From Thermoguttaceae bacterium (GTDB taxonomy: Bacteria > Planctomycetota > Planctomycetia > Pirellulales > Thermoguttaceae), in contig JAFQOH010000025.1 of assembly GCA_017403345.1 (NCBI GenBank), positions 25,602-89,601 of the forward strand: 64,000 nucleotides of DNA. The letters are read 5' to 3'. Position numbers and translations under genes: made by a program. Numbering within the stretch: the first letter of the stretch is position 1; the number at the start of each line of letters is the position of its first letter. Positions 1 to 64,000 of the stretch are shown here, piece after piece. The notes beneath the pieces are model-generated. The model was not told the origin of the DNA, ran no database searches, and saw nothing but the letters and a program-made list of their open reading frames with translations.

Positions 1-326
1 AAAAGGTCCATTGCGGATCTTGCATCTTTTCATGTTTTCACATCAAAGATCACAGTCTTTCAGTTTGTTTTTTCCATGTTCTCAGCGGCACAAATAATAT
101 AATGTGAACCGGTACGCAGCTGCCGAAAAATCACTAAAATATTGAACTCTTTTTTCTCATTTTCTCCAAATTTCGCAGAAAACGGATTTTATCGTAGACT
201 TTTCATCTGGTTGAGACGATAAAGAAAAAGACAGAGATTTGGCCGCGGAGCCCAAAAAGCACTCCGTGGACCGGCTCACGCAGCGGAAATGTATGCTCAC
301 CGGGACAAATCCAGGAAAATCTTTTT

Positions 327-1880
327 ATGAAGAGGAAATTCATGAGCTATTTTTTACGAAATCGGCTTTTTAGGGCACTGGCTGCCGGATTGATCTGTGC
401 AGGGGGCATGGTACTTCAGGCTTCGGCCCAGAATGCGCCGCAGAGTACCGTGAACATCGCGCAGCTGCGTGCTGCCGCAGAACAGGGAGATGCGGAATCA
501 CAGCTTTCCTTGGGAATGTACTATTTCATGGGTGAAGGCGGCCTGAAACAAAGCGATGCGGATGCGATCAAATGGTTCCAGCTTGCGGCAAAGCAGAAAA
601 ATTACCAAGCGCAGTACATGCTTGGCATTTACTGCATGGAAGGCCGCGGAATCAAAAAAAATGAGGAACTAGGGACCAAACTCATTCTGAGCGCCGCGAA
701 CGGAGGTTTTGCGGAAGCACAGTACGAGTATGCAAGCATGCTGGCCGAGCAGAACAAAATGTCGGAAGCGCTTCCCTGGATGAAAAAGGCTGTCGCGCAG
801 GAATACTATCCGGCATTCGTTGCACTGGGATCTCACTACATCGCAACGGCAAAACCTGGAACTCCCGAAATGAACCAGGGGATCCAGCTCCTCATGGCTG
901 CGGCATCGGAGGGAGATCTGGATGCACAGCTGACACTGGGAGCAGCTCTCGTTGAGCAGAAAGAGACTGCCGCTGGAGTCGTCTGGCTGGAAGTTGCGTC
1001 GATGAACGGCGCGAAAGATGTGGCGGAAGCCCTGAAAGAGCTGAAAGTCTCACCGGAAGAGGCGTGCGAGATCGCGTCCGTTTTCTATCATGGAGACGGC
1101 ATCATTCCCAAAAACTATCAGAAATTCAAATTCTGGGCAGAAAAATCTGCCGCAGAAAATTACGCAGGCGCACAGACTCTCCTTGGAATGTACTACTGCA
1201 TCGGAGTGAATCATGAACTCACACCGGAACGCGGAGTCGAATTCTTAGAAAAAGCGGCGGCGCAGAATGATCCGGAAGCTCTCACTCTTCTGGCGATCTG
1301 CTGTCGAAACGGACGCGGGACCGCGCAGGACCCCAAACGTGCGATCGAACTGCTTCAGAAAGCCGCGAAACAGAATTATGCTCCGGCATACACGCAGCTC
1401 GCATTTTCATCGCTTTTCGGGAGCGGGATCGTTTCCAAAGAAGACGTCACCCGAAAACTCTTCCAAAAAGCCGGTGCGATGAACGAACGTACGGCATTGG
1501 TCTTCATGGACTACTGCACCAAGAATTCTCTTTCGTTCGAAAACGGCCCCGCTCTCCTGAAGCAGATCGCAGCCGCAGCGAAAGCCGGGGATGCACAGGC
1601 ACAGTATCTCATGGGAGAAATATACTGTGACGGGCACGGCGTGAAGATGGATGAAAAGATCATGGTCGCCTACTATACCATGGCGGTCAAACAGAACTAC
1701 ATTTACGCGTTGACGGAACTTTCTAGGCTTTACGAAATGGGAATTTACGTCAAAGAGAACCGCGACGTCGCCATTCAGCTGGCTCTCAAAGCGGCCGAAC
1801 AGGGAGACCAGCAGGCTCTCTCCTACCTCAATTCGGTCGGACAGGTCGATGCGGCGGAGCAAACGCAAAATCTTAACTAA
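327..1880 (+). CDS. Secreted Sel1-like (SLR/TPR-family) repeat protein
   Basis: 517-aa ORF. Signal-like N-terminus (LAAGLICAGGMVLQASAQ). Many ~36-aa Sel1-type repeats, e.g. GDAESQLSLGMYYFMGEGGLKQSDADAIKWFQLAAKQ, AQYMLGIYCMEGRGIKKN, AQYLMGEIYCDGHGVKMD. Confidence 0.8.
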   Translation: MKRKFMSYFLRNRLFRALAAGLICAGGMVLQASAQNAPQSTVNIAQLRAAAEQGDAESQLSLGMYYFMGEGGLKQSDADAIKWFQLAAKQKNYQAQYMLGIYCMEGRGIKKNEELGTKLILSAANGGFAEAQYEYASMLAEQNKMSEALPWMKKAVAQEYYPAFVALGSHYIATAKPGTPEMNQGIQLLMAAASEGDLDAQLTLGAALVEQKETAAGVVWLEVASMNGAKDVAEALKELKVSPEEACEIASVFYHGDGIIPKNYQKFKFWAEKSAAENYAGAQTLLGMYYCIGVNHELTPERGVEFLEKAAAQNDPEALTLLAICCRNGRGTAQDPKRAIELLQKAAKQNYAPAYTQLAFSSLFGSGIVSKEDVTRKLFQKAGAMNERTALVFMDYCTKNSLSFENGPALLKQIAAAAKAGDAQAQYLMGEIYCDGHGVKMDEKIMVAYYTMAVKQNYIYALTELSRLYEMGIYVKENRDVAIQLALKAAEQGDQQALSYLNSVGQVDAAEQTQNLN

Positions 1881-1890
1881 AACGTAAAAT

Positions 1891-1936
1891 ACACACTCCG
1901 GGAATACTCTTCCACCCGGAGTGTGTGTTCCCTTTT
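1891..1936 (+). terminator. Rho-independent terminator candidate after the Sel1-repeat gene
   Basis: Perfect 12-bp stem acacactccggg / cccggagtgtgt with a 12-nt loop, followed by gttcccttttc. Confidence 0.6.
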
Positions 1937-2205
1937 CAATCTTTAACCCCTGTATTTAACTCAATTTCCATTCAAAGCTGATTTTGCTTTTAAAATAATT
2001 TTCTAATATAATTATTACGACCCGAACCAGAGCGGTCCCCAATTTCTATATTTTTTCAATTCCCACACTTTTGAATGAACAAATTTTTTGAAATTACCGT
2101 TTTTTAAGTTAGGAAGATACCGCGAGTTCATGTCCATGCCCCTGTCTCATGAATTTCAGTACCAGCCAAAACCTGAAACCATTTTCATTTGACTTAGAGG
2201 TGCTT

Positions 2206-4362
2206 ATGAACGATTTTCAAGTTCAGAACGAAAATTCATTCCGGTCCACATTTGCGACTTTTTTTTCTCTTCTGTTCTTTCTTTTTTCCTACTGTATTCC
2301 GGAACAGATCTGCGCAGAAACGGTCTCATTACCAGCAGCTTCCGAGACGCGCTGGCTGAAACTCATGAATGTCGATCAGGTCACAGACTACTCCGGCCTT
2401 GGCGTGAATGCCGCAGTCATCGATGATGCGATCCACGCCCACACTTGGTTCAAGGACAATATTCAAACAAGTCTGACACAGACCAATTCCTCATTCAAAG
2501 TTCAGGGACGTGCCGATGGAGACTACGATGCCGTTGAACTCATCATTTCAACGATCGACGGAGCAGAACCATCCTCTGCGTCGGAATCTCACGGGACCAG
2601 AACGGTCGGCAGTCTCGTTCAGGCCGCGAATGATGTGACATTAACGGTGATCAAAACGGATCTGAGCACCATTACGATCCCGACGAACATTCGGACGGCC
2701 GTCGAAAAAGGAGCGCAGATCATCTCCAATAGCTACGGAAGCAATGCCGGTTACTCCGGATTGTGCGGTTTCTCCGATCCCCTTGCCGATGAGTTCGGTT
2801 CCGGTTTCTTCTACCTCACTGCCGAAAACGGCAAAACTGTATGGCTGAGCGAAAACACGGTCTCCCAAATGAACTTCTACGAAGCGTTCGAGGAAGCCGA
2901 AGACGCAAACACGGTCATTTTGTACTCGGCAGGAAATCAGAGGGCCTCAAATATCGGAAAAACGAACGGGCAGATCACACAGTATAATAGTCAGGATGCC
3001 AACAAAATAGCATTTCAGGCGGCACCGCAGACGATCACAGTCGCGGCTCTCAACAGCGAGGGGACCAAATACGCGTCCTTCTCCAATTACGGAGCCTGTA
3101 TCCTCACGTGCGCCCCGGGGACCAGCATCACGACGAGCAGTTACGATTTTGATTCCGGAACGGACACGACCGCGACAGTCAGCGGAACATCTTTTTCGTG
3201 CCCTCTGGCTGCCGGAGCCGTCGCGCTTGCCGCCGAAGCCGCTGAAGAAGCTGGACTCACCATGAACAGCCGACTGGCAAAACACCTGATCGCCGCGACC
3301 GCAGTGAAAGTGGATTCCGAAGCAGAAAATATCGGCTGGGCCGTTTCTGACGGAACTACGCTCACGTCCCACGACGCACGTTCCGCATGGGTCACGAACA
3401 TGGCGGGAAATTCCTTCTCGCATTCCTACGGATTCGGTCTCATCGACGCAGCCGGAATGTGCGAGATGATCCAGCAGGGTGTTACGCTGACAGAACAGTC
3501 GATCCTGACTGTCGATCTTACCGATTTGTCCGACCTTTCCTACTCCACGGAGGACATTGCTTGCTACGTTTCCGGCCTCGCATTCGGAAATTCCTCGTCC
3601 GCCGCCTCATGTGACGTGACCGCCTCTGCCTCCGTACAGTTGACGACCTTCAGTACGGTAGAGACTTCCACTTCGTCCTATTCCGGTTTTTCAGCCACGG
3701 CCAGCCCCCTTTCGACCCCCGTTTCTTCGGTCTCCATGGCGGTACAGGATCTTGCAGTCGGGATAGCAGCGGAAACCGTCTCCGTTGGCGATGCGTACGT
3801 CGTCATCGATGGTCAACAGGTCCGCGTCGACAGCGGCACGCAGCTCCTTTCCCGTTCTTTTTCCATTGATGAGGCCCTCATCCAGGGCGTCACCTTCCAG
3901 TCACTGGAAGAAGTCAGCCTCACCGTCGGAATGTCCGGAACGCTCGGAGCTCTGGAGTTCGTTTTGACTCACACTGCCGAAGACGGGCGTTCGACCTCCA
4001 GCATCCTCGCATTTGCGCAGGAAAGTTCCGAAGGCTTGGATCTTACGGAAGACGGCGTGTACTGGACGTTCTCCTCCAATGCCTTCTGGGGAGAAGAGGC
4101 CGAAGGGGAATGGACGCTGGACATTTACGATATGTTTGACTTGGCCGAGAGCGAAGAGAACAGTACGGAATTCTATCTTGATTCCCTGTACGCGACTTTC
4201 CGAATGGGAGATCTGGTGACAGACACCGCCGATCTTCTTCCGGGAGAAATTCCAGGAACCGGAAACGGCGGCTCTTCCGTTCCGGAACCGTCCGCTCTCC
4301 TCCTTCTTCTGTTCGGCACTACGGCTCTTTGGAGTCTGAAAGGCAGCAGGAAGACAAAATAA
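2206..4362 (+). CDS. Subtilisin/kexin-like S8 serine protease with P (proprotein-convertase) domain and PEP-CTERM anchor
   Basis: Catalytic motifs are VIDDAI (Asp), HGTRTVGS (His), ISNSYGS (oxyanion Asn) and GTSFSCPLAAGAVALAAEA (Ser). P-domain-like WGEEAEGEWTLDIYD. C-terminal VPEPSALLLLLFGTTALWSLKGSRKTK is PEP-CTERM. Start set at ATG 2206 (agagg 7 nt upstream), ahead of the hydrophobic signal TFATFFSLLFFLFSY. The ORF track starts at 2149. Confidence 0.85.
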   Translation: MNDFQVQNENSFRSTFATFFSLLFFLFSYCIPEQICAETVSLPAASETRWLKLMNVDQVTDYSGLGVNAAVIDDAIHAHTWFKDNIQTSLTQTNSSFKVQGRADGDYDAVELIISTIDGAEPSSASESHGTRTVGSLVQAANDVTLTVIKTDLSTITIPTNIRTAVEKGAQIISNSYGSNAGYSGLCGFSDPLADEFGSGFFYLTAENGKTVWLSENTVSQMNFYEAFEEAEDANTVILYSAGNQRASNIGKTNGQITQYNSQDANKIAFQAAPQTITVAALNSEGTKYASFSNYGACILTCAPGTSITTSSYDFDSGTDTTATVSGTSFSCPLAAGAVALAAEAAEEAGLTMNSRLAKHLIAATAVKVDSEAENIGWAVSDGTTLTSHDARSAWVTNMAGNSFSHSYGFGLIDAAGMCEMIQQGVTLTEQSILTVDLTDLSDLSYSTEDIACYVSGLAFGNSSSAASCDVTASASVQLTTFSTVETSTSSYSGFSATASPLSTPVSSVSMAVQDLAVGIAAETVSVGDAYVVIDGQQVRVDSGTQLLSRSFSIDEALIQGVTFQSLEEVSLTVGMSGTLGALEFVLTHTAEDGRSTSSILAFAQESSEGLDLTEDGVYWTFSSNAFWGEEAEGEWTLDIYDMFDLAESEENSTEFYLDSLYATFRMGDLVTDTADLLPGEIPGTGNGGSSVPEPSALLLLLFGTTALWSLKGSRKTK

Positions 4363-4467
4363 AAAAAATCGGCAAAAAAACGGCAAAAAATCGCAGAAAT
4401 CGCAAAAAAATCCGGGAATTCCAGGGGGATGGACCTTGCGCTTTTCTGAATTTGGGATAAAATTGAG

Positions 4468-4516
4468 ATCGGTCCTTTTTGAGAGTAAAAACACTCTGTT
4501 CAGGACCGATTTTTTG
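4468..4516 (+). terminator. Rho-independent terminator after the S8 protease gene
   Basis: 9-bp stem atcggtcct / aggaccgat with an inner gagagt/actct pairing, followed by tttttgtttt. It lies inside the ORF-track N-terminal extension of asnS, which argues for the downstream asnS start. Confidence 0.65.
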
Positions 4517-4550
4517 TTTTTTCAGTTTCGTTCTCAATCGGAGTGTCCTC

Positions 4551-5954
4551 ATGGCAGAAAAAATGAGCGTCAAGGCAGTGCGTCAGGCTGACGCGATCGG
4601 TAAGGAAGTCTTTCTTCAAGGGTGGGTCCGCACGTGCCGCGACCAAAAAGCATTCTGCTTCATCGAACTAAATGATGGTTCCTGTTTCGGGAATATTCAG
4701 ATCGTCGCGCCAGATTCGCTCGAAAATTATGAAAGCGTAAAAAAACTCACTTCTGGAAGCAGCATTGCAGTGACGGGCACTGTCGTTCAGTCTCCCGGAA
4801 GCAAACAGCCGACGGAAGTTCAGGCACAGGCGATCGAGATCTACGGATACGCGGCAGAAGATTACCCGATCCAGAAAAAACGCGCGACGTTCGAATACCT
4901 GCGCACCATCGCGCACCTGCGTCCCCGTACGAACTCATTCAACGCGGTTTTCCGCGTCCGAAACCGGATCAGTTACGCGATCCATCAGTTTTTTCAGAAC
5001 GAGGGATTCATTTACGTTCACACGCCGCTGATCACCAGCAGTGACTGCGAAGGCGCCGGCGAAATGTTCCAAGTCACGACGATGGATCTGGATGCTCTGC
5101 CTCGCACAAAAGAAGGGAAGATCGACTATTCGCAGGATTTCTTCGGCAAAAAGACTTCACTGACGGTCTCGGGACAGCTTGCGGTGGAAAATTACGCGCA
5201 CGCATTCGGTAAGGTCTACACATTCGGACCAACATTCCGAGCGGAGAATTCCAACACGCCGCGTCATCTTGCTGAATTCTGGATGATCGAGCCGGAAATG
5301 GCATTTTACCTGCTCGAGGACAATATGGAGCTGGTCGAAAAGTTCCTGAAGTTCATCGTGAAATCCGTTTTGGAAGACTGCCCGGAAGACATGAAGTTCT
5401 TCAACGACCGCATCGACGAAACGCATCAACTTCTCGACCGTCTGAATGCCCTGCTCGAGAGTACCTTCCAGCGATGTTCCTACACGGAAGCGATCGAGAT
5501 CCTCGAAAAAGCCGCCGCAAACGGCCAGAAATTCGAGTACCGCGTGCAGTGGGGGATGGACCTTCAGAGCGAGCATGAACGCTACCTGACGGAAAAACAT
5601 TTCAAAGCACCGGTCATCGTGTACAATTATCCGAAAGGGATCAAGGCTTTCTATATGCGCCTGAACGATGACGACAAAACGGTCCGCGCAATGGACGTTC
5701 TCGTGCCGGGCGTTGGTGAGATCATCGGAGGAAGCGAACGCGAATATCGTCCGGAAGTGCTTGAAAAACGCATGATCGAGATGAATCTGGATCCGAAAGA
5801 CTACTGGTGGTACATGGATCTGCGCCGTTTCGGAACGGTCCCGCACAGCGGTTTTGGACTCGGTTTGGAACGCATTATCATGTACGTGACCGGAATGACG
5901 AACGTCCGCGACGTCATCCCGTTCCCGCGCACCCCAGGAAACGCTGATTTCTAA
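4551..5954 (+). CDS. asnS: Asparagine--tRNA ligase
   Basis: Class IIb aaRS. OB-fold N-terminus ([25 protein letters not shown]), motif 2 [21 protein letters not shown] and motif 3 [27 protein letters not shown]. Start moved to MAEKMS at 4551. Confidence 0.9.
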
Positions 5955-6001
5955 ACCGGTCTCCATACGGCCAACCAGAAACCGCGGACATTAAAAACCA
6001 G

Positions 6002-6035
6002 AACCGCAGATGCCGAAACGCACTGCGGTTTTTTC
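6002..6035 (+). terminator. Rho-independent terminator after asnS
   Basis: Stem aaccgcag / ctgcggtt followed directly by tttt. It sits between convergent genes. Confidence 0.65.
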
Positions 6036-6083
6036 GTGAAGCCGATTTTTTGAAAAAAGGAGTCGGGAGATCCTCTCGCCAAA

Positions 6084-6977
6084 TCAGAATTCATCCAGAA
6101 TATCCAGATCGATATCTTCTTCCGAGCCGTTCTCCCCGCGTTCTTCGCCGTCGGCCTCTTCACTGCCCCCCTCAACAGTCTTCGGTTCTTCCGCAGCAAG
6201 AGGTTCCGGTTTGGAATCTTTTTTCCTCAGGAATCCCGCAGCACGTTCCAGAAAACGGCCTCCGGGAAGTGCGCCGTCTGACGCAGTTTCTGGCGACATT
6301 TCCGATTCCAGTTCTTCCATTCCTTCGGGATCTTTCATCAAATTCGCGTCGATAAACGTCCGGATCTCCTCGATCATGCGTTCCTGATTCTTCGCGACCT
6401 GTCCATCCACGATCGTGCGGACGAATTTCATTTCACGGCATCGGACTTTCAATTGCGTCGAACTCTTGACGCGAATGACCGTCGTCCCAGTCTTGGGAAT
6501 GACGGAAAAAAGCCCAAGCTGTGGTTCTGTGTCTTTCGGAATGATAGCCAAAGAAAACTCGATCTTCTCAAGCTCCGCGAGCGTCATTCCCATTTTCCGT
6601 ATCTCTTTCGGCTCGATCGAGACGGATTCCCCCTTAATTTGAATACCATCTGCCATTTCAAACGTAATGTTCAGTTTCAATTTCAAAAGCCCGAGTTCCG
6701 GATGCAGATACTCGTAATCGATCGGCTCACCGGCCAAGAACTGTTTGGCAGCTTTCGCAAAATCCAGTTTCGGCGCGTTTTCATCCGTCTCTGCCTGTGG
6801 AAGTTCCTTTAGATTCATGGCCCGCTTGCAGACCTGCGAAAGCGGAGCATCAATGGCAAAATCGTGGATCTGGCTGCCGCGATATTCAAATGACCCGGTC
6901 TTGAACCAAAGAAGAGAGACCGCAGCAAAAAGCAGCAAAAGAAGCACTGCGATCCCGATCGAACGCACGGTTTTCAT
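6084..6977 (-). CDS. Hypothetical membrane-anchored protein with strongly acidic C-terminus
   Basis: ORF with an N-terminal TM/signal anchor (SIGIAVLLLLLFAAVSLLWF) and the tail EEADGEERGENGSEEDIDLDILDEF. No recognisable family. ATG at 6977 is preceded by aaagga. Confidence 0.5.
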   Translation of the reverse strand: MKTVRSIGIAVLLLLLFAAVSLLWFKTGSFEYRGSQIHDFAIDAPLSQVCKRAMNLKELPQAETDENAPKLDFAKAAKQFLAGEPIDYEYLHPELGLLKLKLNITFEMADGIQIKGESVSIEPKEIRKMGMTLAELEKIEFSLAIIPKDTEPQLGLFSVIPKTGTTVIRVKSSTQLKVRCREMKFVRTIVDGQVAKNQERMIEEIRTFIDANLMKDPEGMEELESEMSPETASDGALPGGRFLERAAGFLRKKDSKPEPLAAEEPKTVEGGSEEADGEERGENGSEEDIDLDILDEF

Positions 6978-7088
6978 GATTTTCCTTTCCTGAAATGAAA
7001 AGATCCCCAAAAATGGACGGAGTATTCGAAATCATTCCCGGATACTCCGTCAAAAAAGTTGATTTTCGCTGGAAAACAGCAGGATACC

Positions 7089-9602
7089 TCAGACGGTCTC
7101 CCTCTTTCGACGGTACAGCATCCCGATCCCCAGGATCCCCAGGACCAAAAGCGTCCAGGTCCCCGGTTCCGGCACCGCATTATTGTCCATCGAAAGGAAA
7201 AGTCCGCCGTTTGCGTAGGAAAGCTCCCACGCATCACGGAAATTCGCACTCAAAAGTGCATCGTAATCGTATTCGGCACCGAAATTCGGAAAAACTTCCG
7301 CGATCTGGTACGTTACGAACTGCTCAAACTTGTAATTTTCCGCAGGCACGAGATTGAAGATCCCATTCTCAAGATCTGCCGTAAAGTTCGCGGCATCCGT
7401 CGAAACATTCAGTTTCGTGGTGTTTCCGTTCGCGTCCAGGATGACGTCGATCCCCCCCTGAATGTTGACCGAATCTGCGTCCAGAAGATGGGATCCGGCT
7501 GCAAAAGCGAGCGTTCCGCCCTCACCGACCGTCAGATTTTTCGCGTAGAGCGGGACTGCGTTCATTTTGAGCGTTCCGTCATTTACCGTGACGCTGGCCA
7601 GCGGTGCAGATTCCGTACCGACTCCGACCGTCTGGAAAGTCTGCGTGCCGTCCCCTTCCTTCACGAGATTCAGATTTCCGGAAAGCGTTCCGGAATAGAC
7701 GGGCACAGTGGACGGCGCGACGTTGAGGATCAGTTTCTTCCCGGTGTCGGACGATGCCGTCGTCGTGAAGGTCTTTCCGGAACCATTCTGCAGACCGCCG
7801 AACGTCAGGTCATTCGCGCCGTTGGTCCGCGCATTGTCGTTGAGCCGGAAGATCGCTTTCGTGTTGACGGAACCGTTGAGATCCACATACCCGCTGTCTC
7901 CGTTCACCGTGAGATATTTTCCGGTCAGGTCCGCGCCTTCAAAATCGGAAATTGCGCCGGAAAGACTGAAAGTCCCGCTCCAGCCGCACTGAACACCGCT
8001 GGAATTTTTAAGGAAGATCGGCGCGGTGAGTTCTCTGTTCGCCGCGATCTCACCAGCATACTGAAGCGTACCGCCGTTGAGGATGATTCCTTTCGATTTC
8101 GAGAGCGATTCGTTGGAGAAATGCGTCGTTCCATGCGTGATCTCATAGAAACCGTTGAACGTCGATTCCCCAACGATGAATCCGCGTGAACCGTTGAGGA
8201 TCAGGTTTCCGCTCTGGACACCTTCCTCCGAGTGGACCGTCAGGTATCCGCGGCCCGTGTCAAGTGCCAGTTCGCCCCCGTCCGCGCCGACGTAAAGCGC
8301 ACCGTTTCCGAGAACCGAAACACCGCTTTTCGCGTTTCCGTAAAAGCGCAATCTTCCGCTTCCGTTCACGTAAACATCCGCGTCGATCGTCGCGATCGTA
8401 TCGGTCGCGGAATCAAAGTTCAACGTACCGCCAGTGATGATGAACGTGTCCGCGTCGATCGATTTCCGGAATGACATGATAGATTCGCCGGTCTTTTTTA
8501 CGGTTTTAAAACCAGTAACTGTCCCGTAGAAAGTCAAATCGCCGCCAGTCGCCTGGAACGTGACGGAAGCGTTTTCAAGCCCCGCGGCCGGCTGAATGAC
8601 CGCGTTGGCTCCAGTATCCGAAGAACCGAACAGGTTGTGGAACGTCAAATCGGAAACGCCGACATTCACCGTCCCGTTGACCGTCATCGGAAGAGTGACA
8701 GCAGCATTAAGGTCCAGTACTGCCCCCGCATCGACGGTAAGTTTTACGGCATTGAAATTCGCGGAATTCAGCGTTAGTTTTCCAGCTTTGACGGCTGCGG
8801 TCTGAGAGAAATTTGACTTGGAGCCGCTTCCTAAAGTCACGTTCACGCCGTTGACGACGAGCGTCTGCGCCATCATTCCGCCGTCGAGCGAATAGGTTCC
8901 GGCACCGTTAAACGTGATCCCAGCCGAGGCGCGCAGATCGTAAGCGGCAGCACCGCTGCTGTTTTTCGTGCCGGTAAAGGTCAGGACCGTATCGTCCCCT
9001 TCCAGCGTCATGGAACCAGAGGCGACCTGAACGGCAGCTCCATTGGCTTCAGAGACGATATTGTCGCGAAAAACTGCCGTTCCGGACAGCGTCATGCCGG
9101 TGGCTGCACGCAGAGCGGCGGACTGATTTCCGAGTGCACCTTCGATGGTGACGTTTTCCATACGGAAAGTCGAAGGCGTCTGATCGTTTCGGTAAAAAAC
9201 GCCTCCGCCGTCATTCAGTTTGCCGCAGTCTTTGAAGTAGAGGTCTTTCAGAATGTACGTACCGTGTGCGTAATCGCAAAAACGGTAGTTTCCGCCGGTT
9301 TTGATCATGACCTGCGTACCGGACGTACCGGACTGGATGGTGAAAGTTCCGTCCTGACCGACGCCGTTTCCGTTGAATTGCGCATCCGTCGTAACTTCGG
9401 AAGCGTAGATCGTCAGGATCCCGCCGTTTTCCATAGCACGTCCCGCGGAAGTGAGGACCGTGGAATCGTAAGCCGTGACTGTACCGTCAGCTTTTTTCCA
9501 GGTAAACGACTGCGCATGAGCAGTCTGCGGCTGGGACAACATGGAAATTCCAAGCACAAGGGCGCAAAATCCGGCATTCTGAACTATTTTTTGCGTTCTC
9601 AT
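7089..9602 (-). CDS. PEP-CTERM-anchored protein built of autotransporter-associated beta-strand / passenger-like repeats
   Basis: Signal peptide (CALVLGISMLSQPQTAHAQ). About 750 aa of G/T/N-rich beta-helix-like repeats (GGTLNF, GTLQYAG, NGDSGYVDLNGS, GTLKMNA). C-terminal VPEPGTWTLLVLGILGIGMLYRRKRETV is PEP-CTERM. Confidence 0.75.
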   Translation of the reverse strand: MRTQKIVQNAGFCALVLGISMLSQPQTAHAQSFTWKKADGTVTAYDSTVLTSAGRAMENGGILTIYASEVTTDAQFNGNGVGQDGTFTIQSGTSGTQVMIKTGGNYRFCDYAHGTYILKDLYFKDCGKLNDGGGVFYRNDQTPSTFRMENVTIEGALGNQSAALRAATGMTLSGTAVFRDNIVSEANGAAVQVASGSMTLEGDDTVLTFTGTKNSSGAAAYDLRASAGITFNGAGTYSLDGGMMAQTLVVNGVNVTLGSGSKSNFSQTAAVKAGKLTLNSANFNAVKLTVDAGAVLDLNAAVTLPMTVNGTVNVGVSDLTFHNLFGSSDTGANAVIQPAAGLENASVTFQATGGDLTFYGTVTGFKTVKKTGESIMSFRKSIDADTFIITGGTLNFDSATDTIATIDADVYVNGSGRLRFYGNAKSGVSVLGNGALYVGADGGELALDTGRGYLTVHSEEGVQSGNLILNGSRGFIVGESTFNGFYEITHGTTHFSNESLSKSKGIILNGGTLQYAGEIAANRELTAPIFLKNSSGVQCGWSGTFSLSGAISDFEGADLTGKYLTVNGDSGYVDLNGSVNTKAIFRLNDNARTNGANDLTFGGLQNGSGKTFTTTASSDTGKKLILNVAPSTVPVYSGTLSGNLNLVKEGDGTQTFQTVGVGTESAPLASVTVNDGTLKMNAVPLYAKNLTVGEGGTLAFAAGSHLLDADSVNIQGGIDVILDANGNTTKLNVSTDAANFTADLENGIFNLVPAENYKFEQFVTYQIAEVFPNFGAEYDYDALLSANFRDAWELSYANGGLFLSMDNNAVPEPGTWTLLVLGILGIGMLYRRKRETV

Positions 9603-9776
9603 AAAAACCTCAACAAAACGGCTTCAGGCACAAATATTTAAAACATCACCTGTACGTAAACCATATTTTAATCCGGTTCTCAAAAAAATCAAGCAAAAAA
9701 ATGGAGAAAATCGCAAAAAATTTTTCTTTTCACCAGACTGCGCGTCAAAATTCAAAAAAAACCGCCAAAACGGCAT

Positions 9777-10328
9777 TCATTCCGCGATCGTGAACCACTC
9801 GTTCGGGCTGTGGAACGTACCGTGCATGAAATCGGTGATCGACGTGAGTTCCGGTTCCTCTTCATTCTGCCAGTAATTGTATCGGCAGATGGTGAATCGG
9901 CTTCCGGCAAGCGTGACGTTTCCCAGCGCGGAGAGCGGGATCTCCATCCTCGCCTTCCATTCCCCGTCCAGGACCTCCACGCGTCCCTTCATGCCGGATT
10001 CAAAGATCTGCTCCTCAAACGGCACGATGCGCAATTTTTCGACGCTCGGAATGTGAAGCTGAAGCGTTCGGGCATTCGGCGGCGTGACGTGGAACTCGAA
10101 GTAGTCCTCCCGTCCGGCCGGCTGAAAGAAAAACTCAAGCGCGTCGCCCGTCGTCCAGGTCCGCTCGTTCTCCTTCTCCGCCGTGTTGAAAATATCGGAA
10201 TCCTCCAGTACTGCCGTGACGGTCAGTGTCTTTCCATCGCACTGCAGGACCGCGATCCCCGACTCCCGCGGAGCCGTCCCGTCCAGATGCGTCAGTGCTT
10301 TTGCCTGTCCAAGTTTGTATGAAAGCAT
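9777..10328 (-). CDS. Small CBM9/DOMON-like domain protein (weak assignment)
   Basis: 183 aa. GDALEFFFQPAGREDYFEFHVTPPN and WKARMEIPLSALG..GSRFTICRYNY resemble the carbohydrate-binding family 9-like fold. No signal peptide seen. Confidence 0.45.
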   Translation of the reverse strand: MLSYKLGQAKALTHLDGTAPRESGIAVLQCDGKTLTVTAVLEDSDIFNTAEKENERTWTTGDALEFFFQPAGREDYFEFHVTPPNARTLQLHIPSVEKLRIVPFEEQIFESGMKGRVEVLDGEWKARMEIPLSALGNVTLAGSRFTICRYNYWQNEEEPELTSITDFMHGTFHSPNEWFTIAE

Positions 10329-10420
10329 TTTCTTTCCTCCTTTCGATCAATTCCTATACGTATTTCGCCGAAGCTCCGCGGACGCACACGCAAAATTCCT
10401 CACCCTCGGAGGGGTGGCTC

Positions 10421-10644
10421 TGGGAGGCGGCGCGTCTCGCGTCGCTTTTGGGAGGCGGCGCGTCTCGCGTCGCTTTTGGGAGACGGCGCGTCTCGCGTCG
10501 CTTTTGGGAGACGGCGCGTCTCGCGTCGCTTTGGGGAGGCGGCACGTCTCGCGTTGCTTTTGGGAGACGGCGCGTCTCGCATCGCTTTTGGGAGACGGCG
10601 CGTCTCGCGTCGCTTTTGGGAGGCGGCGCGTCTCGCGTCGCTTC
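10421..10644. repeat. Non-coding tandem array, 28-bp unit x 8
   Basis: Unit tgggagRcggcgcgtctcgcgtcgcttt starts at 10421, 10449, 10477, 10505, 10532/3, 10561, 10589 and 10617. The period is not a multiple of 3. Each unit contains the inverted repeat gagacg-gcg-cgtctc. There are no spacers. Confidence 0.9.
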
Positions 10645-10689
10645 TCAAGAAATTCCTCTCCCTCGGAGGGGCGGCGAGCGAAGCGAGAC

Positions 10690-10757
10690 GGGGTGGTTTG
10701 GGATACTCGGCATATCAAACCACCCCGCCCCTGCGGGGCACCCCTCCAAGGGAGGGG
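10690..10757. repeat. Three consecutive GC-rich hairpins next to the 28-bp array
   Basis: ggggtggtttg(15 nt)caaaccacccc, then gcccc-tgc-ggggc, then cccctcc-aag-ggagggg. Confidence 0.6.
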
Positions 10758-10840
10758 AATTTTCGCCGGATCGCTGCGCGCTGTGTCGTCTGCCGCGCGG
10801 GCGGCAGCCGCCTCGCGCTGCCGACGCCCCTGCGCTACGC

Positions 10841-11743
10841 TTATTTCCCTGGAGCTGGATCTGCCAGAACTATGCGGAAGCCCAAGAAGTAGTAACGATG
10901 GACCGGTACGCTGTAGTTCCGGTACGCGGAGCGGCAGTACTCGGCGTCGTCGTACCAGCTGCCGCCGCGGTTGACTCGGAACGAGCCACTATTTTCATCT
11001 TTCCAGTTGCACGGGTCGCTCGATGACGACCTGACGTAAAAGTCTTTCTCGTACACGTCCAAGCACCATTCCCAAACATTCCCGTGCATGTCGTAAAGGC
11101 CCCAGGCATTCTTGGCATAACTCTTCACCGGCGTCGTTCTGCTCAAATACGGACCTTTCGCCGAGGTGCCGTAAGGATAGTTGCCGTCACAGTTTGCCTC
11201 TCGGCCGTTCAGACTATCGCCAAACGAATACGCCGTACGCGTACCCGCTCGGCACGCATACTCCCACTGAGCCTCAGTTGGGAGATCCACTTTCATATTA
11301 AGTTTGCTGGACAGTGCCTTGCAGAATTCCCTGCATTCATGCCAACTCACTCTCTCCACCGGAAGATCATCCCCGATAAAACAGCTCGAGTCGCGTTTCT
11401 GCACTTTCAGGCTCTTCCACATCGCCTGCGTCACTTCCGTCTCAAGCATCCAGAAACCCTTCGTCAGCGTCACGCTGTGCGGTTTCTCATCGGATCCAGT
11501 ACCCCCCATCGTGAACGTCCCCGCAGGGCACCACCGGAAAGCGTACTCGATGCCGTCCGCCGTCTTTACCATACGGTCGCCGGCTTTACGGGCCGTCCCG
11601 GAATCTTCCGGCTTGATCTCCGCCCCTTCGCACGCAATTTTCCCTGATCCTTCAATGACGAACTCCGGATAGCTATGTTCCCTCGCCGCGGCAGTTAGAA
11701 CAAACAAAAAAAGAAACAGGAACACAAACAGAATACGTTTCAT
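10841..11743 (-). CDS. Secreted formylglycine-generating-enzyme (SUMF1/FGE-sulfatase) domain protein
   Basis: Signal peptide MKRILFVFLFLFLFVLTAAA. FGE-domain motifs HSVTLTKGFWMLETEVTQAMW, PVERVSWHECREFC, LPTEAQWEYACRAGT, YDMHGNVWEWCLD, RVNRGGSWYDDAEYCRSAYR. Confidence 0.85.
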   Translation of the reverse strand: MKRILFVFLFLFLFVLTAAAREHSYPEFVIEGSGKIACEGAEIKPEDSGTARKAGDRMVKTADGIEYAFRWCPAGTFTMGGTGSDEKPHSVTLTKGFWMLETEVTQAMWKSLKVQKRDSSCFIGDDLPVERVSWHECREFCKALSSKLNMKVDLPTEAQWEYACRAGTRTAYSFGDSLNGREANCDGNYPYGTSAKGPYLSRTTPVKSYAKNAWGLYDMHGNVWEWCLDVYEKDFYVRSSSSDPCNWKDENSGSFRVNRGGSWYDDAEYCRSAYRNYSVPVHRYYFLGFRIVLADPAPGK

Positions 11744-12033
11744 GAATTTCCTCCTGATTTTCAATGGATAATAAAATCTGATGGTATGTGCATGATACAC
11801 CAGAAATAGAATTCTGTCAAGGGATACATAGAGGATGTTTTATTAAGAAATAAAAACAATTCCCAAAAAATAATATTATTTTCTTCTTTTGACGTCTGTG
11901 CCGGTTACTGGCACAGTGTCCATTTCCGCAAGGGAATAAAAAAAGACCTCACGCTGTTGAGTTTCACAGCATGAGGCCTTTTCCGCATGATCCATAGCCA
12001 CGGAGCGCGGCAGACTCTAAAAACGGACTTGGG

Positions 12034-13569
12034 TCAGATCTTGAACATCGAGCAGATCATGAACACGTGGGAATCGACGGTCCGGACGCCAACGTATTCC
12101 GTCTCGAAGTACTGGTACTCAAAGCCGAGGTTGAGCGATTTCGTCAGGTCGCGCGAAATATTCGTGTAGATGAAATGGTTTTTGCCCTTCATTCCCTGAC
12201 AGAGGGTCGAATTCCACGGATCGTCGATCGAGTAGCCGATCGAGTAGTGCAGTTCCGGCGTGATGTCCCACCCGAACGCGAACCAGCCGCCGGTCGAACC
12301 GACATTTTCGCGCGTCTGCGTGTTCAGATCCTGCATGATGCCGGCACAGTTGACCGCGTGAAGTTCCCCGGTGAAAAATTCCCCAAGGAAGAAGAACCGG
12401 TCGGTGAACTGGATCTTCGTATCTGCGGTGAATGCCCAGGAAGTCCGATGAAATTCGTCTCCCTGCATGACGTACTCTTTGTCGCCGATCTTCGCTCCGA
12501 CCGCGAAAAGTGCGCTTTTCCAAAGGTCGTTTTTCGTGAAAGTCCGCTCAAATCGGAGCTGAAATTCCGGGTAGCGTCCCATTTTTCCCTGGTAGGCGAG
12601 GCCGTTGGCGTCGGTGAAATTCGAGGTACTCGAACTCAAAATGCACGTCTGAATGGCAAACCGGCCGTTATGCTGCTTGAAGTATCGGTCGAAACGGACC
12701 ATGGGACGCCGGAAACCGAAGTTTCCGCCTCCGGCACCGAATCCCCAGTTCAAAACCGTGGGGTAGAACGGGCTGAGCAGTTCCCAGGTCTGCCCCATAA
12801 GAAACATGAATTCGTCGCTCTGCAGCTGAATGTACGCCTTGCGCAGCTCCACGTCCGCCTCGTTCTCAAAGACGTACGTGTTCTGAAAATCCATCTCAAA
12901 AACGCCCGTCGCCCGAACTCCCGGCATACTCGCGATCTCCGGCGCCGTCACGTTCAGCCCAAGACGAGTCGATTTCATGTCGAAATACGTGTGGCTCCGA
13001 TCCTCATTCTTGACCCAGATGGGGTAGTCGCCCGGATAGAGCGAGTTGGTCTCGTGCGTTCCCGTCAGCCAAAACCAGACGTAAGGAGTAAACGTAAACG
13101 CATCTTTGTTCCACTGCCAATTCTTGTAGCGCGCAAGCTCCGCCTCAAGGTCGTCCTGCGCCATGTTCAGCATGATGGAATCGTAATCGCTCACGACAGA
13201 AACGAGCCGATCTTTTTTTTCTAGATCCAGAACAGGCAGAGACGGCAAGGTTTCTGGATCCAGTCCCTCCTTCACATCTGTCGCAGAACCAGTATCAGAA
13301 GAGCCAGCCTCAGCCAAAACAGAAGAGGAAGGAAGTTCGTACGGTACAGGCGAGGCCCCCGCAGAGGTTTCCATCTGCGCTTCTGCGATCTGCTGACGCA
13401 GCGTTTCGTTCTCTCTCTCCATTTGTTCCAGACGCTTCCCAAACTCCTCCACGGTCATCTGGCCCGCACAGGGCGAAAAATTTCCCAGAGCGCAAATGAG
13501 CGTTCCGAAACAGAGGGTCTTCCAAATTTTTCGATCAAAAAAATGAATCTGTTTCACGGTGAATTCCAT
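12034..13569 (-). CDS. Putative outer-membrane beta-barrel (porin-like) protein with N-terminal coiled coil
   Basis: Signal-like N-terminus, coiled-coil EEFGKRLEQMERENETLRQQIAEAQ, then ~380 aa of alternating aromatic/Gly-rich beta-strand-like segments. The family is not identifiable by eye. Confidence 0.45.
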   Translation of the reverse strand: MEFTVKQIHFFDRKIWKTLCFGTLICALGNFSPCAGQMTVEEFGKRLEQMERENETLRQQIAEAQMETSAGASPVPYELPSSSVLAEAGSSDTGSATDVKEGLDPETLPSLPVLDLEKKDRLVSVVSDYDSIMLNMAQDDLEAELARYKNWQWNKDAFTFTPYVWFWLTGTHETNSLYPGDYPIWVKNEDRSHTYFDMKSTRLGLNVTAPEIASMPGVRATGVFEMDFQNTYVFENEADVELRKAYIQLQSDEFMFLMGQTWELLSPFYPTVLNWGFGAGGGNFGFRRPMVRFDRYFKQHNGRFAIQTCILSSSTSNFTDANGLAYQGKMGRYPEFQLRFERTFTKNDLWKSALFAVGAKIGDKEYVMQGDEFHRTSWAFTADTKIQFTDRFFFLGEFFTGELHAVNCAGIMQDLNTQTRENVGSTGGWFAFGWDITPELHYSIGYSIDDPWNSTLCQGMKGKNHFIYTNISRDLTKSLNLGFEYQYFETEYVGVRTVDSHVFMICSMFKI

Positions 13570-14371
13570 TACCGTTTCCGTTTCCTGAAGATCCGGTCCA
13601 TCCTCAGGAAGTAAACAGGAATCAAGTCACAGTCCAAAATCCTACGAACAGAATTATGTCTGAAATTTTATTAACTTGGTCTTGCCTTTCTGTACCGTAG
13701 AAAGAAAACCACGCATTCCCATTTTCGGTAGGAAGGAAAGTTCTACTTAAAGGAAAATTTATATTTAAGTAAAGATTTCCGGATTTGTGTTTTAAAACGA
13801 AATTAAAAGATTTTCACGCTGCTTGAAATAAAAAAGCAAAAGTTTTCCCATTTTTTTTATTTTACCATTTGCAAATGGTCATTTTGTATGATAAAATAAA
13901 TTAGGTAAAGATTTCCAGTTGCGGAAATTTTGGAAGATTTCTTATCCTTGAGGAAAAAAGGAAAGATCCTCTTCCTTCAAACGACGCCAAGTCCCAGAAA
14001 CGTCATACGCATCAATTGCGGCAGAAATGGTCAAAAATCGCGTTAGGGATTTTGAAAAGTTTGAAATTTTAAAGAAATTGAAACTTTTTTTGGGAAATTT
14101 GGCAAAAATTTGAAAAAAAGCCGCAACATGGAACGCTGGGGGGTTGAAGAAAAATCTTCAACCTGATAGAATGAAAGGAATGGTTTTCTTTCCGAGCACG
14201 TTCTGGCGGTTTGGAAAGGTGTTGCCGAAAGTGATCTCGGCAGTACTGCCCACTGACGCCAAAGCAATGCTCGCACAAAGAAGCACAGTTTTGAGGCGCG
14301 CGTCCGTATCGGCAGGAACACGCTCCGGGCAGGATGTCTTAAGGCCTCATGAATGCAGGGACAGGCAGATT

Positions 14372-17300
14372 ATGAAGGGATTGAATTCATTTTTAGCGCG
14401 GCGTGACCGGAGTGCGGATTTCCGGTTTGATTTCACGTTTCCGGCAATGATTTTGTCCGTGATTTTCGCGATTTCCGTAACGATCCACCACTTTCCGGGA
14501 TCCCCGAATCCCGTACATGGTGAAGATATGCTTGCAGCAGATGCGGAATTCAACGGCAACATGGCGCTGACGACCGGCGGCGAGTACGAGATCGCTCGGG
14601 ACGGCTGGGAAGAATTCCTTCGAAAGTATCCCGAAAACAGTCAGCGGAGCTATGCGGAATACTACCTCGCATACTGTCAGATGAAGACGGGAGAGTATGC
14701 CGAAGCGGAAAAGAAGTTCCAAAAGATCCTGGCAGAAGGAGAATTTCCCAATCAGGATGAAGCGGTTCTTTTTCTTGGCATGACGTTCCTGAAACATGCC
14801 GTATCGCTTCCGATCCAGCAGACGGGGAGCCGCCGCGGGACAGTCAATACGGTAGCAGACAGAACTTACGCCATCACGCCGGAAGCTGCTGCACTCTGCC
14901 GAATGGCGATCCAGCAGTTTCAGACGATCCGCGTCTCTTTCCCGGACAGCACGTACCGGATGGATGCCTCCTATCAGGAAGCGCTGACGTACATTCAGCT
15001 CGGAAATTACGAAAATGCGCTCGGGGACCTGAAACTGGTCGTCGCAACACAGCATTTTGAAGAACAGGATAATGCGCTCTATACGCTGAGTGAAGTTTAC
15101 CTCAATCTCCAGCAGCCGGACGAGAAAAGCGCGATGGTGACGCTCCAGACGCTCATTGCGCGTGATCCGGAAACGACGTTGAAGCTCAAGGCGCAGCGTC
15201 TTCTCGGAGACATTTACTTCCGGCTCGGAGACTACGCACTTGCGTCGGAACTGTTTGCCGAGATTTGGAGTTCAGAAGCCTACGCTCCCCTGCTCAAGAC
15301 GAAAAAAGGAAACGTTCCTCCGGTGAACCTTGCGTTTTTCTGTTACCGCACGGCAGAAACGCACGTGAAAATGGAGCGTTACGAGGAAGCGGTCGAAATG
15401 TTTGGCCGGGTCGTCGAAGAATTTCCGAAAAGCACCGTCTATTTGCACGCGTGCTATCAGAAAGCGCTCGCGATGAAGAAATTCAATGAAAATCTTCCCG
15501 AAGGCGCAGAAGCATTCGAAACGGAAGAGTACCAGAAGCTCTGGGAATACACCGTTCAGGAATCGGACAGCAAGAAAGACCGTACGCTGCGAAATCACGC
15601 GATCCATCAGCTCGTCCTGCTCCATCTCCGAAATGAAGCGCCGAAACTCGCGCTGGAGACGCTTGAGCAAGTCCCCGAAAAACAGCGGACCAAAATCTTG
15701 CTCCGCGACCAGGCAGATACACTGGCAGCTTGCGGTCGGATAGACGAAGCGGTCGCCATTTACCGACGGCTTTTCGGCCTGTACCAGAAACCCGACACGC
15801 TCATTCACGGGGCAGACGCAATGCTTCAGGCAGTGAGGCTCCGCACCGCAGAAGAAGATCATGCGGACGTCCTTCTCCTTTCGGAAGAAGTGATCCGCTG
15901 GGATGCCTTCACGCGTCTTCCGGAACGCCTGCAGATCGAGTTCCTTGAAGAAAATATGAAAGCGTTTTTCCGTTCCGGCAACTACGAAGAAGCACGCAAT
16001 TGCGGAAAACGGCTCTTGGAACGTTTTCCGGATTCGAAAGAACGTGACGAATGGCGGATCCTGACGGCACACGCCTACCTGCAGGCTAAACAGCACCTCA
16101 ACGGATTCCGTTTCATCAAAGGCTGTCTCACGTCCATAACGGAAGACTCGCTGGAATGCGTGGAACTTCGCCACATTCAGGGTATCTGTTACCGCGAGTA
16201 CGCACAGACGCGAAAAAGCCCGAAAAAAAGAGAACAGTATTTTCTAAATGCACAGTATGCCCTGACGGATGCCAAACAAACAGCCAAAAAAATGGAAAGG
16301 GAGTATGAGGCACTCAGTGTACTGTACTACGACCTGGCGCTGGTATATTTCCAGACGAAACAGTACGACAGATGCGTCAAAAACTTAAAATCCGCCCTAA
16401 AACGCTTCCCCGATTCCGACATCGCGCCGCAGCTGCTCTTCCTGAAGGGCCGATGCGAGATCGAAACGGATATGCTCGAGGATGCCGCAAAGACTTTTGA
16501 AAAATTCACGAAACGTTTCCCGGAAGATCCCAACTGCCCGGAAGCCGGTCTCCTGGCCTCGCAGTGCTTCCTGAAACTTGGGAAGACGGAAAAAGCCGTC
16601 AAGATCTCCAAAGCAATGGCGGCACGTTTTCCGAAATCGGACTACTCGGAGCGCGGCGCAAACGTTCAGGCGATCGCGGCCATGGAATCAAAGGACTTTG
16701 ATGCTGCGATCGACGCGTGGAACGTGATCCTTGAATCCGACGCCAAAGAATTTCAGGCACTGAAACCGGAAGCGAAGTACGAGATCGCCTGCTGTCTTTT
16801 CGAAAAAGAAGCGTACGCGGAAGCCGAAAAAGCGCTCCGTGAGCTTTTCGAAGAGTATCCGGAATGGGATTCCATGGAACGTGCTTACAATCAGCTGGTC
16901 CGTGTCCTCATGGCTCAGAAAAAACTCCAGGAGGCGCAGGATCTCTTGGCGGACATGCACGGAAAATTCCCTGAAAGTATCCTGCTGCGTTCACTGTACT
17001 TCCAGCTTGGGACCTACTGGTACGCGGAAGGAAAAATGCCTGAAGCCGAGCAGATGTTCCGCCGCGTCCTGAACGACACGCCGAAAGCTCCGGAAGACAT
17101 TGGAGATTTCCTGCACAGAAATGCCGAGCTGAAACTCGCGTGGTCGATTTTCAATCGCGGAGAGTACCAGGAAGCGGAAGCGTTCCTTCGTTCCCTCGAA
17201 CTGGAACCGGAGCTGAAATCGGAACCAAGATCGAAGCAGTCGGCAGAAGAAAAAGAAGAGATCCTCGCAAACCGGGCGGAACTGCGCTACCTGCTGGGAA

Positions 17301-17872
17301 TGACGCACTACTTTTTGCGTAACCCAAGTCAGGCGCTCAAGGAACTCCATGAGGTCCGAAAAGACGGTGTCCTGAAAAAAGTCTTCGCAGAAAATGCGCT
17401 GGAAATGTGCATCCAGATCTACGAAGAAGCCAGCGAATGGGAGTCCGTGCTCGAATACGGTGCCGAATTCTGCTCACTTTACCCGCAGGCCGCCGGCTGT
17501 CTGCGAACGAATTTCAAAATCGCGAAAGCACTTTTCCATCTCCAGAAAATGGAAGAAGCTCTCGCAAAATGCGATGAAGTCATCGCCGCAAACGATCCGA
17601 TCTTCACGCACCAGACGCTTTTCCTGAAGGGGGAGATCCTCTTCGCACAAAAGCAGTACCAGAAAGCCATTCAGATCTTCTACCAGGTGATCTACGGAGT
17701 AGAAGACGAGAAACTGCAGGCAGATGCCATGTTTGAGACGGCGCAATGTTTCGAAGCTATCGGGAAAAAAGATAAAGCGCTGACTCACTACAGGGAGCTG
17801 CTTCAGAAGTTCCCCAAATACGAAAAAGCCAAGCTGATCCGGCGAAAAATGAAGAAACTTCATGAAAAATGA
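14372..17872 (+). CDS. Large membrane-anchored TPR-repeat protein
   Basis: Start set at ATG 14372 (MKGLNSF...) ahead of the TM FPAMILSVIFAISVTIHHF. There are >20 TPR-like units (EYYLAYCQMKTGEYAEAEKKFQKIL, YQEALTYIQLGNYENALGDL, LFLKGEILFAQKQYQKAIQIF). It lies directly upstream of ExbB/ExbD. Confidence 0.8.
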   Translation: MKGLNSFLARRDRSADFRFDFTFPAMILSVIFAISVTIHHFPGSPNPVHGEDMLAADAEFNGNMALTTGGEYEIARDGWEEFLRKYPENSQRSYAEYYLAYCQMKTGEYAEAEKKFQKILAEGEFPNQDEAVLFLGMTFLKHAVSLPIQQTGSRRGTVNTVADRTYAITPEAAALCRMAIQQFQTIRVSFPDSTYRMDASYQEALTYIQLGNYENALGDLKLVVATQHFEEQDNALYTLSEVYLNLQQPDEKSAMVTLQTLIARDPETTLKLKAQRLLGDIYFRLGDYALASELFAEIWSSEAYAPLLKTKKGNVPPVNLAFFCYRTAETHVKMERYEEAVEMFGRVVEEFPKSTVYLHACYQKALAMKKFNENLPEGAEAFETEEYQKLWEYTVQESDSKKDRTLRNHAIHQLVLLHLRNEAPKLALETLEQVPEKQRTKILLRDQADTLAACGRIDEAVAIYRRLFGLYQKPDTLIHGADAMLQAVRLRTAEEDHADVLLLSEEVIRWDAFTRLPERLQIEFLEENMKAFFRSGNYEEARNCGKRLLERFPDSKERDEWRILTAHAYLQAKQHLNGFRFIKGCLTSITEDSLECVELRHIQGICYREYAQTRKSPKKREQYFLNAQYALTDAKQTAKKMEREYEALSVLYYDLALVYFQTKQYDRCVKNLKSALKRFPDSDIAPQLLFLKGRCEIETDMLEDAAKTFEKFTKRFPEDPNCPEAGLLASQCFLKLGKTEKAVKISKAMAARFPKSDYSERGANVQAIAAMESKDFDAAIDAWNVILESDAKEFQALKPEAKYEIACCLFEKEAYAEAEKALRELFEEYPEWDSMERAYNQLVRVLMAQKKLQEAQDLLADMHGKFPESILLRSLYFQLGTYWYAEGKMPEAEQMFRRVLNDTPKAPEDIGDFLHRNAELKLAWSIFNRGEYQEAEAFLRSLELEPELKSEPRSKQSAEEKEEILANRAELRYLLGMTHYFLRNPSQALKELHEVRKDGVLKKVFAENALEMCIQIYEEASEWESVLEYGAEFCSLYPQAAGCLRTNFKIAKALFHLQKMEEALAKCDEVIAANDPIFTHQTLFLKGEILFAQKQYQKAIQIFYQVIYGVEDEKLQADAMFETAQCFEAIGKKDKALTHYRELLQKFPKYEKAKLIRRKMKKLHEK

Positions 17873-18067
17873 AGAAACTTCATGAGGAAACTTCATGAAA
17901 ACAAAACTGAGTAACGCAGAAGTAGATCGTGTTCGGGGACGAAACATGATCTGCTTTTGCACACTCGGACTGCACCGCTGCTCCGAAATCGGATGCCGTT
18001 CGATGCGGTCCGGATCCATGAATGAGTTTAAGTTCCAAAAAGTTTTTTCCTGATTTCAGGTGGAAAA

Positions 18068-19207
18068 ATGAAAAAGATAAAATTCATGTGCGCGTTCCTT
18101 CTTCTAGCAACTGGATGGAGCCTCAACGCACTCATTTCGGAAAATATCGCAGCAGAAGAACAGAACGCGGCAGTCACTGCGGAAACGGAAACGGCGGCGG
18201 AAACAGACGCAAACGCGGAAACGGCAGCGGAAACAGACGCAAATGCAGAAACGGCGGCGGAAACAGACGCAAACGCGGAAACGGCGGCGGAAACAGACGC
18301 AAACGCAGAAACGGCGGCGGAAACAGACGCAAATGCAGAAACGGCGGCGGAAACAGACGCAAACGCAGAAACGGCGGCGGAAACGGACGCAAATGCAGAA
18401 ACGGCGGCGGAAACGGACGCAAACGCGGAAACGGAAACCGACGTGAATGCTGGAGCCGCAGAGGTTCAAGAAAGTTCTCCTATGGGTGACGAGGAAAAAA
18501 CGGGCTTTGCCGGACTTGAGAAAAAGCTGCTCTCGGCATGGGAATTGACCGTTCGCGGCGGCGTGCTGATGATTCCGATCGGCTTCATGTCGATCTTGGT
18601 CATCGCGATCGGACTGGAGCGTTTGTTGGCGCTTCGACGCGGTGCAGTACTTCCCAAGCGTCTTCTGCGTAATGTGGAATCGCAAATCATCTCCAAAGCA
18701 GATCCCCGTGCGATCTATGCGCACTGCTGCCGGAACCGGAGTGCGCTTTCCCGTGTGATGCAGGCAGCGCTTTTCAAAAGCGGACGCCCGATGAATGAAG
18801 TCCAGAGTGCCCTTGAGAGTGCCAAAGAAAACGAAGCGAACCGACTCTATGCTCCCGTTCGTCTTCTGGTGCTCGCAGCAGCAGTAACGCCGCTGATCGG
18901 TCTTCTCGGCACCGTGGTCGGGATGATCGAGGCATTCATGGCGACGGCTTCAAGTGTTGGAGTCCACAAAGCAGAAATGCTCTCGCAAGGCATTTACACG
19001 GCATTGGTAACGACGTGTGCCGGTCTCGCAGTCGCGATCCCCGCCGCGATCCTAGCACACTGGTACGAAGGTAAGATCCAGAAACTTTTCTATCAGATGG
19101 ACCAGAAACTCGTGAATTTCACGACGTACATCGAAGGGCTGGAGGGCAAAACGCGTCTGACGCCCACACATTTCCAAAACTACGTCAAACAGAAGAACCA
19201 GAAATAA
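18068..19207 (+). CDS. MotA/TolQ/ExbB-family proton channel with N-terminal acidic decapeptide repeats
   Basis: C-terminal half has family motifs (GGVLMIPIGFMSILVIAIGLER, TPLIGLLGTVVGMIEAF, ALVTTCAGLAVAIPA). N-terminus has a signal peptide plus 8 x AAETDANAET. Confidence 0.85.
   Translation: MKKIKFMCAFLLLATGWSLNALISENIAAEEQNAAVTAETETAAETDANAETAAETDANAETAAETDANAETAAETDANAETAAETDANAETAAETDANAETAAETDANAETAAETDANAETETDVNAGAAEVQESSPMGDEEKTGFAGLEKKLLSAWELTVRGGVLMIPIGFMSILVIAIGLERLLALRRGAVLPKRLLRNVESQIISKADPRAIYAHCCRNRSALSRVMQAALFKSGRPMNEVQSALESAKENEANRLYAPVRLLVLAAAVTPLIGLLGTVVGMIEAFMATASSVGVHKAEMLSQGIYTALVTTCAGLAVAIPAAILAHWYEGKIQKLFYQMDQKLVNFTTYIEGLEGKTRLTPTHFQNYVKQKNQK
18185..18430 (+). repeat. 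In-frame 30-bp tandem repeat x 8 inside the ExbB-like gene
   Basis: gaaacggcggcggaaacRgacgcaaaYgcR is repeated eight times and encodes (AAETDANAET)8. Confidence 0.9.
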
Positions 19208-19219
19208 GCAGGTGATTCC

Positions 19220-19627
19220 ATGGCAGTAAAGATCCGAAAAGGAAACGCTCTAGCCAGCCTGAGCATTACGCCGCTGATCGACGTCGTGTTCCTGCTGCTC
19301 ATTTTCTTCCTCGTCGCAACGAAATTTGACGAGGAAGACTCCAGCCTGGACATTCAGCTTCCGCAGGCAACGGAGTCCGTGCCGATATGGTCTCAGCCAA
19401 AATCGCTGGTCATCAATATCACGCGGAACGGCGAATATTTTATCGCAGGCGTCAAGCGAACTGGACCTGAAATGGAAACGCTCCTTCGAGGTGCGTGGGA
19501 AAAACCGGAAGATTCCTCCATCGTCATTCGCGGCGATGAACGTGCACCATTTGGCGCGATCGTCGGAGCGGTAGACCTTTGCCAGAGGCTGGAATTAAAC
19601 TACTCGACCATCACTCGGGAAGAGTAA
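19220..19627 (+). CDS. ExbD/TolR-family biopolymer transport protein
   Basis: 135 aa. SITPLIDVVFLLLIFFLVAT TM signature and a periplasmic domain (VVIRGDERAPFGAIVGAVDLC). It starts 13 nt after the ExbB-like gene. Confidence 0.85.
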   Translation: MAVKIRKGNALASLSITPLIDVVFLLLIFFLVATKFDEEDSSLDIQLPQATESVPIWSQPKSLVINITRNGEYFIAGVKRTGPEMETLLRGAWEKPEDSSIVIRGDERAPFGAIVGAVDLCQRLELNYSTITREE

Positions 19628-19640
19628 CTTTCTGCATTTC

Positions 19641-19755
19641 CAGTCAGGTCGGTTTCCCAGTCAGGTCGGTTTCCCAGTCAGGTCGGTTTCCCAGTCAGGT
19701 CGGTTTCCCGGTCAGGTCGGTTTCCCGGTCAGGTCGGTTTCCCGGTCAGGTCCCG
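19641..19755. repeat. Non-coding 17-bp tandem repeat, ~6.5 copies
   Basis: cRgtcaggtcggtttcc starts at 19641, 19658, 19675, 19692, 19709, 19726 and 19743 (partial). The first four copies have cag and the last three cgg. Period 17 is not divisible by 3. It lies between exbD-like and the next gene. Confidence 0.9.
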
Positions 19756-19900
19756 CAGAGGTTCGAGCCGTTCATTCAAATAGTACACACAAAAAATAGG
19801 AACCTGCAGAGTTCAAGGTACCTGCAGGCGATCAGGGAGAGACCGGAGCTTTCCCTGTCCCCAAACGTCAGATTTCAAAAATCCAAAGGAAGGTTTCAAA

Positions 19901-22711
19901 ATGAGGACGATTTTGAAATTCACACTGAATATTCTTTCAATCTCGGCAGGCCCGGCAGTATTTCTTCTGTTTTGGACGCTCGGAGGTCTGACGTGCCTTG
20001 GCTGGGGGATCTGGGCCGCTCCCGACACGCAATTTCCAGCCGCATTTGCACCATTTTCCGACACGCTCGCCTCAATTCCGGACACGTTTGCGTTTTTCCG
20101 GAATCCATTCTGTGCGCTCGGAACGCTTCTTCTTTGCCTAACGTACCTACTGTGGCTCGGTTTCATGTACGATGCGGAACGCAGACGGTTCTTTTTTTCC
20201 GTTTCTCTGAGTCTTCTGCTGCACGCAGGCCTTTTTCTTTTGCTGAAAGAGGCGATCGTCGGTCAAGAACTTAAACGGGAAACAGAAGTCGCGCTGAACC
20301 TTCAGGAACTGCATCACAAAGCGCCGGTCATCGTGAACGATTTTTACTATGGCGACCTGGAAGGAGACGAAGTTTTCCAAGATCCCTCACAGGAAGAGGT
20401 AAATGAAGAAGAAAATGAGGAGGACAATGAAAATGAAAAGGAAGAGGAGGAAAACACCAAGCCCCAGCCTCAGGATACCGCTCCGGAAATACCGCCAGTA
20501 ATGGAATCGTTGGGAGAATACTCCGAAGTAAAGAAACAGCTTCAGCGAGTGGAAGATTCCCACAAAGAGCTGGAATCCCAGCAGGAAGCATCAACGCCCC
20601 AGAATGGAGAAGATGCCCGCTCGCAAGCAGGAGACATCAAGCCATCCCCGATCGAGGCCCCGGACCATAAATACTCCGAAAAATACACAAACAACCCCGC
20701 AGATGAAAATAAAAAGAAGGCGCCCTTCGCCATGCCGCAGCTTCATGTGGCAGAAGCCCAGATTTCAGGTCTCATTGGCTCAGAAAGTCCCCAATTGGGC
20801 GATTTGACAGAGCAAACGGAACTGCATTCCGCAGAATCAGTAGAGCGCAGGACCGTAAATCTTCAGGAAGAGGCACGAAAACGAAACAAACAGAAGGGTA
20901 AATTTCGTCAGGCACTGAATGAAAATCAGAAAAAAAAGCCGCGCGGCAAAATCTCTCGGAAGGGAGAAGATGTCGTTGCCGGTCAGCCTAGAAACTGGGG
21001 GGAAACTCCGAAAGGTTCCAGGGCCGGAAGTGCCAGTAACGAGCTCGGCGAACTGCGTTCCGGACTTGGAGAAGAACGTGCCCCTTCCGCAGGAATGGCA
21101 AGCGTGGACGTTTCGAAAAATCCCACGAAAAACAAACCCGGCAAAACGCTGAAAACCGCCCCGGCAAAGCCTAAAAGAAGCGGAGGCCAGACCCTCGGTG
21201 CCCGTGCCGGAGAAGATGAAAATCTGGACGCAGTTCTCGCAGGCGCTATCAGCGGCGTGTCGGACGCAGTGCTTGAAACGACGGCAATGACGGAAGAGGT
21301 CATGGGTTCCAACGTTCTTGAGGCCGAAAAGAAAGAAGTCCTCAAAAATGTCGTCGTTTTCCAATTTGAGGAATCTGACATTCCGGAAATGGGCTTCCAG
21401 CCCAGCACGACAGAACTTTCGGAAAATGAAGAGGATACGTGGCTCACGGAAGAGGAAGATCCCTTGGCAAGTCCGGAAACTCCAGTCGAGGAATTACTTC
21501 CCGAGATTTCAGGCCCCAAACTGCAGGCGTGCTTGCCGTTCCGCCAAAGGATGAGGAAAGATCACCAAGAAATGATCGAAAAAGCTGGTGGAAACCCGGA
21601 GACGGAAGCAATCATCGAGCACGGATTAGAGTACCTGAGCCGAACGCAGTTCGAAGATGGTCACTGGTCGCTAAATTTCGTTCCCAACGGCCTTCCAGAC
21701 GGCATGGATCGTGAAACGTACGGATTCGGCACCATTCACGCAGATACAGCAGCAACGGGACTGGCGCTCCTGACTTACCTTGGCGCTGGGCATACACATT
21801 TGGCGTCAGACGAGAAAAAACCGTACACAGAAACTGTAAACCGTGCCCTTACCTGGCTGCTCCGAAATCAGCAGCCGGACGGAAGTCTGTTCTCCGTAAA
21901 ATCGGACGCACACCGATACGGCCGGATCTACTCGCACGGCATGGCTACGATCGCGCTTTGCGAGGCGTACGGAATGACGCGTGACGAACGCCTTCGCGAA
22001 CCCGCACAGCGCGCCATTGATTTTATCGTCAAAGCACAAGGTCCGCAAGGAGGCTGGCGCTACACACCCGCTAAAAATGACGGAGTCTGGCGCGGCGAGT
22101 CGGATACTTCAGTGACGGGCTGGCAAATGATGGCGCTGGTCAGTGCGAAAATGGCGGGCCTGCGCGTTCCGGATCACTGTTTCCAAAAGGTAGAAAACTG
22201 GCTCGAAACGGCAGCCATAAATGGAGGGGAACGCTATTGCTATCTGCCGGTCAAAAATCCGCAGAATGAAGAGATGGAGAAATGGAAGAAACCCTCATAC
22301 GCCATGACCGCGGAAGGGCTTTTGATGGAACTTTACCTCGATCATGACTCGAAGACACCAGAATTCCACAGTGCAGCTTCCTACCTCATGAAAAATACGC
22401 CGACCATGATGCGGGCACGCCGCGATACCTACTACTGGTACTATGCAACGCAGGTCTTCTTCCACCTCCAGGACGAAAGCTGGCAGGAGTGGCAGTCCCA
22501 CATGTTCACCGCGCTGAAAAATTCGCAGGAGCTGGAAGATCCATTCCTAAAAGGAAGCTGGTCGCCGTATGGAAAAGCTTCGGACCATTGGGGACAGGTC
22601 GCCGGAAGACACTATGTCACCACGATGCACATTCTCATGCTGGAAGTTTACTATCGTTACCTTCCGCTTTTCAAGGAACTTAACGGCATAAAGACGCAAA
22701 GCCAGCCGTAA
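19901..22711 (+). CDS. Polytopic membrane protein with TonB-like anchor helix, long charged spacer and C-terminal prenyltransferase/terpene-cyclase-like alpha/alpha-toroid domain
   Basis: Four N-terminal hydrophobic helices. The last is RRRFFFSVSLSLLLHAGLFLLL, with S-x3-H-x6-L spacing. An E/K/P/N-rich region of ~400 aa follows. The C-terminal ~380 aa has repeats typical of prenyltransferase/squalene-cyclase folds (FEDGHWS, NQQPDGSLFS, AQGPQGGWRY, SVTGWQMMAL). Confidence 0.7.
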   Translation: MRTILKFTLNILSISAGPAVFLLFWTLGGLTCLGWGIWAAPDTQFPAAFAPFSDTLASIPDTFAFFRNPFCALGTLLLCLTYLLWLGFMYDAERRRFFFSVSLSLLLHAGLFLLLKEAIVGQELKRETEVALNLQELHHKAPVIVNDFYYGDLEGDEVFQDPSQEEVNEEENEEDNENEKEEEENTKPQPQDTAPEIPPVMESLGEYSEVKKQLQRVEDSHKELESQQEASTPQNGEDARSQAGDIKPSPIEAPDHKYSEKYTNNPADENKKKAPFAMPQLHVAEAQISGLIGSESPQLGDLTEQTELHSAESVERRTVNLQEEARKRNKQKGKFRQALNENQKKKPRGKISRKGEDVVAGQPRNWGETPKGSRAGSASNELGELRSGLGEERAPSAGMASVDVSKNPTKNKPGKTLKTAPAKPKRSGGQTLGARAGEDENLDAVLAGAISGVSDAVLETTAMTEEVMGSNVLEAEKKEVLKNVVVFQFEESDIPEMGFQPSTTELSENEEDTWLTEEEDPLASPETPVEELLPEISGPKLQACLPFRQRMRKDHQEMIEKAGGNPETEAIIEHGLEYLSRTQFEDGHWSLNFVPNGLPDGMDRETYGFGTIHADTAATGLALLTYLGAGHTHLASDEKKPYTETVNRALTWLLRNQQPDGSLFSVKSDAHRYGRIYSHGMATIALCEAYGMTRDERLREPAQRAIDFIVKAQGPQGGWRYTPAKNDGVWRGESDTSVTGWQMMALVSAKMAGLRVPDHCFQKVENWLETAAINGGERYCYLPVKNPQNEEMEKWKKPSYAMTAEGLLMELYLDHDSKTPEFHSAASYLMKNTPTMMRARRDTYYWYYATQVFFHLQDESWQEWQSHMFTALKNSQELEDPFLKGSWSPYGKASDHWGQVAGRHYVTTMHILMLEVYYRYLPLFKELNGIKTQSQP

Positions 22712-22751
22712 TGCACACACGGCTCAGTTTCGTGAAGCGGGCTAAACAAAA

Positions 22752-22803
22752 GCGGTCTCCGAGCGGTAAAGGACCTATTTCCGACGCTCAGACCGCATTT
22801 TTC
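22752..22803 (+). terminator. Rho-independent terminator candidate
   Basis: gcggtct(cc)gagcg ... cgctcagaccgc forms a 12-bp stem with a 2-nt bulge, followed by atttttc. Confidence 0.5.
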
Positions 22804-23017
22804 TTTCATCTCGCGCAGGCCCAGATCCTGGCAAAGTCCCGCTGATCCTGATTTGGAGGGAGATCTGCCGCATCATAAAAAACTCAGCCGGTCCAAAATA
22901 TTACGGTTGCACAGGAGCAGAAGTCCTGCGAAACTTCAAAATTTGCCGTACTATCCCCAAAAGTCATGAAAATCCCCAAAAAATTTCGTGAAATCACAAA
23001 ATTTTCTTTTCGTGCTC

Positions 23018-23045
23018 TTGATTTTCCAGCCATGTTCGGTATACT
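23018..23045 (+). promoter_or_regulatory. Sigma-70-like promoter candidate upstream of the helicase-nuclease gene
   Basis: TTGATT (23018-23023), 16-nt spacer, TATACT (23040-23045). Confidence 0.4.
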
Positions 23046-23141
23046 TAATAAAATGGAGTGCTGCCGATCACGCCAAATGCCAACTTACGGTCCGAAATTT
23101 CAGAAGTCCTGAAAAATTGACTGCAGATCACGCAATGCCGC

Positions 23142-23218
23142 AGCATGATCACAGCATGATCACAGCATGATCACAGCATGATCACAGCATGATCACAGCA
23201 TGATCACAGCATGATCGA
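23142..23218. repeat. 11-bp tandem repeat x 7 carrying phased TGATCA/GATC sites
   Basis: agcatgatcac starts at 23142, 23153, 23164, 23175, 23186, 23197 and 23208. Each unit holds one GATC (within TGATCA in six of the seven units; the last reads tgatcg), one ATG and one TGA. Confidence 0.9.
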
Positions 23219-23298
23219 AAGACTCGGCGGAAGAGGCCGGGACATTCGATCTTCCTCCTCCTTTTCGTTTTCCAAAGTTCCATCCATCACAGAATCCC

Positions 23299-26200
23299 AT
23301 GAAATCCAATTTACTGATCCGCGCCTCAGCAGGCTCCGGAAAAACCCGCCAGCTCAGCCTCCGTTACCTGGAACTGATCGCCAGCGGAGTCCCCATTCCG
23401 CGCATCCTGGCCTCCACATTCACCCGGAAGGCTACGGGGGAGATCCTGAATCGGATCCTCCTCTCTGCCGCTCAGGCGTGTCGGGATGATGCGCTTCGGA
23501 ATGAACTCTCGCAAAACATTGGCCGTGAAATTTCATCGAAAGAAATGGAACAGCTCATGCGTCAGCTCGTCATGGGTCTAAATCAGATCCGTGCCTGCTC
23601 GCTCGATGGATTCTTCACGCGCATTGCGTTCTGTTTTCCGTATGAAATGGGTCTAAAACCGGGCTGGATGATCCTGGATGACGTCGATGATGTGCATCTG
23701 CGCTGGAACGCGATCCAGAAAACGCTCCGCGACAATCGGAAAAACGCCCCGACTCTCGTGCGTCAACTCTTCAAAGGAGAAAACCGGACGCAGTTGGCAA
23801 ATGAGATCTCTGAACAGATCCGTAAACTGCTATCGCTCAAGCGAGAAGCAGATGAAAACGCATGGAACGCTCTCATGGACCCAACGATCTGGGTCCCGGG
23901 AGAAAAAACGCCGTTTGCGTGGTTCCTGAACGAAGCAGAAATCGTAGAGATCCTTAACTGTTTGGAGGAAGAAGCAGAAAAAGCAAGTGAAAATCCCGAT
24001 GGAAAAAAGAACCTGCTGAAGGCATTAAATAAGATCATTCCGCAACTCCGTATCAATGACTGGGTCGGGCTGGCAAATGAAAAGACCATTCAAAACGCGT
24101 TTCAGGCCGACTCCAACGGAATGTTTTTATTCTACGGACATGAATTTAAGTTTGAAGAACTGCGTCTCCCGCTCATCCGTCTTGCCCGTCATTGCGCTGC
24201 AATGTACTTCCGGCTCATGCAAGAACAGACGCATGCCGTCTACGAACTGATGGACGGATTTTCAGCACACTACGACCAGAGCAAACTAGACGCCAACGGC
24301 TTGCGTTTCGAGGATCTGGCTCGATTTACCGCAAAATTCATCGAAAAATTGAATGGAAATCTTCAGCCGCTTTTCTGGCGCATGAATTCCTCCATCGACC
24401 ATCTGCTTCTCGACGAATTTCAGGATACGTCGCTTGATCAGTGGCGCATTTTCCTTCCGTTCGGGAAACACTGTACCGCAGGAAACGGCCGCACTTTCTT
24501 CTGCGTCGGAGACGTCAAGCAGGCGATCTACCGCTGGCGAAACGGCCGGTCCGAAATCTTCAACGCCATTGAAAATACTTTTCCCGGGATCGAACAGGAG
24601 AGCAGCAACACGAGCTGGCGAAGTGCTCCGGAGATCCTTCACTGCGTCAACCGTTTCTTCCACGATCCGGTGAAAGACCCCTCCGCTCCACAGCCCGATC
24701 CCTTTGCCTGCGGGATCGACGGAGTTCCGCTCCGTTCTCTCCTCGACAAAACCGCCTCTGCCGCATGGGACGATTGGCGTTTTGAAACACACAAAGTGTC
24801 GCCCAAATCGGCAAAGTATCCCGGCTACTGGGAACTGCGCACTATGTGCGAAGGAAAGTCAAAAAGTAAAAATGGAAGTGATGCCGACGCAGCACTGGAA
24901 AGCGATGCGGATCCTGCGGAAGATCCCCAGCTCCAGTGGACGGCAGATCAGATCGCGGAGATCTATCGAAACGCCGGCGGGATCCATCGGATCGGAGTCC
25001 TCTTCCGCACCAACTCCCCCATGCCGAAACTGGCCCATTTACTGCGGAAAAAAGGGATCCCGGTCAGTGAGGAAGGCAAGATCCCGCTCACGACTTCGAC
25101 GGCAGTCCGCCTTTTGCTTTCACTTTTGAGCCTCATGGACTTTCCCGACAGTTCGATGGACTGGTTCTACGTTGGAAATTCACCGCTTGCAGAACGATTT
25201 CCGGAACTGGCGTGGAAAGAACTCCGTCTCATTCCCCAAGAAGAGGCAGCCGAGATCCAAACCGTCCGCTCCCGTTGTCTCGCTCAGCTGCGCGAACGAT
25301 TTCAGGCTTTCGGCATCGGAACATTCTTGGAAGAGCTCGTCCGTTTTCTCGAACCGCGCTGTACGAAGGAAGAAGTACGGCGTCTTCAGCAATTCCTGAA
25401 CCTTGCAGCCGCATTCACTCAAAATTCCCGATCCGAACGAATCGCTGATTTCGTCACGTACATCAAAACCAGCGGCTTGGAAGATCCTTCCGACGCCGCC
25501 GTTTCCCTAATGACGATCCACAAATCCAAGGGACTGCAGTTTGATGCCGTAGTCCTTCCGGAACTCAATTTTGAGATCACGGGAAAATCGCCAAATTTCG
25601 TGCCGGGGTATCCGCAGGATGATGTACTGCAGGCCGTTTCTCTCGTGACGCCAGTGCCAAATAAAGAAATCAAAAAGGCTTTCTTTTCGGAAAATTCCCC
25701 AATTCTGAAAGCCATGATGCACAGTGAAAAAGAGCGCGCAAACGAAGCATTTTCCATGCTTTACGTCGCAATGACGCGGGCCGTCTACGCAATGTACCTT
25801 TTCGTCCCGCCGTCCAGCTCCTCTTCAAAATCCAAAGGCAAGATCCCTCCCAAAGGAAAGGCCTCCGACCTGCTGCGCATCACGTTCACTGGAGAGGAAG
25901 CCGCACCGCCGGAAGCACGACTCGTTTGGGACGGAGATGCGCAATGGTATTTAAAGACACCCCAAGCGTTGGCAGAGGAAGAGAAAACCAAAACACTGAT
26001 TTCTGAAAACGCAGTGTGTCCAGAATCTGAAATAAATGCAGAAATAAACACAGAAACGGATGCAGAAACGTACACTGCGGGAGAGTCAAGTTCAGAAATC
26101 GCGAAAATTGAACCCATCCTCTTCAAATGCGATCCGACGGCAAGCCGGAACCTGACTCGCAGAGCCCCCTCCAACATTGAAGACCGACGTTTTGTAGATC

Positions 26201-26832
26201 TCGGTAAAAAAATCGATTTCAGTCAGCAAAACACGGTCAACGGAAGTATTTTGCACAGTTGGTACGAAAAAATCGCGTGGGTCGAAAACAGCCTGCCGTC
26301 TGACGAAGAGCTCATTGCTGCAGCTAAACCATTCGGATTGGCCAAAGAACGGCTGGAACGGCTCCTGAAAAGTTTCCACAATTCGCTCAAAGCTCCTAAA
26401 CTGCATCGTGTTCTGCATTGGACAACTTACCTTCCTATGCTTCGCGAAAAAGTTCTGAAAGCCGGCATCCTGACAGACGAACAGATACCGAAGACGGTGA
26501 CTCGCAAGGACCCAGCAGATCCCAACGAGATCCGATGGGAAGTTTACTGCGAAAAGGAACTGGCGATACGCACTGAAGATGAACTCCTCCTCGGTACGCT
26601 GGACCGCCTCATCTTGCTAAGAAACGACGCAGAAATTTTCTGGGCAGACTGTATCGATTACAAAACGACGCGAAAAGTCAGCAGTCCCGAGGCTCTGGAA
26701 GAGAAGATCCGCTCGCATCAGCTCCAAATGGAAGACTATCGTAAAATGCTCCAGCTTCACTACCGGATCCCGGAGTCACGCATTTCGACGCATCTCGTCT
26801 TTTCCATGCTCGGCGTCGTGCGGGAAGTTTAG
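23299..26832 (+). CDS. UvrD/Rep-superfamily helicase fused to a C-terminal PD-(D/E)XK nuclease (AddA/RecB-like)
   Basis: Walker A ASAGSGKT, motif II LLLDEFQDTS, motif III VGDVKQAIYRWRNG, TIHKSKGLQFDAVVLPE, YVAMTRA. C-terminal nuclease motif GTLDRLIL ... WADCIDYKT. Confidence 0.85.
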   Translation: MKSNLLIRASAGSGKTRQLSLRYLELIASGVPIPRILASTFTRKATGEILNRILLSAAQACRDDALRNELSQNIGREISSKEMEQLMRQLVMGLNQIRACSLDGFFTRIAFCFPYEMGLKPGWMILDDVDDVHLRWNAIQKTLRDNRKNAPTLVRQLFKGENRTQLANEISEQIRKLLSLKREADENAWNALMDPTIWVPGEKTPFAWFLNEAEIVEILNCLEEEAEKASENPDGKKNLLKALNKIIPQLRINDWVGLANEKTIQNAFQADSNGMFLFYGHEFKFEELRLPLIRLARHCAAMYFRLMQEQTHAVYELMDGFSAHYDQSKLDANGLRFEDLARFTAKFIEKLNGNLQPLFWRMNSSIDHLLLDEFQDTSLDQWRIFLPFGKHCTAGNGRTFFCVGDVKQAIYRWRNGRSEIFNAIENTFPGIEQESSNTSWRSAPEILHCVNRFFHDPVKDPSAPQPDPFACGIDGVPLRSLLDKTASAAWDDWRFETHKVSPKSAKYPGYWELRTMCEGKSKSKNGSDADAALESDADPAEDPQLQWTADQIAEIYRNAGGIHRIGVLFRTNSPMPKLAHLLRKKGIPVSEEGKIPLTTSTAVRLLLSLLSLMDFPDSSMDWFYVGNSPLAERFPELAWKELRLIPQEEAAEIQTVRSRCLAQLRERFQAFGIGTFLEELVRFLEPRCTKEEVRRLQQFLNLAAAFTQNSRSERIADFVTYIKTSGLEDPSDAAVSLMTIHKSKGLQFDAVVLPELNFEITGKSPNFVPGYPQDDVLQAVSLVTPVPNKEIKKAFFSENSPILKAMMHSEKERANEAFSMLYVAMTRAVYAMYLFVPPSSSSSKSKGKIPPKGKASDLLRITFTGEEAAPPEARLVWDGDAQWYLKTPQALAEEEKTKTLISENAVCPESEINAEINTETDAETYTAGESSSEIAKIEPILFKCDPTASRNLTRRAPSNIEDRRFVDLGKKIDFSQQNTVNGSILHSWYEKIAWVENSLPSDEELIAAAKPFGLAKERLERLLKSFHNSLKAPKLHRVLHWTTYLPMLREKVLKAGILTDEQIPKTVTRKDPADPNEIRWEVYCEKELAIRTEDELLLGTLDRLILLRNDAEIFWADCIDYKTTRKVSSPEALEEKIRSHQLQMEDYRKMLQLHYRIPESRISTHLVFSMLGVVREV

Positions 26833-26848
26833 AGTCTCCCGCCGCCAT

Positions 26849-26887
26849 AAAAAAGCGGTCTGCGTCAGAAAAGTTCGCGCAGACCGC
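26849..26887 (-). terminator. Hairpin terminator between convergent genes
   Basis: 10-bp perfect stem gcggtctgcg / cgcagaccgc. On the minus strand it is followed by tttttt (plus-strand A-run 26849-26854). Confidence 0.6.
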
Positions 26888-26936
26888 CGAAAAGACCGCC
26901 AAAATCAAAAAATTTCCGCCTTTTTAACTCCCGCCT

Positions 26937-27725
26937 CTACTCGATGACGGTCCAAAAGCGTCCAGAACGCGTCTGGATCAGCTGAAGGTCCATTCCAAAA
27001 GCCAGTTTCAGATTCTCCTCTGTCAAAACCTCTTCGCGCAAGCCGTCTGCCATGATCCGTCCCTCCTTCAAGATCATCCCGTGCGTGAATTGCGGCAGGA
27101 TGTCTTCGATCCGCTGCGTGATAAAAACGAGAGTCAGCTCCGGCCGCGTTTCTGCCAACTCACGGATCGTACGGAGCAGAAACTCCCGTCCCGGAACGTC
27201 TAGATAAACATTCGGCTCATCTAGGATCATGAGTTCCGGATCCGTCATGAGTGCCCGTGCAATGAGGACCTTGACCTGCTCGCCTGAGGAAAGAACACGA
27301 ACTTTCTCATGAAGCAGATGCCCTGCGTTCAGCATTTCCAGCATCTCACGCGCTTTCTGCTCCTCTTCTTCCGAAATATCCTGAAAATACGTCCCCAATG
27401 TCGCATCTCGGCCCGAAAGGACGAGTTCGCACGCCGTCAGATTCGGATTCTGCGTGTACTGATGGACAAATGGACTCACCCACGCAATGCGTTTGCGCAG
27501 TTCCGGCAGGTTGATTTTTCCGTACTCTTCGCCAAGAATTCGGATCGTCGCGCCAAAACGCGGCCAAAGGTATCCGAGAAGCAGTTTCACGAGCGTCGTC
27601 TTCCCTGCCCCATTCGCACCGAGAATAAAGTACCGCTCTCCTTTTTCAACCGACCAGGAGATCCGGTCTAAAACGGTTTTCGTGCCAAAGATCACACTGG
27701 CGTTTTGAATATCGATCGTTTTCAT
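26937..27725 (-). CDS. Orphan ABC-transporter ATP-binding protein (ModF/YlmA-like)
   Basis: Walker A GANGAGKTT, signature LSSGEQ, Walker B LMILDEP, H-loop region VFITQRIED. No permease is adjacent. Confidence 0.85.
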   Translation of the reverse strand: MKTIDIQNASVIFGTKTVLDRISWSVEKGERYFILGANGAGKTTLVKLLLGYLWPRFGATIRILGEEYGKINLPELRKRIAWVSPFVHQYTQNPNLTACELVLSGRDATLGTYFQDISEEEEQKAREMLEMLNAGHLLHEKVRVLSSGEQVKVLIARALMTDPELMILDEPNVYLDVPGREFLLRTIRELAETRPELTLVFITQRIEDILPQFTHGMILKEGRIMADGLREEVLTEENLKLAFGMDLQLIQTRSGRFWTVIE

Positions 27726-27815
27726 CGTTGAAAAAATGGATCATGAAAAGAAAAATGAAAAAGGAAGTCACGAAATTCACGCATTTCGCTCCTTCCTTTT
27801 CCAGAAATCCCGCTT

Positions 27816-28145
27816 TTAGTGCCCCGCACAGCCCGCACACCCTGCGCCTGCCGGGAAATTCGGATTTTCGATCGAAAAACCAGCAGCCGTGTCCGTCTGC
27901 TTGAAATCGATGACCGTGCCGTCAAGGAATTCAGCGAACTTCTTGCGAGTGACGATGGCGATACCATCCGCTTCAAACCGTGTGTCGGTCAGCGGGTCAA
28001 ACTGATTATCAAACGCAAGCGCGTACTTCAGCCCGGAGCAGCCGCCGCCCGCGATTCCGATCCGGAGAAATCGGTCATCCGCGATATTTTGCGCCTGAAT
28101 GACGTCCTTAACTTTTTCGTTAGCTAATTCTGTGATCGTGATCAT
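27816..28145 (-). CDS. HesB/IscA/ErpA-family iron-sulfur cluster insertion protein
   Basis: 109 aa. LRIGIAGGGCSGLKYALAFD and C-terminal FSIENPNFPAGAGCAGCAGH. The C-terminal Cys pair is spaced C-x2-C rather than the usual C-G-C. Confidence 0.8.
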   Translation of the reverse strand: MITITELANEKVKDVIQAQNIADDRFLRIGIAGGGCSGLKYALAFDNQFDPLTDTRFEADGIAIVTRKKFAEFLDGTVIDFKQTDTAAGFSIENPNFPAGAGCAGCAGH

Positions 28146-28237
28146 TGGGTCTTTCCTGTCTGTACGTAAATTTTCAAAATCGAACTGCAGGAACAGCGGA
28201 GAACACCTGAACCTGACAAAAACGATGCAAAACGAGA

Positions 28238-28260
28238 TCCGAAACTCTCTGAAAAGAGAG
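28238..28260 (-). terminator. Small hairpin terminator candidate after grpE
   Basis: On the minus strand: ctctct-tttc-agagag followed by tttcggatctcgttttgc. Confidence 0.4.
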
Positions 28261-28263
28261 CAC

Positions 28264-28878
28264 TTACGGTTTCTTGCTCACGACGACCTGAGTCGGACGC
28301 ACGACCCGGTCATGAAGGAGGTAACCATCCTGCGCAACGAACAGAACGGAATTTTCCGGCACGTCTGCATTCGGCATCTGCGAGATCGCTTCATGGAAAT
28401 TCGGATCGAACGGCTTATCCTGCGCCTCGATGCGCGTACAGTGATTCTTCGCGAGCGCATCCGTCATCTGCTGGTAGATCATGCGGACCCCTTCCAGAAA
28501 CGAGTCATTCGCACCATCTGCCGCCCCTGCCGAAGCCGCCTCGATCGCGCGCTGCAGATTGTCCATGACCGGCAGGATCGAGCGGATCACTTCCATCCCC
28601 GAATACTTCCGCTCCTCCAAAAGCTCACGAGATGCACGGCGCCGAACATTATCCAGCTCCGCGTAAAGACGCAGGGAACGTTCCTTTTCTTCCTCCAGAG
28701 CTTGCTGAAGTTCCGCGACCGGATCAGCCGCAGTCTCCGCGTCAGCAACCGCCTCTTCAAGGCCGTCAACGACCGCTTCATCCACGGCATTCTGAACTTC
28801 TTCCGCCTGCTCATCGTTCTGTTCGGAAACGTCCGACTGCGGGGTCTCTTCCGGCGAGGTCTTCTTTTTAAAAATCAT
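28264..28878 (-). CDS. grpE: Nucleotide exchange factor GrpE
   Basis: Acidic N-terminus, coiled coil LRLYAELDNVRRRASRE and a C-terminal beta domain (VAQDGYLLHDRVVRPTQVVVSK). Confidence 0.85.
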   Translation of the reverse strand: MIFKKKTSPEETPQSDVSEQNDEQAEEVQNAVDEAVVDGLEEAVADAETAADPVAELQQALEEEKERSLRLYAELDNVRRRASRELLEERKYSGMEVIRSILPVMDNLQRAIEAASAGAADGANDSFLEGVRMIYQQMTDALAKNHCTRIEAQDKPFDPNFHEAISQMPNADVPENSVLFVAQDGYLLHDRVVRPTQVVVSKKP

Positions 28879-28903
28879 GTCTTTCTCCTGCCTTTCTCTT
28901 TCC

Positions 28904-30103
28904 TTATTCGGCTTCTTTTCCTGTTTCTTTCACAGTTTCTTTGACGTCATCTTCACCAAGCGACTGAATGTAGTCTTTGATCCGCTTGAAAAAACCTTTT
29001 CTCTGCGGTGAAACATTTACCTGCTCCAGTTCTGCCAGTTTCCGAAGAAGCGTTTCCTGCTCTGCCGTAATTGTACGCGGAACTTCAATGTTCACGACGA
29101 GCAGGATATCGCCGCGATTATTAGGACGCTTACGGTCAGGAAGCCCTTTGCCCTTCAAGGTGAAAATATCACCGGTCTGCGTTCCTGCAGGAAGTTTGAA
29201 ATCCTGATGCCCGTCCAAAAGCGGCACATCAAGCGTCGCGCCAAGTGCTGCCTGCGAGTAGGAGATCGGAACCTTGCAGATGAGGTCTTTCCCTTCGACC
29301 TGGAAAACCGGATGATCCTTGAATCGGACCTGAATGTAGCAGTCACCCGGTTCTCCACCGGCAGGACTGCGGGATCCTTCTTCCACAAGACGGATCTGCT
29401 CACGCTCTTCGATCCCGGCAGGAATTGAAACTTCAATGTCTTTGACGTCGTCGAAAAGTCCAGAACCACGGCAGACCGTACAGGGCTGGCGGATGACTTT
29501 TCCTGCACCATGACAGGACGGGCAAGTCGTCTGCATGCGAATAAACCCCGCATTCTGCATCACGACACCGCGTCCGCCGCAGTAGGAGCATTGCTCCGGG
29601 ACGGTCCCGGCTTTCGCCCCCGTACCGTGACAGGTCGTGCAAACTTCTTTTCTGCGAACACGCACCAGCTTCTTCACGCCGGAAGCGACCTCGCGAAGAT
29701 CCAGTTCCACGACACTCCGCACGTCTTCACCGCGGGGGACACGAGTTCCGCGAGCTCCTCTTCGGCCTCCGCCAAAGATCTCGCTGAAAATGTCGCCAAA
29801 ACCGCCCATTCCGCTGAAGGCCTCAAAAATGTCATTAATATCGTTAAATTGCGGACCACCGCCGGGCATTCTATTAACGCCCTGATGCCCGTATCGGTCG
29901 TAAGCCGCACGTTTTTCGTCATTATTCAGAACGTCAAAAGCCTCGGACGCTTCCTTAAATTTCTCAACCGCCTCTTCATTTCCGGGATTGCGGTCCGGAT
30001 GGTACTTCAGCGCCAATTTGCGGTATGCCGCGGCAATGTCGTGTTTATTTGCATTTCGGTCGATACCGAGAACTTCGTAGTAGTCGCGTTTGCTGTCTGC
30101 CAT
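28904..30103 (-). CDS. dnaJ: Molecular chaperone DnaJ
   Basis: J domain DYYEVLGIDRNANKHDIAAAYRKLALKYHPDRNPG, a G/F region and four CxxCxGxG zinc motifs (CTTCHGTG, CSYCGGRG, CPSCHGAG, CTVCRGSG). Confidence 0.9.
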   Translation of the reverse strand: MADSKRDYYEVLGIDRNANKHDIAAAYRKLALKYHPDRNPGNEEAVEKFKEASEAFDVLNNDEKRAAYDRYGHQGVNRMPGGGPQFNDINDIFEAFSGMGGFGDIFSEIFGGGRRGARGTRVPRGEDVRSVVELDLREVASGVKKLVRVRRKEVCTTCHGTGAKAGTVPEQCSYCGGRGVVMQNAGFIRMQTTCPSCHGAGKVIRQPCTVCRGSGLFDDVKDIEVSIPAGIEEREQIRLVEEGSRSPAGGEPGDCYIQVRFKDHPVFQVEGKDLICKVPISYSQAALGATLDVPLLDGHQDFKLPAGTQTGDIFTLKGKGLPDRKRPNNRGDILLVVNIEVPRTITAEQETLLRKLAELEQVNVSPQRKGFFKRIKDYIQSLGEDDVKETVKETGKEAE

Positions 30104-30204
30104 AATCTGCATCTCCCCCGGCCCGTACTAAATCAGACGTTCCGAAAAAGAAAAAAAAAGTATTTTGAAAATTTGACCGTGACGGCCCCAGTTCCGCTTC
30201 CGTC

Positions 30205-30245
30205 TCCGAAAACCGAAATCCACGACCCGAGGAACGGATCGTGGA
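30205..30245 (-). terminator. Terminator candidate after groEL1
   Basis: Plus-strand tccacga-c-ccg-aggaa-cgg-a-tcgtgga (10 paired positions). On the minus strand it is followed by tttcggttttcgg. Confidence 0.45.
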
Positions 30246-30383
30246 CGGCGGGAGCTCTAAAATTGCGGTTTCAAGACCAAAATCACAAAAAACACAGTCG
30301 TTCAAAAGGAACCGGCCCAAGAACAGACCGATTCCATTGTGATCATCCAGGGGCTTCAGCCGAAACCGAAGTCCCCGCCCAAT

Positions 30384-32003
30384 TTAGCGGACCGCGCCTT
30401 CTGCAGCCGCCTTTTTCTTGTCTTCTTTGTCGAAATCGGTGACCATCGTCTCCGTCATCAGCATCATGCCGGCGATACTCGCAGCATTCGCCAGAGAAGT
30501 ACGGACGACTTTCAGAGGATCGATGATCCCGGCCTCGAACATGTTGACGTACTCGCCCGTCGCGGCATTGTAGCCCATTTCGGGTTCCATTTCGCTCACG
30601 ATGTCCGCGACGACCGTTCCGTCTTCGCCGCCATTGTTCACGATCTGGACCATCGGCTTGCTCAGGCAGCGCAGAATGATGTCCACACCGATCTTTTCAT
30701 CACCGCGGGCAGAAGTGCGAGCCTTTTCGATTGCACTGCGGCAGTGAAGAAGAGCGACTCCGCCGCCCGGGAGGATGCCTTCTTCAGCAGCAGCGCGTGT
30801 TGCATGGAGAGCGTCTTCGATACGGGCTTTTTTCTGCTTCATTTCCGCTTCGGTGCTCGCACCGACCTGGATGACCGCGATGCCGCCGGAGAGTTTCGCC
30901 AGACGTTCCTGGTATTTCTCACGGTCGTAGTTGCTCTCGGTCTTCTCGATCATGTCGCGCAGCTGATCGATGCGCTTTTTGATGGAATCTTTCGTTCCGC
31001 CGCCGTCCACGATGGTGATATTATCCTTCGTGACGGTGACCTGCTTGGCCGAACCGAGCATCGTGAGGTCCACGTTCTCAAGTTTGATCCCGAGATCTTC
31101 ACTGACGACCTGCCCGCCGGTGAGGATCGCGATATCCTGAAGCATCGCCTTACGCCGGTCGCCGAAGCCCGGGGCTTTGACGGCACAGACGCGCATGCTG
31201 CCGCGCAGAGTGTTCACGACCAGAGCGGTGAGCGCTTCCCCTTCGATGTCTTCCGCGACGATGAGCAGCGGTTTGCCCGTCGGGATGACTTTCTCAAGGA
31301 GCGGGATCAGCTCGCGCAGATTGTTGATCTTCTTCTCGTGAAGCAGGATGATTGCGTTCTCGAAATAACAGTCAGCCGTATCAGGACGATTCATGAAGTA
31401 CGGGGAGAGGAAACCTTTGTCGAACTGCATACCCTCGACCACGGTGTAGGTCGTTTCAGCAGTTTTTCCCTCTTCGACCGTGATGACGCCGTCGTTTCCA
31501 GCGGCTTCCATCGCATCGGCGAGAAGATTTCCGATCTCATTGTCGTTATTCGAGGAAATGGCGCCGACCTGCGCGATCTCTTCTTTCGTCGTGACCTGTT
31601 TGGCCATACCGACCAGAGCGTCCACCGCAGCTTCCACCGCAATGTCGATCCCGCGGCGGATACCAGCCGGATTGCTGCCTGCGATGATGTTGCGGAGACC
31701 TTCGCGGAAAATTTCGCGAGCCAGGACCGTCGCAGTAGTCGTTCCGTCACCGGCGGTGCTGGAGGTCTTCTGCGCGACTTCATTCACGAGCTTGGCACCC
31801 ATGTTTTCGAAACGGTCTTCCAGCTCGATCTCCTGTGCCACGGTAGCGCCGTCTTTCGTGACAGCCGGTCCGCCGTAGGCTTTGTTGATGATCACATTAC
31901 GGCCGCGCGGTCCCATCGTCACAGCAACGGCGTCGGCCAGTTTTTCCACACCGCGAAGCATACGCTGACGCGCGGAATCGGCAAAAAGTAATTGTTTGGA
32001 CAC
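30384..32003 (-). CDS. groL: Chaperonin GroEL, copy 1 (no GGM tail)
   Basis: Full-length Cpn60 ([31 protein letters not shown]). The C-terminus is [15 protein letters not shown] instead of a Gly-Met repeat. Confidence 0.95.
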
Positions 32004-32063
32004 GGTAGTGATTCCTTTTCTTTTTCTATGTTCGGTTATTCAAACGCGGAATGCCGTCCGGAT

Positions 32064-32366
32064 CTACTTCAGGATCTTAGCCAGAACGTCACTTTCACGG
32101 AGGATCTTGTACTCTTCACCGGCGACTTCGATGTCGCTTCCGGAGTATTTTCCGTAGATGACTTCATCACCGACAGCAACTGCCATCGTACCGCGCGTGC
32201 CGTTCTCGAGGAGTTTGCCCGGGCCGGCTGCCACGACGGTACCGCGCTGCGGTTTCTCTTTCGCACTATCGGGAAGGACGATGCCGCCGGCGGTCATCTG
32301 TTCCGCTTCCAGGGGTTTCACGACGATACGGTCATCCAGGGGACGAAGATTTGCGTTCATGTTCAT
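32064..32366 (-). CDS. groES: Co-chaperonin GroES
   Basis: 100 aa. [44 protein letters not shown]. Confidence 0.95.
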
Positions 32367-32486
32367 TTTCCTTTTATTTTAATTTTTGATTTTTTCGTAA
32401 CTTGGACCCGGCCTGAAAACCGGACTTTTCGGCACGCCCCGCCATTAGAGAGTGAGGCGCACCCCGTTTTCCTTACTCGGAAACGA

Positions 32487-34157
32487 TTACATCATTCCCA
32501 TTCCGGGCATTCCGCCCATTCCGCCCATGCCTCCCATTCCGGGCGCGCCGCCTGCCGGAGGTTCCGGAGTGTCGACCGGGATGTTCGTGATGACGCAGGA
32601 CGTCGTCAGAAGCAGACCCGCGACGCTCGCCGCGTTGGTCAGAGCCGTGCAGACCACTTTCGCCGGATCGATGACACCGGCTTCCACCAGGTCGCAGTAT
32701 TTGTTCTTGTCAGCATCGTAGCCTTCCGTCGCACCAGTCATGCGCATGACACGGTTCACGACGACCGCACCGTCGATCCCGGCGTTCTTGGCGATCTCGC
32801 GGAGCGGGACCTGAAGAGCACGCTTCACGACGACGGCTCCCAGAGCTTCATCGCCTTCAAGTTCCAGAGAATCGACCGCCGTGCTGCAGCGGATCAGAGC
32901 CACGCCGCCGCCCGGAACGATACCTTTTTCGAGAGCGGCCGCAGTCGCAGCTTTCGCATCGTCGAGGAGGTACTTCTTTTCCTTCATTTCAGATTCCGTC
33001 GAGGCGCCGCAGAGGATCTTTGCAACACCGCCGGCCAGTTTGGCAAGACGTTCCTGAAGTTTCTCACGGTCGTAGTCGCTCGTTGTGGTCTCGATCTCGG
33101 CACGGATCTGTTCCGCGCGAGCTGCGATGGCTTCTTTGGCTCCGGCGCCGTCGATGATCGTCGTCGTGTCGTTCGAGATAATGACCTTCTTCGCAAAACC
33201 GAGCTGTTCCAGTTCCACAGCTTCCAGCTGGATCCCGAGATCCTTGAAGATCGCCGTTCCGCCTGTCAGGACTGCAATGTCGCCAAGCATCGCCTTACGG
33301 CGGTCACCGTAAGCCGGAGCTTTGACGGCACAGACATTCAGAATACCGCGCAGTTTGTTCACGACCAGCGTCGCAAGGGCTTCCCCCTCAATATCTTCCG
33401 CGATGATGAGCAGCGGCTTATTCGCCTGACTGGCTGCTTCGAGGATCGGAACGAGAGACTGAACCTTGGAGATCTTTTCCTCATAGCAGAGAACGAGGCA
33501 GTTTTCCAGCTCCACCGTCTGGCGATCGTCGTTCGTCACGAAATGGGGGCTGAGGTAACCACGGTCAAACTGCATCCCTTCGGTAAATTCGACATACGTT
33601 TCGGCTCCGCGGCCTTCTTCGACCGTGATGACGCCGTTTTTGCCGACTTTCACGAATGCTTCCGCCAGAACCTTGCCGACTTCCGGGTCATTATTTCCGG
33701 CGATCGACGCGACCTGCGCGATCTCCTTACGGGACTTTTCGTCGACCGGGACCGCCATTTTTTCGATCGCTTCCACAACAGCCGCCGCAGCTTTCAGGAT
33801 ACCGCGCTGGAGAGAGACCGGATTCACACCGCCGGAAGTCACGAAACGCAGACCTTCCGTGTAGATAGCTTCCGACAGTACCGTCGCAGTGGTCGTTCCG
33901 TCGCCCGCGACATCATTCGTCTTGCTCGCAGCTTCTTTCACAAGAAGCGCACCCATATTCTCATTCGCATCATCCAGCGTGATGTCTTTCGCGACCGTGA
34001 CGCCGTCCTTCGTGACTTTCGGAGCGCCCCAGCCTTTATCGAGGACCACATTCCGTCCGCGAGGACCCAGGGTACTGCGGACCGCACGCGCCAGCTTCTG
34101 GACACCTTCCAGAATCGGCTGACGAGCTTCATCTTCAAAAACCATTTGTTTCGCCAC
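32487..34157 (-). CDS. groL: Chaperonin GroEL, copy 2 (canonical GGM tail)
   Basis: Cpn60 motifs ([26 protein letters not shown]). C-terminus [21 protein letters not shown]. Start set at GTG 34157 ([12 protein letters not shown]), 8 nt after AGGAGG. The ORF-track start at 34256 adds a non-homologous extension. Confidence 0.95.
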
Positions 34158-34501
34158 TGCGGATTCCTCCTGTTGTTGGCTAAAAAAACTTTCAGGGAAA
34201 AATACTGTCGCCCGTACTCCGGCCTCACCGGAATGCCAGACTCCAAAATTCTTCACAGCCTGACAAATTGGGCAGTTTACAAACTCACCAACAAAAATGC
34301 AAAAAGCGTGTCAATGACAAAATGACAGAAAAAACTCACATTCCAAGACAGAGGGAAATTTAGTTTAAACTAAACACAAAGATGAAACTCAAGCGATGAG
34401 ACAAAATATCAAGATCTAACGTTTTTTGGAGAAAAACTGGAAAAATTTCCCAAAAAAAAGAATCTTTTTTCATTTTATCGATAAAGCTATATTAAAAGCG
34501 C

Positions 34502-34529
34502 TTGACAGAAAAATGGAATGTGGTATACT
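34502..34529 (+). promoter_or_regulatory. Sigma-70-like promoter of the hydrogenase operon
   Basis: TTGACA (34502-34507), 16-nt spacer with an extended -10 TGg, TATACT (34524-34529). Predicts a ~190-nt leader. Confidence 0.5.
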
Positions 34530-34722
34530 AACAAATAAGACAGAGCGTATCGTAGAAGGGCGATGCACACCGTCAGCACACAGTTTTCGTCAGGCATGAA
34601 GATCTGCGGCAAATATGCCCCGCTGAAATGGAAACACCACAGCGGCGCATCCGCAAGTTTCCCCCCGGAAACAAGCCGCAAATTTTTCGCCTTGTTTGGT
34701 TTTTTAGCCACTGGAGTAAAAA

Positions 34723-35235
34723 ATGCAGGAAACGATCGAAAAGACCCAGGAAATGATTGATCATGAAAATGCGATCAAACAGATCTTGGCAAACAACAAC
34801 AACGACCCGAGCCGTCTGATCCCGATTCTTCAGCAGATCCAGGAGATGGACAAATATCTGTCGAAGGAAGCGATCGAACAGGTCGCGGTAGATTTGAATG
34901 TTCCGGTCTCCCACATCTACGGTGTAGCCACATTCTATGCTCACTTTTCGCTGAATCCGAAAGGCAAGCACATCATTCGTCTGTGCGACGGAACTGCGTG
35001 CCACGTGAAGAAGTCGCACGGCATTCTGAACAAACTTTACAGCAAACTCGGTCTGGACAGTGAAAATCACACGACCAAAGACCTGCTTTTCACGATCGAG
35101 ATCGTGAGCTGCCTTGGCGCGTGCGGTCTTGCACCGGTCATGGTTTTGGACGAGCACGTTCACGGTCAGTGCACCCCTGAAAAGGCGGAAGCGCTCATCG
35201 ATGAGATCATCGCTAACGAAAATGCTGCGAACTAA
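34723..35235 (+). CDS. hydC: NuoE-like [2Fe-2S] subunit of NAD(P)-linked [FeFe]-hydrogenase (HydC/HndA)
   Basis: Thioredoxin-like ferredoxin Cys pattern: IRLCDGTACHVKKSHG ... SCLGACGLAPVMVLDE. Confidence 0.9.
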   Translation: MQETIEKTQEMIDHENAIKQILANNNNDPSRLIPILQQIQEMDKYLSKEAIEQVAVDLNVPVSHIYGVATFYAHFSLNPKGKHIIRLCDGTACHVKKSHGILNKLYSKLGLDSENHTTKDLLFTIEIVSCLGACGLAPVMVLDEHVHGQCTPEKAEALIDEIIANENAAN

Positions 35236-35255
35236 AAGAAAAGGAGCAAAACGAA

Positions 35256-37163
35256 ATGAGTAATTTGATTCCGCTTGAACAGCTTGCTGAACAGTTCCAG
35301 ACTTCTACGTCGAAAATCAAACGCCGCATCGTCATCTGCGGCGGTACCGGCTGTATCGCAAACGGCTCGATGCAGGTTCGTGATGCCCTCATCGAAGAAC
35401 TGAAAAAAGTTGGCGAAGACGTCACCGTTGAAATCGCCGACGGCGATCTGGATCACCCGTTCGAAGGCACCTACGTCTCCAAGTCCGGCTGCCAGGGCTT
35501 CTGCCAGATGGGCCCGCTTATGCGTATTGAGCCGGAAGGAATTTTCTACACGAAAGTGAAACCGGAAGATGCAGCCGACATCGTTCAGAAAACGCTCATG
35601 AACGGTGAACTTCTCGAACGTCTTGCCTACGTCGATCCCGCGACGAAAAAGGCCTGCATGAAGGAAGATGAGATCGGTTTCTATACCGAACAGTACCGCA
35701 TCTGCCTGAAAGACTGCACGATCGAACCGGAAAACGTGCGTGAATACGTCGCCTGCGGCGGTTACCTTGGCGCCCGCAAGGCGATCACGACGATGACCCC
35801 GGCCGAAATTTGCGAAGAAGTCCTGAAATCCGGCCTTCGCGGACGCGGCGGAGGCGGTTTCTCCACCGGTCTGAAATGGAAGTTCACTCTGAATTCCGCC
35901 AATAAAGACCCGAAACGCTACGTCATCTGCAACGGCGACGAAGGCGACCCGGGCGCGTTCATGGACCGTTCCGTCATGGAAGGCAATCCGCACTCTGTGC
36001 TTGAAGGCATGATGATCGCCGGTAAAGCGATCGGTGCTGACGAAGGCGTCGTTTACGTCCGTGCGGAATACCCGCTGGCCGTCGCCCGTATGCGCCGTGC
36101 GGTAGAAGATGCCGAAAAATTCGGTCTCCTCGGCGACAATCTGTTCGGAACCGACTTCTCCTTCCGCATCCGCATCATGGAAGGCGCCGGCGCGTTCGTC
36201 TGCGGTGAAGAAACCGCTCTGATGCGTTCGGTCGAAGGCAACCGCGGCATGCCGATGCCGAAACCGCCGTTCCCGGCCGTTTCCGGTCTTTATGGCAAAC
36301 CGACCGTCATCAACAACGTGGAAACGCTCGCTTCCGTTCCGTACATTCTCCGCGAAGGCGCTGAAAAATACGCTTCCGTCGGTACGGCAAAATCCCCGGG
36401 AACGAAAACGTTCGCCCTCACCGGTCACGTTGCGAATACGGGTCTGATCGAAGTTCCGTGCGGCACAACGCTCCGCCACATCGTCTACGACATCGGCGGC
36501 GGTACGATCGATAATGACGGCAAAATCACCGGCGAAGACTTCAAATCCGTCCAGATCGGCGGTCCGTCCGGCGGATGCCTCACTCCGGATATGCTCGACA
36601 TGCCGCTTGATTTTGACTCTCTGCAGAAAGTCGGCGCGATCGTCGGTTCCGGCGGTCTGGTGGTCATGAACAACCAGACGTGTATGGTCAAAGTCGCCCG
36701 CTTCTTCATGCAGTTCACCCAGAACGAATCCTGCGGTAAATGCACGCCGTGCCGTGAAGGAACGAAACAACTCCTCTCGCTGCTCGACGACATCATCGAA
36801 GGCCGCGGCACGCTTGAGACTCTGGATCTCCTTGAAGAGACCGCGAAAGCCGTCCAGCTCGGTTCGCTGTGCGCCCTTGGCAAAACGGCTCCGAACCCGG
36901 TCCTTTCCACCCTGCGTTACTTCCGCGACGAGTACGTTTCGCACGTCGTGGACAAGATCTGCCCGACCGGCGAATGCTCGGCACTGGCCCGTCCGGAGAT
37001 CGATCCTGAAAAATGCAAAGGCTGCACACTCTGCTCGAAACGTTGCCCGGTCGGTGCGATCACGGGTACGGTCCGCGAACCGCATGTCATTGATGCCAAC
37101 AAATGCATCAAGTGCGGTGCCTGCAAAACGGCCTGCAAATTTGGCGCAGTCAAAGGTATCTGA
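35256..37163 (+). CDS. hydB: NuoF-like flavoprotein subunit of [FeFe]-hydrogenase (HydB/HndC)
   Basis: N-terminal [2Fe-2S] domain (ICGGTGC...GCQGFC). FMN/NADH site GLRGRGGGGFSTGLKW and GDEGDPGAFMDR. N3 cluster ESCGKCTPCREG. Two C-terminal 4Fe-4S motifs (CKGCTLCSKRCP, CIKCGACKTAC). Confidence 0.9.
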   Translation: MSNLIPLEQLAEQFQTSTSKIKRRIVICGGTGCIANGSMQVRDALIEELKKVGEDVTVEIADGDLDHPFEGTYVSKSGCQGFCQMGPLMRIEPEGIFYTKVKPEDAADIVQKTLMNGELLERLAYVDPATKKACMKEDEIGFYTEQYRICLKDCTIEPENVREYVACGGYLGARKAITTMTPAEICEEVLKSGLRGRGGGGFSTGLKWKFTLNSANKDPKRYVICNGDEGDPGAFMDRSVMEGNPHSVLEGMMIAGKAIGADEGVVYVRAEYPLAVARMRRAVEDAEKFGLLGDNLFGTDFSFRIRIMEGAGAFVCGEETALMRSVEGNRGMPMPKPPFPAVSGLYGKPTVINNVETLASVPYILREGAEKYASVGTAKSPGTKTFALTGHVANTGLIEVPCGTTLRHIVYDIGGGTIDNDGKITGEDFKSVQIGGPSGGCLTPDMLDMPLDFDSLQKVGAIVGSGGLVVMNNQTCMVKVARFFMQFTQNESCGKCTPCREGTKQLLSLLDDIIEGRGTLETLDLLEETAKAVQLGSLCALGKTAPNPVLSTLRYFRDEYVSHVVDKICPTGECSALARPEIDPEKCKGCTLCSKRCPVGAITGTVREPHVIDANKCIKCGACKTACKFGAVKGI

Positions 37164-37208
37164 GGTTGAAATACCGAAACGGTTTAAGATAAAAGGAGTA
37201 AAATCAAT

Positions 37209-38978
37209 ATGTCCGATGTGAAAAAATTGACCGTCAACGGTATTGAAATCGAATTCACTACCGAACGCAATATTCTCGAAGTCGCACGCAAAGCCGGCAT
37301 CAACATCCCGACTTTCTGCTACAAATCCGATTTGAGCATCTACGGAGCCTGCCGTATGTGCGTCTGCGAAGTTGGCATGCCCGGCCCAGACGGAAGCGTC
37401 CGTACGATGCTGATGGCGGCCTGCTCCACGGCTCCGGCGAACGGCATGATCGTGAAGACGGATACGAAAGACATCCGCCAGATGCGTAAAGTCGCCGTGG
37501 AACTTCTTCTGGCGAACCACACGGTGGACTGCCCGAACTGTGTCCGCAGCGCGGACTGTGAGCTTCAGGACGTCGCCCGCCGTCTTGGCGTCAACACGGT
37601 GCGCTACACCGCGAAACGCAATATCGAAGAGATCGACGAATCCAGCCCGTCTATCGTTCGTGACCCGAATAAGTGCATCCTCTGCGGTAACTGTGTCCGC
37701 GTGTGCAGCGAGCTTCAGGGCGTTCACGCCATCGATTTCCAGCGCCGCGGCTCCAACGCCAAAGTTGCTCCGGCTTTCGACGGCAAACTCGCCGACAGTG
37801 CCTGCGTGAACTGTGGTCAGTGCGCTGCGGTCTGCCCGACCGGTGCGATCACGGTGAAACAGGACATCCAGAAGGTCTGGGATGCGCTTTACGATTCCAC
37901 GAAAACGGTTGCGGTCCAAATCGCTCCGGCGGTCCGTATGGCCCTTGGCGAAGAATTCAAACTTCCGGCCGGCACGAACGTTGAAGGCAAAATGGTCGCT
38001 GCTCTGAAACTCATGGGCTTCAAGCACGTCTACGACACGAACTTCACCGCTGACCTCACGATTTGGGAAGAAGCGACGGAATTCAAAACTCGCGTTCTGA
38101 ACGGCGGCACGCTCCCAATGTTCACCAGCTGCTGCCCGGCCTGGGTCAAGTACGCGGAAACGTTCTGCCCGGATATGCTTCCGAATCTTTCCACCTGCCG
38201 TTCGCCGCAGGCGATGTTTGGTTCTGTCGCGAAGAAAATGCTTCCGGCCGAACTGGGCTGCGAGCAGAAAGACCTCTTCCTCGTTTCCATTATGCCGTGC
38301 ACAGCCAAGAAGATGGAAGCCGGACTGGACAAATTCATGGAAGAAGACGGCACGCCGGAAAACGACGCGGTCATCACGACTTCCGAACTTGCCCGCATGA
38401 TCAAATCGATGGGCATCGACTTTGCCGCTCTGGAGCCGGCCGAATTTGACAAACCGCTCGGATTCGGTACTTCCGCAGGTCTCATCTTCGGTACTTCCGG
38501 CGGTGTGATGGAAGCTGCTCTTCGTTACGCTTACGAAGACCTGACCGGCACGAAACTGCAGGACCTCAACTTCACGGCCGTCCGCGGTATGGACGAACTG
38601 AAGATGGCCTCCGTCACGCTGAATGTCGGCGGAAATGACGTCACGATCAATGTCGCGGTCGTCTACGGTCTGAAGAAAGCCGGTGAACTGGTCCAGAAGA
38701 TCAAGGCTGGCGAGATCGACGTCCAGTTCGTCGAAGTCATGGCCTGCCCGGGCGGATGCATCTCCGGTGCTGGTCAGCCGATCGGTGCGAACCGTGAGAA
38801 ACGCGTTGCCCGTCAGGATGGGACCTATGCTTCTGACGCGGCCGCTGCCGTTCGGAAGTCGCAGGACAACCAGACGGTCGCTGACTGCTACGAATCGATG
38901 CTCGGCGGCACTCCGAACTCTCACGAAGCGCACCACATGCTCCACACGATCTACCAGATCCGTGACATCGTGAAGTAA
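37209..38978 (+). CDS. hydA: [FeFe]-hydrogenase catalytic subunit (H-cluster)
   Basis: N-terminal 2Fe-2S and 4Fe-4S domains (CRMCVCEV, CILCGNCVRVC, CVNCGQCAAVCP). H-cluster motifs FTSCCPAWV, MPCTAKKME, EVMACPGGCISGAGQP. Confidence 0.9.
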   Translation: MSDVKKLTVNGIEIEFTTERNILEVARKAGINIPTFCYKSDLSIYGACRMCVCEVGMPGPDGSVRTMLMAACSTAPANGMIVKTDTKDIRQMRKVAVELLLANHTVDCPNCVRSADCELQDVARRLGVNTVRYTAKRNIEEIDESSPSIVRDPNKCILCGNCVRVCSELQGVHAIDFQRRGSNAKVAPAFDGKLADSACVNCGQCAAVCPTGAITVKQDIQKVWDALYDSTKTVAVQIAPAVRMALGEEFKLPAGTNVEGKMVAALKLMGFKHVYDTNFTADLTIWEEATEFKTRVLNGGTLPMFTSCCPAWVKYAETFCPDMLPNLSTCRSPQAMFGSVAKKMLPAELGCEQKDLFLVSIMPCTAKKMEAGLDKFMEEDGTPENDAVITTSELARMIKSMGIDFAALEPAEFDKPLGFGTSAGLIFGTSGGVMEAALRYAYEDLTGTKLQDLNFTAVRGMDELKMASVTLNVGGNDVTINVAVVYGLKKAGELVQKIKAGEIDVQFVEVMACPGGCISGAGQPIGANREKRVARQDGTYASDAAAAVRKSQDNQTVADCYESMLGGTPNSHEAHHMLHTIYQIRDIVK

Positions 38979-39047
38979 GGACGTCTGACGTCTGCAAAAC
39001 GGTTTGGCACGCAAGTGCTAAGACCAAAGATCAAAAATCAAAGAAAG

Positions 39048-39077
39048 GAAGTATCGCACGGTACTTCCTTTTTTTAT
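39048..39077 (+). terminator. Rho-independent terminator after hydA
   Basis: ggaagta-tcgcacgg-tacttcc followed by ttttttt. Confidence 0.7.
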
Positions 39078-39125
39078 GCCCGTTTTCCCGATCCACTGCA
39101 ACACCCCGTCTGAAACGCATGGAAA

Positions 39126-40328
39126 CTACCAGCAAAACGCGAATCCTCCCTGCCCGAGGTGGAGCGTTTCGCGGTCATTGACCATTGCGATATATCCGCT
39201 CCATATCCGAAAGTTTCCGATCGTCCACTCCAAAGTCGGTGCAATGATAAACCAGTCACGGCCCACATCCTGCGCAGAAATGGAGTCCGTTCCGCCAAGG
39301 TCATCCATAGTGAGAAATTCGTGAAACCAGAACGCACTGCAGTGAGCACACAGTGAATGAACGTCATTTTTCCAAAACGTGCCGGCAAACCGTACTCCAA
39401 CGACATTTTGAAATGAGTTGGTCTCTAGCGCAGGAAGAGACAGGAGCGCGGGGTCGGCGGGGTCGGCAGTCTCTGAACCGCTCGATGCGTGGTAGTACTG
39501 CAGTCCCCAAAACGGCTGAAATATGACGGAGCTGAAACGGAATTCCGTCCCGAGTTCTCCATACGCGTAGGCTCGCCACGCATTCGTTTCTCCTAGAGCT
39601 TCCAAAGTCGAATTTTCAGAAAAAGTTTTCTGCCGCAGTCTCCCATGCCCGATGGCCCCCGTCCCCATGAAGTAGCCGCCGCTCCAATCTTTTCGACCAT
39701 AGAGCCCCCACAGATACTGATCGGCATTGGCTTTTTCGGAATCGGAAGCATTTTTGAGGGTTACCGAATCATACGCAAAAAATGCTCCCAGCCGCGAGGT
39801 CGTTCCGAAATTGAGGTCCGTCCCGGTCAAGATACCGCCGAAAGAAGTTTCAAAACGGTTCGGGTCGGCTCCTGCAGGCGTCTGTACATTTCCGCGCATC
39901 ACCCCGCCAGTCCCGTAGCCAATGGTCCAGGAATTACGTCCGATGCATGGACGGTCAGTGTCTCGAAGATTTTGAAGCAGCATAATGTTTTCGAGTGTGG
40001 CACTTTGGACGCCGACAAGCGGAACGGATGGATAGAGCGTTTGTGCGGAAACGCTCGCAAGTGAGAAACCGAGGTGCAAACTGCCGATTTGAACCGAGCC
40101 GAAAAGTCCAGATCCCCAAAAGAGCAAGAAGAAGATAAAACGTTTCCAAAAAACGCGGCAAAAAATCGTTTTTCCGGGGAGAAATTCCTCACTGAATATT
40201 TTTTCTGGTTTCCATTGAGCCAAATCCCGCACATCCCTAAACGCGTCTGCATGTTCGGAGAAGATCCCCTTACACCTAAAGCTGCCGCACTGGGATCGGC
40301 TGCGGAACGGTCTGGTTCGTGATTCCAT
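39126..40328 (-). CDS. Autotransporter-type outer-membrane beta-barrel domain protein without an obvious passenger
   Basis: Signal-like FIFFLLFWGSGLFGSVQIGSLHLGFSLASVSAQ. Barrel-domain-like blocks (GGILTGTDLNFGTTSRLGAFFAYD, YLWGLYGRKDWSGGYFMGTGAIGHG, AYAYGELGTEFRF, VVGVRFAG). C-terminal aromatic ...GQGGFAFCW. Start is uncertain (ATG 40328 chosen). Confidence 0.55.
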   Translation of the reverse strand: MESRTRPFRSRSQCGSFRCKGIFSEHADAFRDVRDLAQWKPEKIFSEEFLPGKTIFCRVFWKRFIFFLLFWGSGLFGSVQIGSLHLGFSLASVSAQTLYPSVPLVGVQSATLENIMLLQNLRDTDRPCIGRNSWTIGYGTGGVMRGNVQTPAGADPNRFETSFGGILTGTDLNFGTTSRLGAFFAYDSVTLKNASDSEKANADQYLWGLYGRKDWSGGYFMGTGAIGHGRLRQKTFSENSTLEALGETNAWRAYAYGELGTEFRFSSVIFQPFWGLQYYHASSGSETADPADPALLSLPALETNSFQNVVGVRFAGTFWKNDVHSLCAHCSAFWFHEFLTMDDLGGTDSISAQDVGRDWFIIAPTLEWTIGNFRIWSGYIAMVNDRETLHLGQGGFAFCW

Positions 40329-40802
40329 TTTGCACTCCTTTCGTGAATGGATCCTTTTGTAAACTGGATCAAAATGGCGCCAATTCGGTCTCCGCTGGGG
40401 GCTGGGAGGATAACAAAAACGGAAAACCGAAAAGTACGCCAAACTTTGTAAAACGGGGCCGCCATTGAGTTCAAGCAACTTCCAGGAACCGTTTTATCCG
40501 AAAATCAAAGGAATGAAAAGCTGGTCTTTTTTTCACATTTCGTTCTGTAACAGTAGACCTCCAGCCATTTTTCAGTGCGGCAGACTTCGTTTTTCACGCA
40601 GTTCAAAAGGAATGAAGGAGAATGAAAAAAATTTTTTCTTTTCAGAAAACTTTCGCAAATTGGGGAAAAACGCATTTCTTTTCAAGATCTGGCCTTCCAC
40701 GAACTGTAGAAATCGGCTATACTAGACCTTGAGAGTGTCATACATTCGGTCATTTTCCTTGACTTTTCAGTCATTAAGGCATTTTCCGAGGATCCCTGAA
40801 CC

Positions 40803-41555
40803 ATGTTCACCGTCAAACTCGATTTATTTCGCGGTCCGCTGGATCTGCTTCTGTTTCTGATCAAACGGAAGGAACTGGACCTCATGAACGTAAAAGTGAG
40901 TGAGATCATCGACCAGTTCAATGAGTATCTCGACGTCATTCAATTCATCGACTGTGATCTTGCGGGTGAATTTATCGCGATGGCGAGCTGGCTTCTTGAG
41001 ATGAAGGTGATGGAAGCACTCCCAGGAGAATCCGAGCCGGTGGTAGAAGAGGAAGATCCACACGAAGATTTTGTACGTCAGCTTCTCGATTACAAAAAGT
41101 ACCGGGATGCCGCCTGTCTTCTTGAGGAACGAGGTCGACGCTGGCAGCAAAACTATGCACGTTTGGCGAATGACTGTCCGCGGCGCACTCGTGATCTTGC
41201 CGAAGAGCCGATCTTGGACGTCGATCTATGGGATCTGGTAAGTGCGTTTGGCCGAATCATTAAAGAACCGAACGGTCCCATGCCGACGAATATCGTGTAC
41301 GAGGAGACGCCGATCGAAGCACATATGGCGCGGATCCAGGATCGGCTTGCGGAGAACGGCATGACGTCATTTTCGGAACTTTTCAAACCTGGAATGCACA
41401 AAACGACGCTCGTCGCCATTTTCCTAGCCTCGCTGGAGCTGGTGCGAAATTATTGCGTGGAAGTTGAACAGTACCAGTTATTTGGTGAGATCTGGCTGCA
41501 TCCAGGAGAAGGCTGGACCCGCGAGATCAACAGTGCGGGAGTAACTTCTGCATAA
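40803..41555 (+). CDS. scpA: Segregation and condensation protein A
   Basis: FTVKLDLFRGPLDLLLFLIKRKELDLMNVKVSEIIDQF and the C-terminal winged-helix region TLVAIFLASLELVR. Confidence 0.85.
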   Translation: MFTVKLDLFRGPLDLLLFLIKRKELDLMNVKVSEIIDQFNEYLDVIQFIDCDLAGEFIAMASWLLEMKVMEALPGESEPVVEEEDPHEDFVRQLLDYKKYRDAACLLEERGRRWQQNYARLANDCPRRTRDLAEEPILDVDLWDLVSAFGRIIKEPNGPMPTNIVYEETPIEAHMARIQDRLAENGMTSFSELFKPGMHKTTLVAIFLASLELVRNYCVEVEQYQLFGEIWLHPGEGWTREINSAGVTSA

Positions 41556-41645
41556 CGTTTCGGGGGCCGGTTTACGGCAGATCCCTGAAATTTCCATACC
41601 GTACGCATCAAACAGTGAATCCTGCGTTTTTTTAACGAAAAGACC

Positions 41646-42482
41646 ATGCGCGATATTTCATACAGAACGTTCAAATTTAAGGACTATTCGATCGAAGGTT
41701 TTTCGAGAGCCGCGATCCAGACATTCTGGCACATTCCGGAATTTCACCTCGGTTTTGACCTGGGTGCCCAGCCATGGGAGTTCATGGGAACGCATCATTG
41801 GTTCATTTCCCACACGCACTTGGACCATCTTGCTATGTTTCCGAGTTACGTCGCGCGCCGCAGGATGATGAAAATGCCGCCGCCGGTCGTTTACCTCCCT
41901 GACGGTTTCGTAAATCTGGCTGCAAAACTTCTGAAAGTGTGGTCTCATCTGGATTGCGGGAAATTTCCGTGCGAACTGGTGGGTCTGAAACCAGGAGATT
42001 CCGTGGAACTCTCCCGTGAGATCGTCGTGGAAGCATTCAAGACCTCGCATCGGATCGAATCGCTGGGGTACGTCGTTTACCATCGCCGAAAGAAGCTGAA
42101 GCCGGAATATCTGACGCTCAGCGGGGACGAGATCCGCAGGCTGAAAGAGGAAGGGGCGGACATCACTTACGAAATCAAGACACCGAAAATCGCATATCTG
42201 GGAGACTCCAATGCTGCGGGACTCGACAAAAATCCGATCTTCTATGAGGCGGAAACGCTCATCATGGAGATGACATTCGTCGAACGGAGGCACAGAAGTA
42301 ACTTGATCCACAGATTTGGGCACATTCACCTAGATGACGTAGTGGAACGGCAGGAAAAGTTCAAAAACGAGCTGATCATTGCGTCGCATTTCACCGCTCG
42401 AAGCGTCACGGATACGATTTTGCGTTCCATTCAGGAAAAATTTCCAGATATGATGGACGGACGTCTTAAACTCTGGCTCTAG
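41646..42482 (+). CDS. Metallo-beta-lactamase-fold hydrolase (RNase Z/ElaC-like)
   Basis: HxHxDH motif in FISHTHLDHLAMF, with later His/Asp ligands (TSHR, YLGDSN, GHIHLDD). Confidence 0.7.
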   Translation: MRDISYRTFKFKDYSIEGFSRAAIQTFWHIPEFHLGFDLGAQPWEFMGTHHWFISHTHLDHLAMFPSYVARRRMMKMPPPVVYLPDGFVNLAAKLLKVWSHLDCGKFPCELVGLKPGDSVELSREIVVEAFKTSHRIESLGYVVYHRRKKLKPEYLTLSGDEIRRLKEEGADITYEIKTPKIAYLGDSNAAGLDKNPIFYEAETLIMEMTFVERRHRSNLIHRFGHIHLDDVVERQEKFKNELIIASHFTARSVTDTILRSIQEKFPDMMDGRLKLWL

Positions 42483-42504
42483 CACGCAGAAAAAAAGTGC
42501 AGAA

Positions 42505-42544
42505 AGCTCGGTCCGCTGATCTCTCGCAGACCGGGCTTTTTTTG
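42505..42544 (+). terminator. Terminator between convergent genes
   Basis: agctcggtccgc ... gcagaccgggct (12 positions, one G-T and one mismatch) followed by ttttttt. Confidence 0.55.
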
Positions 42545-42613
42545 TGAAGAATGAACGGCAGGGACAGCTCGATGCCGTTCCTGCCGATGGGAAAGATTAG
42601 CACCGACTCAACA

Positions 42614-45600
42614 TCAGCGTCCGTCAAACTGCAATTCAACGGGTCCGATCAAACCGGAAGTACGGTTTCCGCGGTAGCGGTTGGGGATCGAATGGTAGTG
42701 GTTCGAGAGCGTGTTGAAGACCTCGATCTCGATCGTATTTTCACCTTCGTTCAAGAAACCGGCAACGTCCGTCTTCCATGGTGCCGCGACGAGCGTGCGG
42801 ACCGGTTTTCCATTGATCCGGATCTCTGCGGTCGCGCAAACAGAACCGAGGTCCAAGATCGCGCTTTTCGCTGAGGCCTCCTCTTTCGTCAGTGTGAACG
42901 ATCTCGAGTAGACCGCTCCGCCGGAGTAGAGTTCGAGGACCGTTCCGTCCCGGCTCCAGTCTCCAAGCTGCGGAAGCTCGCCTTCACCGGTCTCCAGACG
43001 GATCGGCTCGGCAAAGTATGCTCCGCCCTCCAGAGAATCCGCAAGATGCGCAGCAATGGCGACTTTAGCGGGCTGGATGACAGTTTCCGGGAGCGAAACG
43101 ACCAAACGGCGCGTACGCGGCTGGACGGACGGGGTCTCTTCCAAATCGACGATACGCTGTCCGTCCACGAAGACCAACGGGAAACCGACGGCTTTTTCGT
43201 CAAGAGTCAGAACCATTTTCCGGAGTCCAGCAGGCGCCGTGAAACGGTAAACGCCGACGCGGTCCGAAACGGCTTTTCCTTCTTTCGCAAACGGCTCAAA
43301 CGGCACGCAGTCCGTACGGTACCACGTCATCGAAAGCGGCATTCCGGCCAGCTTCTCTCCGGTCTGCTTTCTCGCGGAAAATTCGTTTCCGCCTTCTTTC
43401 GGAGCAAGTCGGCCTGCAGTATTGAACGTACGGAATTCGCTCGGCGGAACGTCCGCTTCTTCCGGCTGTGCACTTCTTGCCGGCGGGTTTCCTTTTTCCA
43501 GGACCCAGAATCCGCGGCCTGCTTTTGCGTACTCAAGCACAAGTTCCTGAACGGAACCGTCAAGCGTGAGTGTTTCGGTCTCCGGCGCGATCTCTTTTCC
43601 GTCGAGCGTCACGCGGACGGGGAGATTCCCGCCTTTCTGGATCCGGACCGTTCCGGAGTAACGCACAAAGGTGGAGAGACGATAGTTCTGCGGCACATCT
43701 TCTTCGACGTAAAGCGTTTCATTGTGTCCGCCTTTTCCTTTTCCGAGCGCAATAAAATGGTCCGAGATATTCTTTTTCGTACCGTGCCAGCCCTGATGTC
43801 CAGGATTCCCTTTCACGCCGACACGCCAAGAGAAGGCGTACGGTGAAGCATTTGACGCAGCATCCGCGGCAGAAGGCATTCCTTTTGCCCGGGCACATTT
43901 CGTTAGGAAGAACTGCGTACCGAATCCGTAGGCACACATCGGCCACGAGGATTCGTTCGTCTCGAGAGAAACAAGCGGACGAAGGGATTCCGGCATCGTA
44001 CCATTCGGAGCGTCCAGGAATGCCGCGGCGGCGGCATCATCGATCTCCGCGTAATGGAAACGGCGGGCTTCCGCACCGATGAGCAGATTATCCGGCGTGA
44101 CGGGAAGACGGAAATCACCCCACTGATTGTCCATCGTGGGGACCAAACGGAAACGCCACGGACCATCGAGCTTCAGAGACGAAACGGCCTCCTGCGCGTC
44201 TGCGGAAACGGAAGCGGTCTCCGTCTTTTCCTTGAGTTCCGCGGTCTGCGATGCATCCGGCTGGAAGACGATCAGCGCTGCTTCCACTCCCGTGACCGGC
44301 ATTTTGAGGACAGTACGCATCTCGCCGTCGACCGGGAATCGCGCAATGACTTCCAGCGTTTTCCGTTCCCCCGTCATGGTGTCCCAAAGCTCCGGACGTC
44401 CAACAGAACGGAACGTAAGGCGCGTGTCTTTCGGAATGCCCGTCAGAAAGTAAACGTTCTGCTCACCGACCTGGCGATGAAGGAATTTAGCGGAACCGGA
44501 AGTCTGCTCGGACTGAAAATCCCGCGGGAATTTCTCGGCGATAAGCTGCGCGAACTCCGGTCCGTTCCGATTCGGGATGAAGATGCCGGGGGCATTTTCG
44601 TCCGTGAAGAGCCGGGCGACGAGCGCGTTCAGTTCCGGGTCATTCGCGCCAATGCGGTCCGAAACATCCGGAAGGCGGTCCAGACAGACGAGGATCCCGC
44701 CCGCGTTGGCAAACGCTTCAAGTTTCTTCAGGACGTCCCAGCGGATCGCTTTAACTCCCGGAAGAACGTAAACGCGGAATTCCATGCCGCTGACGCAGAG
44801 TTTTCCGTCACGGATCTCGGCACGAAGGACCGACTGATCGTCCATGAACGTCACGTCGCGCTGAGCTGCGTAGATCTTGCGGGCCGCATCAAACGCACAG
44901 CCGGTCGCGGCTTTCTGCTCATTTCCAAACCCCGCCATCCCCGGCGAGGTCGGATACGTGACGGCGATCTCGCTCTTCCAGACACCCTGCGAAAGAACGT
45001 AGCTCAAACGCTCGAAATTCTTGAGGAAAACGGGCAGATGCTTCCAGTACGGCATCCGGAAATGGTAGCACGGCGGTGCCCACTCCCACATACTTCCGTG
45101 CGTCGTGTAGTAAAGTCCGTGAAGATTCAGCAGGGTGCATCCGTACGCGTAGTTTTCGTTCGTCGCGGTCATAAGCGTCTGCGGCGATGCCCCCCAACCG
45201 AGCGAATGGTAGCCTTCCAGCCAGACACGCGGACGACGGTAAAGCGCGGCGATGGAGCTGGAGACCTTCCCCTTGATGAAGTCCGCCCGGCCTCCCGGAG
45301 TGTCGTGCCCCGGCGCAGAGTACCAGCGGGTCGCGCGGAAATAGTCGCCGTACGCACGGGGATTCGTTCCGCGTCCGAGATTGTCGCAGCCAAAAACGAG
45401 GCCCTGATCGTAGTGCCAGGAATAGATCGGTTTAAAGTACCGCACCTCGGTCAGATGGAGCTGAACGTCTTCCCAATCCATCCGTACTTTCCCGGTTTCC
45501 GGACCGACTTCCATGAAAAGCGCCGGCAGTTTGTCGAAGAAACCGTAGCCCTTGAATTTCGCGAACTGCTCCGGAAGATCTTCCGTCCACCAACGCTGTC

Positions 45601-46540
45601 CCGGCACGCCGAGAAACAGTTCATCGTTGAAGAACCAGTTCAGCCCCTTGGCGTCTTTCGTCGGATTGTGGTCCACGAACGGCTGGAAGAATTTCTCGAT
45701 CACGCGCGCGCCGGATCTCGGATGGATCGGATTGAGCGTTCCGGGATTCCCTTTCCAAAAGACTTCCCAAATGCGGACGGAATCAAAGTCGGCATTCCCG
45801 GCATTCGCCAGCATTTCTCGCACATTTTCGGAAGCCGTCTGCGCCGGATCTTCCGTCGAAAGTTGAATCCCTTTTCCCGTCAGCACATTTCCGCGGAACG
45901 GGTAGGCCCAGAAACCGATCGAATTCTCCGACGGCGTGAAATTCCCATCCGTGACCTCGCGCAAATGAAGTGTCTTGGTGTGGAATTCCGGATCTTCGTA
46001 AATGACGCGATTGAAGAGATTATCCGTCCCCGTCCAATCCAGAGTATACGTCGAAAGTCCGATCCCCATACCGTACTTTCCGCACTCTTCAGCCGCAAAA
46101 GCCCAGAAATCCCACCATTCCGGAGTGAAGAGCTCCGGGGAATTCGGGAACGTGGGCCAATGCGTCTGCTTCGTGTCTTTGTGCGCGTAGTTGATCTGCA
46201 TTCCGGTCACGCCTTTTTCGTGAAGCTCGCGGATCTGCCATGCGAGGCGGTCTTTATCCAGTTTGTCGCCGCTCCACCACCAGAAAGGCACTTCTCCGAA
46301 ACCTTCCGGCGGAGTCTGAAACGCATCCGGCGTCAGCGTCATTTTCGGGTCAGGATACCCGGCCGGGACCGTACCCAAAACCGGGAGTTTGGCCGGATCG
46401 GAAAGCGAAAGTACGGAGTCATTCTGCGCAGCACCAGAAGACGGAGCAGCCAGAAACGCAGAGGCGAGAAAAACGGCAGCACACCCGGAAAGAGCGGCCG
46501 ACGAGGGCAGGAGCCTCCGAAATAAAAATGAAATCTTCAT
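42614..46540 (-). CDS. Large secreted glycoside-hydrolase-like protein (GH106-like / jelly-roll glycosylhydrolase family, tentative)
   Basis: Signal peptide. N-terminal EVPFWWWSGDKLDKDRLAWQIRELHEKGVTGMQINYAH. C-terminal galactose-binding-like module LDLGSVCATAEIRINGKPVRTLVAAPWKTDVAGFLNEGENTIEIEVFNTLSNHY. ATG 46540 is preferred over the TTG at 46576. Confidence 0.55.
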   Translation of the reverse strand: MKISFLFRRLLPSSAALSGCAAVFLASAFLAAPSSGAAQNDSVLSLSDPAKLPVLGTVPAGYPDPKMTLTPDAFQTPPEGFGEVPFWWWSGDKLDKDRLAWQIRELHEKGVTGMQINYAHKDTKQTHWPTFPNSPELFTPEWWDFWAFAAEECGKYGMGIGLSTYTLDWTGTDNLFNRVIYEDPEFHTKTLHLREVTDGNFTPSENSIGFWAYPFRGNVLTGKGIQLSTEDPAQTASENVREMLANAGNADFDSVRIWEVFWKGNPGTLNPIHPRSGARVIEKFFQPFVDHNPTKDAKGLNWFFNDELFLGVPGQRWWTEDLPEQFAKFKGYGFFDKLPALFMEVGPETGKVRMDWEDVQLHLTEVRYFKPIYSWHYDQGLVFGCDNLGRGTNPRAYGDYFRATRWYSAPGHDTPGGRADFIKGKVSSSIAALYRRPRVWLEGYHSLGWGASPQTLMTATNENYAYGCTLLNLHGLYYTTHGSMWEWAPPCYHFRMPYWKHLPVFLKNFERLSYVLSQGVWKSEIAVTYPTSPGMAGFGNEQKAATGCAFDAARKIYAAQRDVTFMDDQSVLRAEIRDGKLCVSGMEFRVYVLPGVKAIRWDVLKKLEAFANAGGILVCLDRLPDVSDRIGANDPELNALVARLFTDENAPGIFIPNRNGPEFAQLIAEKFPRDFQSEQTSGSAKFLHRQVGEQNVYFLTGIPKDTRLTFRSVGRPELWDTMTGERKTLEVIARFPVDGEMRTVLKMPVTGVEAALIVFQPDASQTAELKEKTETASVSADAQEAVSSLKLDGPWRFRLVPTMDNQWGDFRLPVTPDNLLIGAEARRFHYAEIDDAAAAAFLDAPNGTMPESLRPLVSLETNESSWPMCAYGFGTQFFLTKCARAKGMPSAADAASNASPYAFSWRVGVKGNPGHQGWHGTKKNISDHFIALGKGKGGHNETLYVEEDVPQNYRLSTFVRYSGTVRIQKGGNLPVRVTLDGKEIAPETETLTLDGSVQELVLEYAKAGRGFWVLEKGNPPARSAQPEEADVPPSEFRTFNTAGRLAPKEGGNEFSARKQTGEKLAGMPLSMTWYRTDCVPFEPFAKEGKAVSDRVGVYRFTAPAGLRKMVLTLDEKAVGFPLVFVDGQRIVDLEETPSVQPRTRRLVVSLPETVIQPAKVAIAAHLADSLEGGAYFAEPIRLETGEGELPQLGDWSRDGTVLELYSGGAVYSRSFTLTKEEASAKSAILDLGSVCATAEIRINGKPVRTLVAAPWKTDVAGFLNEGENTIEIEVFNTLSNHYHSIPNRYRGNRTSGLIGPVELQFDGR

Positions 46541-46704
46541 GAGCAAATTCCTGAAAAAGGTAGGACTAAAGGACAAAAAACAAAATGTCTCCCAATCATT
46601 TTAGCACAGATCTTCCAAAAAGCAAGATGCGGGGGAAAAAATCCTGCCGACTCAACAAAAAAAAGTCAAAATTTCGAGTCTCTAAAATGATTTTGTACCG
46701 GCAC

Positions 46705-46733
46705 TTGACTTCTTCCAGATTTTCCGGTAGAAT
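46705..46733 (+). promoter_or_regulatory. Sigma-70-like promoter candidate for the heparinase-like gene
   Basis: TTGACT (46705-46710), 17-nt spacer, TAGAAT (46728-46733). Confidence 0.45.
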
Positions 46734-46863
46734 AATCTGAAAGAATGCGAAAACATTCCGAACCGCAACGATAGCCGATCCATTTCAGCAGCGTGCCCTG
46801 CCCAAAAGATCCGCTAACGAATCAACCCGCCCTCTTTTCCTCACCTGTTTTCAGGAGCTGAAA

Positions 46864-49800
46864 ATGAACCATTTCATCCCGCTTTTTTTCATTTGTGGAA
46901 TTTTATCTTCCATCTTTACACTTCATGCGGTCCCCCTGACTGCGGCAGAACAAAATGTTCCCGCCTCTTCCGTACCTGCCGCATCTTCTCCCCCTATCGC
47001 ACATACCGACTCTCTTTCGCCAGTTTCCGACACAGAACGCCTTTCTCTTATGCCGGAAGAAAACTCTAGCTGGAAAGACTCCTGGAATTTCAAGAAAAAC
47101 GTAAAGCTCGAGCGAAACAGTGAATTGGATCTGCTTTCTGTAGAGATCGACCCTTCGGAGTTCGATTTCGGCTGGTTCCAGCGCAAGATACCGAACGGCG
47201 ATCTCTCGCAGTTCTGCGGGATCTACGGACGTTTTCGAGTCCCGCCGGGAAATTTCGGAAAAAAGCTCCACGCAATGATGGTCCTCGCGACCTCTGGAAA
47301 ACCGTCGGAATATTACACTCAGGAAATTGGACGGTGTGCAGACAGCGCAGGAAACTGGGTCGAATTTTTTCTTCCGTTTTCCCAATTCACTCCAAGCCGC
47401 AATGCTTCCGCCCGAGCATTTGGGACCCATCTTCTAAAACCGGGCGACGCACTCGAGATCTCGATCAGCGTCGGAACAACTCCCATGAAGATCGAGTTTG
47501 ACTCTCTCCGTTTCGTGCTCAAAGAGGAAGAGGCAACACTGGGACGAAGAGTCGCAAGAATGCGTTTCATGCGTCTTCTGAAACCCGGATCGGAAATCGG
47601 CGGAAACGTTCACCCGCGGCTTCTTCTTCATGGAAAACGGCTTGAACGCATTCGTGCAAAAGCCTCGGAAGGCGGGATCCAGCAAGCCGGATTTGAGCGG
47701 CTGATGGAACTGGCAGAAGATGCCATGAAAAAAATCGACGCGGAAGCCCCGCTGAAACGTGCGTTTGCCTACGAGCTGAATCCAGAGATGACCCCGCACC
47801 AAAACCGAGGACGCTTTGAAGGAACGCTCAACCCACTGGTCATTCCGCTGGAAACTCTCGCGGCGGCGGCCGTAATTTCCGGCAATGAACGCTACGGCAA
47901 ACACGCAGCACGCGCATTAGTGAACATGGCGCGCACTCTGGACGTTCATTCACCTGAGATCAGTCAGGGATTCTACTACACGCGGACTTTTTACGTACGG
48001 ACACTCGCCTTTGGATACGATTGGCTCTACCATTGGCTGACGCCGGAGGAAAGAATGGAGGTCAAAGCGACGCTCCTCGGATTCATCGACGACATTTACA
48101 CACGCTCGTGGGAGGGAAGCTGGGGCCGTCATCCTCTGGACCGGGTCTGGAACTGGGATCCCGGACTGGTTTCGTGTGCGGGACTCGGCATTTTGGCAAT
48201 GGAAGGAGAGACTCTCGCGGCAGAAGAGGCCATGCTTTTCCAATTCCGCCGACATCTGCGTGACTATCTGACGCTCGGCATCGATTTTGACGGCTGCTGT
48301 CACGAAGGTCCCGCCTATCTCAGTTACGGGATCGGGGCAGGACCGCATTTTGCAGAATGTCTGCGCGACCGGGGGCTTGGCGATCTTTTTGTGGAGACCA
48401 ACTGGAAATTGACCCCGATCTGGCTCACTGCGGAACTGCTGCCGAATCGCCGTCAGTGGAACAATCTCTCAGACTGCGGATCAGGTCAGGCTGCCGGCTC
48501 TCCGGTCTACGCATACACATGCGGACGCCTTGCGGAACTGGCCAAAACAGACCCGGTACGACGCGGTGAAAAGCTCGAAATTCCCAAGGAAACTTTCAGC
48601 GGACTCTCCTACCTCGCGCACTTTCAGGAAACTCCAGGACCGCGTCATCTTTCTATGGGAGCTCTTGCGGAACTGATGGGCTGGTGCTGGAACCATGGAA
48701 GCGGCGCACGTGCTCCTGAAAACTTCGGAGATGCCGCGGCACTGGCATTCGTGCTCTTCTACGAAGAGTGCCCCATCGCTGAAGATCCGGGGATCTACCT
48801 GCCGAAACTTCAGTTTTTCAGAGGACGCGGACTGGTCGTTGCGCGAGACGGCGGATATGGAAAGAACGCCCTCCATCTTGCCGTCGAAGCAGGGCCTCAT
48901 GCCGCTGGACATGACCAGAGCGACAAAGGAACCTTCACCCTGCGTGCTTTCGGCGCAGACATGGTCATCGACAGCGGATACGGAAATGACGGAAACCCAA
49001 ACGCCAGCGGAAGCAGTTTTGCGCACAACGTGGTCCTCATCGACGGTCAGGGCCAGCCGATGAATTGGCACAATTCCAGCGACGGTGAGATCACGGGGAT
49101 CCGACACTCCGAAACCTTTGACTGGATCCGCACTTCCGCGCTCAATGCGTGGAACTTCCGATACGCCGCCAAACAGAGGATCCCAACGGGACAGGAAGTA
49201 GAAAAGGCCGACCGACACTACATTCTCGTGCGCAGCACTGACGACGGGATCCCGCCGTATGTCGTGACGTTTGACGATTTCCGAAAAAAAGACGGTTCAG
49301 AACACGAATTTACCTGGCAGTGGCACATTCCGCCGGAAAATCGATTCCAGATCGGTGAAACGTCATGGACCTCCGTACCTACAGGCGGAAGTTACCGTGT
49401 CCTGACGACGAGACCGGACAAATGCCGAGGAAAAGCCGTTTTTGAACTCACGGCTCCGGAAACGGGACGATTCCAGATTGCAGGATTTACTCGATGCGCC
49501 GGCGCGGACCCGGGAAAATCCGACAGTTTCTGGGTGAAACTCAACGGAGGTCCCCGATCCTGCTGGGATCTCGTCAATTCCTTAAACTTCACGTGGAGCC
49601 TGCTTAAGGACCGCGAAGCCGGAACGCCGCACACACTCTACCTCACGAAAGGGGAAAAGGTCCGATGCGAGATCAGCGCAAGAGAACCGGAAGCGCAGCT
49701 CGCATTTCTTGCGCTGACGCCGGCAGATGAAGGGCTCCCGCCGTTTCCGGATGACGAGACCTCCATTCCGGAAGACGGTTCCATACTCGGAGCATTTTCT

Positions 49801-50181
49801 GCAGTCAGATCAGTAGGCACTTCTGAAGATCCCTTTCTTTTAGAGACCGTGACCCGGCAGGCCTCCAATGCCGTACTGACGGTCTTCCCTGTCTGTACTC
49901 CTGCAGGAAACACCTCAACGGAATGGTTCACCACGTCAAAAGAAGGGGTGCATCCCAAACTTCTGCACTCCGTTCAAGCCGTTGAACCAAAATTCCTCAT
50001 GGTCCTCATCCCCCGACAGGACGATTATGCGGCACTGCCGACCGTAAAAGCGCTGCACACAGCCCCAGAGCAAATCGGCACAGAGATCCAATGGCCCTGC
50101 GGCCGCGTTGACAGGATCGTATTTCGTCCGGGAGAAAACGGCATGATTCCGGAATTTCAGAGAGAGACCAGTCCGAAGTAA
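46864..50181 (+). CDS. Secreted heparinase II/III-like polysaccharide lyase family protein
   Basis: Signal peptide. HPRLLLHGKRLERIRAKASEG (N-terminal alpha/alpha-toroid entry motif). HAAGHDQSDKGTFTLRAFGADMVIDSGYG ... SSFAHNVVLIDGQGQ (heparinase II/III signature). Confidence 0.75.
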   Translation: MNHFIPLFFICGILSSIFTLHAVPLTAAEQNVPASSVPAASSPPIAHTDSLSPVSDTERLSLMPEENSSWKDSWNFKKNVKLERNSELDLLSVEIDPSEFDFGWFQRKIPNGDLSQFCGIYGRFRVPPGNFGKKLHAMMVLATSGKPSEYYTQEIGRCADSAGNWVEFFLPFSQFTPSRNASARAFGTHLLKPGDALEISISVGTTPMKIEFDSLRFVLKEEEATLGRRVARMRFMRLLKPGSEIGGNVHPRLLLHGKRLERIRAKASEGGIQQAGFERLMELAEDAMKKIDAEAPLKRAFAYELNPEMTPHQNRGRFEGTLNPLVIPLETLAAAAVISGNERYGKHAARALVNMARTLDVHSPEISQGFYYTRTFYVRTLAFGYDWLYHWLTPEERMEVKATLLGFIDDIYTRSWEGSWGRHPLDRVWNWDPGLVSCAGLGILAMEGETLAAEEAMLFQFRRHLRDYLTLGIDFDGCCHEGPAYLSYGIGAGPHFAECLRDRGLGDLFVETNWKLTPIWLTAELLPNRRQWNNLSDCGSGQAAGSPVYAYTCGRLAELAKTDPVRRGEKLEIPKETFSGLSYLAHFQETPGPRHLSMGALAELMGWCWNHGSGARAPENFGDAAALAFVLFYEECPIAEDPGIYLPKLQFFRGRGLVVARDGGYGKNALHLAVEAGPHAAGHDQSDKGTFTLRAFGADMVIDSGYGNDGNPNASGSSFAHNVVLIDGQGQPMNWHNSSDGEITGIRHSETFDWIRTSALNAWNFRYAAKQRIPTGQEVEKADRHYILVRSTDDGIPPYVVTFDDFRKKDGSEHEFTWQWHIPPENRFQIGETSWTSVPTGGSYRVLTTRPDKCRGKAVFELTAPETGRFQIAGFTRCAGADPGKSDSFWVKLNGGPRSCWDLVNSLNFTWSLLKDREAGTPHTLYLTKGEKVRCEISAREPEAQLAFLALTPADEGLPPFPDDETSIPEDGSILGAFSAVRSVGTSEDPFLLETVTRQASNAVLTVFPVCTPAGNTSTEWFTTSKEGVHPKLLHSVQAVEPKFLMVLIPRQDDYAALPTVKALHTAPEQIGTEIQWPCGRVDRIVFRPGENGMIPEFQRETSPK

Positions 50182-50215
50182 AAAACACGAAATACGTAAA
50201 AATGGAGAAAAACGC

Positions 50216-50255
50216 GAAACGGGGAGACGCCAAAACAAAACGTACTCCCCGTTTC
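50216..50255. terminator. Strong hairpin between convergent heparinase-like and kinase genes
   Basis: Perfect 11-bp stem gaaacggggag / ctccccgtttc. On the minus strand it is followed by gcgtttttctc. A second hairpin ccgaaga/tcttcgg lies at 50331-50349, just past the kinase stop. Confidence 0.6.
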
Positions 50256-50356
50256 TGATCCGTTTCCTGCGGCTTAACGCTCACTGTATTCAGCCTGAAA
50301 CGTGCCGGCAAAGTTTTGAAAATGTACCGACCGAAGAAACACTCTTCGGCCAGAGT

Positions 50357-51529
50357 TTAGCAAAACTGACCAATGAGCCAACAGATCGCAATAAATATTA
50401 TAAAGATAACACAGCCTGTGGCTTCGTTATCGGCCGATGGCGATGTTGCCGGTGCTGTTGCCGGTGCGGTCGGCGGTGCGGTCGGCGGCGGTGTCGTTGC
50501 CGAACCCTGCGCTCCTCCGCCATTCTGTTTGGCGGCCTGATTGATGGTATTTGGATACCCTGTATGTCTGGGACCGGAAGGTCTCTGGATCCTTCCCGGC
50601 TGCGGCAGACCAGCCAACACATTGTACCACTCATCCGGCGTTGGACGTCTTTTCTGGCCTGAGGGATTATTTACCGGATGGGTATCATGGAACGCACGCT
50701 TGAAAAGCTCGCGGATCTCCGCCGACAACGCATTCCAGCGATCCACACAGTGCGGATCGATCAGGGACGGATTCTGCGTGTAAGCAAAAAATCCCAGCTT
50801 CACGCATTCTTCATGACTTGACGGACCGTTTTTATGAGGATACGGCTGAACCATTCCATAAAACATGAACAGATGGAAAAAAAGGTACGCCAGTACATAA
50901 TTTTCTTCATCACACGTTCGTATGCGATTCGGATTCTGTAACCGCTCGGGACTGATATAAGTAGGCAACTGAACGTCGCATTCATGCCCGCCGATCATAA
51001 AACTGTCACTGTCGATGAGAGTAATATGATTGTTTTTTTCATTGAGTATGATATTCTGCGGCTGAAGGTCGCCCACGATAATCGGCCACTCGTTTTTCCC
51101 AATGTTAATATTATGCAGTGCACGGATCGTTTTTGCAATGTTTCTCGCGATATTTAGGATCGCATACTCATCCATCGTTTGGGAATTGTACATCTGAGTA
51201 AACCATTCACTCAGTTTGATCCCGTGGACTCGCGGAACGATATATCCCTGAAACTTATGCTGATAATAAACCGCATTCTGGATCCAGCACACATTGGACG
51301 TGATCTGCGAAAGCCCTGCGTGCATTGCTTCAAATGCCTCGATCTTCTGACGAAGCATATCCCATTTTTCGGGATCTGCTCTTTTATTGGATTTATATAT
51401 TTTCAACAGAAGATGCGATTTGCCCTGTATTTCATAAACGATCCCCTCTCCGCCCTCTGCGACTCGAGGACCGATCTTGTACCGGGTACCGTCCTTAAGA
51501 AAGACATTATTACCTGTTGTTGGAATCAT
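50357..51529 (-). CDS. Tail-anchored Ser/Thr protein kinase-like protein (TerY-P triad kinase)
   Basis: Gly loop AEGGEGIVYEI, Lys in LLLKIYK, catalytic loop IIVGDLQPQNIIL, LIDSDSF (DFG-equivalent) and YISPERL (APE-equivalent). C-terminal TPPPTAPPTAPATAPATSP linker plus TM GCVIFIIFIAICWLIGQFC. Confidence 0.75.
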   Translation of the reverse strand: MIPTTGNNVFLKDGTRYKIGPRVAEGGEGIVYEIQGKSHLLLKIYKSNKRADPEKWDMLRQKIEAFEAMHAGLSQITSNVCWIQNAVYYQHKFQGYIVPRVHGIKLSEWFTQMYNSQTMDEYAILNIARNIAKTIRALHNINIGKNEWPIIVGDLQPQNIILNEKNNHITLIDSDSFMIGGHECDVQLPTYISPERLQNPNRIRTCDEENYVLAYLFFHLFMFYGMVQPYPHKNGPSSHEECVKLGFFAYTQNPSLIDPHCVDRWNALSAEIRELFKRAFHDTHPVNNPSGQKRRPTPDEWYNVLAGLPQPGRIQRPSGPRHTGYPNTINQAAKQNGGGAQGSATTPPPTAPPTAPATAPATSPSADNEATGCVIFIIFIAICWLIGQFC

Positions 51530-51570
51530 GTTATTACCTGATCTAAATCTTGAACCTTCTTTCGTTTATC

Positions 51571-54054
51571 CTAGAATTCCGAGGGCTTGTCAAATACTTC
51601 AACAGAGGGAGTATACGGTGTCTTTCCAAAATCTTCCACGGGATTTGGAGAGACAGCCGGACTCTGAACACTAGCTCCGGCACCATTCGGTCCCTGACGG
51701 TTAGTCTGATCGGCATTTCCGTTACGATTCAGTCCCTGACCGTTAGCCTGATCGGCATTTCCGTTACGATTCAGTCCCTGACCGTTAGTCTGATCGGCAT
51801 TTCCGGCACCATTCGGTCCCTGACCGTTAGACTGATCGGCATTTCCGTTACGATTCAGTCCCTGACCGTTAGCCTGATCGGCATTTTCAGCACCATTCGG
51901 TCCCCAACCGTTAGTCTGATCGGCATTTTCGGCACCATTCGGTCCCCAACCGTTAGCCTGATCGGCATTTCCGTTACGATTCAGTTCCTGACCGTTAGCC
52001 TGATCGGCATTTCCGTTACGATTCAGTCCCTGACCGTTAGCCTGATCGGCATTTCCGTTACGATTCAGTCCCTGACCGTTAGCCTGATCGGCATTTCCGT
52101 TACGATTCAGTCCCTGACCGTTAGTCTGATCGGCATTTTCGGCACCATTCGGTCCCTGAACGTTAGACTGATCAGCATTTCCGTTACGATTCGGTCCCTG
52201 AACGTTAGACTGATCGGCATTTTCGGCACCATTCGGTCCCTGAACGTTAGACTGATCAGCATTTCCGTTACGATTCGGTCCCTGACCGTTAGCCTGATCG
52301 GCATTTCCGGCTCCATTCAGTTCCCAACCGTAATTCTGACCGCCATCCGATTCCTGAACGCTATCAGGAGCGACTTTTTCGTCATCTTGCGAAACATCTT
52401 CCGAGATCATAGGACTGGGATCACCGCTCTTCGGTTCCGGTGGAATTTTAGGTTCAGAATCAGTTTTCTCGTGACCGAACTCCTGCGTCTCTGCATCTTT
52501 GCCGGTTTTGTGCATCATTTCTTCGATTTTTTTAGAATCTTCACCGTCCGTACTCTCCTTGAACTCCGGAGGCGGCGATTGGAACGCTCCCTTATCCATG
52601 ACCATAGGCCGTAATACAAGATATCCAAAAAAGACAATGAAACTGAGCAGCACGCCGATTATAAAAATGCAAACCATCTCCATACCCCTCTCATTGCTGC
52701 TCGGATCGGAAGTCGGCGTACTTGGATCAGATTTCGGCCTAGCCGGAGCAGAGGTCGGGTGCGTGCCCGAATTGGATGTCAGACGTGTGCCCGAATTGGG
52801 AGTCAGACGCGTGCCCGGATCAGAGGTCGTACGTGTGCCCGGATCGGCGGTCAGGCGCGTACCCAGTATGTCTCGCCCCGAAATCGGTTTCGGATCCGAC
52901 ATTGAAGGCACAGACTGCGTCGTTTTCTTTCGCGGCTCATAAGGGACAGGCTGAAATTCGATCTTCTGTTCCTGCTGCGGCATCATGCTCTTTTTGATAA
53001 GTCCGAGAGTACAGTCGTCAAAGACCTTGATCTCCTGCATCTGTTTGATGGCGTCGATGATTTTTTCATGCGACCTGCGCGGAGTATCCAAATCCGTCAG
53101 CAGCGAGGCAAATAGTTCCGACGTCGACGGTTCAAACGGCACCCACTTCTCGATCAAACACTGTTCCGGACCATCGGAAAACAGCATGAAATCAGAAAGC
53201 CGCTTTTCACGAAATTGCGGCATTTCCGAATGCAGGAGCCTCATTTTTTCGATCGCATTCTCACTCGTGATGAAGGTCGTCGTATTGGAATGCTCACCAT
53301 TGTCGGGAGCAGAAAGCACAAAAGGTTTCCGTTCCCATTCGTCTATGGCGAAAATACCTCCGTCCCCCAGATGCAGCGTGACCCAGCTTCCGTCATCTCC
53401 CACGAGACACGCAACGATCGTGCAGCCGTATTCATTGTACGGACACTCGGTCTGCCCGATGATCGTTCGTTCATTTTCCGAATCCAGAAGCCCTCTCTCA
53501 CGGACCAGCCTCGGCAGCTCCGACTCAACGAAACGCTGCCATTGGGGCAAAAGTACCGTGTAAAGTTTCTGTCTGGCATAATGATCGATCCCCTTGCAGT
53601 TTCCTTTAGACGCGGGCGGCAGTTTTTCTACGATACACGAGCGGCTCCATTCGGAAATAATATTTTTCATTTGGTTTCCCAGAAACGCGCTATAATCATC
53701 AGAGGCAAGATTCCCTATTTTTGTCAGCTCTTCATGAATGCGAAACTTCCACTCATCCGCGAACAGATCGAAAATTGCCTGCCGTAAAGAAGTTTTCGCG
53801 TTCAAAAGCTCACGTTCTGAAAAACGAGAAAAACTATCCGCATTCCTAAAAAGCCATTCCACAACATAACGGCTGGTAATTTCCGCACCGATCTGGCTCC
53901 ACGCACAGCTTCCCCCGCCGTCGCAAACGCACAATGCCGTGTAAGTCCGGCCTCTGATCTTTCGAATTTCCGCATAAGCTGCATCTTCACAGGGAGTATT
54001 ATCTGCAACATGCGATCTTCCCTGAACGGAAGCATAAGATACAATGTGACTCAT
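51571..54054 (-). CDS. PP2C-family phosphatase with central TM helix and long repeat-containing exported tail
   Basis: N-terminal PP2C_2-like motifs SVQGRSHVADNTPCEDAAY, ALCVCDGGGS, TLHLGDGGIFAI, LFSDGPEQ. TM MVCIFIIGVLLSFIVFFGYLVL. Then an acidic segment and 15 x ~14-aa NGNADQANGQGLNR repeats. ATG 54054 is preceded by gaaagga. Confidence 0.75.
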   Translation of the reverse strand: MSHIVSYASVQGRSHVADNTPCEDAAYAEIRKIRGRTYTALCVCDGGGSCAWSQIGAEITSRYVVEWLFRNADSFSRFSERELLNAKTSLRQAIFDLFADEWKFRIHEELTKIGNLASDDYSAFLGNQMKNIISEWSRSCIVEKLPPASKGNCKGIDHYARQKLYTVLLPQWQRFVESELPRLVRERGLLDSENERTIIGQTECPYNEYGCTIVACLVGDDGSWVTLHLGDGGIFAIDEWERKPFVLSAPDNGEHSNTTTFITSENAIEKMRLLHSEMPQFREKRLSDFMLFSDGPEQCLIEKWVPFEPSTSELFASLLTDLDTPRRSHEKIIDAIKQMQEIKVFDDCTLGLIKKSMMPQQEQKIEFQPVPYEPRKKTTQSVPSMSDPKPISGRDILGTRLTADPGTRTTSDPGTRLTPNSGTRLTSNSGTHPTSAPARPKSDPSTPTSDPSSNERGMEMVCIFIIGVLLSFIVFFGYLVLRPMVMDKGAFQSPPPEFKESTDGEDSKKIEEMMHKTGKDAETQEFGHEKTDSEPKIPPEPKSGDPSPMISEDVSQDDEKVAPDSVQESDGGQNYGWELNGAGNADQANGQGPNRNGNADQSNVQGPNGAENADQSNVQGPNRNGNADQSNVQGPNGAENADQTNGQGLNRNGNADQANGQGLNRNGNADQANGQGLNRNGNADQANGQELNRNGNADQANGWGPNGAENADQTNGWGPNGAENADQANGQGLNRNGNADQSNGQGPNGAGNADQTNGQGLNRNGNADQANGQGLNRNGNADQTNRQGPNGAGASVQSPAVSPNPVEDFGKTPYTPSVEVFDKPSEF
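51676..52335 (-). repeat. In-frame 42-bp tandem repeat, ~15 copies
   Basis: Plus-strand unit gtccctgaccgttagcctgatcggcatttccgttacgattca with a few point variants. Fifteen NADQ-containing peptide units were counted in the translation. Confidence 0.9.
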
Positions 54055-54130
54055 GATCTTTCCTTTCAATTCTATTTTTTGTTAAATTCCAGATGATCCG
54101 ACGATCCCAAACCGCCAAATGATACTGAAA

Positions 54131-54286
54131 TCAAAGTTCACTTTTTACGTCAAACGCTCTCAAGAGCATCTCTATACCGATGCGAACCGACCGGCGCCAT
54201 CAAATAGAACCGGAAATATCGATATAAAAGACACGTGGAAGAAATGGACTGCTTCCATAACGGAAACTGCCATTTTCAGAATTCAT
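54131..54286 (-). pseudogene. Collapsed remnant of a second TerY-like vWA gene
   Basis: Minus-strand frame reads MNSENGSFRYGSSPFLPRVFYIDISGSI*WRRSVRIGIEMLLRAFDVKSEL*. Its N-part aligns with the N-terminus of the intact neighbour (GNGPFLPVIFCMDVSGSM). Its C-part aligns with that neighbour's C-terminus (IDMEQLMRAFDVKR*). Both parts are in the same frame, with an in-frame stop at 54200-54202. Confidence 0.6.
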
Positions 54287-54360
54287 TTTTGCCAAACTCT
54301 TTGATCGACATTAGTCCCTCCGATACTCCGAAGAATACCGGAGGTCCAAAATTCAAGCAT

Positions 54361-55053
54361 TTACCGTTTCACATCAAACGCTCTCATGAGCTGTTCCATA
54401 TCGATCTGATGGCCGGCGTCAGTATTCGATCTTGCCGTCGCGCTGGCACTCATCGAGAAGAATTTGAAAAATTCCGCAAAAGAATTCGTATCTTTCAAAG
54501 AAAGAGCGATCCCTTCGGTACTGAAACTCTTGAGAGTTTCCCAATCGACACCGTCGCCAATTCCGATGGGGAACGAAACGAGTTTTCTAGCTTTACAGAG
54601 GGAAATGACCTCGTTGGCCGCATTGCGAACGTCAGTCGCATCTTCCTGCGTGGATTTCATCCCGGTATAGTGTGCGCCGTCCGTAAAAAGGACGATCCAC
54701 GGCTGATAGTAAGTCACGCCGTCACGCTGGTATTCCTTTTTTTTCTCATTGAGGATCTCAAGCGCTTTGTTCACTGCGCCGGCGAGATCCGTACAGCCAT
54801 CGGCTTGAAGAACTGGAAGATTCCAGTTCGACACGGCTTCGAAATCCTGAACGACATGGACATTACTTTCAAACGTAATGACCGCGCCGCGAACGACTTT
54901 ATTCGCCTGTTCATCGCTTTGGACATCCCTGACGAACTGCCGAAAACCATCCTGCATTGCTGCGATATTATGCAGCATGGAGCCAGAAACGTCCATGCAG
55001 AAAATCACAGGAAGAAACGGACCATTGCCTGTTGGGAAAACGAAATCTTGCAT
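54361..55053 (-). CDS. TerY-like von Willebrand factor A domain protein
   Basis: MIDAS DxSxS in LPVIFCMDVSGSM. Later vWA motifs TDLAGAVNKAL and WIVLFTDGAHYTG. ATG 55053 (aaagga upstream) is preferred. The ORF track starts at GTG 55116. Confidence 0.8.
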   Translation of the reverse strand: MQDFVFPTGNGPFLPVIFCMDVSGSMLHNIAAMQDGFRQFVRDVQSDEQANKVVRGAVITFESNVHVVQDFEAVSNWNLPVLQADGCTDLAGAVNKALEILNEKKKEYQRDGVTYYQPWIVLFTDGAHYTGMKSTQEDATDVRNAANEVISLCKARKLVSFPIGIGDGVDWETLKSFSTEGIALSLKDTNSFAEFFKFFSMSASATARSNTDAGHQIDMEQLMRAFDVKR

Positions 55054-55134
55054 GAATCTATCCTTTCTAAAGGTCAGTAGAGTATGAAGAATCAAATTTT
55101 TATCAAATCGATTCACTGGAAATAAATTTTCCCC

Positions 55135-55161
55135 ATTTTACCCCCCCCCCCGAAAAGTCAA
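55135..55161 (-). promoter_or_regulatory. Promoter candidate with a G11 homopolymer forming most of the -35/-10 spacer
   Basis: Minus strand: TTGACT (55161-55156), tttc + 11 G (15-nt spacer, 55155-55141), TAAAAT (55140-55135). Confidence 0.5.
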
Positions 55162-55514
55162 GTACCCCCTATCTTAAATTCTTGAAAATTTTTAAATTTT
55201 AAAATTTCAGAAGATCCCAAGACCATTTTCATACGATTTCTCTGTTTGAAACTTTCGGTTTCCAGGATTTTGTCAGAAAAATCCGGATTTTGCTCTAGGC
55301 GGAATCGGAAATTCTTTCTATACTGTAGTTTTGGGGAGAAGCTGGAGCTTTTCATTTCGAGAACACTTTCGGATCCGAGATTCCTTTAGTATTGGCGCAG
55401 TCGATTTATTTAAAACAGGATCCGCTTAAAAAAACTCCGCTTCAGAGATAAAATTTCATTTTTCACACGGACACAGTCCAAATATTTCAAGCACGGGGAC
55501 GAACCGATTTGCGA

Positions 55515-58500
55515 ATGAAAGCCGTTTTTTTCATTTTGCTCTTTTTCGGATACACCGCTGCCTCTTTTGCAGGCAGTCCGGAGACGGTACGTCTGCGTTT
55601 GCGCTGGGGCGGCATCGAGAGTTCGGCATTCGGTGAAGTTCACTGCGAAAGCGGCTCGATGAGCGCACTGTCTCCGATCTCCATGGATCCAGACTGTCCC
55701 GGCGGCGCGTGGCTCGTGAACGGCAGCGTTCAGATACGTCAATCCGTCACGAAAAAATACAATGGGTTCGACGTGACGGTCCCGTACCTGCCGGACGCCA
55801 ATCTTTTGGTCCAGCTCGGTCCAGAAGCCGATTATTCGTCTGCTGTGCGTTTCGCGATACCGCTTCGTGAGATCATCCGCAGCGGCAAAACAGCTTCGCT
55901 TGCCGAGGATTCCAAATTCCAGTTTTCAGTCAGCCGCGTTCCTGGCGACGACCTCCGGATCCAGATGGACCGCGACAATCTTGTCTTCGCTCCGCGCGAT
56001 ATGTTTCAGTGTACCGTCACACCAGCGCTTTGCTGGGAAGAGCCGGTCCGAGCTGGACATAAAAAAGACCCGGCCCCCAAAAATGAAACCATTCCGCAGG
56101 CGAAGGAGATCGGCGAGCTTGAATTTTCAGTTTACCGCGGCAGAGAGACCTTTTCTGTCCACAGCGGAACGGTCCAGAATGTGCATCTCGACGGCACGAT
56201 GCCGGCTCAGATCCATTTTCCTGTCCCCGAAAATGAAGGCGTCTACGACGTCATTTTAAAACTGCGCCGTAAAACCGGAGGTAAAAATCTTCTTCAAACG
56301 CTGGGAAACACGTTCAGCGGACGAGATGCGAATGAGGAGATCCTTGCGGAACGGCGCATTCAGTTTCTTGTTTTAAATGACACGGTCATTTCCTTTTCTG
56401 ATTCCGGAAATTACGCACTAAAAATGGAGATCGACCCGAGCGTTCCTCAATGGTGGAAAAGTCTCGACCCGGACGTTCTGCGTCAGTTTGGATCCTGGTT
56501 TCCCAACGCAGCCTCCCTTCAGAACAGGAATCGGCGGATCCTCGCAGGCGAAAAGCAAAATTTCATGGAACTGCCTCAGGGTCCCCTTCCAGATACAGAT
56601 CCGGCTTGGGAAGCATTTCCGCTCATCGTCGAAAGTCCATGGATGCCGCACATTCTTGAGATCGAATACCCCGCGAACATGGAGCAGACCTACAGTCTGA
56701 GCATTCTGGAGCCGAACGCAGCAGGCGCGATCGAACCGCCTGGGATCGATTCCGGCATCAACGTCCCGCCGCAGATCGGGATCACAGCACAGACTCCCAT
56801 CCGTCTGGACAGGCATCACATCCTGTTTTGGCCGCAGAGCAAAACACCGATCCTTTTGATGGTGAACCGTCACGCACAAAATTCCGCGTACATCGGCAAG
56901 ATCCGGCTCTACCATGCAGGGAGCCATTTTGCGCCCCAAAAGAGCATTCAGACCGCATCCGGCACACAGGCCCCCCAAACGGTTCCCGACCGTGTTTCCA
57001 AACGTCTCGTTGCGCTTTTGATCAGCAAGCCAATGTTTTCGCAGACATTTTCCGCCACGGAAATGAACAATGAAACGACCGGACAGTGCATCTCCGACTG
57101 GCTCACGTTCTACGAAGGCGGGAAACGGCTCATCGAGTACATGCGGCACGTGGGATTCAATGGTCTGGTACTGTCGGTCTACTCGGACGGAAGCACCATC
57201 TATCCGAGCCGTATCCTCAATCCCACACCGCGCTATGACAATGGAACGTACTTTCCGACAGCGCAGGATCCCGTTCGAAAAGACATCACAGAGATGCTTT
57301 TCCGCATGTTCGACCGCGAAAACCTAAAACTCATCCCCTCCATGGATTTTTCCTCGCCGATCAGCAGTCTGGAAACTGCCGTTTACTTTCCCAACGCAGC
57401 GGAAGTCAGTTCGCTAGGCACGCCCGCCAGCCCGCTGCGATGGGTCAATCACCGCGGCAGGGAACTCATAACACAGCGAAAGTCCCTCAAACACGGCGCT
57501 CCGTACTACAACATCTTGAATCCGACGGTCCAGGAAACCGTTTTGCGCAGCATCGCAGAAGTGGTCCGGCGATACGGACACCATCCATCCTTCGGCGGAC
57601 TTTCACTCCAGCTTCACTCCGACAGTTTCCTCGTTCTTCCAAATCCGCAATGGGGAATGGATCCGGACAGCATCGCGAGCTTCATTCAGGACACCGGCAT
57701 GACTGTCCCCGAGGACTACATGAGCCGCGTCCGTTTTCTGACCTCTGGTCCCGGTGCGAAACAGTGGATCCAGTGGCGCGCGGCACGGATGACCATCTTC
57801 TACCGAAGAGCCGCCGCACTGCTGAGTACCATTCCGAACGCAAAACTTTACCTGAACGGCATGAAGCTCTTTTGCCTGAATGCCCATCCGGAACTCATGC
57901 CTCGACTGGACGGCATCCTTTCCGCCGAAGAGGTCTTTCTCTATTTCGGTTTGGACATGGAGCAGCTGAAACTCGTCCCCAACCTCGTCGTTTCACGGCC
58001 GCAGGAGATCCTCACGAACAAACCGCTCACCAAACAGGCGGGCGACCTTCAGTGGCAGCAGACACCAGGCACGTACCGAATGTTCCAGGACCAAAAGGAA
58101 CCCACGTCACTTTTCCACCACCCGGCAGACCTCCTGCGTCTTACGTCTTTCGATTCCGCAAGTCCCTTCAAGCCGACTTTTACGTGGATGGCGACGACCT
58201 ATGCGCAAACGACTCCGGAGGCTCGCCGACCATACGCGGAATCCCTCGCCATGCTTGACGCCTTCACCATCATGGAAGGGGGCTGGAATCCCGTTTTCGG
58301 CAAGGAAGAAGCTCTTCGCGAGACCATTTCGATCCTTTCACAGCTGCCGGCCGTTCATTTCAATTCTGCGATGAACACGACCTCCGAAACACCGCATTCC
58401 GCCTCCAGGATCGTGATATTCCGCTCCTGTTCGCAGCATGGAACGAATTACGCGTATGCCGTGAATACGACCCCATTCACAGCCATAGGGAAAGTTTACG

Positions 58501-59963
58501 TCCAGCAGGCCGCCGATTCCCAGGATGTGACCGCCTCCTCGATCTCAGCTCTTTACCTGAAAGACGGCTCAGGCGTGACTCTTCAGCGTGACACGCGCGG
58601 TCTTTTCTGGCAGGTCCAGCTCGCACCATACCAGATCGAAGCGATCCAGTTCACCGGCTCCCCGATCATGCTTTTAGATCCGGTCTCCAAAACCCTGCAG
58701 GATACACGCGAGCTATTTCGTCAGGAATATTCAAGGCTTTTAGTCTCGCTGGAAAACCTGAAAAAACCAGTCTACTACCTAGGACTGAAAAACCCCGGTT
58801 TCGAACAGCCCCTCGGCGAAAACGGCGAGATGCCGTACTGGACCGTTTCCTACCCTCAAAGACAGAATCCAGGATTGGCGCAAATGGCTTTCGGTGCTTC
58901 CGGAACAACGTTAAACGGCACGTCGCCAAACGGCACGTTTTCAGGAGGAACACCGACTGCCGCAGGAAGTACAGGAGCTGCGTCTTGGGAAAATCCCGCA
59001 AATTCGGCCCTAAACGGCACAGAAAGGCTTCCCGGAACGGCATTACCGTCCGATCTCCTTTCCTCTTCCATCTCCTCTTCAGGAGCGACCGTCCGCATGG
59101 CTGGTCCGAATAGCGGGGCCGGTCCTAGTTCAGCCGGAATGGAAACGGATCCGGCAAACCGACACGCGTCGGCCGAGCTCGGCGCCCAAAATGTGATCTT
59201 CGGGACCAGCGCCCTCCAACTCAAAAGCACCGGTACTCCGATCCGCGTCATGAGTCACCCGTTCGAGCTGAATGCGACCGGACGTCTGACGGTCTACGTC
59301 TGGCTTCGTACCGATCAAAACACGACCTCCATTCCTCTTCGGTTCGTCGTGCGCGGCGAAGCACCTTCCGGCAAATTCTACCGGACCGCGAACCTCTCCG
59401 CACCTCAAACGGGGATCGGAAGTGAATGGAAACGCTTGAACATCCCGGTCAATGACCTGCCGCTTGAAAAAGGAACGCAGCTAAGCCTCGGTTTTGAACT
59501 TTACGGCGCCGGCAGCGTCTGGCTGGACAATATCCAGCTCTCAGACATCGATTTCTCACCGGCAGAGATCGCTCAGATCCAGGGAATTTTCACGCAGCTC
59601 GGAAATCGGATCGAGTGCGGCGACATCGCACCGTGCATCAATGCACTGGAATGCTACTGGCTCCGGTTCCTCAGCGAAAATGCGGGATCAGACCTCCCTC
59701 CCCATGCAGAGCCCATCGCCGAGCTCGCCATGGAGCATTCCCCTGCGGCGGGAACACCGGAAAAAACTTCGGAGGGGATCCAGGAACTCCCGGACAAAAA
59801 AAATCCCAAACTTCCCCATCTGGGCCAGCTTCCAAAATTGCCAAAATTTCCGACGAAAAGCTCCGAAGATCCACAAAAGGAACTCGACTCCAAGGTGATC
59901 GAGTCCCAGCAGGAAAAAAAACCGACCTATTTGGACAAAATCAAAGGTCTCCTGCCATGGTAA
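55515..59963 (+). CDS. Very large secreted protein of unknown function (possible GHL10-like TIM-barrel core and C-terminal CBM-like module)
   Basis: Signal peptide MKAVFFILLFFGYTAASFAG. The central segment HVGFNGLVLSVYSDGSTIYPSRILNPTPRYDNGTYF...MLFRMFDRENLKLIPSMDF weakly resembles glycoside-hydrolase-like family 10. The C-terminal beta-sandwich-like LTVYVWLRTDQNTTSIPLRFVVRGEA ... VWLDNIQLSD is followed by a K/P-rich tail. Confidence 0.5.
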   Translation: MKAVFFILLFFGYTAASFAGSPETVRLRLRWGGIESSAFGEVHCESGSMSALSPISMDPDCPGGAWLVNGSVQIRQSVTKKYNGFDVTVPYLPDANLLVQLGPEADYSSAVRFAIPLREIIRSGKTASLAEDSKFQFSVSRVPGDDLRIQMDRDNLVFAPRDMFQCTVTPALCWEEPVRAGHKKDPAPKNETIPQAKEIGELEFSVYRGRETFSVHSGTVQNVHLDGTMPAQIHFPVPENEGVYDVILKLRRKTGGKNLLQTLGNTFSGRDANEEILAERRIQFLVLNDTVISFSDSGNYALKMEIDPSVPQWWKSLDPDVLRQFGSWFPNAASLQNRNRRILAGEKQNFMELPQGPLPDTDPAWEAFPLIVESPWMPHILEIEYPANMEQTYSLSILEPNAAGAIEPPGIDSGINVPPQIGITAQTPIRLDRHHILFWPQSKTPILLMVNRHAQNSAYIGKIRLYHAGSHFAPQKSIQTASGTQAPQTVPDRVSKRLVALLISKPMFSQTFSATEMNNETTGQCISDWLTFYEGGKRLIEYMRHVGFNGLVLSVYSDGSTIYPSRILNPTPRYDNGTYFPTAQDPVRKDITEMLFRMFDRENLKLIPSMDFSSPISSLETAVYFPNAAEVSSLGTPASPLRWVNHRGRELITQRKSLKHGAPYYNILNPTVQETVLRSIAEVVRRYGHHPSFGGLSLQLHSDSFLVLPNPQWGMDPDSIASFIQDTGMTVPEDYMSRVRFLTSGPGAKQWIQWRAARMTIFYRRAAALLSTIPNAKLYLNGMKLFCLNAHPELMPRLDGILSAEEVFLYFGLDMEQLKLVPNLVVSRPQEILTNKPLTKQAGDLQWQQTPGTYRMFQDQKEPTSLFHHPADLLRLTSFDSASPFKPTFTWMATTYAQTTPEARRPYAESLAMLDAFTIMEGGWNPVFGKEEALRETISILSQLPAVHFNSAMNTTSETPHSASRIVIFRSCSQHGTNYAYAVNTTPFTAIGKVYVQQAADSQDVTASSISALYLKDGSGVTLQRDTRGLFWQVQLAPYQIEAIQFTGSPIMLLDPVSKTLQDTRELFRQEYSRLLVSLENLKKPVYYLGLKNPGFEQPLGENGEMPYWTVSYPQRQNPGLAQMAFGASGTTLNGTSPNGTFSGGTPTAAGSTGAASWENPANSALNGTERLPGTALPSDLLSSSISSSGATVRMAGPNSGAGPSSAGMETDPANRHASAELGAQNVIFGTSALQLKSTGTPIRVMSHPFELNATGRLTVYVWLRTDQNTTSIPLRFVVRGEAPSGKFYRTANLSAPQTGIGSEWKRLNIPVNDLPLEKGTQLSLGFELYGAGSVWLDNIQLSDIDFSPAEIAQIQGIFTQLGNRIECGDIAPCINALECYWLRFLSENAGSDLPPHAEPIAELAMEHSPAAGTPEKTSEGIQELPDKKNPKLPHLGQLPKLPKFPTKSSEDPQKELDSKVIESQQEKKPTYLDKIKGLLPW

Positions 59964-60040
59964 CCTGCTATGGCAAACAGATACCGTGCCGGATTTCTTC
60001 AAAATTTTCCTTTTTTTGGAAGATCGGCGGGCAAAATGCC

Positions 60041-60068
60041 TTGAGTTTTTGCCAAAATATGGTAAAAT
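60041..60068 (+). promoter_or_regulatory. Sigma-70-like promoter candidate for the GAF/HlyD operon
   Basis: TTGAGT (60041-60046), 16-nt spacer, TAAAAT (60063-60068). Confidence 0.35.
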
Positions 60069-60308
60069 ATAAAAGATTTTCGACACATAGGACCTGAAAG
60101 ATGCCTCTGCATACCCTGTGCCGCAGTTCCCGTTTTTCAGAAGCAGCGAAAGTTTCGATCCGGAACCGCCAGTAAACCGTTCATTCATGTACCGTTCCTT
60201 TTGAACGTCTGTTTCATTGGGATCCACGTTCCAGATCTGCTTTCCGTTCCCGTTCCCTTTTAACACCGTCACAACCCACAGTTCACCTGTTCATCCGGAA
60301 CGAATTTC

Positions 60309-62363
60309 ATGTCAGCACAGCAGCCAATCACTCAAAATATGGTCGAACAGACCAAACAGCACATCAAAGAGCTGGTCGGAGAGATCACCCAGCTCTCGCG
60401 CACCGATATGCCTGCCGAGGAATTTTATGCACAGTTTCTCCAGCGTATCGTAGAAGCCATCGCAGCGATCGGCGGCGTGGTCTGGAAAATGGGCGAGACG
60501 GGAACGCTTGCGCTTCAATGTCAGGTAAATCTGCGTGAATCAGGGCTCACCGGCGTCGAAAAAGAGAAAATGGCCGAGCATTCCCGGCTTCTCTACAAAG
60601 CGCTCCGGCATCCGGAGGGGCTCTGTACCGCGCCGTTCTCTTCATCTGAAGAAGAAGGCGGAGTCAACGGAAATCCGACCGGCTGCATCGTGCTCCTCCA
60701 GCCTCTCATCACAGAAGTAGAGACGGTGGGACTCGTCGAGATCTTCCAGCGTCCGGAAGTTTCCGGCAACACACTGGCCGGTTACCAGAGATTTTTGCGT
60801 CAGATGAGCGAACTGGCAGTCGAATTCATGCGCACACAGCAGCTGAAGAGCCTCGCGGACCGCCAGCTGCTCTGGAATCGTGTCGAGGAATTCGTCAAGA
60901 CGATCCATGAATCTCTGAACCCATACCAGACCGCATACACGATCGCGAATGAAGGCCGTCGTCTGATCGAGTGCGACCGAGTCAGCGTTGCGATCCGCCG
61001 CGGTTCCCGATGCCGGGTGGAGGCCGTCAGCGGGCAGGACCTTTTCGACAAACGCTCCAACATGATCCGCCTTCTGAACAAGCTGGCGACCTCCGTCGTT
61101 TCGGTCGAGGAACCGCTTTGGTACACGGGAGACACGACGAATCTGGCTCCGCAGGTCGAAAAGATCGTGGACGAGTACGTTGACGAATCGCACAGTAAGG
61201 CGGTCGTCGTGATCCCGCTCATCGAACCTCTGCGCGAAGAAGACAAAGAGGACTTCAAAAAGCGCATGGACAATAAAAAAAAGCCGATCGGAGCATTGAT
61301 CGTCGAACAGATCGAAAACAGCGCACTCCAAACGACTCTGCGTCAGCGTGTGGAGCTGGTCGAGAAGCACGCCTGCGTCGCGCTGGCCAATTCGCTTGAG
61401 CACAACGATCTCTTCCTCATGCCGCTCTGGCGCACGATCGGAAGATGGTCCTGGGTCATGAAGGCGCGAACTTTACCCAAAACGATCTTGGTCCTCATCC
61501 TGCTCATCTCGCTTTTGGTTGGCCTTTTTGTCTTCCCGTACAAATTTGAGGTCGAATCGGAAGGCCGTCTCGTCCCGGTCGAAAAAGCCGAGATCTTCGC
61601 CCCAATGGACGGAGACATTTCCGCGGTAGACGTCATGCACGGGCAGCCGGTCACTCCTGGAATGCGGTTAGCGGCACTGCGGAACGTGGATCTGGAAGCA
61701 CAGATCACGAAACTTTACGGAGAGATCGTTCGAACCCAGTCCGAACGCTCCAGCAAAACCGCCCTTCTGCGTCAAAGCAGTGACAAAATGGAACAGAGTC
61801 GGCTTGCCGGTGAGATCGATGAACTGAACGTTGCCCTTCAATACCAGGCGCAGGAAATGAAGATCCTTCGCGAGAAAGAGCGGAATCTTCAGGTCGTCAG
61901 TCAGATCGAGGGGCTCGTCGTAACGTTTGACGTAAAACAAAAACTCGAAAATCGCCCAGTCCAGCGCGGACAGGTCCTCATGGAAGTCGCGGACCCGAAA
62001 GGGGATTGGGAAGTAGAGCTCTACATGCCGGAGAAAAGGATCGGTCTGGTGCGTGAAGCACAAAAAGAGCTGGCCGATCAGTTCCCCGACGGCGATCTGC
62101 GCGTGACGTTCATCCTCGCGTCGCAGCCAGACCAGAAACTGACCGGGAAAATCGTCGAGATCCACAAAACGGCAGAAGTTCGCGAAGAAATGGGAAACAC
62201 CGTCCTCGTCCGCGTTGCGTTCGATAAAAGTCAGGTCCCTAATCCGAACATGGGGGCAAGCGTCACGGGAAAGATCTACTGCGGAGAACGCTCCATCGGG
62301 TACGTCTGGTTTTACGACCTGATCGCATTCATCCAGCAGAAAGTCCTTTTCCGCTGGTTCTGA
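60309..62363 (+). CDS. Tandem GAF-like domains + TM + HlyD/membrane-fusion (periplasmic adaptor) domain protein
   Basis: Two cytoplasmic GAF-like blocks (AAIGGVVWKMGETGTLAL...VGLVEIFQR and RLIECDRVSVAIRRGSRCRVEAVSG...PIGALIVEQIE). TM LVLILLISLLVGLFVF. Biotin-lipoyl-like hairpin IFAPMDGDISAVDVMHGQPVTPGMRLAAL, a coiled coil, and SQIEGLVVTFDV. Confidence 0.7.
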   Translation: MSAQQPITQNMVEQTKQHIKELVGEITQLSRTDMPAEEFYAQFLQRIVEAIAAIGGVVWKMGETGTLALQCQVNLRESGLTGVEKEKMAEHSRLLYKALRHPEGLCTAPFSSSEEEGGVNGNPTGCIVLLQPLITEVETVGLVEIFQRPEVSGNTLAGYQRFLRQMSELAVEFMRTQQLKSLADRQLLWNRVEEFVKTIHESLNPYQTAYTIANEGRRLIECDRVSVAIRRGSRCRVEAVSGQDLFDKRSNMIRLLNKLATSVVSVEEPLWYTGDTTNLAPQVEKIVDEYVDESHSKAVVVIPLIEPLREEDKEDFKKRMDNKKKPIGALIVEQIENSALQTTLRQRVELVEKHACVALANSLEHNDLFLMPLWRTIGRWSWVMKARTLPKTILVLILLISLLVGLFVFPYKFEVESEGRLVPVEKAEIFAPMDGDISAVDVMHGQPVTPGMRLAALRNVDLEAQITKLYGEIVRTQSERSSKTALLRQSSDKMEQSRLAGEIDELNVALQYQAQEMKILREKERNLQVVSQIEGLVVTFDVKQKLENRPVQRGQVLMEVADPKGDWEVELYMPEKRIGLVREAQKELADQFPDGDLRVTFILASQPDQKLTGKIVEIHKTAEVREEMGNTVLVRVAFDKSQVPNPNMGASVTGKIYCGERSIGYVWFYDLIAFIQQKVLFRWF

Positions 62364-62445
62364 CGCCAAATCCTTTTCACAAAAGCAAAAAAAACCTGAC
62401 TTCCATTTCCCCAAAAACACGATCCACCCTGTAAAAGGTCAAAAT

Positions 62446-63939
62446 ATGAAACGCGCATTCCTCATCATTTCCGCAGGCGTCCTTCTCCTCGGAGCAGCAG
62501 CGGCTGGTTTCTGGTACTTTCAGTGCGGTCTGAAAGCTCCAGAGGCACAGGAAACCGCTCTCTCTTCGGCGGAAACTCTCGAAACGGATCCAGTCTCGAA
62601 ACAGTCGGCAAGTTCGGAAGGTACGCTCTCCGATGCACTGACCGGAAGCGAGTCGGCCGTCGGAACAGAAGAAAATTTTTCTGACGTACTCGGAGATCCA
62701 TCGGCAACCGCACTGACTCAGACGGAAGTTCCGGCTCAGGAATCGTCAGCGGCCGGCACCTCTGCGGCTCCGTCCGAAAAACGCAGAAAGTTCCAGACGG
62801 TCGGTGACTTCCAGAAAGACGGCGCAGATCGATCCGTTTCCGAAATCGATCCTCAAAATACCGTACCGGGATCCAGCACGATCACAGCTCCCGGGAACGT
62901 TTCGGGAACCGAAATGAACGCAGATGGAAATGCCATCCCTGCAATACCCGATCCGTACGCGGTACCGCCTTCCGGTTTTCAGCCGAATGCCGCACTTGCG
63001 GAAAATGGCGGAGCAGCCGAAACGACTCCATTTGCACTTCCCTCTTTCCCGGCCGCAGACCGAAACGCCTCCACATCCCGGATCCTCGTGAATTCGGTCC
63101 CGCGTGAGGTCGAAAATGGTCTCATCATTCCGATCTACGAAGTGGAAGTTCCTGCGGAAGAAGCCGGCGTCATGCGTAAACTCTACGTTCAGGACTTCGC
63201 GCAGATCCAGAAAGACGACGTTCTGGTCCAGATCGACGATCGGCAGGCAGTCATGGCGGTGAATGTCGCAGAAGCGAAGAAAGAATCTGCCGAGATCCAG
63301 ATGAAGAACGACGTGAATGTCCGCTACGCGATCGCGGCACATGCCGTGGCAGACGCAGAGATCAAAAAGGCGGACGAAGCCAACTCGAAAGTCAAAAACA
63401 CGGTCCCCGTCGTCGAGTACAATCGATTGGTCCTCTCACGAACACAGGCGGAACTGCAGATCGAGCAGGCGCAGCAGGAACTGAAAGTCGCGGCACAAAA
63501 CTACAATGTGGCGATGGCGGAACTTGATGCTGCGAAACTGGATCAGACAAAATTCGAGATCCACTCCCCGCATGACGGCGTCGTGATGGAACTCTACCGT
63601 AAAGAAGGCGAGTGGCTCAAACCGGGAGACCCGATCCTTCGGCTCGTGCAGATGAATCCGATCCGATACAGTTTCCGAATCGAAAGCAAAACTCCGCCGG
63701 AATCGATCTTCAACCGTCCCGTAACGATTTACGTACCGGCACTGGAAAGAGAATTCAGCGGTAAAGTCACATTCATCAAGCCGTCACACGACATCGGCGA
63801 CATGTACCAGGTCTGGGTCGACATCGAAAACACTTGGCAGGCATTTGAAGATCCGGGTGAAGAAGAGCTTCAAAAAGGCTACTGGATCCTCCAGCCGGGA
63901 ATGCGTGCCGAGGTGAAAAGCATCGGCGGTACTAAGTGA
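62446..63939 (+). CDS. HlyD-family periplasmic adaptor (membrane fusion) protein with long low-complexity N-terminal region
   Basis: N-terminal TM FLIISAGVLLLGAAAAGFWYF. S/T/A/E-rich ~200 aa. Then VEVPAEEAGVMRKLYVQDFAQIQKDDVLVQIDD, a coiled coil, and IHSPHDGVVMELYRKEGEWLKPGDPILRLVQ. Confidence 0.7.
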   Translation: MKRAFLIISAGVLLLGAAAAGFWYFQCGLKAPEAQETALSSAETLETDPVSKQSASSEGTLSDALTGSESAVGTEENFSDVLGDPSATALTQTEVPAQESSAAGTSAAPSEKRRKFQTVGDFQKDGADRSVSEIDPQNTVPGSSTITAPGNVSGTEMNADGNAIPAIPDPYAVPPSGFQPNAALAENGGAAETTPFALPSFPAADRNASTSRILVNSVPREVENGLIIPIYEVEVPAEEAGVMRKLYVQDFAQIQKDDVLVQIDDRQAVMAVNVAEAKKESAEIQMKNDVNVRYAIAAHAVADAEIKKADEANSKVKNTVPVVEYNRLVLSRTQAELQIEQAQQELKVAAQNYNVAMAELDAAKLDQTKFEIHSPHDGVVMELYRKEGEWLKPGDPILRLVQMNPIRYSFRIESKTPPESIFNRPVTIYVPALEREFSGKVTFIKPSHDIGDMYQVWVDIENTWQAFEDPGEEELQKGYWILQPGMRAEVKSIGGTK

Positions 63940-64000
63940 ACGAAAACTTTTCATGACCGTTTCCTGATTTCCAAGCGCGGTCCATTTACCGCGATTTACG

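What the first reader, a model, noticed from the sequence alone, without database searches (positions are those of the whole stretch)
50216..55161. TerY-P-type triad (vWA + PP2C phosphatase + Ser/Thr kinase) in a membrane-tethered, repeat-bearing variant: candidate accessory or defence island
Three co-directional minus-strand genes make up the cassette. The first encodes a vWA protein with an intact MIDAS (CMDVSGSM, LFTDGAHY). The second encodes a PP2C_2-type phosphatase (SVQGRSHVADNTPCEDAAY, CVCDGGGS, HLGDGGIF, LFSDGPEQ). The third encodes a kinase with recognisable but divergent Hanks motifs (GGEGIVYEI, LLLKIYK, VGDLQPQNIIL, DSDSF, SPE). This is the gene content of the TerY-phosphorylation triad defined by comparative genomics of tellurite-resistance-associated genes. 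From memory it was later catalogued among anti-phage systems as TerY-P / Gao_TerY. Several features look non-canonical. The kinase is tail-anchored, with a P/T/A linker and a C-terminal TM. The phosphatase has a TM helix after the catalytic domain and about 330 residues of acidic plus N/Q/G-rich repeat tail, presumably outside the cell. A decayed second vWA copy is present. The promoter contains a homopolymer. Spot counts of three 60-nt lines in the kinase gene gave 33-47% GC, against about 55% for a line in hydB. The cassette is also bracketed by strong hairpins. Both observations are consistent with horizontal acquisition.
Basis: partly seen in the sequence, partly recalled or inferred. Interest (0 to 1): 0.8.

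Follow-up and report, generated by a model that had tools for sequence, protein, structure and literature searches.

The report
Membrane-anchored vWA–phosphatase–kinase triad island
A 4.9-kb three-gene insertion in a ruminant-gut planctomycete encodes a metal-binding vWA protein, a PP2C phosphatase and a YegI-like Ser/Thr kinase: a rare membrane-anchored variant of a common, known bacterial signalling and candidate anti-phage triad, whose function was not tested.

Summary
Three co-directional minus-strand genes encode a vWA protein with a complete MIDAS motif (54361-55053), a PP2C_2 phosphatase (51571-54054) and a divergent Ser/Thr kinase (50357-51529). Profile, homology and fold evidence support all three assignments.

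The cassette is an accessory island. Two sister Thermoguttaceae species keep both flanks collinear and have about 40 bp in place of window 50330-55266. Its GC content and codon usage are atypical for the host.

It is closest to E. coli YegL-PphC-YegI, with vWA at 35% identity and the kinase sharing the VGD and DSD loops. It is more distant from the tellurite-plasmid TerY-P. It lacks the C-terminal OB-fold, zinc-ribbon or HhH domain that other triad kinases carry, so I do not file it as a Gao-type TerY-P defence system.

A membrane anchor on the kinase is common in this family. A membrane-anchored phosphatase is rare: 2 of 63 neighbouring PP2Cs. Its 346-residue external tail, with 15 copies of a 14-residue N/G/Q/D repeat, was unmatched in that sample.

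The vWA relic and the G11 promoter-spacer tract are real, but phase variation is untested. Kinase and phosphatase show dN/dS near or above 1, against 0-0.19 for host flanks. That fits either an arms race or decay.

Verdict: a new variant of a known kind, of moderate interest.

The parts
50330..55266 (.). Accessory island, an indel relative to the sister species. It carries the three genes, the vWA relic and the promoter region. No integrase, transposase, tRNA or clear target-site duplication was found.
   Evidence: In L023 (Thermoguttaceae MAG) and L024, window 46002-50329 and 55267 onwards are collinear, with about 37-46 bp between them. Island GC is 0.483 against 0.532 for the rest of the window. 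Boundaries are good to about 25 bp.
54361..55053 (-). vWA gene (230 aa from the ATG preceded by AGGA). It is soluble, has a complete MIDAS motif and is YegL/TerY-like.
   Evidence: Pfam VWA_2 3e-11 and VWA 1e-9. 35% identity to E. coli YegL, E=1e-29, with DVSGS, T and TDG aligned. 27% identity to the ter-plasmid TerY. No transmembrane-like segment. Gene callers in 22 contigs use this start.
54131..54250 (-). Relic of a second, tandem vWA gene with an internal deletion. The N-terminal fragment is SPFLPRVFYIDISGSI* (54200-54250). The C-terminal fragment is IEMLLRAFDVKSEL* (54131-54175).
   Evidence: Frame translation and a 17/18-nt match to the 3' end of the intact vWA gene. Some related triads carry two or three vWA genes (L076, L099, L135; L073).
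51571..54054 (-). PP2C_2 phosphatase gene (827 aa from the ATG). It has a cytoplasmic catalytic domain, one transmembrane helix and a long external tail.
   Evidence: Pfam PP2C_2 2.8e-28. D24, D45, D231, D294 and D346/D347 are invariant in the alignment. The AF2 model matches PP2C structures at E of about 1e-8. Homology to PphC is in two segments, E of about 1e-7.
53440..53832 (-). Helical insert of about 130 residues (residues 75-205) inside the PP2C catalytic domain.
   Evidence: The insert is absent from PphC. It is shared with ortholog P0006 and expanded to about 400 residues in P0010. The model predicts it as helical with low pLDDT. Five of seven strain substitutions fall at residues 74-113.
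52743..52864 (-). 24-nt (8-residue) repeat, DPGTRLTx, about 5 copies, in the linker next to the membrane on the cytoplasmic side of the phosphatase.
   Evidence: Tandem Repeats Finder and translation. The copy pattern differs in strain L014.
52612..52668 (-). Transmembrane helix of the phosphatase (residues 463-481, IFIIGVLLSFIVFFGYLVL).
   Evidence: Kyte-Doolittle 19-residue mean of 2.85. Ortholog P0006 has a transmembrane segment at the equivalent place.
51688..52317 (-). Array of 15 tandem 42-nt (14-residue) units, NRNGNADQxNGQG[LP] and NGA[EG]NADQxNGQG[LP]. It lies within the 346-residue tail (residues 482-827, 51574-52611), which is presumed extracytoplasmic.
   Evidence: TRF gives period 42, 14.9 copies and 89% matches. 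Unit table. Other strains' genes are called at 813 aa (1 unit fewer) and 687 aa (10 units fewer). No Pfam hit and no homologue found.
50357..51529 (-). YegI-like Ser/Thr kinase gene (390 aa). It has a kinase domain of about residues 1-310, a disordered P/T/A linker and a C-terminal transmembrane tail anchor (residues 372-390, 50360-50416).
   Evidence: The G-loop GGEGIVY, K43, VGD154LQPQN and D173-S-D-S-F match YegI's VGDxxQxS and DSD loops (bioRxiv 10.1101/819920). Kyte-Doolittle mean 2.5, and AF2 predicts a helix at 368-389.
50327..50353 (-). Intrinsic-terminator-like hairpin (12 pairs followed by a T-rich tail) ending the operon, at the left edge of the island.
   Evidence: Terminator scan and sequence.
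55135..55161 (-). Promoter-like element: TTGACT (55156-55161), then a 15-nt spacer of TTTC plus G11 (55141-55151), then TAAAAT (55135-55140).
   Evidence: Sequence. The tract is G11 in 11 related contigs. Strain L014 has an interrupted 12-nt tract, GAGGAGGCGGGG. It is the only G/C run of 8 or more in the window. The consensus scan missed it because the spacer is under 16 nt.
55180..55214 (.). AT-rich near-palindrome upstream of the -35-like hexamer. It could be an operator or UP-like element, but this is untested.
   Evidence: Inverted-repeat search: 17-nt arms, 76% complementary. The region 55054-55266 is 33.8% GC.

Best explanation
This is a horizontally acquired three-gene operon of the YegL/PphC/YegI type, the broad 'TerY-P-like' vWA-PP2C-kinase triad. 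It sits in a ruminant-gut Thermoguttaceae (Planctomycetota) genome.

**Shown**
- All three domains are present with their catalytic or metal-binding residues intact.
- The order vWA, then PP2C, then kinase is the family norm.
- The cassette is absent from the same site in two sister species.
- Both enzymes carry a single strongly hydrophobic segment.

**Inferred mechanism**
The module is a reversible phosphorylation switch at the cytoplasmic membrane.
1. The tail-anchored kinase activates itself by autophosphorylating Ser in its DSD loop, as E. coli YegI does, and phosphorylates one or more targets.
2. The co-anchored PP2C resets it, as PphC dephosphorylates YegI.
3. The soluble vWA protein uses its MIDAS metal site as an adaptor or sensor for a ligand or phosphoprotein.
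4. This kinase has lost the nucleic-acid-binding C-terminal domain that other triads carry. The input is therefore most likely sensed at the envelope. The phosphatase's 346-residue acidic N/G/Q/D-repeat tail on the outer face of the membrane would act as the sensor or spacer.

The most likely biological role is a conflict or stress response such as anti-phage defence, not housekeeping. I put the identity, architecture and accessory status at about 0.9. I put an anti-phage role specifically at about 0.35.
For: - **Domains.**
- **Triad order.** Of 80 metagenome loci with related kinases, 72 have a PP2C_2 gene and 63 have both vWA and PP2C_2. These are almost always upstream on the same strand. 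The same holds for L017 and L021.
- **Accessory status.** Empty site. Gene GC is 0.479-0.511 against a host mean of 0.541 with sd 0.018, and the synonymous-codon score is lower. The orthologous triad in L017 has GC of 0.36-0.41 next to housekeeping genes at about 0.60.
- **Membrane anchoring.**. Anchoring is conserved in orthologs P0002, P0012 and P0006.
- **YegI and PphC biochemistry.** bioRxiv 10.1101/819920 and 10.1101/303594.
- **Defence precedent for such triads.** PMC11090510, citing Gao 2020. A P. aeruginosa TerY-P variant protects against Autographiviridae (10.1101/2022.08.12.503731).
- **Fast protein evolution.** Kinase plus phosphatase show 18 nonsynonymous to 4 synonymous changes. 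Host flanks in the same strain pairs show 31 to 76 (Fisher p=6e-6).
Against: - There are no functional data for this cassette or for any member of its small clade.
- The kinase has no OB-fold, zinc-ribbon or HhH domain, so the effector or sensor logic of the characterised defence triads may not apply.
- The neighbours are carbohydrate-active enzymes, not defence genes.
- PADLOC gives only generic kinase hits.
- The 18:4 ratio of nonsynonymous to synonymous changes is indistinguishable from neutral drift (binomial p=0.8).
- The promoter-like spacer is only 15 nt, so the operon may be weakly expressed or decaying.
- The N-in, C-out topology is inferred from the lack of a signal peptide. Charges flanking the phosphatase transmembrane segment (-2 on the N side, +1 on the C side) do not follow the positive-inside rule.
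Confidence: 0.6

Rival explanations
1. It is a bona fide member of the Gao et al. 2020 TerY-P (Gao_TerY) anti-phage system. It would work as those systems do and differ only in decoration.
For: It has the same three domain types in one operon. It is an accessory island. It shows rapid amino-acid change. TerY-P and a variant of it have shown anti-phage activity.
Against: PMC11090510 describes the stand-alone defence form as having the kinase fused to a C-terminal OB-fold. Here, residues 313-373 are disordered and residues 368-389 form a transmembrane helix, so there is no such domain. Similarity to classical TerY-P proteins is weak: kinase 21% identity at E=1e-7, PP2C at E=4e-7 and vWA at 27%. 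There was no PADLOC triad hit, though that test lacks a positive control.
Confidence: 0.2
2. It is a non-defence envelope or growth-signalling module, analogous to membrane Ser/Thr kinase and phosphatase pairs such as PknB/PstP. It would report the state of the periplasm or cell surface, with the vWA protein as an accessory partner.
For: Both enzymes are membrane-anchored, and the phosphatase has a long external tail. From my own knowledge, M. tuberculosis PstP has the same layout: a cytoplasmic PP2C domain, one transmembrane helix and an extracellular tail. No role of YegI/PphC in defence is reported in the sources I read.
Against: The cassette is dispensable, since two sister species lack it. 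It evolves without detectable purifying selection between strains. The external tail is a low-complexity repeat, not a recognisable sensor fold, and it is not conserved in ortholog P0006.
Confidence: 0.25
3. It is silent or decaying cargo: a recently acquired cassette that drifts neutrally and contributes nothing at present.
For: The ratio of nonsynonymous to synonymous changes is 18:4, equal to the neutral expectation. One vWA copy is already reduced to a relic. The promoter-like spacer is a sub-optimal 15 nt. The repeat array may vary in copy number.
Against: The three ORFs, about 4.3 kb of coding sequence, are intact in every strain sampled. All catalytic and MIDAS residues are retained. 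The same architecture survives at 28-45% identity in another genome, which implies long-term selection. All repeat-number differences are in frame.
Confidence: 0.15
4. It is a local regulator of the adjacent polysaccharide-degradation genes (GH106, the heparinase II/III-like gene and the GHL10 gene).
For: Physical adjacency only.
Against: The sister species keep the same carbohydrate-active enzyme genes without the cassette. The orthologous triad in L017 sits in an unrelated context. Triads of this family occur in many unrelated contexts.
Confidence: 0.03

Closest known systems
E. coli YegL (vWA) - PphC/YegK (PP2C) - YegI (Ser/Thr kinase) module
   Same: It has the same three proteins in the same order. 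The vWA is 35% identical with a conserved MIDAS motif. The kinase is 27% identical over 326 residues and shares the unusual VGD...Q catalytic loop and the DSD(SF) loop in place of DFG. The phosphatase is PP2C_2 type. The kinase is membrane-bound in both.
   Different: [quoted passage not shown] This kinase ends in a single transmembrane tail anchor with nothing beyond it. PphC is a soluble 253-residue protein. This phosphatase has 827 residues, a roughly 130-residue helical insert, a transmembrane helix and a 346-residue repeat tail. This cassette also carries a relic of a second vWA gene.
TerY-P (TerY-phosphorylation) triad of tellurite-resistance plasmids and CoCoNuT/McrBC islands (Anantharaman 2012, as cited in PMC11090510 and PMC4978471)
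   Same: Gene content is TerY-like vWA, PP2C and Ser/Thr kinase in one operon. Multiple vWA paralogues are common, compare the relic here. It is island-borne.
   Different: Sequence similarity is weak: vWA 27%, kinase 21% at E=1e-7 and PP2C at E=4e-7. There is no linkage to ter genes, TerY-C, McrBC or DNA-processing genes. The kinase has no zinc-ribbon.
Gao et al. 2020 TerY-P stand-alone anti-phage system, and the P. aeruginosa variant
   Same: A three-gene stand-alone cassette with the same domain types. It is accessory and fast-evolving.
   Different: The defence form is described with an OB-fold on the kinase C-terminus (PMC11090510), which is absent here. No profile-level membership could be shown. 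The phenotype is untested.
Orthologous triad in MAG GCA_017394775.1 (L017/L019; P0002 and P0006)
   Same: This is the closest natural relative. The kinase is 45% identical and also tail-anchored. The PP2C is 28% identical with the same helical insert, a transmembrane helix and an external C-terminal region. It is also a low-GC island.
   Different: It sits in a different genomic context. Its external region is a roughly 125-residue non-repetitive segment instead of the 14-residue repeat array. It has no vWA relic and carries an extra 154-residue multi-transmembrane ORF after the kinase.
Membrane PP2C phosphatases such as M. tuberculosis PstP (from my own knowledge, not tested here)
   Same: The layout is a cytoplasmic PP2C domain, a linker next to the membrane, a single transmembrane helix and an extracellular low-complexity tail.
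   Different: PstP is a conserved housekeeping partner of PknA/PknB in a cell-division operon. It is not part of a vWA triad or a mobile island. No homology beyond the PP2C fold was examined.

Membership tests
TerY-P-type triad in the broad sense (vWA + PP2C + Ser/Thr kinase operon) | TerY/YegL-like vWA gene with a MIDAS motif | tested here: met
   Pfam VWA_2 and VWA. 35% identity to YegL with MIDAS residues aligned. 27% identity to the ter-plasmid TerY.
TerY-P-type triad in the broad sense (vWA + PP2C + Ser/Thr kinase operon) | Adjacent PP2C-family phosphatase with catalytic acidic residues | tested here: met
   PP2C_2 at 2.8e-28. Invariant D24, D45, D231, D294 and D346/D347. Fold match.
TerY-P-type triad in the broad sense (vWA + PP2C + Ser/Thr kinase operon) | Adjacent Ser/Thr kinase in the same transcription unit | tested here: met
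   The gaps are 306 nt (holding the relic) and 41 nt, with a single terminator after the kinase. The same order is found in 63 of 80 related loci.
TerY-P-type triad in the broad sense (vWA + PP2C + Ser/Thr kinase operon) | Association with ter genes or with DNA-processing or restriction modules. This is typical but not obligatory. | tested here: not met
   The neighbours are GH106, a heparinase II/III-like gene, a GHL10 gene and unknowns. Contrast L073.
Gao et al. 2020 TerY-P anti-phage system (Gao_TerY) | Kinase fused at its C-terminus to an OB-fold (per PMC11090510), or to a zinc-ribbon in the CoCoNuT-linked form | tested here: not met
   After residue ~310 there is only a disordered P/T/A linker and a transmembrane helix. 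No Pfam domain was found.
Gao et al. 2020 TerY-P anti-phage system (Gao_TerY) | Match to the curated defence-system profile models | tested here: inconclusive
   PADLOC-DB 2.0.0 gave no hit for vWA or PP2C, and the kinase hit only PD-T4-6, MkoA and mad6 generically. YegL/PphC and the classical ter-plasmid TerY-P proteins also gave no hit, so there is no positive control. DefenseFinder was not available.
Gao et al. 2020 TerY-P anti-phage system (Gao_TerY) | Confers phage resistance | not testable with these tools
   This needs heterologous expression and phage challenge.
E. coli YegL-PphC-YegI module | Kinase with a VGDxxQx(S/N) catalytic loop and a DSD loop replacing DFG | tested here: met
   VGDLQPQN and IDSDSF. 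The YegI features are taken from bioRxiv 10.1101/819920.
E. coli YegL-PphC-YegI module | [quoted passage not shown] | tested here: not met
   There is one transmembrane-like segment at the extreme C-terminus and no C-terminal domain. YegI has an HHH_5-like stretch at residues 517-552.
E. coli YegL-PphC-YegI module | Short soluble PP2C_2 phosphatase (about 250 aa) | tested here: not met
   This phosphatase has 827 aa with a transmembrane helix and a tail. The median length of 63 neighbouring PP2Cs is 256 aa, and only 2 have a C-terminal transmembrane segment.
Phase-variable (contingency) locus | Homopolymeric tract within the promoter spacer or the coding sequence | tested here: met
   G11 lies between TTGACT and TAAAAT. 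It is unique in the window.
Phase-variable (contingency) locus | Tract length varies within or between populations | tested here: inconclusive
   The tract is G11 in all 11 contigs that carry it. One strain has an interrupted 12-nt tract. Consensus assemblies cannot show variation at the read level.

The most novel reading that the evidence does not exclude
This is an envelope-sensing branch of the TerY-P/YegLKI triads. The nucleic-acid-binding domain of the kinase has been replaced by membrane co-localisation of kinase and phosphatase. The phosphatase's hypervariable external 14-residue repeat tail is the receptor or decoy that detects phage adsorption or envelope damage. The whole operon is switched on and off by slippage of the G11 tract in the promoter spacer.
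Probability: 0.12. Interest if true: 0.65.

Novelty: new variant of a known kind. Interest (0 to 1): 0.4.

Why it matters
vWA-PP2C-kinase triads are very widespread. The kinase alone has more than 4,000 cluster representatives at E below 1e-3. They include an experimentally validated anti-phage system, yet how they sense and what they act on is unknown.

This small clade strips the kinase down to its catalytic domain plus a membrane anchor. It moves the only obvious candidate sensor region onto the phosphatase, outside the membrane. If the clade is active, it offers a simpler system for asking where the input to the triad enters.

It is also one of the few candidate conflict systems described in gut Planctomycetota. 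As it stands, it is an annotated architectural variant without functional evidence.

Tried and rejected
- **PADLOC scan.** I ran it on the three proteins and on controls: YegL/PphC/YegI, L017, L021 and the ter-plasmid TerY-P. No vWA or PP2C model hit anything, so the test cannot decide membership.
- **Homology search with the repeat tail alone.** There were 8,000 word candidates and none at E of 0.001 or better. Even the near-identical strain proteins did not come back, so this is uninformative.
- **Phosphatase search.** It likewise did not return the self cluster.
- **Viral contigs.** One distant kinase relative was found. There is no evidence that the cassette is phage-borne.
- **Rfam on 49900-55700.** Only a chance snoRNA-like hit at E=0.5.
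- **PDB sequence search with the vWA and the kinase domain.** No solved relative at E of 0.01 or better.
- **Search for terminal inverted repeats or target-site duplications at the island ends.** None was convincing. The 8-mer TTGAAAAT recurs near both ends but not at the junctions.
- **dN/dS among the contigs retrieved by exact protein identity.** The coding regions are identical by construction. It became useful only with the more divergent strains L156 and L014.
- **Idea that the cassette regulates the neighbouring carbohydrate-active enzyme genes.** Rejected, because the sister species keep those genes without the cassette.
- **Reading of the hairpins as island boundaries.** Rejected. One hairpin is the host gene's terminator and the other is the operon's own.


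Full report
**What is there**

Window 50330-55266 carries three co-directional minus-strand genes.
- The first (54361-55053, 230 aa from an ATG preceded by AGGA) is a vWA protein. It scores Pfam VWA_2 at 3e-11 and VWA at 1e-9. Its D-V-S-G-S, T and D MIDAS residues align with those of E. coli YegL at 35% identity (E=1e-29).
- The second (51571-54054, 827 aa) is a PP2C_2 phosphatase (2.8e-28). Every metal-binding acidic residue is invariant across seven relatives. Its AlphaFold model matches plant and bacterial PP2C structures at E of about 1e-8.
- The third (50357-51529, 390 aa) scores just below Pfam's Pkinase cut-off (29.7 against 31.7 bits). It is nevertheless clearly a kinase.

The evidence for the kinase is as follows.
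- The model (core pLDDT about 90) matches CaMKII, BRAF and other kinases at E of about 1e-10.
- It is 27% identical to E. coli YegI over 326 residues (E=2e-21).
- An exhaustive HMMER search found 4,106 cluster representatives at E below 1e-3.
- YegI, a biochemically proven kinase, does not reach E of 0.01 against Pfam Pkinase at all. The weak Pfam score is therefore a property of the family.
- The G-loop (GGEGIVY), K43, the VGD154LQPQN catalytic loop and the D173-S-D-S-F loop match the unusual VGDxxQxS and DSD signatures reported for YegI.

**Organism and accessory status**

Near-identical contigs (99-100%) occur only in ruminant-gut metagenomes, and always with the same flanks.

A scan of GTDB species representatives with the flanking heparinase-like protein found two sister species. 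One is a Thermoguttaceae MAG (L023, 88% amino-acid identity). The other is an 'uncultured Planctomycetaceae' MAG (L024, 86%).

In both, window 46002-50329 and 55267-64000 are collinear. Only about 37-46 bp, a terminator hairpin, stand in place of the 4,937-bp cassette. L023 and L024 are closer to each other (92%) than to the window (88%). One gain or one loss is therefore equally parsimonious.

Composition favours gain.
- Island GC is 0.483 against 0.532 for the rest of the window.
- Gene GC is 0.479-0.511 against 0.541 with sd 0.018 for 18 host genes, and the synonymous-codon score is lower.
- The only close orthologue (kinase 45%, phosphatase 28% identity) sits in a completely different context in MAG GCA_017394775.1. 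There its GC is 0.36-0.41 beside housekeeping genes at about 0.60.

No integrase, transposase, tRNA, terminal repeat or target duplication was found.

**Which known system it belongs to**

The literature defines the TerY-P triad as a TerY-like vWA protein, a PP2C and a Ser/Thr kinase (PMC4978471; PMC11090510). The kinase is fused to a zinc-ribbon in CoCoNuT-linked forms. It is fused to an OB-fold in the stand-alone anti-phage form of Gao et al. 2020.

I fetched the archetypal tellurite-plasmid locus, L073: vWA, TerD, vWA, TerY-C, PP2C, kinase. The window proteins are only distantly similar to it. The vWA is 27% identical, the kinase is 21% identical at E=1e-7, and the PP2C scores E=4e-7. They are much closer to E. 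coli YegL, PphC and YegI.

A census of 80 metagenome loci with related kinases gave these results.
- 72 loci have a PP2C_2 gene.
- 63 loci have both vWA and PP2C_2.
- These genes are almost always upstream on the same strand.

The triad and its order are therefore the family norm.

PADLOC gave no triad hit. It also gave none for YegL/PphC, for the relatives or for the classical TerY-P proteins. That test has no positive control and is inconclusive.

The kinase has nothing after about residue 310 except a disordered P/T/A linker and a terminal helix. The OB-fold or zinc-ribbon feature is therefore not met. I do not file the cassette as a Gao-type TerY-P system. It is a member of the broad triad family, on the YegLKI branch.

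**What is and is not unusual**

The kinase's C-terminal hydrophobic segment (residues 372-390, Kyte-Doolittle mean 2.5) and the phosphatase's segment (463-481, mean 2.85) are strong transmembrane candidates.

A membrane kinase is ordinary here.
- 74 of the top 150 family representatives have transmembrane-like segments, and 12 look tail-anchored.
- YegI is a two-pass inner-membrane protein.

A membrane phosphatase is not ordinary.
- Among 63 distinct PP2Cs next to related kinases, the median length is 256 aa.
- Only two have a genuine C-terminal transmembrane segment. One has a 32-residue tail and the other has none.

The clade formed by the window, P0002/P0006 and P0012 keeps membrane anchors but has quite different external tails.

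The window tail (residues 482-827) has a net charge of about -27. It is 16% N, 15% G and 10% Q. It contains 15 tandem 14-residue units of two subtypes, whose DNA is 79-100% identical. It has no Pfam match or detectable homologue.

Other assemblies call the gene at 813 and 687 aa, which is one and ten units fewer, always in frame. Contigs often break inside the array, so copy-number variation needs long reads to confirm.

The phosphatase also has a helical insert of about 130 residues in its catalytic domain. It shares this with P0006, and P0010 has it in expanded form.

**Relic and promoter**

The 306-nt gap between the vWA and phosphatase genes contains, in one frame, two fragments that match the two ends of the intact vWA.
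- The first is SPFLPRVFYIDISGSI followed by a stop. It resembles the MIDAS start GPFLPVIFCMDVSGSM.
- The second is IEMLLRAFDVKSEL followed by a stop. It resembles the C-terminus QLMRAFDVKR and includes a 17/18-nt DNA match.

Together they are the relic of a second vWA gene that lost its middle. Related triads with two or three vWA genes exist.

Upstream lies TTGACT, then TTTC plus G11, then TAAAAT. The spacer is 15 nt. The G11 run is the only G/C run of 8 or more in the 64-kb window, where 0.05 are expected.

Eleven related contigs carry G11. One strain, L014, carries an interrupted 12-nt tract. Tract length does not vary among the assemblies that carry the homopolymer, so phase variation is a hypothesis only.

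The hairpin at 50216-50255 is the host gene's terminator, inside the region shared with the sister species. The hairpin at 50327-50353 is the operon's own terminator.

**Selection**

I compared the window with two more divergent strains.

| Comparison | Gene | Nonsynonymous | Synonymous | omega |
|---|---|---|---|---|
| Window vs L156 | kinase | 10 | 1 | about 2.8 |
| Window vs L156 | heparinase-like (flank) | 20 | 32 | 0.19 |
| Window vs L156 | GH106 (flank) | 6 | 25 | 0.07 |
| Window vs L014 | phosphatase residues 1-390 | 8 | 3 | 0.75 |
| Window vs L014 | GHL10 (flank) | 5 | 9 | 0.17 |
| Window vs L014 | 684-aa gene at 60309-62363 (flank) | 0 | 10 | 0 |

- Pooled, the cassette shows 18 to 4 and the flanks show 31 to 76 (Fisher p=6e-6).
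- The cassette ratio is indistinguishable from neutrality (p=0.8).
- Five of the seven phosphatase substitutions fall in the helical insert.

This pattern fits either an arms race or relaxed constraint. All ORFs and catalytic residues are intact in every strain. The architecture also persists at 28-45% identity in another genome, which argues for long-term function.

**Mechanism (inferred)**

YegI autophosphorylates on serines that include the DSD loop, and PphC dephosphorylates it. By analogy, I propose a membrane-localised phospho-switch.
1. The tail-anchored kinase is activated by autophosphorylation.
2. The co-anchored PP2C resets it.
3. The soluble vWA protein couples the switch to a ligand or phosphoprotein through its MIDAS site.

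The usual nucleic-acid-binding domain is missing from this kinase. The input therefore most plausibly comes from the envelope through the phosphatase's external tail.

An anti-phage or stress role is the best guess (about 0.35 for anti-phage), for two reasons.
- There is precedent for triads of this kind acting in defence.
- The cassette is accessory and evolves fast.

Nothing here tests that role.

**Verdict**

This is a new architectural variant of a known and very common triad. It is not a demonstrated defence system. Interest is moderate, at 0.4.

Noticed in passing
window 55180-55214: An AT-rich near-palindrome (17-nt arms, 76% complementary) lies immediately upstream of the -35-like hexamer of the operon. 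It is a possible regulator-binding or UP-like element.
   Followed up: no
window 51550-52614 (+): A 354-aa ORF on the opposite strand consists of 'SLTVSLIGISVTIQ'-type repeats. It is a shadow of the 42-nt repeat array in the phosphatase gene and not a gene.
   Followed up: partly
window 50444-50488 and 52743-52864: There are two further short in-frame repeats. One is a 12-nt unit (PTAP-type) in the kinase linker. The other is a 24-nt unit (DPGTRLTx, about 5 copies) in the phosphatase linker next to the membrane. The second differs in copy pattern in strain L014.
   Followed up: partly
L017 7462-11547 (MAG GCA_017394775.1): The orthologous triad has GC of 0.36-0.41 next to housekeeping genes at about 0.60. 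It is followed by an extra 154-aa multi-transmembrane ORF that is absent from the window. A variable DNA-methylase segment lies about 5 kb upstream in some strains.
   Followed up: partly
L001-L016, L159, L160 (metagenome contigs): Scaffolds carry N-gaps, or contigs end, inside the phosphatase repeat array. In gapped scaffolds the gene callers replaced the phosphatase gene with spurious small ORFs. Apparent copy-number alleles may partly be assembly artefacts.
   Followed up: partly
L022 1040-2986 (E. coli K-12 yegI): YegI is an experimentally active kinase, yet it does not match Pfam Pkinase at E of 0.01 or better. It shows only a weak HHH_5 stretch at residues 517-552. Pfam-based annotation systematically under-calls this kinase family.
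   Followed up: no
window 50216-50255: A perfect 11-bp stem with an 18-nt loop follows the heparinase-like gene. It is that host gene's terminator and lies in sequence shared with the sister species. In those species, a different hairpin occupies the empty site.
   Followed up: yes
window 42614-50181 and 55509-62363: The island is embedded in a run of large carbohydrate-active or unknown secreted proteins (GH106, heparinase II/III-like, GHL10-like, and 1,320 to 1,484-aa ORFs). Related contigs show an autotransporter-domain protein and an [FeFe]-hydrogenase-like gene further upstream.
   Followed up: no

Follow-up and report, generated by a model that had tools for sequence, protein, structure and literature searches.

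An unbroken G11 tract in a predicted promoter spacer of a planctomycete vWA-PP2C-kinase cassette: a possible switch, found at a single length in one clone

Promoter activity drops steeply once the spacer between the -35 and -10 hexamers is shorter than 16-17 bp, and an unbroken run such as G11 is intrinsically slippage-prone. In Bordetella, the length of poly-C tracts in the promoter regions of the fim genes tunes transcription, while expression of neisserial porA is reportedly graded across G11, G10 and G9 tracts, which give spacers of 17, 16 and 15 bp. At Neisseria fetA (frpB), porA and opc a G/C homopolymer of about 9-14 nt lies inside a sigma-70-type spacer and sets the spacing of the hexamers (PMC5320596, whose references include, by title, van der Ende 1995). 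Among six gonococcal genomes the fetA tract ranges from C10 to C14 (PMC5320596, Table 1), and phase variation is usually diagnosed in silico by repeat numbers that vary from strain to strain (PMC5084427). The TA repeats of Haemophilus influenzae hifA/hifB are represented by the title of van Ham 1993, as cited in PMC5084427. PMC11090510 and PMC4978471 summarise the TerY-P triad of Anantharaman et al. 2012, and PMC11090510 also covers the TerY-P-like defence module that Gao et al. 2020 described; the accounts of the triad given in PMC11090510 and PMC4978471 contain no phase-variable promoter for it.

The locus analysed here lies in the 64-kb stretch of Thermoguttaceae DNA presented above, which we call the window throughout. 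Its features are as follows.

55156..55161, minus strand: -35-like hexamer TTGACT, preceded by a C at 55162; CTTGAC is common to three other intergenic promoter-like sites
55141..55155, minus strand: spacer of 15 nt, TTTC plus unbroken G11; in sister alleles TTTC plus GAGGGGGCGGGG or GAGGAGGCGGGG, 16 nt
55135..55140, minus strand: -10-like hexamer TAAAAT, followed by the G-rich GGGG (55134-55131)
54361..55053, minus strand: vWA gene, TerY/YegL-like, 230 aa, first of the triad, with MIDAS motif DVSGS
54055..54360, minus strand: non-coding gap of 306 nt between vWA and PP2C, with no Rfam family
51571..54054, minus strand: PP2C_2 phosphatase, 827 aa from ATG, containing a hydrophobic segment and ending in a repeat-rich C-terminal region
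51685-52309, minus strand: tandem array of 42-nt units in the PP2C C-terminus, 14.9 copies, 89% match
50357..51529, minus strand: Ser/Thr protein kinase of 390 aa (linker rich in Pro/Thr/Ala, C-terminal end hydrophobic)

Read on the minus strand, TTGACT (55161-55156) is followed by TTTC (55155-55152), G11 (55151-55141) and TAAAAT (55140-55135), within the wider context GATAGGGGGTAC-TTGACT-TTTC-GGGGGGGGGGG-TAAAAT-GGGGAAAATTT. Recounting the spacer (TTTC plus G11) gives 15 nt, in agreement with the original prediction as to the hexamers, the tract between them and its length. The hexamers agree with TTGACA/TATAAT at 10 of 12 positions, and between them lies an unbroken run longer than the roughly 8 nt by which a promoter-spacer homopolymer is recognised; the spacer of the window allele, at 15 nt, falls outside the 16-18 nt of sigma-70-type promoters. 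TAAAAT lies 82 nt upstream of the vWA start codon (ATG at 55053-55051), ahead of which AAAGGA is found at 55066-55061, and transcription is predicted to start near 55128. On the plus strand, a GHL10-family glycosidase gene diverges from 55515.

This layout matches the fetA/porA class (PMC5320596), so that the architecture had been fairly likened to the classic phase-variable promoters of Neisseria: as at fetA, porA and opc, a G/C homopolymer in a sigma-70-type spacer sets the distance between the hexamers. Unlike in Neisseria, where tract lengths differ from strain to strain and inside a single culture and where dozens of such loci occur per genome, the length here is constant in nine contigs of one clone, the tract is the only one in the 64-kb window, and the genes behind it encode a cytoplasmic/membrane signalling triad and not an outer-membrane protein. 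With hifA/hifB and Bordetella fim the locus would share the principle that repeat length in the promoter region tunes transcription, whereas those systems differ in repeat type and in activator dependence, control fimbriae and have had their switching demonstrated.

The sequence pair TTGACT/TAAAAT is probably a real sigma-70-type promoter of this genome, as suggested by pattern counts over the window. TTGACT-N14-19-TANAAT has two matches against 0.11 expected, and CTTGACW-N15-17-TANNNT has four against 0.20 expected, a number reached in 0 of 100 shuffles. All four of the latter matches are intergenic, with spacers of 17, 16, 17 and, at the vWA site, 15 nt; the other three are listed here.

11792-11821, minus strand: CTTGACW-N16/17-TANNNT site, intergenic
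34501-34529, plus strand: CTTGACW-N16/17-TANNNT site, intergenic
46704-46733, plus strand: CTTGACW-N16/17-TANNNT site, intergenic

The second copy of the stricter pattern, CACTTGACTT-N-TAGAAT, lies 130 nt upstream of a heparinase-like gene, and this site (TTGACT-17-TAGAAT, with a 17-nt spacer) has ACTTGACTT in common with the vWA site. The four enriched intergenic matches indicate that the genome uses a sigma-70-like promoter type with a CTTGAC -35 box, a set to which the vWA site would belong, apart from its short spacer. Since our default promoter scan accepts spacers of 16-18 nt, it missed the window allele with its 15 nt; in the sister allele B (see below) the best site of the same scan is TTGACT-16-TAAAAT, with 10 of 12 positions. 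The site at 34501 faces a crude ORF call on the opposite strand (34573-35163), where the gene model is provisional.

To compare spacer alleles across assemblies, we gathered contigs by exact-protein look-ups with three forms of the vWA protein (that of the window and two near-identical variants) and with the GHL10 neighbour (the look-up with protein P0013 gave the same loci as the window protein and hence an identical sequence). In total, 24 contigs span the spacer or break beside it, and the spanning ones carry three alleles.

Allele A: TTTC+G11, 15-nt spacer; nine contigs (L001-L005, L007-L009, L155) and the window
Allele B: TTTC+GAGGGGGCGGGG, 16-nt spacer; 12 contigs (L011, L012, L015-L024)
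Allele C: TTTC+GAGGAGGCGGGG, 16-nt spacer; L006 only

While the hexamers are identical in alleles A, B and C, the stretch that corresponds to the tract is interrupted and 12 nt long in the 13 contigs with allele B or C, and as such should not slip readily. Allele A is exactly G11 in all nine contigs, which come from at least three assembly pipelines. Four of the nine match the window at every position of the 4.6-kb alignment, and in six the stretch that begins at the vWA ATG is identical to that of the window as far as the PP2C repeat array or the end of the contig; this near-total identity points to one clone seen in several assemblies. The tract had been called likely phase-variable, a claim that needs variability in length, and a comparison of tract length across metagenomes had been proposed as a check. 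That comparison speaks against the claim: a single length, G11, was found in 9/9 contigs of the clone, the sisters carry an interrupted stretch, and the sole length difference (11 versus 12 nt) separates alleles that are distinguished by substitutions as well. Minority tract lengths are hidden in such consensus contigs, and those with G11 maybe come from few studies or animals, which makes their identical length weaker evidence than its appearance suggests.

Poly-G artefacts are known in two-colour Illumina data, and two contigs from other samples do have an end close to the tract: the first base of L010 is the G of G-TAAAAT (~55141), and L156 stops 14 nt short of the run (~55166). A sequencing or assembly artefact is nevertheless scarcely credible as the origin of G11, since the same tract and flanks stand mid-contig in nine contigs from different assemblers and the tract is linked to other haplotype-defining substitutions; the identical G11 across assemblers and these linked substitutions effectively refute this explanation. 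We also considered the L010 and L156 breaks as signs of length heterogeneity and rejected them as such, the break points being off the positions where a G11/G12 de Bruijn branch would fall. The two breaks are ambiguous: they are best treated as coverage problems and uninformative, with poly-G coverage loss and heterogeneity both possible as the cause.

The fixed differences between the G11 clone and its sisters are concentrated around the promoter.

55084..55247, minus strand: divergent promoter/5'UTR patch, 164 nt, holding all fixed differences between clone and sisters

These fixed differences are at 55247, 55164, 55150, 55145, 55131, 55110, 55096 and 55084, as scored in nine sequences over 4.6 kb and in 21 contigs over ~1.6 kb. 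Across the 4.6-kb alignment, private changes of the G11 clone are confined to 55084-55247, so that a divergence of ~5% over 164 nt stands against a private divergence of 0% elsewhere; the rough chance of eight changes clustering in this way is ~7e-11. Leaving the patch aside, 22-28 sites separate the three non-A strains from one another and 12-19 separate them from A, which places clone A close to the common form. The patch looks like a short recombination import, a local burst of change or the result of local selection on the regulatory region. Two clone-specific indels within it (~55096 and ~55084) create a weak second promoter-like site, TTGATA-16-TACTCT (55079-55106, minus strand), ~25 nt ahead of the start codon of vWA; in this form it is absent from the sister allele. 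The site could compensate for a weakened main promoter.

On the most parsimonious reading of the three alleles, the interrupted 16-nt spacer is ancestral and G11 is derived and clone-specific. Going from allele B to G11 needs an A-to-G change, a C-to-G change and the loss of one base, for instance through a G12 intermediate that then slipped once, or along some comparable path. The direction is a parsimony argument made with no alignable outgroup, and either allele could have moved between strains by recombination. As an outgroup for the spacer we tried L013/L014, a relative with 51% identity, and set it aside: ACTTGA is present upstream, and a convincing -10 at a usable distance is absent.

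Taken together, we put at about one half the probability that G11 is a fixed, clone-specific promoter-down allele with latent switching potential, perhaps newly born, and not an established contingency locus. Under this reading, TTGACT/TAAAAT would be a sigma-70-type promoter, served by the housekeeping sigma factor, upstream of the TerY-P-like vWA-PP2C-kinase cassette; within the patch, GAGGGGGCGGGG (12 nt, 16-nt spacer) would have been replaced by the unbroken G11 (15-nt spacer). Relative to the sisters the hexamers would thereby have moved together by one base, and relative to the three remaining sites of the same promoter type in the window by one or two; the shorter spacer would most likely lower the transcription of at least vWA. 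Slippage within G11 would then give rise to G10 and G12 variants at some rate, G12 restoring the sister spacing. It had been proposed that one or two added G would bring the spacer to an optimal 16-17 nt. This holds in so far as one G gives 16 nt, and since the sisters have a 16-nt spacer at the same promoter, a single added G would provide a spacing that is used elsewhere; the three other sites in the window, for their part, have 16-17 nt. That the promoter is used, that 15 nt has a different effect from 16 nt and that the change ran in the direction given, we infer from the sequences.

The patch may also be read as neutral strain polymorphism that arose by recombination or drift, with the real promoter elsewhere or with 15 nt tolerated by RNA polymerase. 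The resemblance of the patch to an import (~5% over 164 nt against 0% private divergence elsewhere) would fit this, as would the clone-specific indels that create TTGATA-16-TACTCT, and many genes in the window are without a good sigma-70-type match, from which it follows that promoter rules in this organism are poorly known. We nonetheless consider neutrality unlikely, given that the motif is enriched with its four copies all intergenic, that the hexamers are the same in three alleles that otherwise differ in the spacer, and that the other three sites hold to spacers of 16-17 nt.

An effect of the tract that is independent of spacer length would be another route to a phenotype: G11 might form a G-quadruplex, or a site for a G-run regulator, over the -10 region. 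The canonical quadruplex pattern G3-N1-G3-N1-G3-N6-G4 on the non-template strand fits the G11 allele only, the common sister allele needing a 15-nt loop and the L006 allele giving no match. This same restriction to one clone, with the motif not conserved in the sisters, counts against the idea, for which both the structure and the binding factor are putative, and we regard it as highly improbable.

Returning to the promoter-down allele with latent switching potential, its tract is an outlier in its surroundings. G11 is the sole homopolymer of at least 10 nt in the 64-kb window, the next longest runs being A9 and C7, and the claim that it is the only long homopolymer there is thus confirmed. 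Base composition predicts ~0.03 C11 and ~0.01 G11 runs per 64 kb, and a G/C run of at least 11 was reached in 2% of first-order Markov simulations (n=200). Shorter G/C runs, of at least 6 nt, are under-represented over the whole window (9 observed against 19.3 +/- 4.7 expected under the first-order Markov model, about half), which makes G11 stand out more. The G11 tract is not a chance feature. As for the several hypermutable repeats that a genome relying on such switches may carry, the window, covering only 64 kb of the genome, holds one tract and few G/C runs of at least 6 nt, and no second candidate repeat of the promoter-switch kind was found in it.

An outlier of this kind in a window that avoids G/C runs would fit a true contingency locus, at which slippage between G11 and G12/G13 at high frequency toggles the triad in part of the population. 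In keeping with this, the architecture is of the Neisseria fetA/porA type (PMC5320596), the allele is exactly one base below the sister spacer, as after a single slippage step from G12, two contig breaks (L010, L156) adjoin the tract, and TerY-P-like modules are reported as defence, a gene class that is often phase-variable (PMC11090510). Moreover, a favoured 'low' state might dominate consensus contigs everywhere. What weighs against such a locus is, above all, that the tract is G11 in nine of nine clone contigs versus C10 to C14 for fetA in six gonococcal genomes, together with the interrupted stretch in the sisters and the lack of a second such repeat in 64 kb.

The survey of relatives weighs on the same side. 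Alignment-based searching of genomes returned relatives of 40% identity or less, which were used for the homopolymer survey only, and a vWA-protein search of species-representative genomes did not find the locus. The 29 vWA relatives surveyed come from named genomes across many phyla, a goat-colon Thermoguttaceae, a Helicobacteraceae and a Neisseria genome among them, and none has a G/C run of at least 7 or A/T run of at least 9 within 500 nt upstream; nor is there a homopolymer upstream of the triad in four metagenome relatives, namely the L013/L014 relative and three more distant triads. Scanning metagenomes for the pattern CTTGACTTTTC-N6-22-TAAAATGGG proved too unspecific to add to this survey: it gave at least 120 unrelated matches, none of them G-rich among the matches listed. 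Finally, a full-text literature search combining Planctomycetes with phase variation or homopolymeric tracts returned no relevant paper, and hence none on repeat-mediated phase variation in this group. An established contingency locus seems to us doubtful, if possible. Rather unlikely, in our estimate, is the version in which the locus is newly born, the patch having made G11 in one clone and slippage now toggling the triad among 15-, 16- and 17-nt spacers.

Considered as a whole, the proposed phase switch keeps its site in the spacer, the short 15-nt spacing and the restoration by one added G, and it loses ground on length variability, on the relatives and on the second repeat; judged from the DNA, G11 is a possible on/off switch and not a demonstrated one. 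The mechanism is of a known kind, and the phylum, if the switch is real, an unusual one for it. Should switching be true, promoter-spacer phase variation, known from a handful of host-adapted pathogens, would reach an uncultured planctomycete of the gut, and the mechanism would be tied to a TerY-P-like signalling/defence triad. If, more specifically, the locus is newly born, it would give Planctomycetota their first described case of repeat-mediated phase variation, and it would stand beside its non-switching ancestor allele. The natural allele pair, a slippable G11 and an interrupted 16-nt spacer in near-identical flanks, would in that case offer a clean test of how a switch originates. If there is no switching, the locus is an ordinary strain-level promoter polymorphism, its main lesson being that phase variation needs more evidence than a spacer homopolymer.

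The cassette downstream is the vWA-PP2C-kinase triad that had been described for it: Pfam finds vWA (VWA/VWA_2), PP2C_2 and a protein kinase, the last with a Pkinase match of 29.7 bits, below the Pfam cut-off of 31.7. The DVSGS motif is invariant in the alignment of vWA proteins, and a relative of the vWA protein is named 'YegL' by JGI. As in the TerY-P triad and in E. coli yegL-yegK-yegI, a vWA protein with MIDAS, a PP2C phosphatase and a Ser/Thr kinase (here with its below-cut-off match) are encoded together in one cluster, and relatives keep the triad together in the order vWA-PP2C-kinase or kinase-vWA-PP2C. Unlike in the TerY-P types, the PP2C has a long repeat-rich C-terminus, and the kinase is without a recognised C-terminal zinc ribbon (as in the classic type) or OB fold (as in the Gao defence type): Pfam finds Pkinase only, followed by a low-complexity linker and then a hydrophobic tail. 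PADLOC gave no match for vWA or PP2C and generic kinase matches only for the kinase, while NCBIfam has no specific family for the triad. With neither zinc ribbon nor OB fold and with no PADLOC match for vWA or PP2C, a defence role is only a lead.

How far the tract promoter reaches into the cassette is a separate matter. Control of the whole cassette by it is unproven, and both the 306-nt gap between vWA and PP2C and a hairpin in the sister gap stand against taking it as given. This terminator-like hairpin was called in the gap of the sister allele (L015 3783-3807) and not in that of the window, the two gaps differing by one base, at 54250. The gap of 306 nt has a counterpart of ~350 nt in the 51% relative L013; in more distant relatives the junction measures 16-28 nt or the genes overlap. 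An Rfam search of 53900-55700 returned a chance-level snoRNA match only, and with no real match there the 5'UTR and the vWA-PP2C gap hold no known RNA element.

Identical vWA proteins are labelled by NCBI as belonging to Thermoguttaceae or Planctomycetaceae metagenome-assembled genomes, and from the sample names in the record labels alone the samples would appear to be ruminant-gut metagenomes.

The cassette proteins, the vWA core excepted, are rich in low-complexity and potentially length-variable segments. In-frame tandem units of 12 nt are found in the Pro/Thr/Ala-rich linker of the kinase (50444-50488) and units of 24/48 nt in the linker of PP2C (52743-52864), while the 42-nt array of PP2C encodes NADQxNGQGxNRNG-like units. 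In otherwise identical assemblies of the clone, PP2C is 827, 813, 715 or 687 aa long, the steps being exact multiples of 14 aa; this spread reflects either true copy-number variation or the collapse of repeats in short-read assemblies.
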